DNA of 64,000 nt, from positions 5,636 through 69,635 of the forward strand of contig JAAXHG010000117.1 of the NCBI GenBank assembly GCA_012270995.1, given 5' to 3'. The notes below the pieces were generated by a model. That model searched no databases. It saw only the letters and a program-made list of their open reading frames with translations, and was not told where the DNA came from. The position numbers and the translations under genes were made by a program. Below, in pieces: positions 1 to 64,000 of the stretch. The stretch comes from Vicinamibacteraceae bacterium (GTDB taxonomy: Bacteria; Acidobacteriota; Thermoanaerobaculia; Multivoradales; Multivoraceae). Position 1 is the stretch's first letter; each line of letters begins with the position of its first letter.

Positions 1-452
1 TTGCGCAGGCAGACGACGGCGATGATCGCGGGAATGACGCCGATCCGCACCTCGCTGAAGCTGAACATCGCCTCTTCCGCGGTGATCACCAGGTCCGAAG
101 CCGCGACCATGCCCAGACCGCCGGCGAAGGCGTGGCCGTTCACCGCGGCGATCACCGGCTTCTCACCCTCCCAGATCGCCGTCAGCACGTCCGGATAGGG
201 CACGACGCGCTCCGGCTCGCTCTCGCCCGGCCGGCGTTTGAGATCGGCGCCCGAACAGAAGCCCGGGCCTTTGCCGGTGATGACGATCGAGCGCACGTTG
301 TCGTCGGCCTGCGCCGCGGCCAGGTGGTCATGGACCTCCGTGACCAGCGTCGGCGACAGCGCGTTCCGTCGTTCCGGGCGGTTCAGCGTGATCCAGGCGG
401 CGCCGCTCCTGACCTCGTAGAGCGTGCACTCCGTACCAGGCTGGTTCGACAT
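1..452 (-). CDS. enoyl-CoA hydratase/isomerase (crotonase) family protein; C-terminal part lies outside the window
   Basis: Not in the ORF track because it runs off the edge. Manual translation from ATG (452..450) gives MSNQPGTECTLYEVRSGAAWITLNRPERRNALSPTL...ITGKGPGFCSGADLK...AAVNGHAFAGGLGMVAASDLVI. GGGAGGAGG RBS lies just upstream. Sits in an acyl-CoA carboxylase cluster. Confidence 0.85.
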   Translation of the reverse strand, partial: MSNQPGTECTLYEVRSGAAWITLNRPERRNALSPTLVTEVHDHLAAAQADDNVRSIVITGKGPGFCSGADLKRRPGESEPERVVPYPDVLTAIWEGEKPVIAAVNGHAFAGGLGMVAASDLVITAEEAMFSFSEVRIGVIPAIIAVVCLR

Positions 453-494
453 GCGGATCCTCCTCCCAGCGTTCTCGCGTCAACGCCCCGCGCC

Positions 495-2498
495 TTAGGC
501 GGCGTCCTCGTCGATCACGACGAGCAGCTCGCCGTTCGCGACCTGCTCGCCCTCGGCGACGCGGAACTCGGAGACCGTGCCCGGCGCCGGCGCCGTCACG
601 CGGTGCTCCATCTTCATCGCTTCCAGAACCAGGAGGAGTTGACCCGACTCGACCCGATCCCCGGCCGCGGCGTGGGTCGTGATCACCTTTCCGGGCATCG
701 GGGCGGTCAGACCGCCGGCGACGGCCTCCAGGCCGGCAACCGGGAAGCGGGGCAGTTCGCGCAGTTCGACGTCGCCCTCCGGACCATGCACGAGCCAGCG
801 GTCGCCACGGGAAGTGACGGTCGATCGCAACCTGCGTCCGTCGATGACGATCTCGACACCGTCCCCGGTGCGCCGCCGGAGCTCGACCGAGTGTCGGCTC
901 GGCTCGCCGTCTCCCGACGTGGCGCGGGTATCGAACCGGCCGTCGCGCTGGATCCGGTACTCGATTCGCAGCGCATCGCCGGCGCCGGTCTCGAACTCGG
1001 ACCGCTCGTAGGGCATGACCGTGTTGCGCCAGCCGCTCACGATCGTCGGATGGATGCGTGCCGCCTGCCTGCGATCGTGCTGAGCGGCCATCGCCGCGCA
1101 GATCCCGGCTGCGGCCAGCTCGTCGGCCGACGGCCGGCGCGCGGGTTCCGGCGCCACCCGCTCGATGAAGTCGGTCGTCGTGTCGCCGGCCAGGAACTCG
1201 GGCGACCGCAGGGTCGCGACGAGGAAGTCGCGGTTCGTCCGGATGCCCTGCACCCGCGTCGTCTCGAGCACCCGGGCGAGCCGGAGCGCCGCCTCGCGCC
1301 GGTTCGGCGCGCCGACGATGACCTTGGCCAGCATGGGATCGAACTCGATGCCGACGTCGCTACCGCTCTCGACACCTGAGTCGAAGCGAGCGTTTGTACC
1401 CGACGCCGGTTGCCAGCGCTCGATCCGTCCGGTCTGGGGCAGGAAATCGTTGGCCGGGTCCTCGGCGTAGAGTCGCGCCTCGATCGCGTGGCCGTCGATC
1501 GCCAGGTCGTCCTGGCCGAAGCCGAGAGGTTCCCCCTGAGCGATCCGCAACTGCTCGCGGACCAGATCGAGTCCGGTGATTTCCTCGGTGACCGGATGCT
1601 CGACCTGCAGGCGGGTGTTCACCTCCAGGAACCGGAAGTCCGTCGGAACGGCGCCGTCCGCCGGCTGCTCGACCAGGAACTCCACCGTGCCCGCCGAGCT
1701 GTAGCCGATCGCCCGGCCGGCCGCCACCGAGGCGGCGCCCATGCGCGCCCGCAGGTCCTCGCTCACGACCGGGGACGGCGCCTCCTCGATGATCTTCTGG
1801 TGGCGGCGCTGGATCGAGCACTCCCGCTCGAAGCAGTGGACGAGGTTGCCGTGCAGGTCGCCCAGAATCTGGATCTCGACGTGCCGCGACGAGGCCAGCC
1901 AACGCTCGAGGAACACCGTGCCGTCGCCGAACGCGGACTCCGCCTCGCGGCGCGCGCCAAGGGCGGCGTCGGCCAGTTCGCGCTCAGACTCGACCACCCG
2001 CATGCCGCGGCCGCCGCCGCCCGCCGCCGCCTTGACCAGGACCGGGAAGCCCACTTGCGCCGCCGCCGCGGCCAGATCGCTGTCGTCGCCGAGTTCGACG
2101 GCCTGAAGCGTGGGCACGCCAGCCTCTCGCATCAGCTCCTTGGCCGAGAGCTTGTCGCCCATCGCCGCGATCGCCTTGGGCGAAGGGCCGACCCAGACCA
2201 GTCCGGCCTCGGTCACGGCGCGGGCGAAGTCCGCGTTCTCGGAAAGGAAACCGTAGCCGGGGTGAACCGCGTCGGCGCCGGTGCGCTCGGCCGCGGCGAG
2301 CACCTTGCCGATGTCCAGGTAGGTCTCCGCCGACGACCGCCCGTCGAGTGCGATCGCTTCATCGGCCTCGGCCACGAAGGGCGCGTCGGCGTCGCCGTCG
2401 GCGTAGACCGCGACCGTCGCGATGCCCATGTCGCGAGCCGAGCGGAAGATCCTCCGCGCGATCTCAGCCCTGTTGGCGACCAGGAGCCGGGTGATCAC
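495..2498 (-). CDS. biotin-dependent acyl-CoA carboxylase alpha subunit (biotin carboxylase + BCCP; methylcrotonyl-/propionyl-CoA carboxylase type)
   Basis: 667-aa ORF with an ATP-grasp biotin carboxylase N-terminus (MITRLLVANRAEIARRI...) and the C-terminal biotinyl-lysine motif EAMKME. Confidence 0.95.
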   Translation of the reverse strand: MITRLLVANRAEIARRIFRSARDMGIATVAVYADGDADAPFVAEADEAIALDGRSSAETYLDIGKVLAAAERTGADAVHPGYGFLSENADFARAVTEAGLVWVGPSPKAIAAMGDKLSAKELMREAGVPTLQAVELGDDSDLAAAAAQVGFPVLVKAAAGGGGRGMRVVESERELADAALGARREAESAFGDGTVFLERWLASSRHVEIQILGDLHGNLVHCFERECSIQRRHQKIIEEAPSPVVSEDLRARMGAASVAAGRAIGYSSAGTVEFLVEQPADGAVPTDFRFLEVNTRLQVEHPVTEEITGLDLVREQLRIAQGEPLGFGQDDLAIDGHAIEARLYAEDPANDFLPQTGRIERWQPASGTNARFDSGVESGSDVGIEFDPMLAKVIVGAPNRREAALRLARVLETTRVQGIRTNRDFLVATLRSPEFLAGDTTTDFIERVAPEPARRPSADELAAAGICAAMAAQHDRRQAARIHPTIVSGWRNTVMPYERSEFETGAGDALRIEYRIQRDGRFDTRATSGDGEPSRHSVELRRRTGDGVEIVIDGRRLRSTVTSRGDRWLVHGPEGDVELRELPRFPVAGLEAVAGGLTAPMPGKVITTHAAAGDRVESGQLLLVLEAMKMEHRVTAPAPGTVSEFRVAEGEQVANGELLVVIDEDAA

Positions 2499-2599
2499 GC
2501 CGCCCTCATCACGCCGCGCTCACGTCCTGAAAGCGAACGGAGCATCGTGCCTCCTCGGCCGCGGCGGGTGGTCGTGGAACCCCGGGGATCACGGCGCGC

Positions 2600-4231
2600 T
2601 CACATCCTGAAGACGGCATAGCCCTTCGCCCCCTCGACGGCCCGGCTGTGGCAGGCCGACAGCGACAGACCGAGCACGGTGCGGGTGTCGCGCGGGTCGA
2701 TCATCCCGTCGTCGGACACCCGGGAGGTCGCATAGAGCCCCAGCGAGCGCTTCTCTGCCCAGTGGATGACGCCGGCGGCCCGTTTCCTGTCCGCTTCCTC
2801 GTCGAAGGGGATCCCGCGCCGCTTCGCGGCCGCCCGGGTGACGATCGTCATCACGCCGGCCATCTGCTCCGGCCCCATGACCGCGATCTTCGCTGTCGGC
2901 CAGATGTACGTGAAGCGGGTGCCGTACGCGCGGCCGCTCATGCCGTAGTTGCCGGCCCCGTACGACGCGCCGACGATCACGGACAGGTGGGGCACGGTCG
3001 AGTTCGAGACCGCGTTGATCATCTTCGAGCCGTTCTTCGTGATCCCGCCCTGCTCGTAGTCGGTGCCGACGATGTAGCCGGTGATGTTGTGCAGGAAGAG
3101 CAGCGGCACGTCGATCTGGTTGCAAAGCTGGATGAACTGGGTCGCCTTCTCCGCCGACTCGGAGAAGAGCGCGCCGTTGTTGCCCAGGATGCCGACCGGA
3201 TAGCCGTGGATCGAGGACCAGCCGCAGACGATCGTCGGCCCGTAGAGCGGCTTGAACTCCTCGAAACGCGATCCGTCGACGATCCGGCCGATGACCTCCC
3301 GGATGTCGAGCGGCGAGCGCAGATCACGCGAGACGAGGCCGAGCAGTTCCTCCGGATCGAGCACCGGATCGTCGGCGGGCAGGCTCGGACCGGGGCCTTC
3401 CTTGCGCCAGTTCAGGTGGCCGATCACGTCGCGGCAGAGGCGGATGCCGTCCATCTCGTCCTGAGCGAGGTAGTCGCCGAGGCCCGAGACGCGGCAGTGC
3501 ATGTCGGCGCCGCCGACGCTCTCCGGTTCGGCGTCTTCGCCGGTCGCCATCTTGACCAGGGGCGGGCCGCCGAGCGAGACCATCGCCTGGTTCTTGACGA
3601 AGATGTTGTAGTCGCTCATGCCCGGCTGGTAGGCGCCGCCCGCGGTCGAAGCGCCGAAGACGATCGACACGGTCGGAATGCGCATCTTGGACAGTTCGGA
3701 GATCTCGTAGAACAGGCGGCCGGACTCGGCGAAGTGCCCGAGCGTCCGCTTGGTCTGCGCGTCCGGATCGTCCCCCGTGTTGCCGCGCAGATCGGCGCCC
3801 GCGGACTCCACGAACTGGACGTAGGGCAACCGGTTGATCCGCGCGATCTCCAGGCCGCGCATCAGCTTCTTCGAGTTGAACTCGTTGAACGCGCCGGCCC
3901 GTACCGATGGGTCGTGGCCGAGGATCACGCACTCCGTGCCCGAGATCACACCGACGCCCAGCACGAACCCGGATCCGACCGTGTAGTACGAGTTCCAGGC
4001 CGCGAGCGGCGAGATCTCGAGGAACGGACTGTCCCGGTCGAGGGCGTTCGCCACGCGTTCGCGCACCGGCAGCCTGCCCCGGTTCCTCAGCCGGTTCATC
4101 GCCTCCGGGCCGCCGCCGCCGGCCACCTGCTCGAGCAGGTCGTTCACCTGGTCCAGCTGTTCCAGGATGTCGGCGCGGTTCTTCTTGAACTGCTCCGACC
4201 GGACGTCGACGTTGGATCTGAGAGCCTGCAT
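2600..4231 (-). CDS. acyl-CoA carboxylase carboxyltransferase (beta) subunit, methylcrotonyl-CoA carboxylase-like
   Basis: 543-aa ORF with carboxyltransferase-domain features (..FGASTAGGAYQPGMSDYNIFV.., ..VGASYGAGNYGMSGRAY..). Adjacent to the alpha subunit. Confidence 0.93.
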   Translation of the reverse strand: MQALRSNVDVRSEQFKKNRADILEQLDQVNDLLEQVAGGGGPEAMNRLRNRGRLPVRERVANALDRDSPFLEISPLAAWNSYYTVGSGFVLGVGVISGTECVILGHDPSVRAGAFNEFNSKKLMRGLEIARINRLPYVQFVESAGADLRGNTGDDPDAQTKRTLGHFAESGRLFYEISELSKMRIPTVSIVFGASTAGGAYQPGMSDYNIFVKNQAMVSLGGPPLVKMATGEDAEPESVGGADMHCRVSGLGDYLAQDEMDGIRLCRDVIGHLNWRKEGPGPSLPADDPVLDPEELLGLVSRDLRSPLDIREVIGRIVDGSRFEEFKPLYGPTIVCGWSSIHGYPVGILGNNGALFSESAEKATQFIQLCNQIDVPLLFLHNITGYIVGTDYEQGGITKNGSKMINAVSNSTVPHLSVIVGASYGAGNYGMSGRAYGTRFTYIWPTAKIAVMGPEQMAGVMTIVTRAAAKRRGIPFDEEADRKRAAGVIHWAEKRSLGLYATSRVSDDGMIDPRDTRTVLGLSLSACHSRAVEGAKGYAVFRM

Positions 4232-4346
4232 GGGAAAACGCCGCTAGCAGCCAGGCAGCGACGGGAAGTCTCTGTTGCGAGCGGCGATCATGTCAGATCG
4301 GATCCGCCTGGTGGAAGTGCCGCGTAGCTGCCGCGCCAACGCCGAC

Positions 4347-5948
4347 TCAGGCCGCGCTGTGGGCCCCCTTCCGCCACTCCTCCACCAGCACGAACTTCTG
4401 GATCTTGCCGGACGGCGTCAGCGGGAACTCGTCGACCCGGTACCAGGCCTTCGGCGTCTTCTGCGGAGACAGGTTCTCGCGGCACCAGGTGTGGAGTTCA
4501 CCGTCGCTCGCCGGATTCGACGGGTCCGCGTCACGGACGAAGGCGCCGACGATCTCGCCCCAGCGCTCGTCCGGCAGGCCGACGACCGCGACGTCCGCGA
4601 CCCGTGGGTGCTCGAACAGCAACTCCTCGATCTCGCGCGGGTAGATGTTCTCGCCGCCGCGGATGATCATGTCCTTCAGCCGGCCGGTGATCGTCGTGTA
4701 ACCGCGGTCGTCCATCGTCACCAGGTCGCCGGTGTGGAGCCAGCCGTCCTCGTCGATCGTCTCGGCGGTCTTGTCGGGCATCTCGAAGTACCCCAGCATG
4801 ACCAGGTAGCCGCGGCAGCAGAGTTCGCCCTGTTCGCCGATCGGCAAGGTAGCGCCGGTCGCGGGGTCGACCACCTTCATCTCGGTTTGCGGCAGCACCG
4901 GACCGAGCGTGTTCGCCTTGTCCTCCTCGCTGTCGTCCGGCTTCATCAGCGTGACGCCGGGCGACGCCTCGGTCTGACCGTAGATGATCGAGAACTGCAC
5001 GCCGAGCGTCTTCTCGATCCGCCGTACCAGGTCGGCCGGCACGGTCGCCCCGCCCGAGCAGACCGCGTGGACGGACGACAGGTCGCGGCTGGCGAAGTCG
5101 GGATGCTCCATCACCGCGATCAGCATCGTCGGCACGCCGAGCAGGTGGGTGGCGCGCAGCTCCTCGACCAGCGCCAGCATGAGCCCGGGTTCGAACATGA
5201 CCAGGTTGACCAGGGTCGCCTGCCGCTGGCAGGGACCGAGAACGCCCAGCACGCAGCCGCCCGTGTGGAACAGGGGCATCGGGTTCACGTAGGCGTCGCC
5301 GGCCGTGACGCCCAGACGCTCGACGACGAAACGGGCGTTGTTCGTGATCCCGCGGTGGTGGAGGTATGCGCCCTTGGGGAAACCCGTGGTTCCAGACGTG
5401 TACTGGATCTGGACCGGGTCGTCCGGGCTCACTTCGGGAAGCTCGACGTTGTCCGGCGCCGAGGCCACGAACTCCTCGAACTCGTCGAACGGGATGATCT
5501 CCCTGAGTTCCGGCAGGCCATCCGCCACCTGCTTCAGCGATTCCTCCATCGGATTGCCGCGGAACGAGCGCAGGTAGAAGATGCCGGACGAGCGGGACTG
5601 GCGCAGCACGTATTCGAGTTCCTTCGGCTGGTAGGCCGGGTTGACCGTCACCAGGACCACGCCGGCCAGGCCCGCGCCGTACTCGAGCAGCACCCACTCC
5701 GGGATGTTCGGCGCCCACACGGCAACCCGGTCGCCCTTCTCGAAGCGAGCGGCCAGCGCCCGCGCCACGCGCTCCGCGTCCGCCAGGAGTTCCGCGTAGG
5801 TCCAGGAACGCCGCTCTCCAGGCACGCCTTCGATCAGCGCTACCGTGTCAGGGCCCCTGGCCGCGGCGTCACGGAGAATGCCGCCGACCGTCGTCTCGAG
5901 GACGGGTGAACTCGTGTCGGCGGGAACGTAGCTGTCGGTCAGCGCCAT
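4347..5948 (-). CDS. AMP-dependent acyl-CoA synthetase/ligase
   Basis: Motifs YTSGTTGFPKGA, GELCCRGY, HTGDL and PSGKIQK. Start placed at the internal ATG 5948 (MALTDSYVP) preceded by GAGGAG; the track ORF over-extends to 6107. Confidence 0.9.
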   Translation of the reverse strand: MALTDSYVPADTSSPVLETTVGGILRDAAARGPDTVALIEGVPGERRSWTYAELLADAERVARALAARFEKGDRVAVWAPNIPEWVLLEYGAGLAGVVLVTVNPAYQPKELEYVLRQSRSSGIFYLRSFRGNPMEESLKQVADGLPELREIIPFDEFEEFVASAPDNVELPEVSPDDPVQIQYTSGTTGFPKGAYLHHRGITNNARFVVERLGVTAGDAYVNPMPLFHTGGCVLGVLGPCQRQATLVNLVMFEPGLMLALVEELRATHLLGVPTMLIAVMEHPDFASRDLSSVHAVCSGGATVPADLVRRIEKTLGVQFSIIYGQTEASPGVTLMKPDDSEEDKANTLGPVLPQTEMKVVDPATGATLPIGEQGELCCRGYLVMLGYFEMPDKTAETIDEDGWLHTGDLVTMDDRGYTTITGRLKDMIIRGGENIYPREIEELLFEHPRVADVAVVGLPDERWGEIVGAFVRDADPSNPASDGELHTWCRENLSPQKTPKAWYRVDEFPLTPSGKIQKFVLVEEWRKGAHSAA

Positions 5949-6137
5949 CGCTTGTCTCCTCTGGCTGCTGCGCGGCAGAAACCGGGTGCGCCGGCGTCCC
6001 CACCGACATCCGGCGCGAAGCGCCCTCCGGACCTTCTGCCGCGCCAAGCTTGCTGAACCCGGAATCGTAGCCGGTCGCGGGCGTGTCGGCGGGCCTCCGG
6101 ATTGCACCTGGTCTGACTAGTCAGATAGAGTCGGCCC

Positions 6138-6413
6138 ATGCCGATCACCTACTCGACCTACGAAGCGAAGGCGCGCTTCTCGGAAGTCCTCCGGCAGGTG
6201 CGCGAGGGCAAGACGGTGACGATCTCGTATCGGGGAGAGCCGACCGCCGAAATCCGGCCGATCGAGCGCCGGAAGCAGTCGATTGAAGAGTGCCTGGAGC
6301 AGATGGAGCGCGAGGGGACGCTGACGCGAGGGAGGAACCCCAAACAGCCCATCCGGATGGTCGCGCGGGTACCCGGAGCTCTGGAACGCTTCCTGGCAGA
6401 CCGCAACCGGTGA
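6138..6413 (+). CDS. Phd/YefM-family antitoxin
   Basis: 91 aa, MPITYSTYEAKARFSEVLRQVREGKTVTISYRGEPTAEIRPIE. Its stop overlaps the next gene's start (GTGA). Confidence 0.8.
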   Translation: MPITYSTYEAKARFSEVLRQVREGKTVTISYRGEPTAEIRPIERRKQSIEECLEQMEREGTLTRGRNPKQPIRMVARVPGALERFLADRNR

Positions 6414-6790
6414 CCCTCGCCTACGTCGATTCGTCGGCGATCATCCGAGCGGTCTTCGGGGAAGACGACGCACCCGAAACGGAACGTCGCCTTTCCGGTT
6501 TCGAGAGCTTGGTCTCGGCGAATCTGCTGGAGGCAGAGGTACGGAGCGCCTTCGCCCGAGAGCGGATTCCCTTTCCTCGGGACACGCTGAATCAAGTGGA
6601 GTGGATCCACCCTCACCGTCCGTTGACGCAAGAAATCGAGACGGTTCTCGATGCCGGGTACCTGCGAGGCGCGGATCTCTGGCACCTGGCAACGGCTCTT
6701 TTCATTCCCCGAGAGCCCGAAGAGGTCACGTTCCTCACGCTGGACAGACGACAGCGGAACGTCGCCGAGGCGCTCGGCTTTCGCGTCTGA
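6410..6790 (+). CDS. vapC: PIN-domain toxin (VapC-like)
   Basis: GTG at 6410, in frame with track ORF 6290..6790. VTLAYVDSSAII...LLEAEV...GADLWHLA...LDRRQ shows acidic PIN residues at the expected spacing. Confidence 0.8.
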   Translation: MTLAYVDSSAIIRAVFGEDDAPETERRLSGFESLVSANLLEAEVRSAFARERIPFPRDTLNQVEWIHPHRPLTQEIETVLDAGYLRGADLWHLATALFIPREPEEVTFLTLDRRQRNVAEALGFRV

Positions 6791-6824
6791 GGAGGCCTCG
6801 AGGGGCCTGCTACCCTCCGCGCCC

Positions 6825-7814
6825 ATGACCGAACCAGTCGCCGAGAAGATCCTCGACTCGCTCTACCGGGTCGTCGTGCCACTGCCGCGGAACCCGCTCA
6901 AGGAAGTGAACAGCTACATCCTCACCGAGGACGACCGCTTCCTCGTCATCGACACGGGAATGAACCGGCCTGAGTGCCGCGAGGTCCTGACCGCGGGGCT
7001 CGACGAGATCGGCGTCGACCTCGAGAAGACCGACTTCCTGGCGACCCACCTTCACGCCGACCACCACGGCCTGATTCCGGAACTGCTGCGGCCTGGGCGG
7101 ACCGCGTCGATGGGCGCCATCGACGCCGCGGTGATGGGCCGGACCCACGGCGGCTGGTCCGAGAACAGTCCGATGGGCGTCTACCTCAGGCGCAGCGGTT
7201 TCCCGCCCGACGAACTGGCCGAGTCGTTCCGGCGCCACCCGGGCGCGCGTTTCAGCGGCCAGATGATCGAGTACGCACCGCTGTATGAAGGCGATGCGAT
7301 CGAGATCGCCGGCTACCGCCTGGAGGTCATCGACACGCCGGGCCACACGTTCGGCCACATCTCGCTCTACGACCGGGCCAGGCGCCTCTTCATCGCCGGC
7401 GACCACATCCTGGGCGACATCACCCCGAACATCCAGGCCTGGGCCGACGACCATGATCCGTTGGGCCTCTACCTCGAGAGTGTCGCCAAGGTCGAAGCGC
7501 TGGACGTCGAGCTCTGCCTGCCTGGCCACCGCAGCCTGATCCACGACTTCAAGGGTCGCTGCGCGGAACTACGCCGTCACCATGAGGTCCGCGGCCAGGA
7601 GATCCTCGACATCCTGCGCGCGAACGGCAGCCGCAACGCCTACCAGACCGCCAGCGAAATGACCTGGGACATCCGCGCCAAGTCCTGGGACGACTTCCCG
7701 ATCATGCAACGCTGGTTCGCCACCGGCGAAGCGATCGCGCACCTGCGCTGGCTGGAGGACCTGGGAGAACTGCGGCGGGAAGATGCCGGGGAGCGGATTC
7801 TGTACAGCGCCTGA
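6825..7814 (+). CDS. MBL-fold metallo-hydrolase
   Basis: HLHADHHG (HxHxDH) motif. Start at ATG 6825 (MTEPVAEKILDSLYRVVVPLP) inside track ORF 6651..7814. Confidence 0.85.
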   Translation: MTEPVAEKILDSLYRVVVPLPRNPLKEVNSYILTEDDRFLVIDTGMNRPECREVLTAGLDEIGVDLEKTDFLATHLHADHHGLIPELLRPGRTASMGAIDAAVMGRTHGGWSENSPMGVYLRRSGFPPDELAESFRRHPGARFSGQMIEYAPLYEGDAIEIAGYRLEVIDTPGHTFGHISLYDRARRLFIAGDHILGDITPNIQAWADDHDPLGLYLESVAKVEALDVELCLPGHRSLIHDFKGRCAELRRHHEVRGQEILDILRANGSRNAYQTASEMTWDIRAKSWDDFPIMQRWFATGEAIAHLRWLEDLGELRREDAGERILYSA

Positions 7815-7905
7815 TAGCCAGCCACCACGACTGGACGGGAGTTCGCGAGGGCCGAATCGAGCTACCTGGAGGGGAGACCACGCCACACTCGCCTGCGTGG
7901 CGGAG

Positions 7906-8481
7906 TCAATCGCCCATCGCGGCAAGAGCCTCGTTCACGTAACGAAGGTCGAACTCCTCTGGGTCGAATCCAACTCCCATCCACTCCTTGATCTCCTCGT
8001 GTTCCGGGTGGTCTGGATCCCGCAGGATCTCCAGGTTGTCGTAGTAGCCCCAGACCCCTCCGGAGTCTTCCGGAGGACAACTTCGTTTGCCGCCGGTGCA
8101 TGCCGGTAGACGGACGGCGGAGTCGTAGGGGAGGATCTTCTGCAGCGTGACCCGGTGCTCCCAACCGTCGCCGAAGTCGTACTCGTAGGTGAGCCAGTCC
8201 TTCTCGCGTTTGAGGAGCTGGCTGACTCGAAACTCTCTCTCATCGAGGGTCGCCGGCATTCCGGGAAGCGTCCAATCGTCACCCCAAGGGTTCGGTACGG
8301 CATAGGTCTGCCGGCCCTTGACGAACATGTGGAGGTGTCCGTCGAGCCACCCCATGGCCACCTGGATGACGTCGTGCAGGCGGTCAAGCGGGAGCGAATG
8401 CGGCACGAGGACTCGCCGCCAGATAGGAGGCTTCGTTCCCTTCAGATCGATCCTGAGCTGGTAGGTGACGCGCTGCGGCAT
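7906..8481 (-). CDS. pRiA4b ORF-3-family protein (function unknown)
   Basis: MPQRVTYQLRIDLKGTKPPIWRRVLVPHSLPLDRLHDVIQVAMGWLDGHLHMF... is a family signature as I recall it. Start at ATG 8481, 17 nt after the REase stop. Confidence 0.8.
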   Translation of the reverse strand: MPQRVTYQLRIDLKGTKPPIWRRVLVPHSLPLDRLHDVIQVAMGWLDGHLHMFVKGRQTYAVPNPWGDDWTLPGMPATLDEREFRVSQLLKREKDWLTYEYDFGDGWEHRVTLQKILPYDSAVRLPACTGGKRSCPPEDSGGVWGYYDNLEILRDPDHPEHEEIKEWMGVGFDPEEFDLRYVNEALAAMGD

Positions 8482-8498
8482 GTCGCGACCTGATGATC

Positions 8499-9458
8499 TC
8501 AGCGCCCCAGCCGCGGCGAAAACGCCGCCGCTAACGGTTCGGAGAACGCTGGTGAATCGTCCCGCCACGCCAGCCTCACTGTCCGTTTCGCAAGCTTGGG
8601 AGCGGCGTACACGTAGCGCTGGTCGTACGCGCGGTAGATCGCGTCCATGAACTTCTCCATCCGAAGCGGGCTTACGGCCGACGGCCAGTCCGCGAGCACG
8701 GCTCGATTCTCCGGGTCAACCATGGCCAAGGCCAGCGCCTCGTACCGCGAGATGTCGTTCCGCACGCCGTCGCGGCCGGTGAGACCGAGCAGAACATCGT
8801 GGTAGCGAACGATTGATTCGGCCACTCCGCCGTCACCCCGGATGGCGATGTCGTTGGCGGCGACGTTGCCCGCACCGTCGGCTTTGAGGAAGTGCGCCGC
8901 ATCGGGCGCCAAGGGGCCTTCCCGGTTGGCGCGAACGACGTGCAGAAAACCGTAGACGAGATTGGGATACGAGATGTGCAGGTTCGTGCAGTCGCCGACC
9001 GCTTCTTCCATACGGTTGGTCAGATTCCGGAAGGCATTCAGCGTGCCCTTGATCGACACCGCCACACAGGGGCCGATGCCTGGCTTGCTGACGACGACGT
9101 CCACGTCCTTCGTCTTCAAGCCTCCCAGCACGGTCAACTCCCCTCCCGCCGCGCTGTCCGGGTCGTACACCAGGACATGCTCGCCACGGGAGCGACGCAC
9201 CGAGAAAGGCGGTCGCGGAACGATGTCATCAGGATGAAAGCCACCTTCTACGGCGAGTCGGCAAGCCACGTGCCAGTGCAGCGGCCTGATATGCGTCTGG
9301 CTCTGGGATTTGCCGGGCACGGAGACAAACGCGTCGAGAGCCTCGGACAGGCCGATCCAGCGGCAACGGTTGGCCTGTCTAGCCACGGTGCCGCCAGCGG
9401 CGGAGGATCTCGACTCCCTCCTGAAGGTCGCGTTCGTCGTCGACTTCCAGGTCACCAT
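8499..9458 (-). CDS. putative type II restriction endonuclease (PD-(D/E)xK-like; possibly XhoI/PaeR7I-like)
   Basis: Immediately downstream of the MTase and overlapping it. Contains KDVDVVVSKPGIGPCVAVSIKGT...NRMEEAVGD. Start uncertain: 9458, or GTG 9386 giving an 8-nt overlap with the MTase. The family name is a recollection, not a search result. Confidence 0.6.
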   Translation of the reverse strand: MVTWKSTTNATFRRESRSSAAGGTVARQANRCRWIGLSEALDAFVSVPGKSQSQTHIRPLHWHVACRLAVEGGFHPDDIVPRPPFSVRRSRGEHVLVYDPDSAAGGELTVLGGLKTKDVDVVVSKPGIGPCVAVSIKGTLNAFRNLTNRMEEAVGDCTNLHISYPNLVYGFLHVVRANREGPLAPDAAHFLKADGAGNVAANDIAIRGDGGVAESIVRYHDVLLGLTGRDGVRNDISRYEALALAMVDPENRAVLADWPSAVSPLRMEKFMDAIYRAYDQRYVYAAPKLAKRTVRLAWRDDSPAFSEPLAAAFSPRLGR

Positions 9459-10851
9459 TCAGGCTGACCAGCACGTTCAGCGCTTCACGCGGCTCCAGCT
9501 TCAGCACACCGCCGCCCAACGGATGACCCTCGATCTCGCAACTGAGACGGGTCAGAGTCGTTTCCCACCGCCGGCGGAGGCGAGACGCAGTGACGCCTCT
9601 GTCGTTCAGCCGGACTCCGTGGACCGCGTTGGTACAGGTGCAACGGGCCTGGTTCTCGACTAGGGCGGGCCCCTCTCCGCTCATGTACGAGAGAAAGAGG
9701 TCGGGCACGGACACATGGGGCACCGCGTACCAGGGAGTTCGGATGCGACACTTGTAGCGCTTCCTGACTTCGAGGCCACGAGGCGAATCCAGGTAACGGC
9801 TGACCGTAACGGGCAGTGACGTCTCGGGTCCGAGCGCCAGCAGGAAGTTCGGCCTATCGTCCGTTCTCCAACCTGCAACCGTCTCTTCGGTGATCGCTCC
9901 GGCCTGGAGTTCCCGGCCGCTACGCACCGTTGGGCGGAACAGGTCCCCCGGGACTCCCAGTTCGTCCGCTTCGGATGGGCGGAGGTGAAAGAAGTCGTTG
10001 GCGCCGGAGACGTAGCCGATCCCAACGTTTGCCACGCGTCCGAGCGGGGTCGTCAGGTCGGAGTCTCTGAGCCTCTCGTAGGCGTCGCGAATCCGGCTCG
10101 GCAAGAGCATCGGCCGGAGCCGAGAGCCCCAGCGACGCCACTCTCGGACCGACACGCGCGTGTCGGCTATCGGCGGTTCGGACCGCAACACGAAACGCTC
10201 GTGGAGCGCGAGGTCAAAGTGGCCCGTCCTGCCGCCAAAGCCGTCGGCGTAGAGCAGCCAGACATCCTCCGACAGGTCTGCGAACAGCTTCTGCCGGACC
10301 GCAACCAGTTGCACCTCGTCAAAGTGACCGGCGAACCAGTCGAGGACCGGGGCCGCGTAAGGGGCATGGCCGATCTCAGCGGGCACGACGAACGCCATCC
10401 GGCCGCCGGGCCGAAGCAGAGAGGCGGTCACGATCAGGTACGGCGCCCAGGACGACGAGAGTCCCGACAACTTGGCGCCCAAGGTGGCGCAGAGCTTCAA
10501 AGCCTGCCGTCGCGTCTCGCCGGTGAACCGCTGGTAGCGGATGAACGGCGGGTTACCAGCCGCACAATCGAAGCGTTGTGTCGTAGACGCGGCCCAGTCG
10601 AAGAAGTCGGCACACTCGATCGTTCCGCGAGGTGCCGCCTCGGCCGCACTGGACACGGCCGTGGCGTCGCAATCGACACCGGTGCTGTGGGGGTGCAACG
10701 CGAGAAACCGGCCATCGCCGCAGGACGGGTCGAGCATGTGCTCGTTCGGGTCCCGAACAGCCCATCGAACGAGAGCTGCAGCAGTCTCTGGCGGCGTGTA
10801 GTAGGCCCCTCGGGCCTTCTGGTCGGTTACGTGATGCTCGACCGCCACCAT
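9379..10851 (-). CDS. N6-adenine DNA methyltransferase (gamma class)
   Basis: Motif I MLDPSCGDGRFL and motif IV AAGNPPFIRYQ. Probable start MVAVEHHVTDQKARGAYYTPP at 10851; the track ORF extends to 10959. Confidence 0.85.
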   Translation of the reverse strand: MVAVEHHVTDQKARGAYYTPPETAAALVRWAVRDPNEHMLDPSCGDGRFLALHPHSTGVDCDATAVSSAAEAAPRGTIECADFFDWAASTTQRFDCAAGNPPFIRYQRFTGETRRQALKLCATLGAKLSGLSSSWAPYLIVTASLLRPGGRMAFVVPAEIGHAPYAAPVLDWFAGHFDEVQLVAVRQKLFADLSEDVWLLYADGFGGRTGHFDLALHERFVLRSEPPIADTRVSVREWRRWGSRLRPMLLPSRIRDAYERLRDSDLTTPLGRVANVGIGYVSGANDFFHLRPSEADELGVPGDLFRPTVRSGRELQAGAITEETVAGWRTDDRPNFLLALGPETSLPVTVSRYLDSPRGLEVRKRYKCRIRTPWYAVPHVSVPDLFLSYMSGEGPALVENQARCTCTNAVHGVRLNDRGVTASRLRRRWETTLTRLSCEIEGHPLGGGVLKLEPREALNVLVSLNGDLEVDDERDLQEGVEILRRWRHRG

Positions 10852-11039
10852 CGCGGAGACACGCGGGCAATGGCCCCACGCGCGAGCCGAGAATACATGG
10901 TCGCGCAGCCCTCGGGCAGACAAACTGCCGACGGGCCCGGCTCCGCGGGCCGACGCCACTCCGAGCTCCCCCCACCGTCGTCGGCAGGAGATGGCACTTG
11001 CTACTCTCCGCGACCGGGGAGGTCCTCGAAGAGGAACAC

Positions 11040-11426
11040 ATGCCTGGGATGACTCGAGGACCGACGAACGGGCGGCGGGACTACGGCCAGCGGAGCCAGC
11101 GTCTGGTCTGGCTGGCGACCATCATGCTCCTGCCGACAGCACTGTGGGGAAGCTTGACGGAGGCGCAGGAGATCCCGGTCATCGCCGTCATGGTCGTTGC
11201 TCCCGAGGGCTCTCAGTCAGACGTTTCCGCGGCTCGATTGATCAGCGATGCATCGAAGATCTACGAATCCAACGCGTTGCTGTCGTTGCGATTCGCCGGG
11301 CTGGTCCGGTTGCCTCCCATCCCGGAACTACTGAGCGGCGACTTGGGCGCGATCCTGTCCGGCCGCACGCCAGCCCTGCGAGAGGTTCGCCAGGACGTTG
11401 AGCGCGAACGTCTTTGCCGCCGATGA
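11040..11426 (+). CDS. hypothetical protein with N-terminal hydrophobic segment (possibly a truncated secreted protein)
   Basis: In-frame ATG 11040 within track ORF 10632..11426: MPGMTRGPTNGRRDYGQRSQRLVWLATIMLLPTALWGSLTEAQE... No family recognised. Confidence 0.25.
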   Translation: MPGMTRGPTNGRRDYGQRSQRLVWLATIMLLPTALWGSLTEAQEIPVIAVMVVAPEGSQSDVSAARLISDASKIYESNALLSLRFAGLVRLPPIPELLSGDLGAILSGRTPALREVRQDVERERLCRR

Positions 11427-11578
11427 AGCTCACCCGGGAGAAGATCGAGGCAGCGCTTGACTGGGTCTATCGACAGGCGCCGTTGGCAACGCTGCGAAGC
11501 GACTCTTCATCGGCGGGTAACCGAGTTTGCGGTCGTCCGACTGACCTGTCCAACCAATCGCAAGGTCCGCCCGGCCTC

Positions 11579-11840
11579 TCAGCCGGCAAGCCGCGGCGCG
11601 AACTCCCGCGCGGCGGCCTCACCAAGAGCGGGGGAAGCGGACCGCCACGCGAGCCGAGCGGTCCGCTTCGCCAGCTTGGGAGCGGCATACACCCGCAACG
11701 GCGTACGGAACGACATCTCGCGTTACGAGGCGCTGGCCATGGTCGCTCCGGAGAGTCGAGCCGTGCTCGCGGACTGGCCATCCGCCGGAAGCCCGCTTCG
11801 GATGGAGAAGTTCATGAACGCGATCGACCGCGCCTATGAC
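11579..11840. pseudogene. scrambled fragment of the restriction endonuclease 3' end
   Basis: 11579-11693 (minus sense) reads VYAAPKLAKRTARLAWRSASPALGEAAAREFAPRLAG*. 11698-11840 (plus sense) reads GVRNDISRYEALAMVAPESRAVLADWPSAGSPLRMEKFMNAIDRAYD. Both match the C-terminus of ORF 8499..9458. Confidence 0.7.
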
Positions 11841-11846
11841 ACGATC

Positions 11847-12443
11847 TCACTCGCGCAACCACTTCACAGCCAGATCGGCCTCCTCCACGCTGAACTCCTC
11901 CGGGTCGAAGCTGTCTCCCATCCAGTCCACGATCTCCTCGTGCGCCGAATGGTCCTTGTCCTTGAGGATCTCGAGCTTGTCGTAGTAACCCCAGACACCG
12001 CCGGAGTCTTCGGGCGGACAGCGCCGCTTGCCGCCTATGCAGACCGGCAGCTTGACGGCGGGATCGTACGGGAGGATCTTCTGAAGGGTTACGCGGTGCC
12101 CCCATGAGTCGCCGAAGTCGTACTCGTAGGCCACGTGGTCCTTCTCGTGCCTCAGGACCTGTCCAATCCGGTGCTTCCTCTCATCGAGTTCCCGGGGTCC
12201 CCCAGGCAGCGCGAAGCCGTCACCCGACGGACTCGGAACGCTGTAGATCGTCCTGTCCTTGACGAACATGTGAAGATGACTGTCATCCCATCCCATAACC
12301 CCTTGAATGACCTCGTGCAGACCATTCATGGTCATCGAGGGCGATACGAGAACACGACGCCAGATCGGCGGCCTCGTTCCCCTCAGTCCGATCTTGAGCT
12401 GGTATGTGACGCGAGCGGGCATTGGGTCATGACTCCTCTTCAA
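11847..12443 (-). CDS. pRiA4b ORF-3-family protein, second paralog
   Basis: MKRSHDPMPARVTYQLKIGLRGTRPPIWRRVLVSPSMTMNGLHEVIQGVMGWDDSHLHMF... is colinear with 7906..8481 at roughly 55-60% aa identity by eye. Confidence 0.8.
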   Translation of the reverse strand: MKRSHDPMPARVTYQLKIGLRGTRPPIWRRVLVSPSMTMNGLHEVIQGVMGWDDSHLHMFVKDRTIYSVPSPSGDGFALPGGPRELDERKHRIGQVLRHEKDHVAYEYDFGDSWGHRVTLQKILPYDPAVKLPVCIGGKRRCPPEDSGGVWGYYDKLEILKDKDHSAHEEIVDWMGDSFDPEEFSVEEADLAVKWLRE

Positions 12444-12495
12444 TCCGGAAACTGCGGCCAGGCGCTCCGCGAAACCGATTCGTCGCCGTCCGGAA

Positions 12496-12789
12496 TCACG
12501 CCACGACGGGCCGCGGGCGACATCTTCCGCTAGTCCAGCGGCACGATCGTGCCCGGATCCTCAGAGCGCTGCCCCCGCTTCCAAGCCCGCCGCAACTCGT
12601 CCCGTGCAGGTCGGCCCACTCCATCACCAAGCCGAGGGCGCGCGCCGGGAACCGGCCCTTCAACACCGTCAGCCTGTCGATGCCGATCAACACGACCGCG
12701 CCGCCGTATCGGACGTGAAAGTGGGCCGGAGGTGTGTCCTCCTTCTCCATCTCGACGGCGATTCCGTAGAAGCGACTGACTTCATGCAC
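12496..12789 (-). CDS. DUF4160-family protein, probably frameshifted near 12603
   Basis: GTG start, (M)HEVSRFYGIAVEMEKEDTPPAHFHVRYGG.. is typical of DUF4160. After EWADLH the -1 frame reads the family-like tail RDELRRAWKRGQRSEDPGTIVPLD* (stop 12530-12532), whereas the in-frame tail is Gly/Ser/Arg junk. Confidence 0.65.
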   Translation of the reverse strand: MHEVSRFYGIAVEMEKEDTPPAHFHVRYGGAVVLIGIDRLTVLKGRFPARALGLVMEWADLHGTSCGGLGSGGSALRIRARSCRWTSGRCRPRPVVA

Positions 12790-12878
12790 CAGCGAGAGAG
12801 TTCCTCCGGCGAGAACCGTTCCTGAACCTGCGACCAGCGAACCCTACCAGCCGCGGGTCCGGTGACCTCCGTGCGGCC

Positions 12879-12938
12879 CTGGACGAACTCGATCCCCGGA
12901 ATGTCCCGAAGTCGTCTTCGTTCAAGGTTCAGTGGACG
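12879..12938 (-). pseudogene. remnant of a vapC 3' end (last ~20 codons)
   Basis: RPLNLERRRLRDIPGIEFVQ compared with the intact VapC C-terminus WTLNERDFADVPELEIVQ* (13616..). Lies directly after a vapB-like tail. Confidence 0.45.
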
Positions 12939-12939
12939 G

Positions 12940-13611
12940 TCAATCCTCGTCTCCGTGCCAACCTTCCCGCCGGGATGCACGGATTCTATCGATCTCGGCC
13001 TGAACGGCCTCGCCCGTGCGCGTCACCGGCGCCTGGCGAACGTCTTCCAGGTCACTGAGCATGCGCAGACGCTCGCCTTCGCTCAGGCTTCCCCGGGGCG
13101 CCAGTCGCAGGCCCGCGGTCGCCGTGACCTTCGTGCCGGCCGGGATGTCCTCCGTCACGACGCAGTTCACCCCGATGAAGACGTCGTCGCCGATCTCGAT
13201 GCTCCCGATCAGGCGACTGCCGGCGCCGACGAAGACGTTGTCGCCGAGGGTCGGCATCTGGTCCAGCCGCCTGCCGGTCGGGGCGCCGATCGTGACCTGG
13301 TGGAGCAACGTTCCGTTTCGCCCGATGCGCACGCCGTTGCCGATCACCAGGCCGATGCCGTGGCTGATGAACAGACCAGGTCCGATGCGTGCTCCCGGCG
13401 CGATGTCGACACTAGTGAGAAACAGCGAGAACCGAGCGAAGAACGGCCCCAGGACCGGGACGCGACGGCTCTTGAACCAGTGGGCGATCCGGTGGAGCAC
13501 GACGGCCTGGTAGCCGTTCTCGAACAGCAGCGACTCGAGCACGTAGAAAGGGAACGGCCTGGTCTTGATCGCGCGCAGGCGGCGCGTGTCCTCGCGCAGA
13601 TTCTTCAACAC
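12940..13611 (-). CDS. hexapeptide-repeat serine O-acetyltransferase-like protein with a vapB-derived C-terminal tail
   Basis: ..LKNLREDTRRLRAIKTRPFPFYVLESLLFENGYQAVVLHRIAHWF.. followed by left-handed beta-helix repeats IGPGLFISHGIGLVIGNGVRIG. Start is GTG 13611, TTG 13608 or ATG 13644. The last 48 aa resemble VapB 13987..14274. Confidence 0.8.
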   Translation of the reverse strand: MLKNLREDTRRLRAIKTRPFPFYVLESLLFENGYQAVVLHRIAHWFKSRRVPVLGPFFARFSLFLTSVDIAPGARIGPGLFISHGIGLVIGNGVRIGRNGTLLHQVTIGAPTGRRLDQMPTLGDNVFVGAGSRLIGSIEIGDDVFIGVNCVVTEDIPAGTKVTATAGLRLAPRGSLSEGERLRMLSDLEDVRQAPVTRTGEAVQAEIDRIRASRREGWHGDED

Positions 13612-13615
13612 GGGG

Positions 13616-13990
13616 TTACTGAACGATCTCCAGCTCGGGTACATCCGCGAAGTCGCGCTCGTTGAGCGTCCAGAGCGCCGCGCCCTGAACCAGGGCGCAC
13701 GCCGCGATCGCGATGTCCGCCTGGCGGCGGCGGGGCCGCGAGACGACTTCGTAGATCTCGGCAGCCCGGGCCGCGGCCTCCCCGTCGAACGGCACGGCGG
13801 CAGCGGCCGGCAGAATCTGCTCCTGCGCCAGTCGCTCCGCCACCGTTCGCGGACCGCGCAGCCACTCGTACAGAACCAGTGTGGAGATGCCCAAACGGTG
13901 GCCGTCCTCAACGAAGGACATCAACCGGTCGAACGAACGGTGAGGAGACACCAGAGCGTCCACCAGAGCCGAGGTGTCAAGGTGAATCAT
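13616..13990 (-). CDS. vapC: PIN-domain toxin VapC
   Basis: 124 aa, MIHLDTSALVDAL... The ATGA overlaps the upstream antitoxin stop. Confidence 0.85.
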   Translation of the reverse strand: MIHLDTSALVDALVSPHRSFDRLMSFVEDGHRLGISTLVLYEWLRGPRTVAERLAQEQILPAAAAVPFDGEAAARAAEIYEVVSRPRRRQADIAIAACALVQGAALWTLNERDFADVPELEIVQ

Positions 13991-14274
13991 CGCCGATCGG
14001 ATTCGCGGTCCCAGCCGACGCGACGGGATTCGCGGATCTCACGCAACTCGGCCTCGACCGCCTCCGCCGAGCCCGTCACCTGCGCACTGCGCAGTCGGCC
14101 GAGCACTTCCAGCATACGGAGCCGCTCGACCTCGCTCAGCCTGTCGCAACGGGCCGCATAGTCGGCGATCGCTTCGCGGACGATCTGGCTTTGAGGTTTG
14201 CCGAGCCGGTCCGCCGTTCGCCGAAGGCGCCGGACGGTAGCTTCGTCGAGTGAGTAGGTCGCGCGCACCACCAT
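13987..14274 (-). CDS. vapB: ribbon-helix-helix antitoxin (VapB-like)
   Basis: 95 aa, MVVRATYSLDEATVRRLRRTADRLGKPQSQIVREAIADY, an RHH-like N-terminus. Translationally coupled to vapC. Confidence 0.8.
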   Translation of the reverse strand: MVVRATYSLDEATVRRLRRTADRLGKPQSQIVREAIADYAARCDRLSEVERLRMLEVLGRLRSAQVTGSAEAVEAELREIRESRRVGWDRESDRR

Positions 14275-14289
14275 AAGGTGACAATACTG

Positions 14290-15249
14290 TCATAACTGCT
14301 CCGAACCTGCAGCTTGCGCGTGGTCCTCGCGCAGGTCGATCCCCGGCGGCGGCGCCATCGGCGCCCGGAGACCCTCGATCACGCCTCGGAGCTTGGCGAT
14401 GACGGCGCCCTGGTTGCCGTGGACGAGTTCGCGAAAGAAGGCCAGGAAGAGGCCCGCCGAGAGAAGCAGCAGGAACGAGCACCACTGCGCCGGCCCGCCG
14501 TAGCGGCGCACGAACAGCGCGGCGCTGCGGCCGTTGAAGTACGTCCGCGAGGCCCGGTAACCGCCGACCGTCCGCGCCACCATGTGGTAGAGCACCGCCC
14601 GGTGCGCGTAGTAGCAGCGGTAGCCGCGCGCCTTCATCCGCATGCACCAGTCCGCGTCGTCGAGGGCCAGGTGGAACAACGGATCCCAGAGGCCGATCTC
14701 CTCGACGACGCTCCGGCGCACCAGCATCGCGCAGCCGTTCACGTAGGGCACTTCCTCGTCGCGGTCGTACTGACCGAGGTCGACCTGGCCTTCGCCGCGC
14801 TCCCGGGTCATCGACTCGCGGAAGCGAATGCGGCCGCCGGCTGACCACAGCCGGTCGCGCTCCCCGTGGTAGAGGATCTTCGGGCCCACGCAGCCGATAG
14901 CGGGATCCGCCTCGGCTACCGCCACGAGCTCGTCGAGGAAGTCCGGCTCGACCTCGATGTCGTTGTTGAGCAGCAGGAGGTAGTCGACGCCGCGGTCGAC
15001 GGCAAGTGCGATCCCCCGGTTCATGCCGTGGACGACGCCCCGGTTCTCCTCGACCCGGATCTGAATGACGTTCGGGTGAGCGGACGCGACCGCCTCGAAC
15101 GAGCCGTCGCTGGAGCCGTTGTCGATGTGGATCAACTCGCAGGCGGCATAGGTCATCGCTTCAAGGCTCGCCAACGCCTGCAGCGTGATGTCGCGCCCGT
15201 TGTAGTTCAGGACGATGGCGGCGACCGTCGGTCCTTTCTTCCGAGCCAC
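14290..15249 (-). CDS. family 2 glycosyltransferase
   Basis: GTG 15249, (V)ARKKGPTVAAIVLNYNGRD...IDNGSSDGS...LLLNNDIEVEPDF. The track ORF is over-extended to 15915. Confidence 0.85.
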   Translation of the reverse strand: MARKKGPTVAAIVLNYNGRDITLQALASLEAMTYAACELIHIDNGSSDGSFEAVASAHPNVIQIRVEENRGVVHGMNRGIALAVDRGVDYLLLLNNDIEVEPDFLDELVAVAEADPAIGCVGPKILYHGERDRLWSAGGRIRFRESMTRERGEGQVDLGQYDRDEEVPYVNGCAMLVRRSVVEEIGLWDPLFHLALDDADWCMRMKARGYRCYYAHRAVLYHMVARTVGGYRASRTYFNGRSAALFVRRYGGPAQWCSFLLLLSAGLFLAFFRELVHGNQGAVIAKLRGVIEGLRAPMAPPPGIDLREDHAQAAGSEQL

Positions 15250-15393
15250 GCGGGGCAGCGTAACGCAGAGACGGCGGTTAACATCCGCGCCATGCGCCGA
15301 AGTGGACGCCGGCCGGCCGGCCGGCGCGTTTTCCCCGCCGCCCGCGGCGGCAGCCGGCGAGGGCGCCGGCGCAACCGGTATGCGGCCGCATCC

Positions 15394-16863
15394 ATGCGCC
15401 TCCTTCTCGCCGGAACGCTCGCTGTGCCGGTTGGCGCCGCGCCCGCGGCAACGCAAGTCACGGCCGAGTCCTCGAACGGAAGCAACGCTGAACAGGCGGC
15501 CACGGCCACGTGGCCGGGCTTCCGTGGACCAGACGGCGTTCCCGTTTCGGACAACGATCGTCTGCCGCTCCACTGGTCGACCACCGAGAACGTCGAGTGG
15601 AGCATCGACGTGCCGGGCTCCGGCTGGTCGTCGCCGATCGTCGTCGGCGACACCGTCTTCCTGACCACGGCGGCCAGACCGACGGAGGCGACCAAGCGGC
15701 CGGAGTTCGGCACCGAGTACAGCAACGAGTTCATGCGCGAGCTGCGGGAACAGGGGCTTCCCTGGGAGGAAGTCCTCAAGCGCCACGACGAACGCTTCAT
15801 CGAGTTCCCCGACGAGGTCGATCTCGACTACCAGTTGATCGCGTACTCGCTCGAGGACGGCGCTGAACTCTGGCGCCGCACCTTCTTCGCCGGACCGCCA
15901 CCTGGAGGCCGCCACTCGAAGAACACCTTCGCCTCGGAGACACCGGTCACCGACGGCGAGACGGTCTTCGTCTACACGACCGGTCTCGGCCTGTGGGCCT
16001 ACTCACTCGAGGGCGAGCTGCGCTGGGAGCGGCGGCTCGACTCGTTCCAGATCTACATGGACTTCGGGACCGGCGGCTCGCCCGCCCTCACGGACGACCT
16101 CGTCGTCATCCTGAACGACAACCAGGAGCACCCGTTCCTCGCCGCCTTCTCCAAACAGGACGGCCGCGAGTTCTGGCGCGCGGCCCGGGGACGGCTCGCC
16201 GCGCCGCACGCGCCCAACCACCGGACATCCTGGAGCACACCCTTCGTCTGGCGTCACGACGAGCGCACCGAGATCGTCGCTCTCGGCCCCTACACGGCAA
16301 TCAGCTATGACACGATGGGCCGGGAGCTGTGGCGACTCACCAGGCACTCGCTGCTGCCGGTGCCGACGCCTTTCGCCTACGGCGGCCTGCTCTACGTGAC
16401 GTCGGGCGTTCACGGAGACCAGAACCGCCCGATTACCGCGATTCGCCCCGGCGCCGCCGGCGATCTCACCCTGGCTGAGGACGAGACGAGCAATGAGTTC
16501 GTCGTCTGGAACGACAACCGCGCCGGTACCTACATCCCGACGCCGATTCCCTACAAGGGCTCCCTCTGGGTCGTCTACGACCACGGCATCTTCGCCCGCT
16601 ATGACGCGGCCACCGGACAGCGGCTGTACCGGGCGCGGATCGAGGACTCGAACGGCCACTTCACGACCTCGCCCTGGGCCTACCGGGACCGGATCTTCGC
16701 CACCGACGAGGCCGGCACGACGTTCGTCTTCGGAACCGGCGACGAGTTCGAGCAGCTCCACGCGAACCCGCTCGACGAGATGACCCTCGCGTCGCCGGCG
16801 TTGGCAGGCGACCGGCTAGTCATGCGAACGCGGTCGAAGCTGTACAGCCTCCGGGAACGCTGA
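15394..16863 (+). CDS. PQQ-like beta-propeller repeat protein, secreted
   Basis: Signal peptide MRLLLAGTLAVPVGAAPAA, then WPGFRGPDGVPVSDNDRLPLHWSTTENVEWSIDVPGSGWSSPIVVGDTVFLTT and repeated propeller blades. Confidence 0.8.
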   Translation: MRLLLAGTLAVPVGAAPAATQVTAESSNGSNAEQAATATWPGFRGPDGVPVSDNDRLPLHWSTTENVEWSIDVPGSGWSSPIVVGDTVFLTTAARPTEATKRPEFGTEYSNEFMRELREQGLPWEEVLKRHDERFIEFPDEVDLDYQLIAYSLEDGAELWRRTFFAGPPPGGRHSKNTFASETPVTDGETVFVYTTGLGLWAYSLEGELRWERRLDSFQIYMDFGTGGSPALTDDLVVILNDNQEHPFLAAFSKQDGREFWRAARGRLAAPHAPNHRTSWSTPFVWRHDERTEIVALGPYTAISYDTMGRELWRLTRHSLLPVPTPFAYGGLLYVTSGVHGDQNRPITAIRPGAAGDLTLAEDETSNEFVVWNDNRAGTYIPTPIPYKGSLWVVYDHGIFARYDAATGQRLYRARIEDSNGHFTTSPWAYRDRIFATDEAGTTFVFGTGDEFEQLHANPLDEMTLASPALAGDRLVMRTRSKLYSLRER

Positions 16864-16889
16864 CGCGCGAAGGGCGCATCCCACCGGCG

Positions 16890-18215
16890 CTACTGGAGCG
16901 CCCAGATGTAGACCGGCTTGGCCGCCACGTCATCGGGCAACTCCGGTGGGATGCCGTCTCCATGGAGGGTGAGCAGGAGTTTGCGCGCATCGGGAAAAGC
17001 CTCCCCCGCCGCCTCGAGCGCCCGCAGTTCCCGTTCAGCGGTCACCGGGTCCGATGCGTCGGCGCAAACCTGGATGAGCTCGCGACGCCCGTCGGCAAAG
17101 CGCACGAGGAAGTCGACCTCGTATCCCTTTCGAGTGCGCACGTAGGTCACGTCGAGCCGCCTGCGTTCGAGTTCGACCAGAACGGCTGTTTCGAGAGCAC
17201 GGCCCACGTTCGCACGCCCAGTGCGATCGAAGAGCGGAATCAGACCCGTATCGACGGGGTAGACCTTGCGCGGGTTGACCATGCGCTGCCGCTCCGAGCG
17301 CGCCTCCATCCACACCACACGGACGAGAAAGCAGTCCTCCAGGTAGCCGAGAAACCGATGCACCGTGTCCCGCGCAATCGCGAGCCCCTGCGACTTGACC
17401 GCGGCATGGAACTTCTCGACGCTGAACAGACTGCCGGCATTGCCGAGTAACTGCCTGACCAGCCACCGCAACCCGGTGACGTTGCTGACGTTGTGACGCT
17501 CTACGACATCGCGCAGGATGGCCACATCCACGTAGTCCCTCAGCAGCTGCTGCCTCGAGGCGGCCTCGAGGCCCTGCGCCTCGGGGAATCCGCCAGTACC
17601 GAGCCAGGCAGAAAAGGCTCGCTCCAGGCGCATCCGCTCTTCGCGAGCAAGTCCCTCCGTTTCACCCGGACCGGCGATGCCCTGGTGGAGAAGAGCCTCC
17701 TCGAAGCTGAACGGATGGATCAGCACTTGCCACGCGCGACCACGAAGCGCCGTGGCGATCTCTCGGGACAGCAGCGCCGCCGACGATCCCGAAACGAACA
17801 CCTCCACTTGCCGGGTGTCGAGCACCCGCCGCACGAAGCGCTCCCAACCCGGCACGAGGTGAACTTCGTCGAAGCACCACATCACCCCCGCGCCGTCCGG
17901 TCCCGAAGGCGCTAGTCGGTCGTACTCGTTGAGAAGGAAGTCTAGGTGGCGCGTCTCCAGGCCCGTCAACCGGTCGTCCTCGAACGACAGATAGGGCGCA
18001 TGACACGGCGCCTCGCCTTCCCGCGTCCACTCCCTCCTGAGCTGGTGCAGAAACGTCGTCTTGCCGGCCCTCCGCATCCCCACCACCGCGGTTACCTTCC
18101 CGGCAAACCGCGTGCGCCCTCTCACACGCCGCGGCGTGTGAGGAGGAAGTGGGTTCCGCAGCGACTCCGCGAGCAGCTCGGAGAGCTCCTGTCGTAGCTG
18201 GGTTGGTGCCTCCAC
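16890..18215 (-). CDS. AAA+ ATPase with DUF4143 domain (AAA_14 / COG1373-like)
   Basis: Walker A GMRRAGKTT and Walker B CFDEVH, then ..VSGSSA.. and a C-terminal GYEVDFLV..ELIQV module. Start is GTG 18215 preceded by GGAGGGAG. The track ORF is over-extended to 19061. Confidence 0.8.
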   Translation of the reverse strand: MEAPTQLRQELSELLAESLRNPLPPHTPRRVRGRTRFAGKVTAVVGMRRAGKTTFLHQLRREWTREGEAPCHAPYLSFEDDRLTGLETRHLDFLLNEYDRLAPSGPDGAGVMWCFDEVHLVPGWERFVRRVLDTRQVEVFVSGSSAALLSREIATALRGRAWQVLIHPFSFEEALLHQGIAGPGETEGLAREERMRLERAFSAWLGTGGFPEAQGLEAASRQQLLRDYVDVAILRDVVERHNVSNVTGLRWLVRQLLGNAGSLFSVEKFHAAVKSQGLAIARDTVHRFLGYLEDCFLVRVVWMEARSERQRMVNPRKVYPVDTGLIPLFDRTGRANVGRALETAVLVELERRRLDVTYVRTRKGYEVDFLVRFADGRRELIQVCADASDPVTAERELRALEAAGEAFPDARKLLLTLHGDGIPPELPDDVAAKPVYIWALQ

Positions 18216-18217
18216 AG

Positions 18218-18273
18218 TATTCTCCCTCCACAAGGGAGAATATGGCACAAAGTTCTCCTTTCTACAAGGAGAA
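18218..18273. promoter_or_regulatory. two adjacent palindromes sharing TTCTCC..GGAGAA half-sites (candidate operators)
   Basis: TATTCTCCCT-ccaca-AGGGAGAATA (18218-18242, perfect 10-bp arms) and TTCTCCT-ttctaca-AGGAGAA (18253-18273). They lie directly upstream of the ATPase start, and the first includes its RBS. Confidence 0.4.
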
Positions 18274-18340
18274 TCCTTCTGTGTTGGCGAGGGAGCCCCA
18301 AGACGAAAGGACCCATCGACACTGTAAAGGCAGCGCTCGT

Positions 18341-19117
18341 TCAGGGAATCTCGTGGACGGGGTTCATATCGAGTTCCAGGCGGTCGAAGAACTCGATGCG
18401 ATTCGGCATCGTCGTCTGGATCGTCCTGGCCATGTCGCGGGAGATCCGCTCCGGGCGGTGCCGGACCGCGAAGAAGGGCCCGAAGCTCTCGGCCACGTCT
18501 TCCCTCCGAGGATGCTCGCGAGCGTAGTCGGAGATGAAGCCGCCGTCCGCGGCCTGCGCGGTCAACCAGTCTTCGGCGGCCGCATGGACCGGATCCAGGG
18601 AGGTGTGCGCGGCCTCGTGCATCAGGATCTCCTCCAGCACGCCGTCGCGCAGGTACTCCGCGGCCTTGCCGACATGGATCAGGATGTTGTCGTTGCCGCC
18701 GCCGAAGGGCATGTCGCCCCGGTGGATCCACACGGTTTCGACCCTGGTTCGCAGGCCCGCCGGTAGTTGGCCGATCGCCCGGCCGTAGAACGCCGCGTGA
18801 CGCTCGGCGGTGGGCGCATCGCCGAACTCCGCGTTGACTTGGACCTCCACGACCATCGCGTCCTCGAAGGTGGCGTCGAACAGGTAGGCATCGGTCAACA
18901 CGAAGGCATCCACGCGCCGGTCGAACATCCTGCGGGTGTCCAGCCCCGTGTAGTCGAGACTCCGCAGGGTCGACGGATCGGACGCGACGATCAGGTCCGG
19001 ATCGATGAAGGCGGTGCCGCGGTACGGCGGCTCCCGCGGCACGGGCTCCGGCGCGGCGCACGCGAGGCCGAGCGACAGGACGGTGGCAGGCATGGAGCCT
19101 TGTCGCAACCGGAACAC
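18341..19117 (-). CDS. putative secreted protein/lipoprotein with HExxH motif
   Basis: N-terminus (M)FRLRQGSMPATVLSLGLAC (signal peptide, lipobox-like). Contains LMHEAAHT (HExxH). No family recognised. Confidence 0.6.
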   Translation of the reverse strand: MFRLRQGSMPATVLSLGLACAAPEPVPREPPYRGTAFIDPDLIVASDPSTLRSLDYTGLDTRRMFDRRVDAFVLTDAYLFDATFEDAMVVEVQVNAEFGDAPTAERHAAFYGRAIGQLPAGLRTRVETVWIHRGDMPFGGGNDNILIHVGKAAEYLRDGVLEEILMHEAAHTSLDPVHAAAEDWLTAQAADGGFISDYAREHPRREDVAESFGPFFAVRHRPERISRDMARTIQTTMPNRIEFFDRLELDMNPVHEIP

Positions 19118-19134
19118 GGGGGCTGGCCTGGCGG

Positions 19135-20466
19135 CTACACGATCCGGACTATCGGCACCGGCAGGATGAACCTGCCGCCCCGGCGGCGGAACTCTGCCTG
19201 TTGGGCCAGGATCTCCTCTTCGAAGTTCCAGGCCAGGAGCAGCACGTGGTCGGGCGAAGGTTCCTCCAGGAGCCGCGCCGGCGCGACGATCGGGATGTGG
19301 GAGCCCGGGGTGTAGCGGCCCTGCTTGAGCGGGCTGCGGTCGGCGATGAAGTCGAGCGTTCCCGGGCCGACACCGAAGAACTCGAGCAGCGTGCTGCCCT
19401 TGGCGGGAGCGCCGTAACCGGCGAGACGGCGGCCCTCCGCCTTGAGGCCGCCCAAGCAGTCCATCACCTCCGCCTTCAACCGGCCGACCCGCCCGGCGAA
19501 CGTGCGCCAGGTGTCGAACCGGTCGATTCCTAGCTGCCTCTCGGCGGCGAGGACCTCGGCGACGCTGCCGTCCACCTCGCCTTCACCGCGGCGCATCACG
19601 GTGGCCCGGAGCTGGCCATGGTGGATCGGCAGCCGTTCCGCCCGCACGATCTCCATGCCGTGGTCCTCGAAGAGCCGCATCATCGGGCCGAGCGCCCAGT
19701 ACGAGACGTGCTCGTGGTACACGGTGTCGAACGCGAGCTGGTCGAGCAGGTCGACCAGGTAGTGCGCCTCGAGAACGAAGGCGCCGCCGGGCGCGAGGAC
19801 CGCGTCGAGGCCCGCGACGAAGCCTCCCAAGTCGGGGATGTGCGGAAACGTGTTCGTCGCGGTGACTAGCGCCGCCCGGCCCCAGCGGTCGGCAATCTCG
19901 CCGGCGGTGTCCGCGCCGAAGAAGCCCCGGTAGCGCTCGATCCCGGTTTCGCGGCTGAACTCGGCCAGGTTCTCGGCCGGGTCGACGCCGAGGGTCCTGG
20001 CGCCGCGGTCGCGAAAGCAGCAGAGGAGCGAAGCGTCGTTGCAGCCGATGTCGACGACGAGACCGCCGTCGGCGAGCGCCCCGAAACTTCTCGCTGGCTC
20101 GGCGTTTCGTCCCATCCCGTCCTCACCTGGGAGCTCGCTTCGCGGACTTGCTCCGCCGCGTTCCGCGGAGCGAGCTCCCAGGAGGTGCCGGGCCGTCAGC
20201 GTGGCCGCCAGGTCGTCGAAGTGGGCCCGCAGCGTGTCGGAGGCGGACGACACGTAGAGGTAGTCCGTGAACATCGCGGCGGGCGGCACGCGCTCGACGA
20301 GCTGGACGTGTCCGCAGCCGCGGCAGAAGCCGACGCGCAGCGGGAAGCGCGGTTCGGGGCGGTTCAGGTCTTCGGCGCTCGGGAACTTGTTGGCCAGCGC
20401 GGTGCTGCCGAGGTCGAGGAAGACCTCGACCTCGGGCTCGGAACAGACCAGGCAACTCGCGGTCAC
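19135..20466 (-). CDS. SAM-dependent C-methyltransferase (NDP-sugar C-methyltransferase type)
   Basis: N-terminal zinc-ribbon CLVCSEPEVEVF...CRGCGHVQL, SAM motif LVVDIGCNDASLL, and the C-terminal domain typical of sugar C-methyltransferases. Confidence 0.85.
   Translation of the reverse strand: MTASCLVCSEPEVEVFLDLGSTALANKFPSAEDLNRPEPRFPLRVGFCRGCGHVQLVERVPPAAMFTDYLYVSSASDTLRAHFDDLAATLTARHLLGARSAERGGASPRSELPGEDGMGRNAEPARSFGALADGGLVVDIGCNDASLLCCFRDRGARTLGVDPAENLAEFSRETGIERYRGFFGADTAGEIADRWGRAALVTATNTFPHIPDLGGFVAGLDAVLAPGGAFVLEAHYLVDLLDQLAFDTVYHEHVSYWALGPMMRLFEDHGMEIVRAERLPIHHGQLRATVMRRGEGEVDGSVAEVLAAERQLGIDRFDTWRTFAGRVGRLKAEVMDCLGGLKAEGRRLAGYGAPAKGSTLLEFFGVGPGTLDFIADRSPLKQGRYTPGSHIPIVAPARLLEEPSPDHVLLLAWNFEEEILAQQAEFRRRGGRFILPVPIVRIV
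20126..20182. repeat. 57-bp near-perfect palindrome inside the methyltransferase CDS
   Basis: CCTGGGAGCTCGCTTCGCGGA (20126-20146), a 15-nt spacer, then TCCGCGGAGCGAGCTCCCAGG (20162-20182). 20 of 21 positions are complementary. Confidence 0.9.
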
Positions 20467-20539
20467 CTAGCCCCTCGCACGGATCCGGAGTGCCGGCCAG
20501 AAGGCCGGCGCACCGACAGTCGGACTTTCGGTCGCGACG

Positions 20540-21547
20540 TCAGCCATGGTGGAACGGAGCGACGAGCTGCGAACCGTGAGACTCGTGGCCGACGGGCAAC
20601 TCGTACAGGTCGGCCAGCGCCGAACGGACCGCGGCATGCCGATCGGGCGGGACGACGAACAGCAGGAACCCGCCGCCGCCGGCGCCGCAGAGCTTGCCTC
20701 CCAGGGCGCCGGCCGCGATGGCAGCGTCGTACCAGCCGTCGATCAGCGGCGTCGTGATCGACCCGGCAAGCTCCCGTTTCATCCGCCAGCCCTCGTCGAG
20801 CAGGCGCCCGATGCCTCTGACGTCGACGTCGCCGGCGCCGAGATCCCGGTGCAGGTCGCTCGCCTGGTCCCTCATCCTGCGCAGCGATTCCAGGTTCAAC
20901 TCGGTGCGGTCGTCCTGCTCGGAGAGCACCGCGCTCGCGTCCCGTTGGTGTCCGGTCCAGAACATGAGCACCGAACGGAACAGCTCGCGCAAGAGGTCCG
21001 CGGGAATCCGGAGGTGCTCGACGGTCACCCCGCCGTCAGGCTTGAACGACAGCAGGTTGAGTCCGCCGTAGGCCGCCGCGTATTGGTCCTGCTTGCCGAT
21101 CCGCGCACCCAGGACGTCGATCTCGATGTGACAGGCCTCCTCCGCCAACTGGCCCGCCGAAGCGCGCTCGCCCTTGTACGAGTGCAACGCGTTCAGCAGG
21201 CCGACGGCGAAGGCGCTCGAGCCGCCGAGGCCGGTGGACGCCGGCACGTCACCCACCGTCGAGATGTAGATCGGCGGGTCGACGCCTACGAAGCGCAGGC
21301 ACTCGCGGGCGATGTTGTTGTCCAGTTCACAGGTACGTTCGACCTGCTCGCTCCGGGAGTAGTTCAGGCGCACCGGTTCGAAGAACAGCTCGCTGTGCCG
21401 CTTCACCGTGACGTAGACGTAGCGGTCGATCGTGGTCGAGAGCACCGCGCCGCCCTCCCGCCGGTAGAACGCCGGCAGGTCGGTGCCGCCGCCGACGAGC
21501 GACACGCGCAACGGAGTACGCGTAACGATCAGGCGCGATGCGTCCAC
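20540..21547 (-). CDS. hddA: GHMP kinase, D-glycero-D-manno-heptose 7-phosphate kinase-like
   Basis: TPLRVSLVGGGTDLPAFY and the GHMP motif PASTGLGGSSAFAVG. Sits in a heptose operon. Confidence 0.8.
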   Translation of the reverse strand: MDASRLIVTRTPLRVSLVGGGTDLPAFYRREGGAVLSTTIDRYVYVTVKRHSELFFEPVRLNYSRSEQVERTCELDNNIARECLRFVGVDPPIYISTVGDVPASTGLGGSSAFAVGLLNALHSYKGERASAGQLAEEACHIEIDVLGARIGKQDQYAAAYGGLNLLSFKPDGGVTVEHLRIPADLLRELFRSVLMFWTGHQRDASAVLSEQDDRTELNLESLRRMRDQASDLHRDLGAGDVDVRGIGRLLDEGWRMKRELAGSITTPLIDGWYDAAIAAGALGGKLCGAGGGGFLLFVVPPDRHAAVRSALADLYELPVGHESHGSQLVAPFHHG

Positions 21548-21569
21548 GTCTGCGAGGCTTCCTGTCGTC

Positions 21570-22019
21570 TCAGCCGTGCCGGAGCGCCCAGTCGTAGGGG
21601 ATCCGGTCGCTGAACGGATCGAGCCGCTCCATCTCGTCCGGATCGTGCGGCTCGGTGGCGGCGTTCGCCATGATGACCTGCTTGTCGCCGTACGCCTTGT
21701 AGCCGTTGGCGATCCCGGGCGGGATCTGGACCAGTACGTAGTTGTCCTCGCCGAAGAAGACCTCCTGGAGCTCGCCGTGGGTCGGCGAGTCCTCGCGCAG
21801 GTCGTACATCACGAGCTTGGCCCGGCCGCTGATCACCGCGTTGTTGACCGTCATCGACCGGTGAATGTGCCAGGCCTTGATCGTCCCCGGCCAGGCTGTC
21901 GAGAAGTAGATCTCGCCGAAGCCGAGGAAGTGCTCGTCCGTGGCCGTGAGCATGTGCATGATCTTGCCCCGCTCGTCGACGATCTGACGAAGCGGAACCA
22001 CCTTGACGCCGTGGATCAT
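21570..22019 (-). CDS. RmlC-like cupin, sugar-nucleotide 3,5-epimerase-related
   Basis: 149 aa, ..[33 protein letters not shown].. The ATGA overlaps the upstream SDR gene. Confidence 0.7.
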
Positions 22020-23101
22020 CCCTTCTCCTCCGGGTTTGCTGCCTCCGGGTTTGCCTCGCCGGCGCCGGCGGCCCAGCGCAGCGATCCGTCCAGCCGCCCC
22101 GAGTCGAGCAGCCGGTTGAGCCAGAGCAGGCGGACGAAGCGCGGGTCGCCGTAGAGTGCCGCGTCGAGGCCGACGCGGCGATAGTCCTCGATCAACTGCT
22201 TCGCGCCGGCGGCGGCGTCCCGGAACTCGAAGTCCGGGAAAGCGCGCGCGAACTTCTCGAACGAGGCGCGGTACGTGCGCTGGTCGGCGCCGGGTTCACC
22301 TCGCACCTCGATCTCGCAGCCGGACACGAGATCGGCCGCGATCTCCGCGAGTTCGATCACGCGGTGGTTCAGGTGGTCGGCGCCGACATTGAAGGCCTCG
22401 TTGTGAACCAGCGAGAGGGGCGCTTCGAGCACGCGGTGAAACGCCGCCGCCACGTCCTCGACGTGAACGACCGGCCGCCACGGCTTGCCGTCGCCGTAGA
22501 CGACGACCCGCCGGTTGGCGAAGGCCGCGCCGGTCAGGTCGTTGAGCACCGTGTCGAAACGCATGCGCGGCGACAGGCCGTAGACGGTGCCGTTGCGCAG
22601 GAACGTCGGCGAGAAACCGTCGCGTGCCAGCTCCCGGATCGCCTCCTCGCTCCGGACCTTGGAACGCGCGTACAGGGTCCGCGGGTCGAGCGGCGAGGTT
22701 TCGTCCACCGTTTCCGTGCTGGACTGCCCGTACATGATGCAGGAAGACGAGAACAGGAAGCGGCGCACCTCGGCCTCGCGCGCCAGCTCGGCCAGGCGCA
22801 CCGAAGACTGGTGGTTGATCTCCTCGGTCCAGGTTTCGTCGAGGTTGCCGATCGGGTCGTTCGAGAGCGCGGCGAGGTGGATCACCGCGTAGAACGCGCG
22901 CAGGTCGGCCGGCTCCAGGTCGCGGATGTCCTTGCGGATCGACGAAATCGGCGCGGGGGCCGGCGTGATCGTGCAGTCGTCGAAGTAGCCCGTATCGAGC
23001 CCGACGACGTCGTAGCCGCGCTCGACCAGGTACGGCGCCATGACCGAGCCGAGATAGCCGCGATGCCCCGTGACCAGGACCGGGCGGCGGGGCGAACTCA
23101 C
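22016..23101 (-). CDS. NAD-dependent sugar epimerase/dehydratase (extended SDR)
   Basis: GTG 23101 overlaps the upstream stop (GTGA). Contains [12 protein letters not shown] and catalytic YARSK. The track ORF is over-extended to 24025. Confidence 0.85.
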
Positions 23102-24387
23102 CGTTCCACGCCTTCCGCCGCGGCAGCCGATGCCGCCGGGGCCGCGTCGCCGGGGCCTCTGGCCGCGGCGCCTTCCGCTGCCCACCCGGCGGCGGATGAT
23201 CCGAGGAGCCGCGCCGTGTGTGCGAGCAACGGCTCTTCGTCGGTCACCAGGCCGAAGGGGCAGCCCGCCGCGGCCGCCGCCTGGCCGTCGCGCTCGTCGT
23301 CGCCCAGGAACGTCGTCCGCGTCAGATCGAGATGATGGTCGCGCTGGGCCTGAAAGAGCATCCCCGGCGCCGGCTTGCGGCAGGAACAGCCCTCGTCCCA
23401 GCCGTGGGGACAGAAGTAGATGCGGTCGATCCGCCCGCCCGCGTCCTCGGCCTCGCCGCACAGGCGTCGATGCACCGCCGCCAGGTCGTCCAGCGTCATC
23501 CGACCACGGGCGACTCCCGGTTGGTTCGACACGACGAGCACCCGCCAACCAGCCCGGTTGAAGGCCGCGAGCGCGTCGCGAGCGCCCGGCAGCCAGCGCA
23601 GGTCCTCCGGCCGACAGACGTACTCCGCCCGCGGCGGTCGCTCGTTGAGCACCCCGTCGCGGTCGAGGATGATCGTCGGCGAACGGGCGAAGAACGCCTC
23701 GGTCAGCGGCAACCGCTCGTGGCCGCCGACGCTGTAGTAGCGGTGCTCGCTCCAGTAGGCGTGGAGTTCGCCCCGGGCGGTCAGGGCCGGATAGACCGCC
23801 TCCTCGAACAGTAACTGGCGATCCGGCAAGAGAGGCAACACCACCGACTTCTCGAGGATCGCGTAGCTGATCTCGACGCCGCTGAGCCCTGGCGTCGTCC
23901 GACCGCGATCGAAGACGGTGACGAAGCCGTCGTCGCCCACGATCACGCTGTCCCGCGTGTAGCCGTCCCGGTTCCCGTAGACGGTGATCTGGGCCGCCGC
24001 CCCGGAGTCGACGTAGGCGCGCCACATCCGGTCGAACCGCATCGGCCAGTAGTTGTCGCAGTAGAGGAGCAGGAACATGTCGTCCAGTTCGTCGGCTGCG
24101 TCCTTGACCCGGTGCGCCGTCAGGTCATCCGGGGCCGTCACCCGGTGGCTGATCCCGACACCGTAGGCCGAGCCGTCGCCGAAGTGGTCGATCATCGCGT
24201 CCGCTCGATAGCCGAGCAGCAACAGGACGCGCTCGAAGCCCTGCTCGCGCAGCATGTCGATCACGTGGCCAAGGAACGGCTTGCCGTGGAACGGAATCAA
24301 CGCCTTGGGCAGCGTGTCCGTCAGCGGCGCCAGGCGGGCGCCCCGGCCGCCGGCCAGGATCACGGCCTGGGTAGGTTTAGCCCGCAT
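23098..24387 (-). CDS. bifunctional sugar-1-phosphate nucleotidyltransferase (HddC-like) / D,D-heptose 1,7-bisphosphate phosphatase (GmhB-like)
   Basis: N-terminus [27 protein letters not shown]-terminal HAD motifs [30 protein letters not shown] and FLGDDERD. Confidence 0.85.
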
Positions 24388-24608
24388 GTTTCACCGACGT
24401 CCTACTGCGGGCGCGGATCCGCTCGCCGTAGCGCGACGTTCTCCCTCACGTCGCCTCGACGTAGTGTCCGCTACGCCTGCGGCGCCTCTCAGTCCGAGCG
24501 CCGCACTACAGCGGCGCCTCCGCGCCCTCGCTACGGACGTCGATAAAACACGCGGGCTTAAGTGCATTGTTGGCTCGATCGTCGGCGCGCAAGCGAGACT
24601 ACTCCGTT

Positions 24609-27092
24609 TCAGTTGCGAACGCGCTTGCCGCCAGGGTCGTACATGGGTCTGAGGGAAGCCTCGGCCGGGACGCGAACGCCCGCGACCTCGATCTCGAAGC
24701 CACCGGGCAGTTTGGGGAAGTCCGGCAACAGCGACATGGGGACGTAGCCGAGACCGATGGCCGCTCCGAGGCTGTGGCCATAGTTCCCGGAAGTGACGTA
24801 GCCCGCGATTTTGTCCCCGAGCCAGATCGGTTCGTAGTGGTAGAGCAGCGGCCGCGGATCCCGGAGCCTGAACTGGACCAGGCGCTTCGCGATGCCGCTC
24901 TCCTTCTGCCTGAGCAACGCCTCGCGGCCGATGAAGCCACCGGGCTTGTCGAGCCTGAGGGCGAACCCGAGGCCGGCTTCGAGCGGCGAGTCCTGATCGG
25001 TGATGTCGTGGCCCCAGTGGCGGTAAGCCTTCTCGATGCGCAGCGAGTCCAGGGCGTGGTAGCCGGCGTGCACGAGGTCGAAGGCCTCGCCGGCAGCCAC
25101 GATCTCGTCGTAGACGCCGACCACGAACTCCGTCGGAACGTAGAGCTCCCAGCCGAGTTCGCCGACATAGGTGATGCGCGATGCCCGCACCAGACCGTAG
25201 CCCAGTTCGATCTCGCGGCTGGTCGCGAACGGGAACGCCTCGTTGGCCAGGTTCGCAGGCGTCAGGGACTGGAGGAGAGCGCGGGAAGTCGGCCCCATCA
25301 GGGAGATCACGCCCATCGCCGAGGTCACGTTCGTGAGCATGCAGTGCGCATCGCCCGGAATGTGGCCCCTGAGCCAGCGAAAGTCCCGCACCTCGGAAGT
25401 GGCGGCGGTGACGATGAGGAAACTGTCTTCCGCCAGGCGCGTCACCGTGAGATCCGCCTCGATGCCGCCGCGCTCGTTGAGCCACTGGGTGTAGACGATG
25501 CGGCCGGGCGGCACATCGACGTCGTTGGCGCAGACCCGGCTGAGCACCCTGGCCGCATCCCGGCCTTCCAGGCGGAACTTCGCGAACGACGACTGGTCGA
25601 ACAGTCCGACGTTCTCGCGCACGGCTCGATGTTCGGCGGCCGAGTACTCGAACCAGTTCTGGCGTCCGTAGCTGTACTCGTAGCGGGCCGGCACGCCCTT
25701 CGGCGCGTACCAGTTCGGCCGCTCCCAGCCGGCGAGTTCCCCGTGGCAGGCGCCAGCGGCCTCCAGGCGGTCGTACAGGGGTGACCGGCGCACGCCCCTC
25801 GCCGTCTCGAACTGGCGATACGGGTAGTGCATGGCGTAGAGGAGCCCCAGGCTCTCGGAGACCCGCTCGCGCAGGTACCTGCGGTTGCCCTGGAAGGGCA
25901 TGTTGCGGCGCACGTCGACTTCCCAGAGGTCGGCCGGCGGATGCCCTTCGAGGATCCACTCGGAAACGACCTTGCCGATCCCGCCCGCGGACTGGATTCC
26001 GATCGAGTTCAGGCCGGCCGCGACGAAGCAGTTCTCGCACTCGGGCACCGGCCCGACGTGGTAGCGGACGTCCGGCGTGAAGCTCTCCGGGCCGCAGAAA
26101 AGCTGCAGAACCTCGGCCGACTCAAGAGCCGGCATCCGCTCCCTGGCGCCGCGCAGCAACGGCTCGAAGTGTTCGCGGTCGGCGGCGATTTCGTCGAAGC
26201 AGAAGTCCTCGGGGATGCCGTCCATGCCCCAGGGCCGCGCGTTCGGCTCGAAAACGCCGACGATCAGCTTGCCCGCGTCGTACCTGAAGTACGAGATGGC
26301 ATCGTAGTCCCGCACGACAGGCAGGCTCGCGTCGAGTCCCTCGACGCCGTCGAAACGGACGTAGTAGTGCTCGCAGGCATGCAGCGGGACGTTGACGCCG
26401 ATGGAGGCGGCCAGCTCTCGGGTCCACATGCCGGCGCAGAGGACGACGCAGTCGGCATCGATGTCCCCCTGCTCCGTGGCGACGCCGACGGCACGCCCCC
26501 CGACGGTGCGAACGGCGGTCACCGGCGCCTGCTCGACGATCCGGGCGCCTGCGGCTCGGGCGCCCGCGGCCAGCGCCAGGGTGATTTCGGTCGGGTTCGC
26601 GTAGCCGTCGCCGGGGATGTGCAGTCCGCCGAGCAGGTCGGACGTCTCGAGCAGCGGGACGCGTTCCCCGATCGTCTTCGCCGTCACCACGTCGACCGGC
26701 AGCCCGAGCACCTTCGCCAGCGAAGCGGCGCGCTTGAACTCCTCGAACCGCTCCGGGTCGGCGGTGACCGAGAAGGAGCCGCAGCGGCGATAGCCCGTCG
26801 ACTGTCCCGTCTCCTGCTCGAGGCGGGCGTAGAGCTCGCTCGTGTAGCGGGCGAGGCTCGTCATCGTGGCCGACTGGCGCAGTTGGCCGAGCAGGCCGGC
26901 GGCATGCCAGGTCGTGCCGGAAGTGATCTGGCGGCGTTCGAGCAGGAGCACATCGAACTCTCCCGAGCGCGCCAGGTGGTAGGCGACCGAACAACCGATC
27001 ACGCCTCCGCCGACGACGATCACGCCAACGCGGCGCGGCAACTCCGGTTCCGCTGCAGGGCCCGCAGGGCCTGGCTCGACGGTCGGAGTCAT
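24609..27092 (-). CDS. FAD-dependent dimethylglycine/sarcosine dehydrogenase-like oxidoreductase with GcvT (aminomethyltransferase) domain
   Basis: 827 aa, with FAD motif VIVVGGGVIGCSVAYHLA and a C-terminal folate-binding GcvT-like region. Confidence 0.9.
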   Translation of the reverse strand: MTPTVEPGPAGPAAEPELPRRVGVIVVGGGVIGCSVAYHLARSGEFDVLLLERRQITSGTTWHAAGLLGQLRQSATMTSLARYTSELYARLEQETGQSTGYRRCGSFSVTADPERFEEFKRAASLAKVLGLPVDVVTAKTIGERVPLLETSDLLGGLHIPGDGYANPTEITLALAAGARAAGARIVEQAPVTAVRTVGGRAVGVATEQGDIDADCVVLCAGMWTRELAASIGVNVPLHACEHYYVRFDGVEGLDASLPVVRDYDAISYFRYDAGKLIVGVFEPNARPWGMDGIPEDFCFDEIAADREHFEPLLRGARERMPALESAEVLQLFCGPESFTPDVRYHVGPVPECENCFVAAGLNSIGIQSAGGIGKVVSEWILEGHPPADLWEVDVRRNMPFQGNRRYLRERVSESLGLLYAMHYPYRQFETARGVRRSPLYDRLEAAGACHGELAGWERPNWYAPKGVPARYEYSYGRQNWFEYSAAEHRAVRENVGLFDQSSFAKFRLEGRDAARVLSRVCANDVDVPPGRIVYTQWLNERGGIEADLTVTRLAEDSFLIVTAATSEVRDFRWLRGHIPGDAHCMLTNVTSAMGVISLMGPTSRALLQSLTPANLANEAFPFATSREIELGYGLVRASRITYVGELGWELYVPTEFVVGVYDEIVAAGEAFDLVHAGYHALDSLRIEKAYRHWGHDITDQDSPLEAGLGFALRLDKPGGFIGREALLRQKESGIAKRLVQFRLRDPRPLLYHYEPIWLGDKIAGYVTSGNYGHSLGAAIGLGYVPMSLLPDFPKLPGGFEIEVAGVRVPAEASLRPMYDPGGKRVRN

Positions 27093-27208
27093 AGTCGCGC
27101 GGAGGACTCTAGCGGTCGAGCCAGTGCCAGGCAGCGCTGGACCGCGGACAACCCGGAGCGTTACGCTTGACGTAAGGCGGAAGGGCCACTAGCCTCCGAG
27201 CGGTTCGG

Positions 27209-27682
27209 ATGATTCGGAATCGGATGGTGCCGGTGCATCCGGGCGAAGTGCTTCGGGAGGAACTCGACAGCATCGGTCTGTCGGCCAGCGAGATGGCTCG
27301 GGCGATCGACGTTCCCGTCCATCGGGTCACGTCCATCCTCAACGGCAATCGCGGCGTCACCGCCGATACGGCGCTCAGGCTCGGCCGTTACTTCGGCACC
27401 AGCGAACGCCTCTGGCTCAACCTCCAGCAGACCTGGGAGATCCGTCGGGCGGAGATCGACACCGGAGCGCACATCCTCGAACGGGTGGTCTCTCGGGAAA
27501 CCGAAGCGCTCCGCGAAGCGGCCGGAGCAGCGAGTAGAGCGCTGAACGTCTCCACCCAGGCCGCCGCCTCGCTCAGGGCGCTCGAACAGAACACCGCGCT
27601 TTGCGATCAACTGAACGGCATCGAGCGGTCGCTGCGGGAGCTTGGCGCCAACAACCCCGGGGCGCCTGGCGCCAGGTTCTGA
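27209..27682 (+). CDS. higA: HigA-family XRE-type HTH protein (antitoxin-like; possible R-M controller)
   Basis: MIRNRMVPVHPGEVLREELDSIGLSASEMARAIDVPVHRVTSILNGNRGVTADTALRLGRYFGTSERLWLNLQ plus an extra C-terminal tail of about 70 aa. No higB is adjacent. Confidence 0.8.
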   Translation: MIRNRMVPVHPGEVLREELDSIGLSASEMARAIDVPVHRVTSILNGNRGVTADTALRLGRYFGTSERLWLNLQQTWEIRRAEIDTGAHILERVVSRETEALREAAGAASRALNVSTQAAASLRALEQNTALCDQLNGIERSLRELGANNPGAPGARF

Positions 27683-27712
27683 CGATCATCTCCGGCTAAG
27701 CTCCAAGCGGCC

Positions 27713-30700
27713 ATGAAAGACGCCACGACCTTCCACCGCTCCCCCATCCTCAACTCGCCCTACGAACTGCCGGGGCGACACTGGGTGCTGGACGAAAGCG
27801 GTCAGCCGACGGAGAGAATCGGCGAGGGCCGTCGCCCGGTGTCCTTCGTCTCGCCCATTCCCAGGGCGAGAAAGACCGGGCGCAAGGCGCAACGGCGGCT
27901 CACCCTGGACGAAGACATCGAGGCGCTCGAGACGCCAGATGGTCAGCAGTACGAACTGACGGAACTCATCGGCGGGCTGCGCCGGGAGATTGCCGCCTGG
28001 CGCACGCTGCCGGAGTCGCAATGGCGCGTGACGCCCGAAACCGCGCGCCTGCTCAAGCACTGGCGCCACCACCGGTTCAGCGGCATCCGCCCGTTCTTCT
28101 GCCAGGTGGAAGCCGTCGAGACCGCCATCTGGCTGACCGAAGTCGCGCCCGCCGTCGGCAAGCGTGGGCGTCGCTTCCTGGACCGGATCCAGGCGGCCAG
28201 CGAGCAGGCGAACCCGGGACTCTCGCGCATGGCGCTCAAGCTCGCCACCGGCGCCGGAAAGACCACCGTCATGGCCATGCTCATCGCGTGGCAGACGGTG
28301 AACGCCGTTCGCCGCCCCGCCAGCCGGCGATTCACGCGCGGCTTTCTCGTCGTCGCGCCGGGCATCACCATCCGCGACCGCCTGCGGGTGCTCCAGCCGA
28401 ACGACCCCGACAGCTACTACGCCAGCCGCGAACTCGCGCCGCCGGACATGCTGCGCGAAATCGACAAGGCGAAGATCGTCATCACGAACTACCACGCCTT
28501 CGGGCGGCGGGAGACGATGAAGCTGGCCAGGGGCAACCGCGCCCTGCTCCAGGGTCGCGGCCCGGAGCTCGCGACCCGCGAGACGGAAGGCGAGATGCTG
28601 GCCCGCGTGATGCCGGAACTGATGACCATGAAGGGCGTCCTCGTCCTGAACGACGAGGCCCACCACTGCTATCGCGAGAAGGCCGGGGAAGACGAAGAAG
28701 GCAAGCTGAAGGGCGATGATCGCCTTGAGGCGAAGCGCAACCAGGAGGCGGCGCGCGTGTGGATCTCCGGCCTCGAGGCGGCCCAACGCAAACTGGGCCT
28801 GAGGAGGGTCATCGACCTCTCGGCCACGCCGTTCTTCCTGCGCGGCTCCGGCTACGCCGAGGGCACGCTCTTTCCGTGGACCGTCAGCGACTTCTCCCTG
28901 ATGGACGCGATCGAGTGCGGCATCGTCAAGCTCCCGCGCGTGCCGGTGGTCGACAACGTCCCCGGCGCCGAGATGCCGATGTATCGGAACCTGTGGGAGC
29001 ACGTCGGCAACAAGATGCCGAAGAAGGGCCGGGGCAGCGGGGCGCCGCCCGACCCGATGTCGCTGCCGACCGTGCTGCAAAGCGCTCTGGAGGCCCTCTA
29101 CGGCCACTACGACAAGACCTTTCTCCTCTGGGAGGAATCCGGCATCGACGTACCGCCCTGCTTCATCGTCGTGTGCAACAACACGGCCACGTCGAAGCTC
29201 GTCTACGACTACGTCGCGGGCTTCCACCGCGCGTCCGGAAACGGCACGGGGGGAACCGGGACCTTCCACAACGGTCGCCTGCCGCTGTTTCGCAACTTCG
29301 ACGCGGCCGGAATGCCGCTGGCCAGGCCCCGCACGTTGCTCATCGACAGCCACCAGCTCGAATCCGGCGACGCGCTCGACAGGAGCTTCCGCGCGGCCGC
29401 CGCGGACGAGATCGACCGCTTTCGCCGGGAGATCGTCGAACGCACCGGCGACCGCCAGCAAGCCGAGAAGCTGACGGACCAGGACCTGCTGCGCGAGGTG
29501 ATGAACACGGTCGGCAAGGCCGGCCGGCTGGGCGGCGACATCCGGTGCGTCGTCTCCGTCGCCATGCTGACCGAAGGTTGGGACGCCAGCAACGTCACTC
29601 ATGTCCTCGGTCTGCGGGCTTTCGGGACGCAACTTCTCTGCGAACAGGTGATCGGCCGCTCCCTGCGCCGGCAGTCCTACGAGCTCAACGACGGCGGCCT
29701 CTTCGACGTCGAGTACGCGGACGTCTTCGGCGTGCCCTTCGACTTCACCGCCAGGCCCGTCGTGGCGCCGCCGCAGCCGCCCGCCGAAACCGTGCAGGTC
29801 AAGGCGCTCTCGCCGGAACGAGACGACGCGGAGATCCGATTCCCGCGAGTCGCCGGCTACCGCGTCGAACTGCCGAACGACCGCCTCCTCGCCTCATTCA
29901 CGGAGGACTCCCTGCTCGAGCTCACGCCGGAGCTCGTGGGCCCGACGATCGTGCACGACCAGGGCATCATCGGCGAGGGCCACGATCTCACGCCCGAGCG
30001 GCTGGACGACGTCCGCCGGTCCACGGTGCTCTACGAACTGACCAGGCGGCTGCTCTTCAAGCACTGGCGCGACGCGAACGAGGAGCCGAAACTGCACCTC
30101 TTCGGCCAGTTGAAAGGCATCACCGACACCTGGCTCAGGGACTGCCTCAGGTGCAAGGGAGGCACCTTCCCCGCCCAACTGATGATGGCCGAGCTCGCCG
30201 ACCGCGCCTGCGAGAAGATCGCGTCCGCCGTCACCCGCGCGCAGCTGCACCATCAGCCGGTCAAGGCGCTGCTCGATCCCTACAACCCGATCGGCACGAC
30301 CCGCGGCGTGAACTTCACTACCTCGCGCACCCAACGCTACGCGACCGGGCGGCGAAGCCACCTGAACTGGGCAATCCTCGACAGCACGTGGGAAGGCGAG
30401 TTCTGCCGCGTTCTCGACTCGCACCCCCAAGTCCTCGCCTGGGTGAAGAACCGCGGCCTCGGCTTCGACGTGCCGTACCGGTTCGGCGGCGCCGCCCACC
30501 GCTACGTGCCCGACTTCATCGCGATTCTCGATTATGGCCTCGGCGAAGACGAGCCCCTGCACGTCGTGGTGGAGGTCAAGGGCATGCGCGGGGAGGACGC
30601 GAAGGCGAAGAAAGAAGCCATGGACTCCTACTGGCTGCCCGCGGTCAACGCGCTTGGACGCCACGGCCGATGGGCGTTCCTGGAACTTGGGGATCCGCAC

Positions 30701-30859
30701 GAAATGCAGAGCGACTTCGACCAATCGGTCGGCGACGCGTTGAAGGCGCTCGCCAAAGAAGAGCGGATGAAGGAGGCCATTGCCGGATTGATCGCGATGG
30801 GCGGTTCCGATCCGAACGCCGAGTACATCCCAAGGCGCCGCAGCGCGGAAGCAGGATGA
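27713..30859 (+). CDS. res: type III-like restriction enzyme Res subunit (SF2 helicase + PD-(D/E)xK nuclease)
   Basis: Motifs LATGAGKTT, LNDEAHHCY, DLSATPFF and MLTEGWDASNVTHVLGLR. Nuclease module YVPDFIAIL...VVVEVKGMRGED. Confidence 0.9.
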   Translation: MKDATTFHRSPILNSPYELPGRHWVLDESGQPTERIGEGRRPVSFVSPIPRARKTGRKAQRRLTLDEDIEALETPDGQQYELTELIGGLRREIAAWRTLPESQWRVTPETARLLKHWRHHRFSGIRPFFCQVEAVETAIWLTEVAPAVGKRGRRFLDRIQAASEQANPGLSRMALKLATGAGKTTVMAMLIAWQTVNAVRRPASRRFTRGFLVVAPGITIRDRLRVLQPNDPDSYYASRELAPPDMLREIDKAKIVITNYHAFGRRETMKLARGNRALLQGRGPELATRETEGEMLARVMPELMTMKGVLVLNDEAHHCYREKAGEDEEGKLKGDDRLEAKRNQEAARVWISGLEAAQRKLGLRRVIDLSATPFFLRGSGYAEGTLFPWTVSDFSLMDAIECGIVKLPRVPVVDNVPGAEMPMYRNLWEHVGNKMPKKGRGSGAPPDPMSLPTVLQSALEALYGHYDKTFLLWEESGIDVPPCFIVVCNNTATSKLVYDYVAGFHRASGNGTGGTGTFHNGRLPLFRNFDAAGMPLARPRTLLIDSHQLESGDALDRSFRAAAADEIDRFRREIVERTGDRQQAEKLTDQDLLREVMNTVGKAGRLGGDIRCVVSVAMLTEGWDASNVTHVLGLRAFGTQLLCEQVIGRSLRRQSYELNDGGLFDVEYADVFGVPFDFTARPVVAPPQPPAETVQVKALSPERDDAEIRFPRVAGYRVELPNDRLLASFTEDSLLELTPELVGPTIVHDQGIIGEGHDLTPERLDDVRRSTVLYELTRRLLFKHWRDANEEPKLHLFGQLKGITDTWLRDCLRCKGGTFPAQLMMAELADRACEKIASAVTRAQLHHQPVKALLDPYNPIGTTRGVNFTTSRTQRYATGRRSHLNWAILDSTWEGEFCRVLDSHPQVLAWVKNRGLGFDVPYRFGGAAHRYVPDFIAILDYGLGEDEPLHVVVEVKGMRGEDAKAKKEAMDSYWLPAVNALGRHGRWAFLELGDPHEMQSDFDQSVGDALKALAKEERMKEAIAGLIAMGGSDPNAEYIPRRRSAEAG

Positions 30860-31236
30860 TCCTGGTGGATACATCAGTCTGGATCGACCACCTTCACCGG
30901 CCGATCCCGGCGCTCAACGCGCAGCTCGCAGAACGCAACGTCCTGTGCCACGAAATGGTGATCGGAGAACTCGCGCTGGGTAATCTGCAGGCCCGCGACA
31001 GCGCGCTTCACGACCTGAAGGCTCTTCCCCAGGCCGAAGCACTCGCGGGAAAGGAAGTGCTCGAGTTGATTGAAGAACGGAAACTCACGGGGCGAGGCAT
31101 CGGCTACGTGGACGCCAACCTCCTCGGCGCCGTGCTGGCGGACGGCAACGCGACCCTGTGGACGACCGACCGGAAACTGCGGCGGCTCGCGGCGGAACTC
31201 GGCATCGTCCACGTCCCTGACCCGGAGGACCGTTAG
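30856..31236 (+). CDS. vapC: PIN-domain protein (VapC-like) embedded between res and mod
   Basis: ATG 30856 overlaps the res stop (ATGA). MILVDTSVWIDHLHRP... is 126 aa and ends 4 nt before the mod ATG. Confidence 0.85.
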   Translation: MILVDTSVWIDHLHRPIPALNAQLAERNVLCHEMVIGELALGNLQARDSALHDLKALPQAEALAGKEVLELIEERKLTGRGIGYVDANLLGAVLADGNATLWTTDRKLRRLAAELGIVHVPDPEDR

Positions 31237-31240
31237 CCCG

Positions 31241-34141
31241 ATGGCCAGGAAGACCAGGAAGGTCGAGACGCTGATCCACCGCGAAGCGTCGCGCCGCAAC
31301 ATTCCCACCGCCGAGTACCAGCCGGTGATGCACGCGTACGACCGGGACCCGATCCGCGTCGCCTACGAGCGGCGCAACCCGGACCTCGATCCGCAACTGG
31401 TCTGGCGCGGCAAGGACATGCGGGACTGGTCCGAGCTCGTCGTACCCGCGCCGCCGCTCTTCATCCAGGAGAAGATGCACCCCAAGGTGCTGATCGACGA
31501 CCTGGCCCGCGTGAGCCGCCAGGCGCGCGAACGGGAAGCCGGCGACCAGACCGTCCAACCCGATCTCTTCGGCGACTTCAACGGCCTCCCGGACGGCGAC
31601 GCCAGGACCGAGTTCTACCGACACGACGCCAACTGGTCGAACCGCATGATTCTCGGCGATTCCCTGCAGGTCATGGCGTCGCTCGCCGAACGGGAAGGCC
31701 TGCGCGGCAAGGTGCAGTGCATCTACATCGACCCGCCCTACGGCATCAAGTTCAACTCGAACTTCCAGTGGTCGACGACGAGCCGGGACGTCAAGGACGG
31801 CAAGGCGGACCACATCACGCGGGAACCGGAACAGGTCAAGGCGTTCCGGGATACCTGGCGGGACGGCATCCACTCGTACCTGACGTATCTGCGGGATCGC
31901 TTGACCGCGGCCCGCGATCTGCTCACCGAGAGCGGGTCGGTGTTCGTGCAGATCGGCGACGAGAACGTGCACCGGGTGCGGGCGGTGATGGACGAGGTCT
32001 TTGGGGCGGAGAACTTCGTCTCGCAGATCTATTTCGCGAAGACGACGGGGTTCGTGGGCCAGTACTTGGCGAACGTCGCCGACTACGTTCTTTGGTACGC
32101 ACGGGACCGGGCCTCTGGCAAGTACCGGCCGCTCTGGCGGAAGAAAGTCGCTGGCACCGAGGGGGCAGCCGGATACAAGACTTGGGAGTCGTACCGAACG
32201 CTGACGAACTATCCGTTCTCGCCGTCGCGCCTTGCGACGTTATCTGATCTAACGTCGCAAGGCGCGACGGCGAAGGACGGTGACGTGTTCGTCTGCGGGA
32301 GGTCGTTTCTTCCGCTCCCGGGATTGCACTGGAAGACGACATCTTCGGGTCTCAGGCGACTCGGTGCTGCGAGTCGAATAGCTGCGGAGGGAAGAACACC
32401 GGGGTACGTACGGTTCATGGACGACTTCGCGGTAACGCCCTTTGTCAATCGCTGGACGGACACGGTAGGACAGAACCAGTTCGGCGGTAGCAAGACCTAT
32501 GTCGTCCAGACCGCACTTCCAGTAGTACAGCGCTGCCTCCTCATGACCACCGACCCCGGCGACCTCGTCCTCGACCCGACCTGCGGCTCCGGTACGACCG
32601 CCTACGTCGCCGAGCAGTGGGGACGGCGCTGGATCACGATCGACACCTCCCGCGTCGCGCTCGCTCTCGCTCGCGCCCGGATCATGGGCGCCCGCTACCC
32701 GTACTACCTGCTCGCCGACAGCCGCGAGGGCCAACTCAAGGAAGCCGCGATTGCCCGCAAGGCTCCTTCGGAAGCGCCGACGTACGACGACATTCGCCAC
32801 GGCTTCGTGTACGAGCGTGTCCCCCACATCACGCTCAAGCTGATCGCCAACAACGCCGAGATCGACGTGATCCACGAGCGGATGCAGCCGGACGTCGAAG
32901 CCGCGCTCAGCGACCTCAATCGCGCCTTGCGGGATCACGCCGTGCCGTTCACCGTCGGGACCGGCGGACGCAGGGGCAAGGAGATCGACTTCGGCGCCCC
33001 GCCGGGAAGCACGGTCGATCTTCCGTCGGGCGAGTCGGCGCCCGCCAACGGCCTGCTCGAATGGGAAGTGCCCCGGGAGCCGGAGAACGACTGGAACGAG
33101 GCCGCTCGCGAAGCCCACGAGCGCTTCTGGCGGGCCCGGATCGCCCGCCAGCGAGAGATAGACGCCTGCATCGCCGCGAGCGCCGAGTACGAGCACCTCT
33201 ACGACAAGCCGTACCAGGACAACAGGAAGGTCCGCGTCGCCGGCCCCTTCACCGTCGAGAGCGTCTCGCCGCATCGCCTGGCCGCCCTGGACGAGCACGA
33301 TGAGCTCCTCGTCGCCGAGCCCCGCGCGCGCTACGACCCGGGCGCCGACGTGTCGCGCCACGAGTTCGCCCACGTGATTCTCGAGAACCTCCGCACCGCC
33401 GGGGTTCAGCAGGCCAGGAAGGCTGGCCGGATCGCCTTCTCGTCGCTTGAGCCGTGGCCCGGCGAGCTCGTCTGCGCCGAGGGCCGCTACCTGGACGGCG
33501 ACGGCAAGGAGCGGAGCGCCGGCGTCTTCATCGGTCCGGAGTTCGGCACCGTCTCCCGCCCGGACCTGGTGAGCGCCACCCGCGAGGCCGCCGACGCCGG
33601 CTTCGACGTCCTGATCGCCTGCGCCTTCAACTTCGAAGCGCACGCCGCCGAGTTCACGAAGCTCGGCCGCGTCCCCGTGCTCAAGGCCCGCATGAACGCC
33701 GACCTGCACATGGCCGACGACCTCAGGAAGACAGACACGGCCAACCTCTTCGTGATCTTCGGCGAGCCCGACATCGACATCGAACCCGCCGCCGGCGGCA
33801 ACGGCGAGCCGGACTGGCTCCGGGTCAGGATCAAGGGCGTCGACGTCTTCGACCCATCCGCCGGCGAAGTCCGCAGCGACGGTCCCGAAGGCATCGCCTG
33901 CTGGTTCGTGGACACCGACTACAACGAAGAGAGCTTCTTCGTCCGCCAGGCCTACTTCCTCGGCGCCGGGGACCCCTACAAGTCCCTCAGAACCACCTTG
34001 AAGGCGGAAATCGACTCCGAAGCCTGGGCTACCCTGCGGAGCGACACCTCCCGCCCCTTCCCGAAACCCACCACCGGCCGCATCGCCGTCAAGGTCATCA
34101 ACCACCTCGGCGACGAAGTGATGAAGGTATTCGGGGTCTGA
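31241..34141 (+). CDS. mod: DNA methyltransferase (beta-class N6A/N4C; Mod subunit) with long C-terminal extension
   Basis: Motif IV IYIDPPYGIKFNSNF, then motif I LVLDPTCGSGTTAYVAEQWGRRWITID. Start is ATG 31241 (MARKTRKVETLIHREASRRNIP). Confidence 0.9.
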   Translation: MARKTRKVETLIHREASRRNIPTAEYQPVMHAYDRDPIRVAYERRNPDLDPQLVWRGKDMRDWSELVVPAPPLFIQEKMHPKVLIDDLARVSRQAREREAGDQTVQPDLFGDFNGLPDGDARTEFYRHDANWSNRMILGDSLQVMASLAEREGLRGKVQCIYIDPPYGIKFNSNFQWSTTSRDVKDGKADHITREPEQVKAFRDTWRDGIHSYLTYLRDRLTAARDLLTESGSVFVQIGDENVHRVRAVMDEVFGAENFVSQIYFAKTTGFVGQYLANVADYVLWYARDRASGKYRPLWRKKVAGTEGAAGYKTWESYRTLTNYPFSPSRLATLSDLTSQGATAKDGDVFVCGRSFLPLPGLHWKTTSSGLRRLGAASRIAAEGRTPGYVRFMDDFAVTPFVNRWTDTVGQNQFGGSKTYVVQTALPVVQRCLLMTTDPGDLVLDPTCGSGTTAYVAEQWGRRWITIDTSRVALALARARIMGARYPYYLLADSREGQLKEAAIARKAPSEAPTYDDIRHGFVYERVPHITLKLIANNAEIDVIHERMQPDVEAALSDLNRALRDHAVPFTVGTGGRRGKEIDFGAPPGSTVDLPSGESAPANGLLEWEVPREPENDWNEAAREAHERFWRARIARQREIDACIAASAEYEHLYDKPYQDNRKVRVAGPFTVESVSPHRLAALDEHDELLVAEPRARYDPGADVSRHEFAHVILENLRTAGVQQARKAGRIAFSSLEPWPGELVCAEGRYLDGDGKERSAGVFIGPEFGTVSRPDLVSATREAADAGFDVLIACAFNFEAHAAEFTKLGRVPVLKARMNADLHMADDLRKTDTANLFVIFGEPDIDIEPAAGGNGEPDWLRVRIKGVDVFDPSAGEVRSDGPEGIACWFVDTDYNEESFFVRQAYFLGAGDPYKSLRTTLKAEIDSEAWATLRSDTSRPFPKPTTGRIAVKVINHLGDEVMKVFGV

Positions 34142-34294
34142 ATCGACCGCGCCTCGACCTCGGTGCGGCTGGTCTCGCGGAAGCGCTTCAGCCACTCGCC
34201 GGCGCCCGGTCGAGGACAGTCCTGAGTGGGAGGTCCGTGAACCGTTCGTCCATGCGGATCAGAAGGTCAGCCGCACGCGTTCGGGGGCCCGGCC

Positions 34295-34552
34295 TCAGCC
34301 GAGCAGCCGGAACAGCACGGCGACCACCAGGCTGGCGGTTCCAACAGTGAACCCGCCCACCACCAGCACGATGCGCCAGGTGAGCTGGTCGCAAAGGTCC
34401 GCCAGTTCCGCTCGAAGGTGCTCTCGCTCGACGAGGCCCGCGACGGCCGCCGCGCAGACGTCCCGCAGCGCCGCAACGCGGTCGCCAGACTCCGCTACAG
34501 GGCCGCCCGAGAGACGAGCCACAACCCCAGCATCACCACTCCACAGAACCAC
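34295..34552 (-). CDS. small DUF1640-like protein with C-terminal TM helix
   Basis: ..REHLRAELADLCDQLTWRIVLVVGGFTVGTASLVVAVLFRLLG parallels 35038..35283. Start uncertain. Confidence 0.4.
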   Translation of the reverse strand: MVLWSGDAGVVARLSGGPVAESGDRVAALRDVCAAAVAGLVEREHLRAELADLCDQLTWRIVLVVGGFTVGTASLVVAVLFRLLG

Positions 34553-34771
34553 AGAATGAACAAGAGCCGTGAGGCTTTGCGGATCGCAGGAGCAAACAAC
34601 CAGTTCGGCAGGGACACCTCTGGTTCCGGTTCGTTCGGCGAATGGAAGTGACCCTCATCAACCACTGCTCCGGCGCACGGCAAATCCAAGAGTTTGCATG
34701 AGTACGCCTTCTCTGCGTTCGGTCTCCGGATACCGGAACCGGAGCCGCACCGTCTGCTAGGGTTCGCAGGC

Positions 34772-35041
34772 ATGGAGAACGTCGAGGCCGCGAACCAGCG
34801 TACCGCAAAGCTGTAACAGCGACGGGATCAACTCACCGCCCGACTGCAACGGCTCCAGCAGGCCGAGAAGACGAAGCAGAGGAAGCTCAGGACCCGGCGG
34901 CTCATCCTCATGGGAACGATGATGGAAACGCGGGTGAAGGACGACCCGGACTACCGGGAAAGAGTCCGGACCGCGCTCGACGGATTCCTCGTGAAGGATC
35001 CCGACCGGAAACTCTTCGACCTGCCGGGAGACCGGACATGA
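34772..35041 (+). pseudogene. TraD/MobC-like small conjugation-accessory gene with in-frame TAA
   Basis: Manual translation gives MENVEAANQRTAKL*QRRDQLTARLQRLQQAEKTKQRKLRTRRLILMGTMMETRVKDDPDYRERVRTALDGFLVKDPDRKLFDLPGDRT*. The TAA is at 34814-34816, and the stop overlaps the next ATG (ATGA). Confidence 0.45.
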
Positions 35042-35283
35042 CCCCGACCGACACGCTGCGCACGGCCGAGATCCTGCGCGAGGCCGGGGTCCCGGAGCGG
35101 CAGGCCGCAGCCACCGCGAGAGCGATCGACCTCGCGGTCGCGGAGTCCCGCGGCGATCTGGCGACGCGGGCCGACCTAGCGGAGATGGAGACCCGGCTGA
35201 CCCGAACGCTGTACCGCGCCCTGCTGATCCAGACCGGCGTGATCGCCGGGATCGTGATCGCCCTGCTCCGACTGCTGCCGTAA
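35038..35283 (+). CDS. DUF1640-family small membrane-anchored protein
   Basis: 81 aa, MTPTDTLRTAEILREAGVPERQAAATARAIDLAV...ETRLTRTLYRALLIQTGVIAGIVIALLRLLP. Confidence 0.7.
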   Translation: MTPTDTLRTAEILREAGVPERQAAATARAIDLAVAESRGDLATRADLAEMETRLTRTLYRALLIQTGVIAGIVIALLRLLP

Positions 35284-35332
35284 CGGCCGGCAGACCCGCT
35301 TCGGTGGGTGGAGAGCCCCTCCGGTTCCCTCA

Positions 35333-35810
35333 GTAGTAGCAGGCCTTGAACGGGGCCTGCTCGATCAGACGGTCGAGGAAGCGCTTGGCGGAGGCGGCGG
35401 TGGCTCGACTGACGGCCATGCCGAATCCCCACCTCGAACAGCGGTCAACGGCAGTCAACTGCTTGATTGTGCGGTTGCTGGGGAACCAGATCGAGAAGAG
35501 TGTCGACTTGCACTGCGTCGCCCGGTCTGTTGGCCTTGAGATCTCCTCGGAGGCGCGTGACCCGCCTCGTCCGCCGCTGGCGCCGCTGGCGCGCCGCGGC
35601 GGTAAAGCACGTGACGGGCCGGGCGCGCCCGCAAGCCACCAGGTGGGCCAGGATGCGGCCTACGGTCGCGTCCGAGATGTACCATCGGGCAGCTGTCCGC
35701 GCGTGCGGGATGGCGAAGCAGGTGACCGATTCTGCGCGAAACCGGCTGAAACGCACCTTCTCGAAGGCGAAGAACGGCTCGAAACGGCGACGCGGCGCGC
35801 TACAGGAGAG
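35333..35810 (-). mobile_element. truncated, frameshifted DDE (rve-type) transposase remnant
   Basis: ..ISDATVGRILAHLVACGRARPV...KANRPGDAVQVDTL.., then a frame change to KQLTAVDRCSRWGFGMAVSRATAASAKRFLDRLIEQAPFK and a premature end. The catalytic core is missing. GC is locally lower. Confidence 0.6.
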
Positions 35811-35849
35811 ATAAGACCCGCCAAGCCAGCCATAGCGACAGACTATCCC

Positions 35850-36170
35850 CATCGCGCTCTTGCAGGCTGCTTTCCGCGCTGATTCCTTTATCAGCAGCAT
35901 CTCGTAGGGAGTCGGCAAGTTGACGATGGTGTTCCCCATGTCCGACGGCCCGATGCCGGCACCGCCGGCATGAATGTCCCAGCCGTAGCCGCCCGGCGAG
36001 TAGAGCCATGACTTGGGGAACTTGTATGCCTCCCCTTTGATGATGAGCGTCTCTTCGCACTCGTTTCAGTCATGCACCTCTTCCGCCGCGACCAGCCTCG
36101 GTGCGCCGCCGATCAGTACGAAGAACAGCGCGCCCAACAGCGCGCCGCGAGACCAACTCTGTGTCCTCAT
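35850..36170 (-). pseudogene. signal-peptide ORF with in-frame TGA (U-x-x-C candidate, or nonsense mutation); its 3' end runs into the IS remnant
   Basis: MRTQSWSRGALLGALFFVLIGGAPRLVAAEEVHD-TGA(36068..36066)-NECEETLIIKGEAYKFPKSWLYSPGGYGWDIHAGGAGIGPSDMGNTIVNLPTPYEMLLIKE... GGAGGG RBS lies before ATG 36170. Third-position GC stays high after the TGA. Confidence 0.4.
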
Positions 36171-36171
36171 T

Positions 36172-36205
36172 GGAGGCCCTCCGGTTATGGAGGCCCTCCG
36201 GTTAT
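36172..36205. repeat. perfect 17-bp tandem duplication (GGAGGCCCTCCGGTTAT x2)
   Basis: Units at 36172-36188 and 36189-36205. The duplication lies in the divergent intergenic region between the signal-peptide ORF and the sulfatase-fold gene. Each unit contains the GGAGG-C-CCTCC mini-palindrome. Confidence 0.9.
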
Positions 36206-36273
36206 GGATGTGCCGTAGGCTAGCCTCATTCCGCCGCCGAATCGTCCACTAGCCGTTCGCCTCTATCCGTGCC

Positions 36274-37689
36274 ATGCGCCGCTCAGCCCTGCTCGCGACT
36301 TGCGCCCTCGCCTTGGCTTGCACCGCCGCACGCACGCCGGACCCACCGCGGCGCGTCTTCCTGATCACGGTCGACACGCTGCGCGCCGATCATCTGGGCT
36401 GGCATGGCTACCCCCGGGACACGAGTCCGCGGCTGGACGAATGGGTCGAGCGGGGAGTCGTCTTCGAGAGGGCGATCGTCCAGTGGCCGAAGACCGGACC
36501 GTCCTTCGCCTCGATGTTCACCAGCCTCTACCCGCACACGACGGGTTTGATCAACACGGCCGCGCAGACGATCCCCGACGACTACCTCGCGCTGCCGGCC
36601 TGGTTCCAGGAACGTGGCTTCACGACCGCGGCCGTGATCTCCAACCCGGTGCTGAGCCGGGAACTCGGCTGGGGCCGCGGCTTCGACCGCTACGAGCAGA
36701 CCTGGGTCGACCAGGCGACGCTCGACGCCGTCGACGAACTCCCGCTGGAGCAGCGGCCGATGGCGTTCCGGCGTCACGTGTGGGCCGACCGCGTGAACGA
36801 ACTCGCCCGGCCGTTGCTCGCCTCGCTGGCCTCCGAGGAGCGGCTGTTCGTCTGGCTGCACTACACCGACCCGCACGCCCCCTACCTGCTCCAGCCAGGA
36901 ACCGGAAACCCGTTCATCGACGACGAGCACTACACGAGCAACGAGCTCGTCGACCTCACCGGCGCGGAGGGGCGAGCGCTCGGCGATCAGCGGGAACTCC
37001 GCTACTACGTCGCCCAGTACGACGCGAATGTGTGGGTCACGGATCGCGCGATCGGCGCCATCCTGGACGAGATCGCCGCCCTCGGCATGGAGAACGGGAG
37101 CCTGCTCGTGCTGACCTCCGACCACGGCGAGGAGCTGAACGAGCACGGGGTGCCTTTCGAACACGGTCCGGTACCCTACAACAGCAGCGTCCACGTGCCG
37201 CTGGTCCTCGTCGGCGATCCCTGGGCCGACGCCCGCCGGCGCGTCGAGCAGCCGGTCGAGTTGATCGGGCTCTTTCCCACCTTGATCGAGTTGATGGGAG
37301 AACCGATGCCCGAGGGCTTCGAGGGCCGGAGCTGGGCGCCTTTGTTGCGGGAACAGCCCCAAGCCGACGAAGCCGAAACCGGCGCCGTTGCGGATCCAAC
37401 CGCCTTCGCCGACGCCGGCGCCTACCAGCGTCACCTGCGGAGCATTCAGGACGGCGAGTGGCAGCTCGTCCTGCGTCCGCCGAACCGGGACCGCGAGAAG
37501 CCGACGATCGAGCTCTATCACCTGCCGTCCGACCCGCTGCAACAAAGAGACGTGGCCTCCGAGTTCCCCGAGGTCAAGGACCGCCTGGGACGTCAGCTCA
37601 GCAGGTGGATCCGCGATTCGCCGCAGAACGTCACGCCGCACACCGAGGCCGCGCGCAAGGCGCTCGAGGCGATGGGCTACCTGGAGTGA
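36274..37689 (+). CDS. sulfatase-fold (alkaline phosphatase superfamily) protein, secreted or lipoprotein
   Basis: MRRSALLATCALALACTAA.., then FLITVDTLRADHLGWHGY... The nucleophile region reads QWPKTGPSFASMFTS rather than C/S-x-P-x-R. Confidence 0.85.
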   Translation: MRRSALLATCALALACTAARTPDPPRRVFLITVDTLRADHLGWHGYPRDTSPRLDEWVERGVVFERAIVQWPKTGPSFASMFTSLYPHTTGLINTAAQTIPDDYLALPAWFQERGFTTAAVISNPVLSRELGWGRGFDRYEQTWVDQATLDAVDELPLEQRPMAFRRHVWADRVNELARPLLASLASEERLFVWLHYTDPHAPYLLQPGTGNPFIDDEHYTSNELVDLTGAEGRALGDQRELRYYVAQYDANVWVTDRAIGAILDEIAALGMENGSLLVLTSDHGEELNEHGVPFEHGPVPYNSSVHVPLVLVGDPWADARRRVEQPVELIGLFPTLIELMGEPMPEGFEGRSWAPLLREQPQADEAETGAVADPTAFADAGAYQRHLRSIQDGEWQLVLRPPNRDREKPTIELYHLPSDPLQQRDVASEFPEVKDRLGRQLSRWIRDSPQNVTPHTEAARKALEAMGYLE

Positions 37690-37725
37690 CGGAGTCGCCT
37701 CCGCTTGCACCGAACGCGGGCCAGC

Positions 37726-38694
37726 ATGCCCGCGTTCCCGGGATCCGAGAGTGATGTCCGCCCCCCGCGCCCCGGAAGCGCCGACTTCGGGACGCTCCCA
37801 GTGACGGAGCCTCCGCCGTTCGCGATCGAGCGGGTCAGCGTCATCATCCCCTGCCTGAACGCTGCCGCGACTCTCGGCGCGCAGCTCGAAGCGCTCAGCC
37901 GGCAGACCTGGCGGGGCGAGATCGAGGTACTGGTCGCGGACAACGGCTCGACCGACGGCTCGGTCGAGCTTGCCGAGTCCTGGCGCGACCGGCTGCCCGG
38001 CCTGCGCGTCCTGCACGCCGCCGGCCGGAAGGGACCGGCGCACGCCAGAAACGTCGCCGCGGCGGCGGCCAACGGCGACGTCCTCCTGTTCTGCGACGCC
38101 GACGACGAAGTCGCCGAGGGCTGGATCGCCGGCCTCGTACCCGAGCTGGAGCGCCACGAGGCGGCGGCGAGCCGCCACGAGATCGAGCGCCTGAACGGCG
38201 AGCAGGCCCGACGGTTGCACGGCGACGCCGCACAGCAGCACGGGTTGCCCGCCTACACGAACCCGCCCTTCCTCGATCACGCCGGCGGCTGCGGCCTCGG
38301 TGTCCGGCGCCACGTCTTCGAAGAACTCGGCGGTTTCGACGAGGAGTACGTCGCGCTGGAGGACACCGATCTGTGCTGGCGCCTGCAGCTCGCGGGCCGC
38401 CGCCTCGTGTTCGCTCCCGAGGCGGTCGTCCACGTGCGGTTCCCGGCAACCCTCGCGGACGCCTTCCGCCAGGCGGCCCAGTACGGGCGGTACAACGTGT
38501 ACATCTACACGCGGTACCGATCGCGCGGCATGCCGCGGCTTCCCGCACTGCCGGGGCTGCTGCGACTCGGCTCGCTGCTGCTGCGGAGTCCACAACTCCT
38601 GTCCAGATCGGCTCGGGGTCGGTGGATCTGGCTCGCCGGCTGGCGACTGGGGCGACTGCGGGGCTGCCTCCGCTACCGTACGCTTGCGCTCTAA
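37726..38694 (+). CDS. family 2 glycosyltransferase
   Basis: VSVIIPCLNAAATL...VADNGSTDGS...LFCDADDE. Candidate starts are TTG 37705, ATG 37726 and GTG 37801. Confidence 0.85.
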   Translation: MPAFPGSESDVRPPRPGSADFGTLPVTEPPPFAIERVSVIIPCLNAAATLGAQLEALSRQTWRGEIEVLVADNGSTDGSVELAESWRDRLPGLRVLHAAGRKGPAHARNVAAAAANGDVLLFCDADDEVAEGWIAGLVPELERHEAAASRHEIERLNGEQARRLHGDAAQQHGLPAYTNPPFLDHAGGCGLGVRRHVFEELGGFDEEYVALEDTDLCWRLQLAGRRLVFAPEAVVHVRFPATLADAFRQAAQYGRYNVYIYTRYRSRGMPRLPALPGLLRLGSLLLRSPQLLSRSARGRWIWLAGWRLGRLRGCLRYRTLAL

Positions 38695-38726
38695 GCTGGC
38701 TGGAGAGCTTGAGCAGGAGGAAACAG

Positions 38727-39128
38727 ATGCGCTACGTGTCCTTCATCCACCGGGACGGCGCCGGCTACGGTGTGAGCTTTCCCGACTTCCCGGGGTGCGT
38801 CTCAGTCGGCGACACGGTCGACGAGGCCGTGCGGCGCGGTTGCGAGGCCCTCGCCTTTCACGTCGAGGGCCTCGTAGCGGACTGCGCCCGGATTCCGCCC
38901 CCAAGGTCGATCGACGCGATCAAGGCAGACGCGGAACTCGCCGACTGGCGTCAGGGGGCGGACTTCGTACTGATTCCGCTGTTGCTGGACCGCGGATCTT
39001 CGCGGCGGGTCAACATATCTCTCGACCGCGGTCTGCTCGAGGCCATCGACGACGAAGCCAGGGAGCGCCGCATGACCCGATCGGCGTTCCTGGCGAGTGC
39101 GGCACGCCACGAGATCGAGGGGACATGA
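38727..39128 (+). CDS. hicB: HicB-family antitoxin with C-terminal RHH
   Basis: ATG 38727 after AGGAGG. MRYVSFIHRDGAGYGVSFPDFPGCVSVGDTVDEAVRRGCEALAFHVEGL...RVNISLDRGLLEAIDDEARERRMTRSAFLASAA. Confidence 0.8.
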   Translation: MRYVSFIHRDGAGYGVSFPDFPGCVSVGDTVDEAVRRGCEALAFHVEGLVADCARIPPPRSIDAIKADAELADWRQGADFVLIPLLLDRGSSRRVNISLDRGLLEAIDDEARERRMTRSAFLASAARHEIEGT

Positions 39129-39263
39129 CCGAAGCGCCACGGGACGTTCCGCTTCCGGAACCCGCACACATCTTGGAGCGTGCCGAGGCCCTCCCGGAAG
39201 CGACCTCGCCGTGTCCGCGCGGTTCCGCGGCCGGCATTGCCTGATCGCCGTCGGCGCCGGGTC

Positions 39264-40706
39264 GTGACGGGCGCCGCCGAGCCCGAGGCGAAGCAGCGGC
39301 TGTTGCACTCCACCGTCAGTGCCTACGCCACGCTGTTCGTCCGGCTGATCATCGCCTTCGGGACCCGGTACGTACTCGCCCGTCTGATCCTGCCCTCGGA
39401 CCTCGGGATCTACGAGCAGGCGCTACGCCTGGTGGTGTTCCTCTCCGCCGTTCGCGATCTCGGGCTTACCCACCAATTGATGCGGGACCCGCGCGAATCC
39501 TACGGCACGGTGCTGGCCTGGAGCGCCGGCATCGGCGCCCTGCTGTCACTGATCCTCGTCGCCGGCGCCGGCCTCTTCTCCTACGAACCCGACCTGCCGC
39601 AGGTGCTGCGGGCCATGTCGATCTGGATCGTGATCGACGCGGTCATCATGGTCTACCGGACGTACTTCGAACGCCGGCTTCTGATCCGCGACATCGCCGG
39701 CTTCGAAGTCCTTCGCGCGCTGCTGTTCGGCGTCCTGGCAGCTTTGCTGGCGCTCAACGGCGCGGGAGTCTGGTCCTTCGTCGGCGGCGAACTGGCGTCT
39801 TCGGCCACCTTCGCCCTGTTCCTGCTGTGGCGGGCCCGCGGGCGGATTCCCCTGACCCTGGAAATGCGGCGAATCCCCGCACTGCTGCGGGCGAGCCGCT
39901 ACCTGTTCGTGGTGTGGGTCGCGTTCCAGATCTTCAACTACGTCGACTACTACATCGTCAGGTACTTCTCGTCGAGCGAGGTCGTCGGCTACTACGCCCA
40001 GGCCTACTGGCTCGCCTTCCTGGTTCCGCTCACGCTGACCGTCCGTCCGCTCCTGCCGGCCCTGGTCGAGTTCCGGCACGACAAGGCCGAGTTCGCCGAA
40101 ACGCTGCGGCTCGGAACGCTCGTCTTCCTGTCCGGGATCGTCCTCGCCGCCTATTTCCTGTTCTTCAACATCGAAAAGGCGGTCCTCCTGCTCTTCGGCG
40201 AGAAGTGGGCCGAGGTCGGTCCGCTGCTGCGGGTCCTGTGCCTGGTACCGCTCGTCGACGTCTTCACGACCACCGGCGGCGAGGCGCTCAAGGTGCAGAG
40301 CCGGGACCGGCTGTGGCTCACGACCGTGGTCCTGAACATGACGGCCCTGATCGCCCTCGGCCTCCTCTTCACCTACCAGTGGGGACCGATAGGGATGGCC
40401 TGGGCGAACTTCGCCCGTCTCGGAAGCATGCTCATGCTGATCAAGATCTTCGGCATCTTCGCCGGGCAGCGGCGAAAGCTGGTCCTGAGCCTGGCTCAGG
40501 TCTACCTTCTGCCACTGCCCTTCTTCCTCGCCGTGGCGGCTCTCCTGCCGGCGGACAGTTGGTCGCGGTTCGCTGCCAGCGCAGCAGCGGCCGGGCTCGG
40601 CGCCGGCGCGCTTCTGCTTCGTTTCCTGCCCGACTACCGGCGGTTCTTCCGTCGGGCGGGGGCGGCGTCGGACGCGGGCGACGCGGACATCGGAACGACC
40701 TCGTGA
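39264..40706 (+). CDS. polysaccharide flippase (Wzx/MOP superfamily)
   Basis: Multi-TM protein, ..[47 protein letters not shown].. Start uncertain: track 39180, or GTG 39264. Confidence 0.75.
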
Positions 40707-42256
40707 CGGATCGGCGGACGATCCAACTCCTCGGCGCGTCGGTGGCGGCGCTGCCGCTGCTCACGCTCCTGTTCCTTCCGATCCGCACGATCGACGACGC
40801 ATTCATCACGTTCCGCTACGCCCGCAACCTCGCCCACGGAGCCGGCCTCGTCTTCAACCTCGGCGAGCGCGTCGAAGGGGTCACGAGCCTGTCGTGGACG
40901 CTGCTGCTTGCGGCAGTGGAGACCATTCGTCTGCCGGTCGAGCCGGCGGCGTTCGTGCTGGGCACAGCTTTCGCGCTGCTGGCGCTGCGCGAGTCGTATC
41001 GCCTCGGCCGCGGCCTCGGCGCCTCGGCCGGCGCCTGCCTGGCCGCGGTCCCGCTGGTGGCGGTCCACGGCCGCTTCTGGCTGGTCGCCGGCAACGGACT
41101 GGAGGGAGGGCTGTTCGCGTTCCTGACCGTTCTCGTCGCCCGCAAGACGATCGAGCGGGCCGATCCCAGGCTGATCGGCGTTCTTCTCGGCCTGCTGTTC
41201 ATGACCCGACCGGAGAGCCTGCTCGTCCTGCCGGTCGTCCTCGGCTACCAGGTGCTCGCGAAGGGCGGCGGCGCCGGGAGAGTCGGCACTCGCCGCCGAG
41301 CCGGCCTGACCGCGGCGGCGGCGCTCGCCGTCGTCGGAGCGACCACCATCTGGCGACTCGCCTACTACGGCGCTGCGTTTCCCAACTCGGTGACCGCCAA
41401 GTCCGTGCTTTCGGCGGGTCCGGAGGCTCTGTTGGCGAACCTCGCTTCGGGGCTCTCCTACACCGTCCGCTTCGAAGTCGCGCACCTGCCGCTGATCCTC
41501 GGAACCGCGTTCGCCCTCATCCTCGCTCCGAAGGCCAAGGCCCTCTGGTTCTGCCTGTTCGTCGTGGCGGCGGAGCTGCCGGCCGTCCTCGTCAACGGCG
41601 GCGACTGGATGCCCCACTACCGGCTGCTGACGGTGTTCGCACCCGTGCTGGCGGCGCCGCTGGCCGTCTGCCTGTCGAGTGCGTTCGAGGATTGGGCGAC
41701 GCTTGGCGCCGCGAGACGGCGCTCGGCCTGGGTGCTCGCCGTGCTGACCGTGAGCGCCGTCTTCATGCTCAGCCGCAGTCCCTGGCAGCCCACGCCCGGC
41801 CCGCACTTTGCGTTCCACCCGATCACGAGCTGCTACCAGTTCATGGCGACCCGCCTGAAGCCCCATCTGGCGCCCGACGACATCGCCGCCGCGGAGGCGG
41901 TCGGGCTCTTCGGCTGGATCCTCGACGAGACGACGATCCACGATCCCCTCGGCCTGACCTCCAGCCATCACGCCCAGCACGGCGAGTACCACCTGAACTG
42001 GGGCAAGACGGACTACGACCACCTCCATCAGGTCCGCCCCGCGGTCCTCGTGCTCCACGAGGGCTCGGTCGTGACCCCCGGGAAGATCGACCGCGGCACG
42101 GACGGACGCTTCGGCCGCGACTACTCGGCCTGGTTCGTGAACCAGCAGCCGCCCTGCGCGCCGTACCGGCTCATCGTCTACATCGAGAACGAGCGTCTGG
42201 AACGCCTTCGCCCGGCGCTCGCCGGCCTTGCCATCGAGCCCCTGCCGACCGGGTAG
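40703..42256 (+). CDS. polytopic membrane protein, GT-C-like glycosyltransferase
   Basis: GTG 40703 overlaps the flippase stop (GTGA). N-terminal loop motif [29 protein letters not shown], followed by many TM helices. Confidence 0.6.
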
Positions 42257-42262
42257 GGCAGT

Positions 42263-43204
42263 TCAGCCGGCAGGCAACCGGCGGCGCAGCCAGATCGAAC
42301 CGAAGTGGGTGTCGTAGTCCTCCAACTCGACCGGGCGGTAACCGGGAATCGTCCGTTCGAGGAACGGTTCGTCGAAGTGGCGGATCATCGGCGCGGAGAG
42401 CAGCACCTCGAACTCCCGGTTGAAGCTCAGGAAGGCCTGCAGGACCATCGCCTCCGTGCGGTAGAGCGGCCACTTGGCCCGGAAGACGTACTGCTCGGGC
42501 GGGTAGGGGGTGTTGTAGGGGAAGTGGATGTCGTGGACGTGGACCACGACGCCGGGCCGCAAACGCGGCAGCGCCTCGAGGAAGAGAAACGCCACGTCGC
42601 CGCCGAGCTTCAACACGTGGGTCGAGTCGATGAACAGGACGTCGCCCGCATCCAGGGCCTCGAAGAGTCCGAGGTCCGTCGCCTCGACCTTTGAGACGAC
42701 GGCGTTCACGGTCGGCTGCACCAGGTCGTTCAGCCGGCCGGTCGGAAACGGGTCCACGCAGGTCATCTCGCACGGAGTGCCGTCGCGGCCGTTCGCCGCC
42801 GCGGCCAGCCACGCGTAGTAGGTCGAGAGGCCGGAACCGATCTCGACGTATCGCGCCGGCCGCAGATCCCGCACCATCAGGTAGGTCGTCAGCGCGTCGA
42901 CCACCGGAAAGCCAGGGCCATAGCCCAGTGCCCTGATCTCGCTGTGCCGCGGCAACGCGTCGAACTCGCCGCCATGTACGTCGATCAACGCCGAGAGCAG
43001 CCTTCTCATCGCGTCCACGTCGTAGTCGACTCCCACCAACTCGCTCGGCCGGTCCCACAACTTCCGAGACGCCGCGAGCTCCGCAAGGACCGGCAACGGC
43101 GAGTAGAAGTCGGCCGTGCGCGCCACGTTCCACCCCAGCCTCCGCAGTGCGGCGAACAGGGCCGCGTGTGATCGCCGGTAGATCGCTCTCAGCACGTTGG
43201 CCAT
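42263..43204 (-). CDS. class I SAM-dependent methyltransferase-like protein
   Basis: Start ATG 43204 (MANVLRAIYRR..). SAM motif-I-like YVEIGSGLSTYY. The track ORF is over-extended to 43456. Confidence 0.65.
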   Translation of the reverse strand: MANVLRAIYRRSHAALFAALRRLGWNVARTADFYSPLPVLAELAASRKLWDRPSELVGVDYDVDAMRRLLSALIDVHGGEFDALPRHSEIRALGYGPGFPVVDALTTYLMVRDLRPARYVEIGSGLSTYYAWLAAAANGRDGTPCEMTCVDPFPTGRLNDLVQPTVNAVVSKVEATDLGLFEALDAGDVLFIDSTHVLKLGGDVAFLFLEALPRLRPGVVVHVHDIHFPYNTPYPPEQYVFRAKWPLYRTEAMVLQAFLSFNREFEVLLSAPMIRHFDEPFLERTIPGYRPVELEDYDTHFGSIWLRRRLPAG

Positions 43205-43278
43205 CGAACGCCGACGATAGCCCGTCCGGTGACCCGAGGGGCGAGGTGCACTCCTACCTTGAAGCTCCCCTTCTCGGA

Positions 43279-43701
43279 TCAGGGCATTCGCCAACGCCGC
43301 AAGGACGATATGCCTTCGGCTCCGGACGCGCGACGTACGTATCGTTCGTCCGCCGTGACGAACACGCCTCCGAATCCGAGCGCCACGGCATGGTACGCCG
43401 CGTCGTAGAACGCGACGCCGTACGTCACGGACAGGGACACGGCGCGGCTTCTCCAACTCGCGTCCAGCCTGGCTTCGGTCAAACCGAAGTCCGCCAGTGT
43501 CGCCAACAGTTCACCGGCATCGTCGGGGAACCGCCTCGCCAGCGTGTTGCCGACCTCGCAGATCCAGAGCTGGGGAACGACGAGCTCGAGGCTACCGGCG
43601 ACGGCCTCGTCACGCAGTGCGAGTGCCTGGTCCGTGTCCTGCTCGTCCTCGCCCGCCAGCACCCACTTCAGGATTACCGACGCGTCCGGCGTGACGATCA
43701 C
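43279..43701 (-). CDS. vapC: PIN-domain toxin VapC
   Basis: 140 aa, MIVTPDASVILKWVL...VFVTADERY. The ATGA overlaps the antitoxin stop. Confidence 0.85.
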   Translation of the reverse strand: MIVTPDASVILKWVLAGEDEQDTDQALALRDEAVAGSLELVVPQLWICEVGNTLARRFPDDAGELLATLADFGLTEARLDASWRSRAVSLSVTYGVAFYDAAYHAVALGFGGVFVTADERYVRRASGAEGISSLRRWRMP

Positions 43702-43931
43702 GGCGGCATCCGCTCCCGCCCCTCACGTATCCACTGAACGATCTGATCCGTCTCAACCGCGGGCAGACGCTCTCGCAACGCATCCATCCGGGCGGACGCA
43801 CGCTGCCTTCTGGAAGCTCCCGACCACTCCCGGATCGCGGCGTTGACTGCGCGGCTGCGGGCGCCGCGCGGCAGCTTACGGATCACCCTCCACGAGTCCT
43901 CGTCCATCATGATGTTAACCCGTCGGGCCAT
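43698..43931 (-). CDS. vapB: RHH/CopG-like antitoxin
   Basis: ATG 43931, MARRVNIMMDEDSWRVIRKLPRGARSRAVNAAIREW.., 77 aa. Confidence 0.7.
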   Translation of the reverse strand: MARRVNIMMDEDSWRVIRKLPRGARSRAVNAAIREWSGASRRQRASARMDALRERLPAVETDQIVQWIREGRERMPP

Positions 43932-43965
43932 GTCGGTCCTCCTCCCAAAGGTGTCCGGAACGCCG

Positions 43966-43982
43966 TGTGTAATGGTTACACA
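43966..43982. promoter_or_regulatory. palindrome TGTGTAA-tgg-TTACACA upstream of vapBC (candidate operator)
   Basis: Perfect 7-bp arms, 35 nt upstream of the antitoxin start. Confidence 0.4.
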
Positions 43983-44037
43983 TCCACATGCGCCCGGACA
44001 AGTCGTCGGGGGGCCGGGAAGCTGCCGAAGGACACCG

Positions 44038-44070
44038 CCGGACGGACGCACGGATGGCACGTCCGTCCGG
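44038..44070 (-). terminator. strong hairpin downstream of the TonB-dependent receptor gene
   Basis: CCGGACGGACG, an 11-nt loop, then CGTCCGTCCGG: a perfect 11-bp stem. It lies 31 nt after the receptor stop. There is no clear U-tract. Confidence 0.45.
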
Positions 44071-44100
44071 GACCCACCCCTCCGGACCCCGCCGCGGGCG

Positions 44101-45996
44101 CTAGCGGCGAAGCACCCGCACTCCGACGACGAAGGTGCGGCCGGGCGTGACGTAACCCGGGACCTCGAAGTAGTCCTCGTCGAGGAGGTTCTCGATCCGT
44201 ACGAAGGGTCTGAGCAGCGACAGGCTGTAGCTCAGGTGGACGTCGACCTTCGTGTAGTCGTCCATGGCCGCCCCGTCCGAGTCGATCCGGTCGGACACGA
44301 AGGCGGCCGTGACGGCCGCCGCGAAGCGGTCCGTCGGCTGCAACTGCGCGACCGCCGTCGTGCGGTTCTTCGGCCGCCGGGCCAGCGGATTGCCCGTGGC
44401 CTTGTCTTCAGTCTGGTTGAACGTGTGCGAGAACTCGAGGCTCGCCCTGACATCCGGGCGGTAGCGCAGGGTGAACTCCGCGCCGCTCGAGCTCGCCTGG
44501 GCCACGTTGCCGAAGGTGAAGCTCGTCAGATCGAACTCGATCAGTTGATCGAAGTCGATGTCGAACCAGGTCAGATCGAGGGTTACGCCCGAATCGCCCA
44601 GCCGCTGCTGCACCCCGATGTCGAAGCCTTCGTTGGTTTCCGGCAGGAGATTCGGATCGCCCGAGAACGGGAAGTAGAGCTCGTTGAAGTTGGGCGCCCG
44701 GAACGCCGTGCCGTAGCTGCCGTGGACGCGGCCGCGGCCGTCGCCCCAGCCGCCCGACACGGTAACCCGATGACTCGTCTCGGACCCGAAGGTCGAGTGC
44801 TCGTCGCCGCGCAGGGCGGCCGTCACGTGAACGCGATCCGCCAGCGTCCACTGGTCCTGCACGAACCAGGAGTCCAGATCGGCCTCCTCGTCGAACGTGC
44901 CGACGCTCGCCCCCCGGCGGTTCTCCGTCCCCAGCCCCAGGCTCAGCACGTTGTCCGCGCCCAGCCTGATGTCGGACTGCAGGTCGATTTGCCGAATCTC
45001 GGAACGGATCTCGTAGTTGTTCCAGATCGTGTCCGGGTCGGTCCCGAGCAAGGTCGCATCGGTCCGGCCGACGCGCGCGGTCTGACGCCAGAACGAACCC
45101 AGGTCCTTCTCCACGGTCAGAGCGAGCGTGTCCTCGTCCTGGGCGGCCATCGCGTTCAGGTCCTCGAGGCCGAAGCCGTCGAGCGCCGTGTCGCCGCGGT
45201 ACGAGCGAGCCCGCAGGTCGATCCGGCCGTCACCCGCGAAGGCGGCGCCGAGACGGGTGCTCCAGGTCCGGTTCTCGTAGGGATCGTCTTCGACCGCACC
45301 GCCCTCGATCGCGCGGTGGGACACGCCGTCGGTTCGGAGGCTCGTCGCCGAGACGCTGACGTCCCAACGGTCCGTCGCACCCAGGAGGCCCAGCTCGAAC
45401 CGGCGGTGGTCGTGGGTCCCGGTTTCACCGGTCCCGCTTGGCCGCCAACCCTTCATGCCGCGGCCCGTCGTGATGCTCACGACCCCCGTCATCGCCTCCG
45501 AACCGTAGGTCGCCTGCGGACCCCGGAGCACCTCGATGCGCTCGATGTTGGCAGCCAGCAGGTGCGCGAAGTCGACCGTGCCGCCGGTGACCGAGTTGAC
45601 CCGCACGCCGTCGACGAGGACCAGGGCCTGCGCCCCGGCGCCGCCGCGCACCCGGACCGTGGCGATCTTGCCCGGTCCTCCGGCGTGGGTCACTTCCGTG
45701 CCGGGAACGGTGCGGAGCAGATCGAGCACGGCCACCGGATTGCGCCGCTCGATCTCGTCGGCCTCGATCACCGTTACGGCGCTGCCGACCTCCCGCGCCG
45801 GCACCTCGTAGCGGTTGGCGCTGACGACGATCTCCTCCGTGACGGTCGGCGGTTCCGTGCCGGCTTCGTCGTCCTGCCGGCCAGCTACCGGCGCCACCAG
45901 CAAGACGGCCGCCGCGGCGGGCAGCCACGGCAGGTACGGGCGGCGTCGTGCGCCGCCCCGGGGACGTAGTACGTCGAAACTTCTCTTGTCGTTCAT
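44101..45996 (-). CDS. btuB: TonB-dependent receptor, cobalamin-transporter-like
   Basis: 631 aa. Plug domain ..EEIVVSANRYEVPAREVGSAVTVIEADEIERRNPVAVLDLLRTVPG.. Preceded by a cobalamin riboswitch, with a GGGGGAGGAAGG RBS. Confidence 0.85.
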   Translation of the reverse strand: MNDKRSFDVLRPRGGARRRPYLPWLPAAAAVLLVAPVAGRQDDEAGTEPPTVTEEIVVSANRYEVPAREVGSAVTVIEADEIERRNPVAVLDLLRTVPGTEVTHAGGPGKIATVRVRGGAGAQALVLVDGVRVNSVTGGTVDFAHLLAANIERIEVLRGPQATYGSEAMTGVVSITTGRGMKGWRPSGTGETGTHDHRRFELGLLGATDRWDVSVSATSLRTDGVSHRAIEGGAVEDDPYENRTWSTRLGAAFAGDGRIDLRARSYRGDTALDGFGLEDLNAMAAQDEDTLALTVEKDLGSFWRQTARVGRTDATLLGTDPDTIWNNYEIRSEIRQIDLQSDIRLGADNVLSLGLGTENRRGASVGTFDEEADLDSWFVQDQWTLADRVHVTAALRGDEHSTFGSETSHRVTVSGGWGDGRGRVHGSYGTAFRAPNFNELYFPFSGDPNLLPETNEGFDIGVQQRLGDSGVTLDLTWFDIDFDQLIEFDLTSFTFGNVAQASSSGAEFTLRYRPDVRASLEFSHTFNQTEDKATGNPLARRPKNRTTAVAQLQPTDRFAAAVTAAFVSDRIDSDGAAMDDYTKVDVHLSYSLSLLRPFVRIENLLDEDYFEVPGYVTPGRTFVVGVRVLRR

Positions 45997-46068
45997 TCGG
46001 GCCTTCCTCCCCCTCGGGATTCCTCTCCGGGCGACCCTTCCTGAGGCCGGCGGAGCGTTGTGTGCCTC

Positions 46069-46212
46069 GGCAGACAGCCAGGTCTCCTGGCTTACCTTCG
46101 TCCTGTTGGCCGGCCCTTCCCATCCCGTGCGGAACAGTGGTCATCGCCGGCTTTCGTCCGGATCACAGTCGCGGGGCGGCGGGAGAGTCTCACTCCCTTC
46201 CCTTGAACTGCC
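46069..46212 (-). promoter_or_regulatory. cobalamin (B12) riboswitch aptamer
   Basis: Minus strand reads GGCAGTTCAAGGGAAGGGAGTGAGACTCTCCCGCCGCCCCGCGACTGTGA...CCACTG...GGGAAGG...AGCCAGGAGACCTGGCTGTCTGCC. It has the B12 box and closing P1 (GGCAG/CTGCC). The expression platform extends to the RBS at about 46000. Confidence 0.85.
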
Positions 46213-46378
46213 TGCGTTCGATGTGTGCTCGGACTCTTTCTTCGGTGATCCTCGTCACGTTGAAGAATCGGGCTGCGAAGCGGCACTCTAGCAGCGTTCG
46301 CAGCGTGGCCGCCGCGCTGACGCGAAGACAACAGCGTGTTGTTCAGCGGAAGCCCTCGATGCGGCCTACAATCACGCG

Positions 46379-49300
46379 ATGCGGAACGCGACGGGTGAGC
46401 AACTCTCCTTGCTCATGGACGAGCCGGAAGCCGTGTTCCGCGTCCACGCTTCGAACCGCCTGGAGACGCTGGCGGAGCGGCTGGCCGATGCGATGCGCCG
46501 GGCGCCCGCGGAACCGCTTGAGCCGGAGCGCATCGTCGTGCCGGATCCGCTGCTCGGGCAGTGGCTTCGACTCGAACTGGCCACGCAACTGGGCGTCGCC
46601 GCTCACCTGCGGGTCCAGCTGCCGGCGGAGTTCGCCTGGGCCGCGATGCGCGAGGAAGTGAAGACCCTGACGGGCGACTCGGTGTACGGGCCGCCCTTCC
46701 TGCGCTGGCGGATCTTCGACCAGCTCGGGAGCTGGGCGGGCGACGACGAGATCGCCTGCTACCTGGAGGACGGAGACCCGCGCAAGCGCTTCGAGCTTGC
46801 CGACCGGCTCGCCGTCGCCTTCGACCGTTGCCGCGTGTACCGGCCGGGGAGCATCCGCGCCTGGCAGCGAGGGGCCGCGGAGGGCTGGCACGCGCGGTTG
46901 TGGGCGGAACTCGCCGCGGCCGACACCGAGCCGCGGCACTGGGTAGACGCCATCGACCACTACCGGGAAGCGCTCGAATCGCGCGCGGCGGCGATGCCGA
47001 AGCAACGCGTCGGCTTCTTCCATGTGGCCGAGATGTCGCCCACCTACGTCGAGGCGCTGCGCCTCGCCGCGTCAGTGATGGAGGTCGACCTGTACGTCCT
47101 GAGCCCGAGTCGGACCTTCTGGACCGGCCCGGCCACTTCATCGGAACGCGGCGCGCTCGAACCCGCCGCGCCGGCCGCACACGCCGAGAACGCGGGACCC
47201 GCCCGGGACGCAGCGCCGGCCGGCCGCGCCGAGGACGCCGGAGAACCGAACGAACTGCTGGACGCCTGGGGCCGGTCGGCGAGAGACCTGCGCGACCAGC
47301 TCCTTGACGAGCCGGACGCCGTCGTCGTCGCCAGCGGTCCGCGGGAAGCCGACATGCCGCGCGCCGCCACCTGCCTCGCCGCCGTGCAGCGCGACGTTCT
47401 CGGCGTCGCCCCGGATGCCCGCGACAGCCTCGCCGAACGTGTCGGTCCGGACGACTCGCTTCAGGTCCACGTTTGCCATTCGCCCACCCGCGAAGTCGAG
47501 ATCCTGCACGACCGCCTGCTCGGCATCTTCGACGGCGACGAAGACATTCAACCCGCGGACGTTCTGGTGCTCACGCCGGACATCGACACCTACGGCCCGC
47601 TGATCGAGGCCGTGTTCGGCGCCGACGGCCGCATCGGCTTCAGCATCGGCGCGAGGCGGCTCAAGGAAGGCGCCGCCATGACCGCCTTCCTCGACCTGCT
47701 GGCCTTGCCCGGCTCTCGCTACACGGCAAGCGACCTGCTGGCGCCGCTGCTCGCCGAGTCCGTGCGCCGCCGCTTCGGCATCTCCGACACGGACCTCGCG
47801 ACGCTCCGCGGCGCCGTCGCCCGTTCCCGGATCCGCTGGGGCACGGATAGCGAGCACCGCACCGACCTCGACGTTCCCGCTTCCGGGAACCACAACTGGC
47901 GCCGGGGCCTCGACCGGCTGGTGCTCGGCTACGCGCTCGACGAAGGCGACGTGCTGGCCGGCGGCATCAACCCCTGCGCGCTCGACGACCGGGGCTTCCA
48001 CGACGGCGCCGCCGACTACGAGTTGCTCGGCCGCTTCCACCGCTACTGCGAGCTCGCCGTCGGGCTGGGCGGCTGGATGACGGCGGAACAGGAGGCCGCC
48101 GGCTGGACGAACCGTCTGCGAAGCAACGTCCTGGACGGGTTCTTTGACGCCGGCATCGGCGCCGGCTCGGAAGCCGCCCGGGAGGTGCGCACGGTGTCCC
48201 GGCTGATCGAGGACTTCGACGACCAGTGCCGGCAGGCCGGAAACACCGGTCCCATCCCGTTTCCGGTGCTGCGCGAGGCGTTGAACGACCTCGCCGCGCA
48301 GTCCGTCCGGTCGGCGCCCCGGCTCGCGGACGGCATCGCGGTCGCGTCGCTGGCCTCGGGGCAAATCTTCCCGGCGAAGGTGATCTGCACGGTCGGCATG
48401 AACGACCGCTCCTTCCCTCGCCGCTCCCCGCCGGACGTCTTCGACTTCGAGGCAGAACTGTTCGACCGGGAGCAGCCGAAGCCAGGCGACCCGGACCGCC
48501 GCAACGGCGACCGCTTCGCCTTCCTGGAGGCCCTGCTCGCCGCCCGGAACTGCTTCGTCGTCACCTGCACCGGCAGGGACCTGCAAGAGGACAAGGCGAT
48601 TCCGCCGTCGGTCCTGGTCAGCGAACTCCTGGACTACCTGACGGAGCGGTTCCCCGCCTCCGAATCCGAACCGCGGGACAACACCCTGAGCGCCACGATG
48701 CAAGGCGCTTCGGCCGAGCGCTCCCCCGCCCCGGAAGCCGAACCGCGCGACCGATGGCGAACGGAGCATCCGCTCCAGCCCTTCAGCCGCCGCTACTTCG
48801 CCATCGACGGTGCAAGCGAGCGCGGCCCGGAGGTGGCGAGCCCGTCGGCAGAGCGGAAGCTGTTCAGCTTCTCGCAGCCGATGCTCCAGGCCGCGAAAGC
48901 CCTTCGGTCGCGCGGCGAGACGCCGCGCCGCTTCGACGGCGAACTGGCGGCCGAGCCGGATGAGTCGGACGATGGCGCGCCGCTGGAACTCGAACTGGAG
49001 GACCTGATCCGCTTCTCCGAGAGTCCGTCGAAGGACTTCCTGCGAAACCGGCTCGGCATGGCGCTCAGCACCCGCGAGGACGAGGTGGAGAACGACGAGC
49101 CGCTCGACCTGAACGCGCTCGAGGTCTGGCGGCTGAAGAGCGACCTGACCGGCAAGGACGATCTCGACGACGAAGCGACGCTCCAGCTCGCGGCGGCCCG
49201 CGGCCTGCTGCCGGCGCGGAACCTGGGGCGCATCGAGCATCGAAAGTCCGCGGCGCAGGTGGCGGAGCTCGACAATGAACTCCAGCGCTTCGACGCCCAT

Positions 49301-49849
49301 CGCCAGGCGCGGGTGCAGGGCGTCGAGGTCGGTCTCGAAGGCGGCCGGCTGATCGGCGCGGTCGAGCAGTTCGACCCGGCGAGCAACGAACTCCTCTTCT
49401 GGCGCATCGGGAGCGTGCGGCCGAAGGACCGGATCGCGACCTGGCTCCGGCTGCTCGCAGTGATCGGCAGTCGGAACGAGGCAGCCAACGCACACCTGCT
49501 GGGCTGCGGCAGGGATCTGGAGAAGGTCGTCGTCAAGGGCCCGGACCCAGAGACGGCACGATCGCTGCTGGTCGACTGGACCGCTGTCTGGCGGGAGAGC
49601 CGACGGCGGCCCCTGCCTTTCTTCGCCAGGACATCCTGGGAGTGGCTGGAAAAGCAGGCCTGGAACGACAAGGTCGAGCGCGCGTGGTCGGGACGGAGCT
49701 TCAGCGAGGGCAACACCGCCTCCCACCAGCTCATCTTCGGCGGCGAGGCGGAGTGCGCCGACGATGACGCCGGTGCGGCGCTCGACCAGGGTCAGTTCGA
49801 GGACCTCGCCCGCCGCCTGCTGGGTCCGCTGAAGGAGGCCAGCTCGTGA
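46379..49849 (+). CDS. recC: exodeoxyribonuclease V gamma subunit
   Basis: 1156 aa, ..FRVHASNRLETLAERLADAM...IVVPDPLLGQWLRLELATQLGVAAHLRVQLPAEFAW. A start at MDEPEAV (46415) is also possible. Confidence 0.9.
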   Translation: MRNATGEQLSLLMDEPEAVFRVHASNRLETLAERLADAMRRAPAEPLEPERIVVPDPLLGQWLRLELATQLGVAAHLRVQLPAEFAWAAMREEVKTLTGDSVYGPPFLRWRIFDQLGSWAGDDEIACYLEDGDPRKRFELADRLAVAFDRCRVYRPGSIRAWQRGAAEGWHARLWAELAAADTEPRHWVDAIDHYREALESRAAAMPKQRVGFFHVAEMSPTYVEALRLAASVMEVDLYVLSPSRTFWTGPATSSERGALEPAAPAAHAENAGPARDAAPAGRAEDAGEPNELLDAWGRSARDLRDQLLDEPDAVVVASGPREADMPRAATCLAAVQRDVLGVAPDARDSLAERVGPDDSLQVHVCHSPTREVEILHDRLLGIFDGDEDIQPADVLVLTPDIDTYGPLIEAVFGADGRIGFSIGARRLKEGAAMTAFLDLLALPGSRYTASDLLAPLLAESVRRRFGISDTDLATLRGAVARSRIRWGTDSEHRTDLDVPASGNHNWRRGLDRLVLGYALDEGDVLAGGINPCALDDRGFHDGAADYELLGRFHRYCELAVGLGGWMTAEQEAAGWTNRLRSNVLDGFFDAGIGAGSEAAREVRTVSRLIEDFDDQCRQAGNTGPIPFPVLREALNDLAAQSVRSAPRLADGIAVASLASGQIFPAKVICTVGMNDRSFPRRSPPDVFDFEAELFDREQPKPGDPDRRNGDRFAFLEALLAARNCFVVTCTGRDLQEDKAIPPSVLVSELLDYLTERFPASESEPRDNTLSATMQGASAERSPAPEAEPRDRWRTEHPLQPFSRRYFAIDGASERGPEVASPSAERKLFSFSQPMLQAAKALRSRGETPRRFDGELAAEPDESDDGAPLELELEDLIRFSESPSKDFLRNRLGMALSTREDEVENDEPLDLNALEVWRLKSDLTGKDDLDDEATLQLAAARGLLPARNLGRIEHRKSAAQVAELDNELQRFDAHRQARVQGVEVGLEGGRLIGAVEQFDPASNELLFWRIGSVRPKDRIATWLRLLAVIGSRNEAANAHLLGCGRDLEKVVVKGPDPETARSLLVDWTAVWRESRRRPLPFFARTSWEWLEKQAWNDKVERAWSGRSFSEGNTASHQLIFGGEAECADDDAGAALDQGQFEDLARRLLGPLKEASS

Positions 49850-49919
49850 CCGCGGCCTGCGCAGAGGGGCTCGACGGCGGAACCGCCGCGCGACTCGGGG
49901 CGTCCGGGAAGGCCGACTC

Positions 49920-52900
49920 GTGAAAGCCGCCGGCGCACGCGGCGACGCGTTCCAGGCGCCTCTCGACGCCGACCTCTTGATCGAGGCCAGCGCCGGCACC
50001 GGCAAGACGTACGCCCTGACCACCCTGGTCGCCCGACTGATCGTCGAGGAGGACCGCGGCATCGACGAACTCCTCGTCGTCACCTTCACGGTGGCGGCCG
50101 CCGGCGAGCTGCGAGCGCGGATCCGGGGCACGCTCCACACCGCCCGCCGTGCCGCCTCCGGAACCGACGCGCGAAGCGGGGACGACGACCAGGCGGCCCG
50201 GCTCCGACAGTCATGGCGGCGAGCCGACGTCAAGGACGAGCAAGCGCGCGAACGGCTCGTCCGGGCCCTTCGCGACATCGACCGGGCGACGATCACGACG
50301 ATCCACGGCTTCTGCCAGCAGGCGTTGGGGGAGTTCGCCCTCCCCGCCGGCATTCCGTTCTCGTTCGAGGTCAGCGGCGACGACGCGCTGGCCGTGGGCG
50401 ACGGGGTCCGCGACTTCTGGAGGCGCCGGATGGTCGGCGAATCGATCGCGCTGCTCGAGTACGCCAAGTCGAAGAGCTTCGTTCCCGGCGAGCCGACGAC
50501 GCCCTGGACGGAGAGGACGACGGAATGGGTCGCGCGCCAACACGCCAGGCCGCAGGAGATCCGCGGCGTTCCGGGGAATCTGGAAGAGGACCTGCGCACG
50601 AAGAAGGAGGAGTGGACCGGAGCGCTCCGCGCAGTCGAGCAAGCCTGGGCGGCGGGCGGTCGGAGCGCCCTTCTGAAGGTGGTCCACCAGCACTCGTGGA
50701 GGAAGGGCAAACGGCCCGACCAGGACATCGCGGCTCTCGTCTCCGCCCTGGATTCCGGCGCCGCCGAGGATCTGGCGCCGGACTTCGTGGGCCGGTTCGG
50801 CCACAAGAAGCTGACCCCCCGGCTCTTCAAGAACGACCCGCCCCCGGACGACGCTCACATCTTCGACATCTTCCAACTCGTCGGCGACCGGTGGGAGGCC
50901 TACGCGCAGACCTGGCTGGCCGGACAGCGCCGCCGGCTTCTCGAAGGCGTCAGGAACACCTTTCACCACAACGCCTGGGCCGACCGGCGTCTGGGCTTCG
51001 ACGCCCTGCTGGTGGAGCTTCACCGCGCGCTCGACGGCGAACGGGGTCCGGAACTTGCGCGACGGATTCGCAGCCGCTATCCCATCGGACTGATCGACGA
51101 GTTCCAGGACACGGACCGCCTCCAGGCCGAGATCTTCAGCAGGATCTACCTGGGCGGCCACAAACCGAGCGACGTCGGTTCCGGGGACGGAAGAGCGGGC
51201 GAGGGCAACTCGGACAACGGCAACCCGAGTGACGGCAGTCTGCGCGGCGACCCCGCAAGCGGACGGCTGTTCGTCGTCGGCGACCCGAAGCAGTCGATCT
51301 ACCGCTTCCGCGGCGCCGACGTGTTCGCGTACCTGGAGACCCAGGACCGGCTCAGCGCCTCGCGGGCGCCCCTCCGCCTGGAACACAACTACCGCTCGAC
51401 GCCGGGGCTGATTCGCGCCGTGGGCGAGCTGTTTTCCCGCCCAACGCCGTTCGTGCTGCCGGCGTTCACGTTCGAACCCTCGAAGCCCGCTCCACGCGAG
51501 CACGCCGGGCTCGACGTCGACGGGGAGGGCGATTCCGCGCCATTCCAGTTCGTCCTGATTCCGAAGCGCCCTGCCGAGAAACGCAACAAATCGGACCTGA
51601 CCAGGCTGGCGGCCCGGCAGGCGGCGAGCGAGATCGCCCGGCTGATCGCGCTGGGGGCGGAAGGCGGAGCGGCGCTGGTTCCCGCCGACAAGGGCAGCAG
51701 GGAACGCCTCGCCGGCCGCCACATCGCCGTGCTGGTCCGTACCGGCGCCCAGGGCAAGGCCGTCGCCGAGGCGCTTCGAAGTCTCGAGATCGGCAGCGTC
51801 GAACTCGGCACCGACAGCATCTTCGACTCGGCGGAGGCCGACGCGCTCCACCGCCTTCTCCGCGCCCTGTGCCTGGACGGGTCGGAGTACAACGCGGCGT
51901 CTCTGCTCCGAGGCGCCCTCGCGGCCGACCTGTTCGGCCTGGACATGCGGGAGCTGGCCGGGCTCCGGGACGACGACGACGCGTGGGACCATTGGCGGGG
52001 GCTCGCGCGGGAGTGGGCGGACGTCTGGCAACAGCAGGGGATCGCCACGCTCATGCGGCGCATCCTGTTCGGCGGCGAGCCCGACTGTTCGGCCAACCTC
52101 CTGCGCTACCCGGACGGCCCGCGCCGGCTGACGAACTACCTCCACCTGAGCGACCTGCTGCACGAGGCGGAGATCCGGCGCCGACCCTCCCGCCACGGCC
52201 TGGTGGACTGGTTCCGCCAGTCGAGAGCGGACTCCCGGACGAGCGACGAGACGGCACAGCTTCGGCTGGACAGCGACGAAGACCTGGTGAAGATCGTCAC
52301 CGTCCACCGCGCCAAGGGGCTCGAGTTTCCGATCGTCTTCTACCCCTTCGCCTGGGACGGCCGCGAACCCAAGAAAGGACGGAACAGGAAGCCCACGGCC
52401 GAGTACTACGACCCGGACCGCAAGACGCCGGTGCTCGATCTCCGGCCGTCGGACGAGGCCTACGACCGTGAACGGGTCGAAGAGCACGCCGACGAACTGC
52501 GGCTGCTCTACGTCGCGCTGACCCGGGCGCGTTTCCGCAACGTCGTGACCTGGGCAGCCGAACAGCGGGCCGAGCACGCGCCGATGGCATGGCTCCTCCA
52601 CAATCGAACCCGGTCGGTCGTGGACGACCCCGCGCAGGCTCTGACCGACAACGCGAAACACGTGAAGAACCTCGAGCCGAGCGAGTGGCGCGAGGAAGTC
52701 CACGGGTTCGCCGCGCGGGCGCCGAGGCTCATCTCGATCCGCGAGATCGATGCGGAGGCGTCCCCGGCGCCGGCGGCCCCCGAGCCGGCCGACACCGACG
52801 AACTGGCGGTCCGCGAGCTCGGCCGCGAGCTGAAGCTCATCCGGCAGCGGACGAGCTACTCGGCTCTGTCGGCAGACGCGATCCCGCGCGTGCCAGCGCA

Positions 52901-53888
52901 CGACGCGGAGGGGTCGGCGCCCGCCGTCCCGGCGCCGCCGGCGAGCCCCCGCATGCCCGTGCGCGACCGCGACGAGGTCGACCTCGTCCAACCCGGCGAG
53001 ACGATCGCCGTCGAGGCGCCGGAGACGGAGGCATCGCCGGAGGAAGCGGGTCCGTCGATCTTCTCGCTCCCCGCCGGCGGCCGCACCGGAAGGTGTCTGC
53101 ACGAGATCTTCGAGCGGCTGCTCGGCAGTCCCGAACCGCCGGAGCTCGAAGAGGCCTGCGCGGACGCCCTGGCCCGACACGGCTTCGGCCAGCAGTGGCT
53201 GCCGGTCGCGCGGTCGCTCGTCGCCAACGCGCTCGACACACCACTCATGCGGCCCGGCGAGGCGGGCGGCGTCTTCCGGCTCTCCGACCTGGAGGCGGCG
53301 ATCGCCGAGATGGAGTTCCACCTGCCGCTTCCAGCCCTCGGGCGGCCGGAGCTCGGCCGTTGCCTGAAGGAGCACGGCTACAACCACCGGATTGCCCAGG
53401 ACGACGACGCAAGGATCGAGGGCTTCCTGCACGGTTTCATCGATCTCGCGGCCTGCCACGAAGGGCGCTGGTACGTCATCGACTACAAGTCGAACCGGTT
53501 GGGCCCCGATCTGTCCGCGTACTCGGACCGGGCGCTCGCGGATGCGATGCGGGAGCACGGCTACCATCTCCAGTACCTGCTGTACCTGACCGCCCTGCAC
53601 CGTCTGCTGCGGCTGCGGCTGCCGGACTACGACTACGATCGGCACATCGGCGGCGCGTTCTACCTCTTCCTGCGCGGCATGAGACCGAACGTTCCCGGCA
53701 GCGGCGTGTTCCGGGACCGGCCGACGCGCGACTGCATCGAGGCGCTCGATGCCTGCCTGGGCGGCAGCGAGGCCGAAGCAGCGCCCGACGACTTGGGCGG
53801 CGGCGGCGGAGCGACCGACGCGGCCCACAGCGGCCGGGGAAGCGGCGGAGTGAACCACGGAGCGCGCCGCGGAGCAGGCGCGCCGTGA
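49920..53888 (+). CDS. recB: exodeoxyribonuclease V beta subunit
   Basis: GTG start. Contains LIEASAGTGKTY, VGDPKQSIYRFRGAD and the nuclease motif GFIDLAACHEGRWYVIDYKSN. It is 1322 aa with low-complexity insertions. Confidence 0.9.
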   Translation: MKAAGARGDAFQAPLDADLLIEASAGTGKTYALTTLVARLIVEEDRGIDELLVVTFTVAAAGELRARIRGTLHTARRAASGTDARSGDDDQAARLRQSWRRADVKDEQARERLVRALRDIDRATITTIHGFCQQALGEFALPAGIPFSFEVSGDDALAVGDGVRDFWRRRMVGESIALLEYAKSKSFVPGEPTTPWTERTTEWVARQHARPQEIRGVPGNLEEDLRTKKEEWTGALRAVEQAWAAGGRSALLKVVHQHSWRKGKRPDQDIAALVSALDSGAAEDLAPDFVGRFGHKKLTPRLFKNDPPPDDAHIFDIFQLVGDRWEAYAQTWLAGQRRRLLEGVRNTFHHNAWADRRLGFDALLVELHRALDGERGPELARRIRSRYPIGLIDEFQDTDRLQAEIFSRIYLGGHKPSDVGSGDGRAGEGNSDNGNPSDGSLRGDPASGRLFVVGDPKQSIYRFRGADVFAYLETQDRLSASRAPLRLEHNYRSTPGLIRAVGELFSRPTPFVLPAFTFEPSKPAPREHAGLDVDGEGDSAPFQFVLIPKRPAEKRNKSDLTRLAARQAASEIARLIALGAEGGAALVPADKGSRERLAGRHIAVLVRTGAQGKAVAEALRSLEIGSVELGTDSIFDSAEADALHRLLRALCLDGSEYNAASLLRGALAADLFGLDMRELAGLRDDDDAWDHWRGLAREWADVWQQQGIATLMRRILFGGEPDCSANLLRYPDGPRRLTNYLHLSDLLHEAEIRRRPSRHGLVDWFRQSRADSRTSDETAQLRLDSDEDLVKIVTVHRAKGLEFPIVFYPFAWDGREPKKGRNRKPTAEYYDPDRKTPVLDLRPSDEAYDRERVEEHADELRLLYVALTRARFRNVVTWAAEQRAEHAPMAWLLHNRTRSVVDDPAQALTDNAKHVKNLEPSEWREEVHGFAARAPRLISIREIDAEASPAPAAPEPADTDELAVRELGRELKLIRQRTSYSALSADAIPRVPAHDAEGSAPAVPAPPASPRMPVRDRDEVDLVQPGETIAVEAPETEASPEEAGPSIFSLPAGGRTGRCLHEIFERLLGSPEPPELEEACADALARHGFGQQWLPVARSLVANALDTPLMRPGEAGGVFRLSDLEAAIAEMEFHLPLPALGRPELGRCLKEHGYNHRIAQDDDARIEGFLHGFIDLAACHEGRWYVIDYKSNRLGPDLSAYSDRALADAMREHGYHLQYLLYLTALHRLLRLRLPDYDYDRHIGGAFYLFLRGMRPNVPGSGVFRDRPTRDCIEALDACLGGSEAEAAPDDLGGGGGATDAAHSGRGSGGVNHGARRGAGAP

Positions 53889-55645
53889 GGCGACACGCCC
53901 AAATCCAGGCGCTGACCGAAGCCGGCGTCCTGGCGGAGATCGACCGCTGCTTCGCCCTGCTGCTGATGGACCTGGGCGCCGGCGAGGACGCGGCGCTGGC
54001 AGCCGCCGTCACCAGCGCGGTGCACCGGAGCGGGCACGCCTGCCTCGACCTGCGGCACGCGAGCCGCCCGATCGCCGAGCTGGTGGAGCAACCGGAAGCG
54101 GGACTCGCAAGCGACGCGCCGGACCCGGAGGTACTGGAGATCGGATTGCCCGGGCGAGACGTCCTGATCGAAGGGCTGCTGGAAAGCCCCGTCGTCGCCG
54201 CCGGGGAACGTCCCGACCCCGAGCGGCCTCTCGTCCTCGACCGCGACCGCCTCTACCTGCACCGCCTGTACGACGCAGAGCGCCGGCTCGCCGAGCGGCT
54301 GGTCGCGCTGGCGACGGACGCCGAGCCGATCCCCGGCATCGAACTGGCGATCGACCGGATGTTCGACGAGTCGGAAGATCGGACCCCGGAAGCAGTCGTC
54401 GCGCTCCGCACAGCGCTCGAACGCCGGCTGTGCATCGTCACCGGCGGCCCCGGCACCGGCAAGACGACTCTCGCGGCCAAGCTGATCGCCATCCTGGTGG
54501 CCGAGGGCGTCGCCGACCCGCGCCGCATTGGCCTGGCGGCGCCGACGGGCAAGGCGGCCTCGCGCATTCAGGAGTCGGTGCGCGGGAAGCTTGGCCAGCC
54601 GCCGCTTGACGATGTGGCGGGAATCCGCGACTTCCCAGCCGAGGCCTGGACGATCCATCGGCTGCTGGCGAGCCGGACCAGCCGCCTGAGCCGCCTCGAC
54701 GCGCTGGTCGTCGACGAGTGCTCGATGGCCGACCTGCGCCTGATGGATCGCCTTGCCGCGGCCCTGCCGCGGCGGTGCCGGCTGATCCTCCTGGGCGACG
54801 CCAACCAGTTGTCTTCGGTGGAACCGGGCTCGGTCTTCAGCGACCTCTGCCGGGCCGGCGAAGCGGGGCCGCTGGCCCGTTCCGTGACGACTCTGAGGAA
54901 GAACTACCGGTTCGCCGAGCACTCGGACATTGGCCGTCTGGCGCGGGCCGTCGTCGCCGGCGACGCCGCCGACGCGGCCTCCGTTCTCCGCAGAGGGTCC
55001 GATGGGGAGACTTGTATGGAACCGCTCGTGGACGAGGACGCCTTCGACCGCTTCGTCGGCGAGTACGCGGCGGCCTGGGCCGATCACATGGCGGCGCTTG
55101 GGGCAAATCCCCAAACCGCCGCCCCGTTCCCTTCGCGGCGGGTGCTCTGCAGCCACCGGCGTGGGCCGTTCGGGACGGAGCGTTTCAACCGCCAAGTCGA
55201 ACGCCGTCTCGCTCGAATGGGCCGTCGGTCGCATCGCGACGAGTTCTACGTCGGGCGTCCGATCATCGTCAGCCGCAACGACCGGCAGACGAACCTCTCG
55301 AACGGCGACACCGGCGTCGTCGTACCCGGCGCCTCAGGGCGGCCCCAGGTCTGGTTCCCGGATCTCGACCGCGACGGCGAGCGCCACCTCGTCCCGCTCG
55401 CCCGCCTGCCGCAGCACGAGAGCTTCTTCGCTCTGACCGTCCACCGGGCCCAAGGCTCGGAGTACGACGACCTCGTCATCATTCCCGGCCCCGCGGAGTC
55501 GCGGGTGAACACGCGCGAGCTGTTCTATACGGCGGTGACGCGGGCGCGGGAGCGGGTGACCGTCATGGCGAACGAGGACGCGGTCCGCGCGGCCGTGTTG
55601 CGGACGACGTCGCGCTCCACCGGGTTGCTGGATCGGCTCCGCTAA
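53885..55645 (+). CDS. recD: exodeoxyribonuclease V alpha subunit
   Basis: GTG 53885 overlaps the recB stop (GTGA). Contains VTGGPGTGKTT and ALTVHRAQGSEYDDLVII. Confidence 0.9.
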   Translation: MRRHAQIQALTEAGVLAEIDRCFALLLMDLGAGEDAALAAAVTSAVHRSGHACLDLRHASRPIAELVEQPEAGLASDAPDPEVLEIGLPGRDVLIEGLLESPVVAAGERPDPERPLVLDRDRLYLHRLYDAERRLAERLVALATDAEPIPGIELAIDRMFDESEDRTPEAVVALRTALERRLCIVTGGPGTGKTTLAAKLIAILVAEGVADPRRIGLAAPTGKAASRIQESVRGKLGQPPLDDVAGIRDFPAEAWTIHRLLASRTSRLSRLDALVVDECSMADLRLMDRLAAALPRRCRLILLGDANQLSSVEPGSVFSDLCRAGEAGPLARSVTTLRKNYRFAEHSDIGRLARAVVAGDAADAASVLRRGSDGETCMEPLVDEDAFDRFVGEYAAAWADHMAALGANPQTAAPFPSRRVLCSHRRGPFGTERFNRQVERRLARMGRRSHRDEFYVGRPIIVSRNDRQTNLSNGDTGVVVPGASGRPQVWFPDLDRDGERHLVPLARLPQHESFFALTVHRAQGSEYDDLVIIPGPAESRVNTRELFYTAVTRARERVTVMANEDAVRAAVLRTTSRSTGLLDRLR

Positions 55646-55677
55646 GTGCTAAAGCTAAAGCTAAGGCTAAGGCTAAG
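55641..55677. repeat. hexanucleotide microsatellite (GCTAAR)5 plus one offset copy
   Basis: gctaag-t-gctaaa-gctaaa-gctaag-gctaag-gctaag. It begins on the recD stop codon and is AT-rich relative to its surroundings. Confidence 0.9.
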
Positions 55678-55907
55678 CCCGAACCCGCCGAGGCCGGGTT
55701 GTCGGTTCAGGCGAAGCGACTTGCGGCAGGAGCCGCTCACCCCGGGCGCGGTCACGGTGAGCGGCAGGCAAGGTGACGACGCGAAGCCGTATCAGGAAAA
55801 GCAGGTTCGACGCGCCGTCGAGGAGGTGAACAAGTGAGACCGAGCGACCGTTACCACAAGTGGATCGAATGGAGCGACCGGGACACGACTTCAGATCACA
55901 ACGACGA

Positions 55908-55939
55908 AACCCCGCCGCAGCCGAAGCCGGGACGGGGTT
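55908..55939 (-). terminator. candidate hairpin terminator after the cytochrome c/monooxygenase-like gene
   Basis: AACCCCG...CGGGGTT is a 7-bp outer stem. On the minus strand it is followed by TTCGTCGTT. It lies 32 nt after the stop at 55971. Confidence 0.3.
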
Positions 55940-55970
55940 GTCGATTCCGCGATGCGACCTGCCGACGGGG

Positions 55971-57374
55971 TTACTCGCCGCCGCTGACCGTGCCTTCGCC
56001 GCCGTCGCGACGCTGCTCCCGGCGCATGCGGCGGAACAACTGACCCCGCTCCTCTTCGCTCAGCGAATCCCAGTCGACCCCGAAGCGCTCCTCGATGCGC
56101 TTCTCGAAGTCCTCTTGACTGGATCCCTGCTGACTGAGGAAGCCGGTGTTGGAGGGGTCGTAGCCGGGCTCGGCATCGGCGAAAGCGACGAAGCCGAACA
56201 TCATCTCGGCCGTCGTCGGGCCGCCGTAGACGACGGTCGCGGTCGGATCGGGATTCGCCGGGTTGTCCGCCGAGTTGTCCCAGGCCATCGTCAGCTCGAC
56301 CTCGGTGCCCGCCGGGATCCTCTTGCCGCCCACCGGGTACTTGTAGTGGGTCTGCCAGTCGAAGTCGTATCGGGGCACGTCGAGCAGAACCTCCTCGGTG
56401 CCGTCCGGGTACTTCGCCACGTAGCGGGCCGACTTGCCGCGCAGGTGCATGTGCGGCGTGTAGCCGAGCAGGAGGGAGTCACGATCGAACTTCGCCGTCG
56501 TCGTGGCGACGTAGTTCGGGTCTCCGGGCGGAATCTCGAAGTCGAACTTGGCCATCGACTTGGTCTGCATCACGTAGTCCGGCCTGTAGTCCTTGGGATA
56601 GAACCGGAGCGCCACCGAGGAACGATCCCAGCTACCGGTGCCTGGTCCCGGCTCCTTGTGGTAGTGCATGTTCCATCGGATCGTGGCGCCCGGCTTGACC
56701 AGGGTGCCGAAGCCGTCGTGATAAACCGTCGGGTCATTGCCCGGAGCGATGCCGCCGAAGGGACGCGCGATGATGTGATGGACCGCCGGGCTGCCGGGAC
56801 GGAACTCGACCGCCTTGATCCAGCGCGGCTCGGGCAGCATCTCCTTCGTGATCACGGTCTCGAAGTCGACGTACTGATCCTCAACGTCATCCTCGACGAA
56901 GAAGTCCTGTCCCATGTCCATGATCAGATCCGGCTCGCCGATCGTCCAGCCGTCGGAACGCTTCCACACCTTGGCCGGCGGCGCGTCGGCCGCGTTGCCC
57001 ATCGGCGCCCCGCCCTTGGCCCAGGCGATCAGCGTGGCCTTCTGCTCCTCGGTCAGCGAGCGCTCGTTCACGAACGTACCGGCATGCCGCGGCGCTGCAT
57101 GCCACGGCGGCATCAGGCCGGACTCGACCTGACGGGCGATCGAGCGCGCCCAGGGCCGCGTCTCCTTGTAGCTGGTGAACGCCATCGGCGCCACCATGCC
57201 GCCCAGGTTCGCGCCGTTCGGGCGGTGGCAGACCTGGCACTCCTGCTCCAGGATCGACTGCACGTCGCCGTAGTAGGTCGGCGTGGCCTGGGCATCGTTG
57301 TTGTTGTTGTTGTTCGCGGCCGCAAGCGGAGCGGCCAGCGCGAGGATCAGGAGCAAAACGAGCGCCTGCTTCAT
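55971..57374 (-). CDS. secreted c-type cytochrome fused to a PHM/DBH-like copper monooxygenase-fold domain
   Basis: Start ATG 57374 (MKQALVLLLILALAAPLAAA). CQVCH haem motif, ..RPWARSIARQVESGLMPPWHA.. His clusters AVHHII, WNMHYH and TPHMHLRG. The track ORF extends to 57455. Confidence 0.7.
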   Translation of the reverse strand: MKQALVLLLILALAAPLAAANNNNNNDAQATPTYYGDVQSILEQECQVCHRPNGANLGGMVAPMAFTSYKETRPWARSIARQVESGLMPPWHAAPRHAGTFVNERSLTEEQKATLIAWAKGGAPMGNAADAPPAKVWKRSDGWTIGEPDLIMDMGQDFFVEDDVEDQYVDFETVITKEMLPEPRWIKAVEFRPGSPAVHHIIARPFGGIAPGNDPTVYHDGFGTLVKPGATIRWNMHYHKEPGPGTGSWDRSSVALRFYPKDYRPDYVMQTKSMAKFDFEIPPGDPNYVATTTAKFDRDSLLLGYTPHMHLRGKSARYVAKYPDGTEEVLLDVPRYDFDWQTHYKYPVGGKRIPAGTEVELTMAWDNSADNPANPDPTATVVYGGPTTAEMMFGFVAFADAEPGYDPSNTGFLSQQGSSQEDFEKRIEERFGVDWDSLSEEERGQLFRRMRREQRRDGGEGTVSGGE

Positions 57375-57477
57375 GGATAGGGTCTCCTCGGGTCGGGTTC
57401 GGTTGAATACCAGCTGCCGCACCGTACCACAGGTCGCCGCGAGCGCCGCGTTCAAACCCCGGGCGGTCCCGAGAAGA

Positions 57478-58377
57478 TCAAGGTGCCCGGCCCGCGTCCA
57501 GGTCGGCGTGCAGGGCGCCGACGAGCGTGGCCACTTCGGTACGGGTCAGCTTCGACCCCGGACCCCGCTCCTCGACTCGGGCCAGCGTGGCCCAGGCGAG
57601 GCGAACGGGAAGCGCGGTGAACCCCAGGTAGCCGCGAGGCGCGCCGGCCCGCTGCAGGTGAGCCACGTACTCTCCCGCCACTTCGAGGTCCGCGCGGGCC
57701 AGATCGAAAGCGAGCGTTCGGTCGCGGCCGTCTCGAATGAACGACCTGCCCTCATCTTCGTCCGTCGCCGCATCCTTGAGGATGTTCACGAGTTGCAGCG
57801 CCTCGCCGAACGTCGCCGCGCGGCGCCGGAGCGCTTCCGCGACTTCTTCCAGCGGCGCGCCGAGCAGGAACAGCTCGGTCAGCATCTCGCCGACGATGCC
57901 GGCAACGACGTAGCAGTAGTCCCGGAGTTCGGGGATGCCCTCGAGGCGGAGTTCGCCGCCCCGATCGGCGCGCCGCACGATGTGGGCCATGCCCACGGAG
58001 GTGCGGCGAACGTGACGACCGACCACCGCCCGGGCCGGCGGATCGAGAGCGCGATACGCCGCAAGGACCTCGTCCGTCGCCTCGAGCAGCTCCAGGTAGC
58101 CTTCGTGAGGCGAAGGCGGCTCGGCGAGCCAGGACGCGACCAGATCTCCCGGCGCGGCGCCTGCCGCCTCGTCCGTGTCGGCCAGGAGGTCGGCGAACCG
58201 GAACAGCGCCTCGACGCGCTGCTCCCGGCTCCAGACCGCCGCGTCCTCGAGCGTGTCGGCGATCCGCAGCAACAGGTAGCCGAGGGTCACCCGGTCCCGC
58301 GTCGCACCCTCGAGTTGGGGAATCGAAAGCGCGAACGTTCTGCTCGTCTTGACCAGAAGATCTTCGAGGTCTGCCAT
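57478..58377 (-). CDS. squalene/phytoene synthase family protein
   Basis: Start ATG 58377, MADLEDLLVKTSRTFALSI.., Asp-rich motifs RIADTLED and NILKDAATDEDEG. The track ORF is over-extended to 59733. Confidence 0.8.
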   Translation of the reverse strand: MADLEDLLVKTSRTFALSIPQLEGATRDRVTLGYLLLRIADTLEDAAVWSREQRVEALFRFADLLADTDEAAGAAPGDLVASWLAEPPSPHEGYLELLEATDEVLAAYRALDPPARAVVGRHVRRTSVGMAHIVRRADRGGELRLEGIPELRDYCYVVAGIVGEMLTELFLLGAPLEEVAEALRRRAATFGEALQLVNILKDAATDEDEGRSFIRDGRDRTLAFDLARADLEVAGEYVAHLQRAGAPRGYLGFTALPVRLAWATLARVEERGPGSKLTRTEVATLVGALHADLDAGRAP

Positions 58378-58482
58378 CGGCGGGCGCACGAGTCTACCGG
58401 CGCCGCGGGCAGGATGCCCGGTCGCGGACGCGTGGTATCGTCGCTCCTGTTTCCCGCCAGCGGAGTCACGCCCGAGCGCCTC

Positions 58483-60006
58483 ATGAAGTCCAACGCGATT
58501 GCCCCGCTCTCGCTGGTACCCGCTGCGCTTCTGTTCCTCGGCTGCTCCCTGGCGCCGCCGCCGGAACTGCCCGATCCGGCGCCGGAAATGCCGTCGGACT
58601 TCGAGGGAACCCCCGCGGCAGCAGCGGGCGCCCATGAGCCGCTGCAGTGGTGGAAGGCGTTTGCCGATCCGGCGCTCGACCGGATCGTCGACTCCGTGCT
58701 GGATTCGAATCTGGACATGGCTGCCGCGGTCGCCCGCGTGGGGCAGGCACGGGAACGAGCCCGGATCGCCAGGGCCGCGATCCGGCCGGTCGCCCAGGCC
58801 GGCGCGGGGATCAACGACCTGACGAACCCCACCAACGCGGGCTTCGGCGCCCAGATTCAGGAACTCGGACTGGAACGGCTCGCCCCCGGCTTCACCCTGC
58901 CGGAGCGGCTCGCGATCACGACCTGGTCCCTGAGCGCCGACTTCTCCTACGAGATGGACTTCTGGGGACGCGCCCGCAGCTCCGCCCTCGCCGCAGGCGC
59001 CGAGTACCTCGCCTCGGAGTCCGACTACCAGACCGCGAGGATCGGGATCCTCGCGGAGACGATCGGAACCTACTTCGAGATCGTCGACTTTCGCCGGCGA
59101 ATCGCGATCGGCCGACAGATGGTCGACGTTCTCATGGAGCGCGAAGACGTCGCCTCCACCCGCTACGACCGCGGTCTCGCCGACTCCTCGCCCCTCTATC
59201 GGATACGACAGGACCTGCGGAACACCCAGGCCATCCAGCCCCAGCTCGAGAACGGACTGGCGAGCGCGGAGGGGCGTCTCGCCGTCCTCCTGGGCGGTTA
59301 CCGGGACGATCTGGCCGAACTGCTGCCCGAGGCGCTGGCGCCCGAGACCGCGGCCGATCCCGTTCCTCCGGGGATCCCGGCCGACCTGCTCATGCAGAGG
59401 CCGGACGTAAGGGCGGCGAGACACCGGCTCGAAGCGGCCCGTTTCCAGGTCGACGCCCGCCGCGCCGAGCTTCTTCCGACCCTCTCGTTCTCCGGCTCGA
59501 TCGGGCTCCAGAGTTCCAAGGTCGACAGCCTGTTCAAGGTGGACCAGTGGTTCACCAACTTGGCGTCCAACCTGCTCGCACCGGTCTTTCAGGGCGGCCG
59601 GCTGCGCGGCAACGTGGCGCTGGCGGAAGCCCGGTTCGGCGAACTCGCGGCCACCTGGGGCCGCACCGTCGTGACCGCCGTCAACGAGGTCGAAACCGCA
59701 CTGGCCGTGCATGGGAACGAAGGTCGGCGCCATGCCCTGCTCGCCTCCCGCCTGGAAGAGGCCCGGTCGACGGAGAAACTGCGCTCACAGAGGTACGAGG
59801 CGGGCATCGGGGGCTACGCCGACTTCCTCGACGCGCTGCTCACCCGCCTGAACGTCGAGTCCGCCCTGGCCGGAGCCGAGCGCGATCTGGCGCTCTCCCG
59901 GCTGACCGTCCACCGCGCCTTGGGAGGCGCCTGGACGCCCGGGGATTCGGCAGGCGAAGCGCTGGCGGCCCAGGCGCCGCCGCAACCGGCGCCACAAACG
60001 GAGTAG
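58483..60006 (+). CDS. efflux outer-membrane factor lipoprotein (NodT family)
   Basis: ATG 58483, MKSNAIAPLSLVPAALLFLGC (lipobox), then ..LQWWKAFADPALDRIVDSVLDSNLDMAAAVARV.. Confidence 0.85.
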   Translation: MKSNAIAPLSLVPAALLFLGCSLAPPPELPDPAPEMPSDFEGTPAAAAGAHEPLQWWKAFADPALDRIVDSVLDSNLDMAAAVARVGQARERARIARAAIRPVAQAGAGINDLTNPTNAGFGAQIQELGLERLAPGFTLPERLAITTWSLSADFSYEMDFWGRARSSALAAGAEYLASESDYQTARIGILAETIGTYFEIVDFRRRIAIGRQMVDVLMEREDVASTRYDRGLADSSPLYRIRQDLRNTQAIQPQLENGLASAEGRLAVLLGGYRDDLAELLPEALAPETAADPVPPGIPADLLMQRPDVRAARHRLEAARFQVDARRAELLPTLSFSGSIGLQSSKVDSLFKVDQWFTNLASNLLAPVFQGGRLRGNVALAEARFGELAATWGRTVVTAVNEVETALAVHGNEGRRHALLASRLEEARSTEKLRSQRYEAGIGGYADFLDALLTRLNVESALAGAERDLALSRLTVHRALGGAWTPGDSAGEALAAQAPPQPAPQTE

Positions 60007-60014
60007 GACCGGCT

Positions 60015-61244
60015 ATGAGTCGACTAACCGGGTTTCTCGTTGCCAGCGCGATACTGGTCGGGGCCACCGGTCTCTCCGTGTTCATGGTCTCCCAGCGGCC
60101 CGAACCGGAACGCGTACCTCCACCCTCGCAGATTCCTTTCGTGATCACCGCCCCGGCGCAGGCCGGCGAGGGCGCGATCCCCGTGTTCGGGGCCGGCACG
60201 GTGCGGCCGCGGGCGGAGATCGACATCGCCGCCGAGGTGAGCGGCAAGGTGGTCTGGGTCGATCCCGCGTTCCAGAGCGGCGGGCGGGTGCGCGAGGGGC
60301 AGGTGCTCTTCCGCATTGACGACGTCGACTACCGGAGTGCGGTTGAGAAGGCGCGAGCCAACGTCGCGCTCCAGAGAGTCGAAGCCCTCAAGGCAAGGGA
60401 AGAGGCGCAGGTCGCGCGCAAGCAGTACGAGCAGTTCAAGCAACGCCAGGCGGAAAGCGGCGGTGCTTCCGAAGCGAGTCCGCTCGCGCTCTGGCAGCCT
60501 CAACTCGAAGCCGCCGAAGCCGCCCTGGCCCGGGACGGCGCCACCCTCGCCGAGACCGAGCTGAACCTGGCGCGAACATCCGTCAAGGCGCCCTTCTCCG
60601 GCGTCGTGCGATCCGAGTCGGTCGACGTGGGGCAGTTCGTGGCCGCGGGCCGGGGAGTGGCGCGGCTCTACGCGTCCGACGCCGTCGAAGTCGTCGTGCC
60701 GCTATCCGACCGGGAAGCGGCGCTCGTTCCCGGCCTGTGGGATCTGCGGGCCGGCGACGGCAATCGGGAAGTGGCGGTTCTCGTCGTGGCGGACTACGGC
60801 GGCCAGCGCTACGGCTGGGACGGATACGTTGACCGGGTCGAAGGCGCGCTGGACGAGCAGACCCGCACCCTCGACCTGATCGTGCGGGTTCCGGCGCCCT
60901 ACGGCAGCGGCGCACCGAAGGCCGGCGATCGCGAAGACGGCGACGCGGACCCCGGCGCCGGCGGACCGCCGCTGCTGGTCGGCAAGTTCGTCGACGTGGA
61001 ACTCGAGGGCATCGCGCCGGACGCCTGGTTCAGGATCAGGCGGCCGGCGCTCAGGCCCGACAACGAAGTCTGGGTGGTGCGCGACGACAGGGTGACGATC
61101 GTGCCGGTCACGGTCCTGCAGCGTGCCGACGACGAGGTGTACGTCACCGGCGCTCTTGAGCCCGGCGATGCCGCCGTCGTCGGCGGGCTCCAGGTCGGCA
61201 CGGACGGGATGGAGGTCCGGACGGCAAGCGCGCAGCCGGAGTGA
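60015..61244 (+). CDS. efflux periplasmic adaptor (membrane fusion protein, HlyD/AcrA-like)
   Basis: ATG 60015, an N-terminal TM helix, then ..AEVSGKVVWVDPAFQSGGRVREGQVLFRIDDVDYRSAVEKARANV.. and a coiled-coil hairpin. Confidence 0.85.
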   Translation: MSRLTGFLVASAILVGATGLSVFMVSQRPEPERVPPPSQIPFVITAPAQAGEGAIPVFGAGTVRPRAEIDIAAEVSGKVVWVDPAFQSGGRVREGQVLFRIDDVDYRSAVEKARANVALQRVEALKAREEAQVARKQYEQFKQRQAESGGASEASPLALWQPQLEAAEAALARDGATLAETELNLARTSVKAPFSGVVRSESVDVGQFVAAGRGVARLYASDAVEVVVPLSDREAALVPGLWDLRAGDGNREVAVLVVADYGGQRYGWDGYVDRVEGALDEQTRTLDLIVRVPAPYGSGAPKAGDREDGDADPGAGGPPLLVGKFVDVELEGIAPDAWFRIRRPALRPDNEVWVVRDDRVTIVPVTVLQRADDEVYVTGALEPGDAAVVGGLQVGTDGMEVRTASAQPE

Positions 61245-61262
61245 CAACCAGGCACGTCCGGT

Positions 61263-62420
61263 TCACGACGACGCCTGCCTCGGCGCGATGTACTCCAGGT
61301 AGTTCCCCGGATGCACCACGCTGAACGAGCTTCCCGGGTAGCTTCTGGACCACGCCCGAGGCGCGCGGGCGCGGGACTTCGCCGACCACTTGATCTCGAT
61401 GCCGTGCAGTCGCCCGCCGTATTCCTCCACCAGATCGATCTCCTGGCGGTCGTATGTCCGCCAGAAGTAGCTGGCCGCCAGACGTCCGGTGTAGAGGTTG
61501 TACTTGAGGCGCTCCACCTGAATGTAGTTCTCCCACAGGGCGCCTAGGTCGTCGCGCAGCGCAAGGGGACTGAAGTTGCTGATCACGGCGTTGCGGATGC
61601 CGTTGTCATGGAAGTAGTAGCGGCGGCTCCTGGCCACTTCCTTGCGCTGGTTGCGGCTGAACCCCAACCGGCTGAAGATCACGAACGTCTTCTCCAGGAG
61701 ATCGAGATAGCGCTGGACCGTGTTCTTGCCCAGGCCGACCTTGCCGCCGAGTTCGGCGACCGAAACGTCGCGACCGATCTGGAAGGCGAGCAGTTGCAGG
61801 AGGCGGAGCAGCTTGTCGGGATGGCGGATCCCTTCGAGTGCGAGGATGTCCTTGAAGAGGTAGGCGCCGGCGAGCTCCTTCAGATACGACTCCCGGTCCT
61901 CATTGCCGGCGGCGAGGACGACTTCCGGGTAGGCGCCGTGGATGAGCCTCGAGTCGAGGCGGGCCCGGGTCTCGTGCGCCGCCTCGATTCGGTCGAGTTC
62001 GAGCTGGGCGAGCGGCAACAGCAGGAGCGTGACCTTCCGCCCCGTCAGCGGCTCGCCGGTCTGCTGGGCCAGTTCGAACGAGGACGAACCCGTGGCGACC
62101 ACCCGCAGTCCCTCGACATGGTCGACCAGCAGCTTCAGGTTCAGTCCGATCCGGGGTACATGCTGCGCCTCGTCGACGACGAGCGTGCGGCACCTGCCGA
62201 CCAGGGTCCGGAGCGTCTCGACCGACTCGCTGGCCAGGAACTCGCGGGCGTTGATGTCCTCGCCGGACACGACCAGGGCGTCGGGGGCGTCTTCGCGCAC
62301 GAAGCGCTGGATCAGCGTTGTCTTGCCGACCTGCCGCGGGCCGTAGAGCACGACGACCTTGTTCGGGGCGAGAGCGCCCTTGAGGTTCTCCAGTTGTGCC
62401 TGAGGGACGTATCCGGACAT
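61263..62420 (-). CDS. AAA+ ATPase with DUF4143 domain (AAA_14 / COG1373-like), second copy of this architecture
   Basis: Walker A YGPRQVGKTT, Walker B VVDEAQ, ATGSSS, and a C-terminal D..E-x-K-like QEIDLVEEYGGRLHGIEIKW. Start is ATG 62420, with TTG at 62423. Confidence 0.85.
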   Translation of the reverse strand: MSGYVPQAQLENLKGALAPNKVVVLYGPRQVGKTTLIQRFVREDAPDALVVSGEDINAREFLASESVETLRTLVGRCRTLVVDEAQHVPRIGLNLKLLVDHVEGLRVVATGSSSFELAQQTGEPLTGRKVTLLLLPLAQLELDRIEAAHETRARLDSRLIHGAYPEVVLAAGNEDRESYLKELAGAYLFKDILALEGIRHPDKLLRLLQLLAFQIGRDVSVAELGGKVGLGKNTVQRYLDLLEKTFVIFSRLGFSRNQRKEVARSRRYYFHDNGIRNAVISNFSPLALRDDLGALWENYIQVERLKYNLYTGRLAASYFWRTYDRQEIDLVEEYGGRLHGIEIKWSAKSRARAPRAWSRSYPGSSFSVVHPGNYLEYIAPRQASS

Positions 62421-62429
62421 CAACGGACC

Positions 62430-62457
62430 ATATTACTGGTAATTCAGTCTGTTGCAA
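62430..62457 (-). promoter_or_regulatory. candidate sigma70-type promoter (TTGCAA-N16-TAATAT) for the ATPase gene
   Basis: Sits in an AT-rich 104-bp spacer. The -10 box ends about 9 nt before the start codon, which implies a leaderless or very short-leader mRNA. Confidence 0.3.
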
Positions 62458-62527
62458 AGACGAAAAGCATGTTGATTCCGTCTGTTCCGTTACTTCGGCG
62501 TCGATGCCGGCGGCGCCGCTCGAGGGC

Positions 62528-63553
62528 CTACGTCGGCTGCCGCCGATAACGCATCTTCCTGTACTCCTTCACCCAGCGACGGGAGCTGCGCCACCGGCCA
62601 TCGGGGTCGCGGACCGCTCTGAGCCTCCCGCGAATCGCGGCGACTCGAAGCGCGGATGCCCGCAGGTCGCCGGTCGCCAGCGCCGCCAGGGGCACGAGCC
62701 GCGCTGAACCCGCCGCCGCCGGGATGACGTTGCGATACAGGTTGTCCAGGATTGCGCGGACCAGCAACTCGCCCAACGGCCCGAACTCGCCGGCGTCGGC
62801 GCGGCGAAGGGCCGCCAGGTACTTGGCGCGATCCCGCTTGTAAACGATGGCCGGCGGATAGCCCAGGCGAACGAGCAACAGGTTCAGGAGCAGCCGCCCC
62901 GCGCGGCCGTTGCCGTCGAGGAAGGGATGAATCTGTTCGAACCGGCAATGAAGCTCCGCCAGGGCTTCCGGAAAGGCGGGAAGCTCCGGATCCAGCAGAT
63001 TCGCCCGGCCGATCCAGGTCTCGATCTCGGCGGGTACGAGCGGCCACGTCACGGGGATCATGCCGCCGGGAAACGGCCGGATCTCGTGTTCGCGGAATGA
63101 CCCCGGCGCCTCCCGCTCGGAGGCATCGGGATGCGGCGCCACCTCCCAGACGGGCGCCATCGCCATGTGATGAACCCGTCGCACTTCGGCAAGCGTCAGG
63201 AGAACGTCCGGCCGGCCGCGCCCATACGAACCGACCGACCGCCCGTAGACCCACTCAGCCGCCGCGGCGTAGCCCTGCACCTCTAGGTACTCCCGGAGTT
63301 TCTTGCCGCCGACCGCCCGGCCCTCGGCGAGCAGTTGCTCCACCTGCTTCAACAAAAGAGTGTTCCCCTCGATCGCCGTCGAGTGATGGGCTTCCTCGTA
63401 CAGGATGCCGCGCCAGGTTCCGACCGCCTCGGCGGCCGTCGGCAGGCCGCCCAGCCGTCCCCGCAACTCGGCGACATCGGAGCGCAGGCGACGATACAAC
63501 TCGCTGCGAGACGGTCTCCCGCGGCGCTCGGCCGGCTGAAAGTGTTCGATCAT
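62528..63553 (-). CDS. Fic-family protein (class II, with N-terminal inhibitory motif)
   Basis: Fic motif HPFLDGNGRAGRLL. The inhibitory (S/T)xxxE(G/N) motif is present as STAIEGN. Confidence 0.9.
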   Translation of the reverse strand: MIEHFQPAERRGRPSRSELYRRLRSDVAELRGRLGGLPTAAEAVGTWRGILYEEAHHSTAIEGNTLLLKQVEQLLAEGRAVGGKKLREYLEVQGYAAAAEWVYGRSVGSYGRGRPDVLLTLAEVRRVHHMAMAPVWEVAPHPDASEREAPGSFREHEIRPFPGGMIPVTWPLVPAEIETWIGRANLLDPELPAFPEALAELHCRFEQIHPFLDGNGRAGRLLLNLLLVRLGYPPAIVYKRDRAKYLAALRRADAGEFGPLGELLVRAILDNLYRNVIPAAAGSARLVPLAALATGDLRASALRVAAIRGRLRAVRDPDGRWRSSRRWVKEYRKMRYRRQPT

Positions 63554-63564
63554 GCCAAGTCAAA

Positions 63565-63577
63565 CTGTACCGTACAG
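63565..63577. promoter_or_regulatory. palindrome CTGTAC-c-GTACAG directly upstream of fic
   Basis: Perfect 6-bp arms, 12 nt upstream of the fic ATG. Confidence 0.25.
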
Positions 63578-63868
63578 ATTACCGCTGCCGCCGGCGCCCC
63601 CAACGGCCGACCCACTCTTGTTTATGGGGGCAGGCGTTTCGGCTACATCGTCGTGCCGGTTCCCATCGAACACGGCGGCGACATCGCCTCCGCCAGACGA
63701 TGATCGGTGGTGTCCGTCTGATTGGAACGCGGAGAGCACTCGACGAGAGCACCCCGTGCTTCGCCCCCGTACCCGACGACGTGACAGTATTGGGTGGCGA
63801 CGAGGTCGCCTGAGACCACCGAGAACCGCCCGCTACTTACACGTCGCGAGTTGCCGAGGACATGGAAC

Positions 63869-64000
63869 ATGACGAGCTCAAGAGTGGCCGACTTGACGGT
63901 AAGCGAATTCAGGGAACTCTGCCGGGATACGTTCGCGCAGGTCGTGGAGGAGGTTCTGGATGATCCGGATCGCGGTCTGGCACTGAATGACGAGGTTGCG
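63869..64000 (+). CDS. small ORF, truncated by the window end (function unknown, antitoxin-like N-terminus)
   Basis: MTSSRVADLTVSEFRELCRDTFAQVVEEVLDDPDRGLALNDEVA.. is open to the window edge. High third-position GC. Confidence 0.3.
   Translation, partial: MTSSRVADLTVSEFRELCRDTFAQVVEEVLDDPDRGLALNDEVA

Follow-up and report, generated by a model that had tools for sequence, protein, structure and literature searches.

What keeps a PIN-domain toxin in check when its gene lies between the two genes of a restriction–modification (R-M) operon and the locus has no separate antitoxin ORF? The question is raised by a 64,000-nt stretch of DNA from a Vicinamibacteraceae bacterium (contig JAAXHG010000117.1), the whole of which is called the window here. 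A preliminary description had reported four closely packed ORFs, and every coordinate it gave holds. The 157-aa HTH ORF ends 30 nt upstream of the res ATG at 27713, the res TGA falls within an ATGA that also starts the 126-aa PIN ORF, and the mod ATG (31241) follows the PIN stop after 4 nt. This packing, including the 4-nt overlap, is repeated in 13/13 intact related loci, so the arrangement is not due to chance. The features are as follows.

27209..27682, + strand: HigA-type HTH gene, 157 aa, a neighbouring remnant outside the conserved unit (TIGR02607)
27713..30859 including stop codon, + strand: res, type III-like endonuclease, 1048 aa, with a C-terminal tail of VapB origin (NF046055, PF04851)
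30728..30856, + strand: Res residues 1006–1048, a 43-aa extension past the end of the family model at residue 1005 (NF046055)
30758..30856, + strand: VapB-derived segment, Res residues 1016–1048, EERMKEAIAGLIAMGGSDPNAEYIPRRRSAEAG (hhalign, BLASTP, profile)
30847–30851, + strand: GGAAG, a purine-rich, SD-like element preceding the ATGA overlap (sequence)
30856..30859, + strand: ATGA overlap of res stop and vapC start, also present in the free vapBC loci L088 and L091
30856..31236, + strand: vapC, gene of a 126-aa PIN toxin; D5, E38, D86 and D105 are putatively catalytic (PF01850, AF2 fold)
31224..31229, + strand: GGAGGA, an SD-like site for mod in the last vapC codons (sequence)
31241..34141, + strand: mod, N6/N4 DNA methyltransferase of the type III-like pair, 966 aa (PF01555, E 7e-30; PADLOC MTase_III PDLC03632, 1321 bits)
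32030..32530, + strand: variable block in mod (residues ~265–430), presumed target-recognition domain (identity drop versus L003 and L006)

The locus is a type III-like R-M operon of the BPTD_3080 family with a vapBC cassette in the res–mod junction. No description of a res::vapB'-vapC-mod architecture was found in the literature searched, in keeping with the earlier remark that no res–PIN–mod architecture was known to have been described.

Res matched NF046055 ('BPTD_3080 family restriction endonuclease') with 1292 bits (cut-off 800), over residues 9–1005 and model positions 2–969 of 970. It comprises an SF2 helicase (with a PF04851 ResIII match) and a PD-(D/E)xK nuclease, and in a 5-sequence alignment the Walker A (ATGAGKT), DEAH and P933-D934...E954-V955-K956 motifs were invariant. 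Classical type III systems (EcoP1I/EcoP15I) likewise have a Res that combines SF2 helicase motifs with a PD-(D/E)xK nuclease at the C-terminus, and a Mod in which a variable block lies centrally and the methyltransferase domain is of the N6/N4 type; relatives are labeled 'type III restriction enzyme' by JGI. Yet Res scored 15.2 bits against the NCBIfam type III endonuclease model NF012027, far under its 564-bit cut-off, and belongs to a separate family. Mod, at about 970 aa, also differs from its classical counterpart. The order res then mod was correctly described as the reverse of classical type III, but it is no oddity, as res precedes mod in 79/79 BPTD_3080-family loci examined. Type III systems cleave DNA in an ATP-dependent reaction that requires two inversely oriented unmethylated sites, and Mod hemimethylates. 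The variable block of the window Mod is 30–45% identical to those of L003 and L006, versus 85–100% for the rest of the protein, and presumably corresponds to the target-recognition domain. GAGGA or GGAGGA occurs at the position of the mod SD-like site in L003–L006.

By homology and predicted fold, the gene between res and mod is a vapC. Its product matched PF01850 with 27.3 bits (cut-off 23.6; E 6e-6); against the NCBIfam VapC equivalog it reached 23 bits, below the 80-bit cut-off. The AF2 model (pLDDT 94.5) gave VapC15 (4CHG) and VapC11 (6A7V) as best PDB fold matches. All 34 homologues share D5, E38, D86 and D105, and the acidic residues are conserved in 13 loci. Moreover, the protein is 47–48% identical to the products of plasmid genes annotated as VapC that adjoin a VapB. 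Free vapBC loci also carry an ATGA overlap, which vapC has kept from its ancestral state, now with the res stop.

Where, then, is VapB? The preliminary description had counted about 45 extra residues at the Res C-terminus; 43 extend beyond the family model. In the AF2 model this part of Res forms a long, projecting helix (998–1028) followed by a lower-confidence coil (1029–1048). Fourteen tails aligned with six free VapBs in hhalign at 98.5% (E 3.8e-15), with Res 1016–1047 placed onto VapB 34–64. BLASTP of the window tail against the VapB of plasmid pMOL30, the partner of a plasmid VapC homologous to the window PIN protein, gave 46% identity over 39 aa (E 5e-8). A profile of the tails retrieved PF09957 VapB antitoxins (E 4.6e-7; 5.8 billion proteins searched). 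Free VapB in turn gave the VapC15 and VapC11 antitoxins as PDB matches. P0122, a hit of the tail profile, ends in MGGSDPDAEYIPRRRSAK, where the window Res has MGGSDPNAEYIPRRRSAEAG. By these comparisons, the last ~33 residues of Res share ancestry with the C-terminal part by which free PF09957 VapBs bind their toxin, and consist of a helix, a GGSxP hinge and an IPRRRS motif. Across 14 diverse tails, the GG, P and IPRRRS positions show little or no variation. Two points tell against toxin binding by this segment: the stretch after the hinge has only about 13 residues, fewer than its counterpart in VapB11, and the motif was found in none of the solved structures.

The alignment begins only at VapB residue 34, and the Pfam model PF09957, which covers the RHH part, did not match the Res tail. 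The N-terminal, DNA-binding RHH half of VapB has thus been lost, and the remaining ~33 vapB codons now continue the res reading frame at its 3' end. The cassette resembles VapBC pairs of the RHH type (PF09957; M. tuberculosis VapBC11 and VapBC15, the pMOL30 pair) in its PIN domain with conserved acidic residues and VapC15/VapC11-like fold, in the helix, GGSxP and PRRR motif of the antitoxin C-terminus, and in the 4-nt ATGA overlap of antitoxin and toxin. Unlike those pairs, it encodes no free antitoxin and has lost the RHH domain for DNA binding and dimerization; the toxin-binding peptide instead sits at the C-terminus of a restriction endonuclease of 1048 aa. It also lies inside another operon, and self-repression has presumably been lost.

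The fusion is not confined to the window. A res::vapB'-vapC-mod order was found in 14/79 family loci and in further metagenome loci, representing at least four bacterial lineages (L003–L009, L011, L014, L016, L064, L066, L084, L093 and L094; L092 and L096, each ending at a contig end, show the same tail–PIN junction). Tail and PIN occurred together in 14 loci, PIN without tail in none, and tail without PIN in three (Fisher p 7e-13, uncorrected for phylogeny). Tails lacking a PIN gene had been named beforehand as evidence against a link, and three such loci exist, but the reverse case is absent; this asymmetry is as expected of an antitoxin. In L034 the two parts decayed jointly, with a nonsense codon in the tail and an IS cutting PIN. 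For the tail, dN/dS was 0.04–0.35 in 8/10 pairs (0.68 and 1.04 in the other two, which have few substitutions), and for PIN it was 0.16–0.44, pointing to purifying selection on both in most pairs. Antitoxin conservation is expected for any selfish toxin–antitoxin (TA) module, however, and is silent on benefit to the R-M system.

Tail and toxin also appear to change together. Nucleotide identity between the window and L006 was 0.92 for the res core, 0.64 for the tail, 0.60 for PIN residues 1–75 and 0.87 for PIN residues 76–126, showing that the tail and PIN residues 1–75 were swapped as one between close relatives. Across loci, tail and PIN 1–75 covaried given the Res core (partial Mantel r = 0.47, p about 6e-4). 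Because the tail adjoins PIN, both co-replacement and co-variation could come from one recombination tract rather than from a functional interface.

The res–mod junction itself is variable. It holds cargo in 59/79 loci, and res abuts mod in the other 20/79. Most of this cargo consists of TA modules (HicAB, MNT-HepT, ParE/Unstab_antitox, DUF2283), with IS elements also present, and many of the TA pairs are ordinary and unfused. In two loci (L013 and L095), Res is fused to a whole MntA, with HepT downstream. Antitoxin–Res fusions have thus arisen with two unrelated antitoxin types, VapB and MNT. By these gene contents, the junction of the BPTD_3080 family is a newly recognized hotspot for TA cargo. 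Payne et al. surveyed 'embedded' defense genes in Hma, BREX, DISARM and type I R-M systems (bioRxiv 10.1101/2024.01.29.577857). Here, as there, extra genes sit between core genes and the junction is a site of variable cargo. The type III-like BPTD_3080 family lies outside the coverage of that survey, though, the cargo here is mostly TA modules, and two of its classes include an antitoxin made as one polypeptide with the core Res.

From homology, and by analogy with solved VapBC complexes, we consider it quite likely that a vapBC module in the res–mod junction was converted to a tethered form, in which truncated VapB on Res neutralizes VapC. VapC is then probably held in check by Res itself. 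The suggestion of a tethered antitoxin was already made in the preliminary description; it gains from the homology to the toxin-binding end of VapB and from the co-occurrence and co-variation with PIN, whereas the neutralization is something we infer. In VapBC11, VapB residues 1–40 form the RHH and residues 41–63 wrap VapC, a conserved near-C-terminal Arg makes salt bridges with the active-site acids, and VapB C-terminal peptides alone inhibit VapC RNase activity (PMC6265470). Similarly, the C-terminal helix of Res and the flexible GGSDP...IPRRRS peptide would wrap the PIN domain, and a tail arginine would enter its acidic active site, leaving the RNase inactive while full-length Res is present. 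The ATGA overlap would hold tail and toxin near 1:1. With the DNA-binding half of VapB gone, the cassette would no longer be self-regulated and would be expressed from the res transcript. VapC would be activated when Res is lost, mutationally truncated, degraded or sequestered. A point against this reading is that classical TA triggering requires a labile antitoxin, which a 1048-aa Res or its tail may not be. An intact res would thereby become addictive and the R-M unit guarded against decay, with a back-up growth arrest possible upon phage attack on Res.

Does the R-M system profit from the arrangement? It may not. A vapBC module could have landed in a recombination hotspot, where a chance deletion fused vapB to res, and the fusion would persist only because loss of the tail would kill the cell. 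This account is possible, if somewhat unlikely. It fits the cargo found at most junctions and the loci in which res abuts mod. Such distant family members also indicate that the cassette is an insertion. The preliminary description had named res abutting mod in close relatives as a sign of a recent selfish insertion, but this insertion is an old one, maintained over Res divergence to ~65% identity. The cassette has, moreover, been lost, frameshifted or replaced repeatedly (L010, L012, L015, L019, L034 and L057) and so is dispensable, which also counts against the tethered-antitoxin reading. On the other hand, the fusion is retained over the Res divergence just given and at no fewer than four places in the Res tree, and two unrelated antitoxin types have become fused to Res. 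A useless toxin should also decay faster than the PIN dN/dS values indicate, though this is a weak argument.

A broader proposal, which we advance tentatively and regard as rather doubtful, is that antitoxins have been captured again and again by in-frame fusion to the C-terminus of Res, which would act as their docking point, with the partner RNase (VapC or HepT) sensing Res integrity or activity. The RNase would be a built-in abortive-infection or anti-decay effector, firing on Res truncation, degradation or neutralization by a phage anti-restriction factor. The logic would resemble that of PrrC but be reached via a different molecular route. EcoprrI holds PrrC inactive, a state that ends with the action of the phage T4 Stp peptide, as outlined in bioRxiv 10.1101/2024.01.29.577857. 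A closer parallel, unlikely in our estimation, is that the tail anchors latent VapC to the R-M complex, where it would serve as a guard or second effector with a hypothetical trigger: VapC would be freed when a phage anti-restriction factor inhibits Res or when Res changes conformation on unmodified DNA, and the unit would be a two-layer defense of restriction and abortive infection. PrrC, too, is an RNase toxin whose gene is nested in an R-M operon (hsdMSR of the type Ic system EcoprrI), and we propose that VapC is silenced in a comparable way, through physical contact with an R-M protein. Nested defense genes are a known pattern (bioRxiv 10.1101/2024.01.29.577857). The conserved PIN active site, itself under purifying selection, the maintenance of the architecture in several lineages, and the second antitoxin type (MNT) on Res with HepT downstream all favor such a guard. 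Yet PrrC joins an ABC ATPase to an anticodon nuclease, whereas the window toxin consists of one PIN domain of 126 aa; PrrC belongs to a type I system and the window toxin to a type III-like one; and EcoprrI has no recognizable antitoxin module fused to an Hsd subunit. The many unfused TA pairs at the same junction fit hitch-hiking equally well, and the cassette has been lost repeatedly. In any case, a guard would extend the tethered-antitoxin mechanism, not substitute for it.

We regard it as very improbable that VapC is neutralized by an internally initiated mini-antitoxin, the upstream HTH protein or an antitoxin encoded elsewhere in the genome, with the tail no more than an inert relic. An in-frame ATG does lie within the window tail, at Res M1019 (EERMKEA), but this residue is E in L004, R in L005 and A in L006. 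An inert tail is also at odds with its near-invariant motifs, its low dN/dS in most pairs, and the fact that PIN is never seen without it.

The HTH protein is of the HigA antitoxin type (TIGR02607, 87.3 bits; cut-off 47.7), but its gene is absent from L003, L004 and L005. At its position, L006 and L007 carry HigB and a 487-aa HTH-HEPN_Swt1 protein, an intact HigB-HigA::HEPN_Swt1 module. Relative to the syntenic L006, the window is deleted for higB (L006 1022–1315; 294 nt), whose product matches PF05015 (E 7e-15), and for the HEPN_Swt1 part (L006 1763–2817). The HigB partner was rightly said to be missing: no HigB was found in the window (tblastn E > 0.5). The HTH gene is thus the remnant of a HigB-HigA::HEPN module after two deletions. 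The earlier idea that it is a fourth cistron acting as controller, like a C protein governing a four-gene res–PIN–mod composite, has in its favor the same strand and the 30-nt spacing to res, but we give it almost no credence and reject it, as the gene is not conserved with the R-M genes.

TA modules, like R-M systems, are elements of addiction and defense, and they are usually seen as separate neighbors in defense islands. Here the two are physically merged, with a predicted antitoxin peptide forming part of a restriction enzyme. R-M systems usually decay by loss of res and retention of mod. If the tail neutralizes VapC, any res mutation of the nonsense or frameshift kind would set the RNase free and block this route, and growth arrest could follow when a phage destroys or sequesters Res. 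The tail would also be a natural antitoxin cut to a ~33-residue inhibitory peptide, of relevance to VapC peptide inhibitors. Finally, the res–mod junction of the BPTD_3080 family could be mined for TA and defense genes.

The preliminary description had mapped four tightly packed genes, and its ORF map and junction sequences proved exact throughout. Profile scans concurred with its family labels for the HTH, Res, PIN and Mod proteins (TIGR02607, PF04851/NF046055, PF01850 and PF01555/PDLC03632), and the extra C-terminal residues that it had reported in Res are present, 43 aa past the end of NF046055. The features are as follows.

27209–27682: HTH gene, separated from res by a 30-nt gap; TIGR02607 HigA antitoxin (87 bits, cut-off 47.7)
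27713–30859: res, its TGA inside ATGA 30856–30859; PF04851 and NF046055 'BPTD_3080 family restriction endonuclease' (1292 bits, cut-off 800)
30728–30856: Res tail, 43 residues; the NF046055 family model is exhausted at Res residue 1005
30856–31236: PIN ORF, 126 aa, starting in the ATGA; PF01850
31241–34141: mod, its ATG 4 nt after the PIN ORF end; PF01555 and PADLOC MTase_III PDLC03632 (1321 bits)

The closest named relative of Res (93% over a partial match) is from Candidatus Multivorans thiocomprendens (Thermoanaerobaculia, Acidobacteriota), in agreement with the window GC content of 64–72%. A scan of 26900–34600 returned zero sigma-70 promoter sites and fewer terminator-like sites than expected; in an acidobacterial genome of 68% GC, neither result is very informative.

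To identify the tail, we inspected the antitoxins encoded alongside PIN homologues. Plasmid homologues (≤52% identity) are annotated as VapC and preceded by a ∼65-aa 'VapB family antitoxin'. The VapB of pMOL30 ends in ...REALKALIQREAAKRLANLGGSQPGIEGVPRRRQDTK and the Res tail in ...GDALKALAKEERMKEAIAGLIAMGGSDPNAEYIPRRRSAEAG, and the two share 46% identity over 39 residues (E 5e-8, BLASTP, single comparison). A profile of five tails, run against 5.8 billion proteins, picked up VapB antitoxins of PF09957 (database-wide E 4.6e-7), among them protein P0122, which ends in MGGSDPDAEYIPRRRSAK. Profile–profile comparison of 14 tails with six free VapBs gave a probability of 98.5% (E 3.8e-15) and aligned Res residues 1016–1047 with VapB residues 34–64. 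Residues 2–44 of free VapB match the RHH domains of Mycobacterium tuberculosis VapB15 and VapB11, and this RHH half has no counterpart in Res. Judged by homology, then, 30758–30856 is the C-terminal, toxin-binding part of vapB, fused in frame to res. Searching PDB sequences with the tail profile gave no meaningful match, and when the 48-aa tail was run exhaustively against cluster representatives with HMMER, two fragments were the only matches, the 50%-identity representatives evidently being without the tail.

Across 14 diverse tails, the helix, GGSxP hinge and IPRRRS occupy positions that vary little or not at all. In the AF2 model, the last 250 residues of Res include a confident nuclease domain; residues 998–1028 form a long helix (pLDDT 84–92), and residues 1029–1048 a coil of dropping confidence (74 to 59), compatible with a flexible tether. 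Release of a free mini-antitoxin from an internal start codon was rejected, as M1019 is not conserved. Nor is the fusion a sequencing frameshift, since it is found in identical frame in >15 independent assemblies.

The PIN protein is a VapC. Its AF2 model, built on 34 homologues (pLDDT 94.5), has VapC15 (4CHG) and VapC11 (6A7V) as best PDB fold matches, the cognate toxins of the VapB15 and VapB11 matched by free VapB; a sequence search of the PDB gave no match, only the fold search did. Residues D5, E38, D86 and D105 are invariant in the 34 homologues, and the equivalent acidic positions are retained in 13 locus copies. In VapBC11, VapB residues 1–40 form the RHH domain and residues 41–63 wrap the toxin; a conserved Arg near the VapB11 C-terminus salt-bridges the active-site acids of VapC11, a Gly-X-Pro hinge is conserved among related VapBs, and C-terminal VapB11 peptides by themselves inhibit the RNase in vitro (PMC6265470). 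The Res tail retains the corresponding helix, GGSxP hinge and IPRRRS. Hence the earlier idea of a tethered antitoxin stands as regards the homology of the tail to the toxin-binding part of VapB; neutralization itself would follow by homology.

The order res::tail, PIN, mod recurs on every contig that carries a PIN homologue at 87, 74, 71, 64, 57 or 56% identity, with Res proteins of 1021–1046 aa that bear the tail, in partly different genomic neighborhoods. Scanning a single genome from each species yielded 80 Res loci; with the PIN-homologue loci added, both res and mod were placed in 79. Tail and window-type PIN occur together in 14 of these (one, L019, frameshifted), the tail without PIN in three (L010, L012 and L057), and PIN without the tail in none (Fisher p 7e-13, phylogeny ignored). 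Thus the neighborhood survey proposed in the preliminary description bears out co-occurrence, in an asymmetric form: Res homologues with a tail and no PIN, which it had held to count against a link, exist in those three loci, and the converse in none. The 4-nt overlap of res stop and PIN start is conserved in all 13 intact loci, and free vapBC loci (L088, L091) have the identical ATGA overlap between antitoxin stop and toxin start. Lineages with tail and PIN comprise Thermoanaerobaculia, Pseudomonadales and other Gammaproteobacteria, Spirochaetia, Candidatus Palauibacter and Longimicrobiales. Further tails were found on Res fragments in the protein collection (P0127–P0132, P0139, P0140, P0145, P0152 and P0219), and in locus L096 a Res-fragment tail is followed by VILVDTS..., again with the 4-nt overlap. 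L034 is a sister of L064, which is intact; the L034 tail has a nonsense codon (AAT*VAAAGESEPQLEYVPRRRSEPSQ*) and its PIN is broken after ∼20 residues, beside a transposase-like ORF, so tail and PIN decayed together. Among 35 BPTD_3080 Res matches in the plasmid collection, none had tail and PIN; an apparent full-length match in Methylibium pT29B was rejected, as its end is without the motif and a large unrelated ORF stands in the expected place of mod. In L093, PIN and mod are separated by an extra 60-aa HicB-like gene (4999–5181), and HicA was not called there.

Selection on the cassette was assessed from pairwise dN/dS, which was 0.16–0.44 for PIN, 0.10–0.22 for the Res core and 0.17–0.28 for Mod. 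For the tail it was 0.04–0.35 in eight of 10 pairs; the other two, at 0.68 and 1.04, had very few substitutions. PIN is therefore under purifying selection, as is the tail in most pairs. Between the window and the syntenic locus L006, nucleotide identity is 92% in the res core, 64% in the tail, 60% over PIN residues 1–75, 87% over PIN residues 76–126 and ∼90% at the mod start, so tail and PIN 1–75 were replaced as one block; against the related locus L003 it is 87–92% across res core, tail and PIN. Once Res-core distance is removed, the distances of tail and PIN 1–75 remain correlated (partial Mantel r 0.47, p ∼6e-4, 15 loci). Block replacement and co-variation alike could arise from linkage of adjacent segments alone.

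The res-then-mod order reported for the window is present, yet it is no peculiarity of this locus, since all 79 loci share it. An arrangement with res abutting mod, which had been proposed, for close relatives, as a sign of recent PIN insertion, is seen among distant family members in 20 of the 79 loci, where mod starts <100 nt past the res stop (gap mostly 0–33 nt). The other 59 carry 0.25–4.3 kb of cargo in the gap, and the res–mod junction (window equivalent 30859–31241) is a cargo hotspot. Examples by Pfam are HicB and HicA in L010, where they replace PIN and a VapB-like tail is retained; HepT in L013; DUF2283 in L015; a VapB-like protein and PIN in L020; and Unstab_antitox with a ParE-like protein in L021.

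Cargo types at the res–mod junction (local HMM survey of 79 loci)
Window-type PIN: 15 loci (14 loci and the L034 remnant)
MNT: 8 loci
HepT: 8 loci
DUF2283: 8 loci
HicB: 7 loci
HicA: 3 loci
ParE with Unstab_antitox: 3 loci

Other cargo in L008–L087 includes DUF2283 with an 83-aa partner, other PINs, AAA ATPases, IS elements, and Fic-like and PDDEXK-like ORFs; for a good number of the larger ORFs, assignment was at best by eye.

In L013 (8994–9685), the Res ORF extends by 107 residues amounting to a full MNT nucleotidyltransferase (PF01909, E 1.5e-17), with HepT downstream, and P0133 at locus L095 (3073–4639) represents an independent Res::MNT–HepT arrangement. The fused MNT is of the MntA antitoxin type and the downstream gene encodes a HepT-like RNase. 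Together with the VapB tail, this indicates that fusion of antitoxin to Res occurred with two unrelated antitoxin types. In a rough NJ tree built on the Res core, tail-bearing Res proteins occupy at least four positions. Tail remnants in neighbors L015, L032, L034 and L035 indicate that cargo commonly overwrites cargo, and therefore this scatter fits one or several fusion events.

The upstream HTH gene had been proposed as controller of the unit, a role that fails on comparison. There is no HTH in L003, and L004 and L005 have different neighbors. L006 and L007 share synteny with the window (FAD-oxidoreductase/GCV_T gene upstream, sulfatase downstream) and encode, at the HTH position, a HigB toxin (PF05015, E 7e-15) and a 487-aa HTH/HEPN_Swt1 protein. 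By BLASTN, the window is without L006 1022–1315 (higB) and 1763–2817 (the HEPN part), with flanks 88–94% identical, and the window HTH starts with the first higB codons (MIR...). The HTH is thus a decaying neighbor; its absence from L003–L005 and the two deletions relative to L006 rule it out as controller or antitoxin. Alignment of window 27093–27712 with L006 713–2953 marks it as the remnant of a three-part module, HigB plus HigA-HTH::HEPN_Swt1: one deletion took higB, leaving its first codons as the new HTH start, and the second, of 1055 nt, took the HEPN domain. A module in which HigB adjoins a HigA with a fused Swt1-like HEPN RNase domain is itself unusual.

The R–M unit occupies the same site in several relatives (window 22000–27092 and 36274–38700; L003, L006, L092), in a sugar-nucleotide/glycosyltransferase neighborhood where NTP-transferase and epimerase genes flank it at one end and sulfatase and glycosyltransferase genes at the other. 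In the window and L006, this neighborhood also contains the FAD-oxidoreductase/GCV_T gene and HTH module, both missing from L003. The 2.1 kb separating mod from the sulfatase gene (34142–36273; sulfatase 36274–37689) yielded no convincing gene, and neither the 378-aa ORF of L003 (no Pfam match) nor the 230-aa minus-strand ORF after mod in L006 had a tblastn match in the window. Mod residues ∼265–430 (window ∼32030–32530) are 30–45% identical to those of L003 and L006, against 85–100% for the rest. This block is probably the target-recognition domain, so the window, L003 and L006 would methylate and restrict different sequences.

A purine-rich GGAAG (30847–30851) ahead of vapC is retained in most relatives, so a res nonsense mutant could still produce toxin; translation of vapC independent of res is plausible on this sequence evidence. 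The 3' third of vapC (31133–31236) keeps ∼87–93% nucleotide identity even where the remaining cassette was swapped, and GGAGGA (31224–31229) lies inside vapC, 11 nt ahead of the mod ATG. Signals for mod translation may constrain this part of vapC.

By homology, the tail would bind VapC and plug its active site. With the RHH domain lost, autoregulation would be lost too, so cassette expression would follow res. Tail and toxin would be produced near 1:1, and VapC would be freed when Res is absent, truncated or degraded. VapBC modules and type III-like R–M are known parts, and genes embedded in defense operons are a known pattern (bioRxiv 10.1101/2024.01.29.577857). The preliminary description knew of no described res–PIN–mod architecture, and the literature searched likewise held no description of res::tail–PIN–mod and no papers on 'BPTD_3080'. 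What appears new is an antitoxin cut to its inhibitory peptide and translationally fused to a restriction endonuclease, together with the TA hotspot at the res–mod junction of the BPTD_3080 family. The closest functional analogue of res::tail–vapC–mod is PrrC in EcoprrI. At the level of the system, the arrangement may protect res from decay, provide post-segregational stabilization, act as a PrrC-like backup defense, or serve selfish persistence only.
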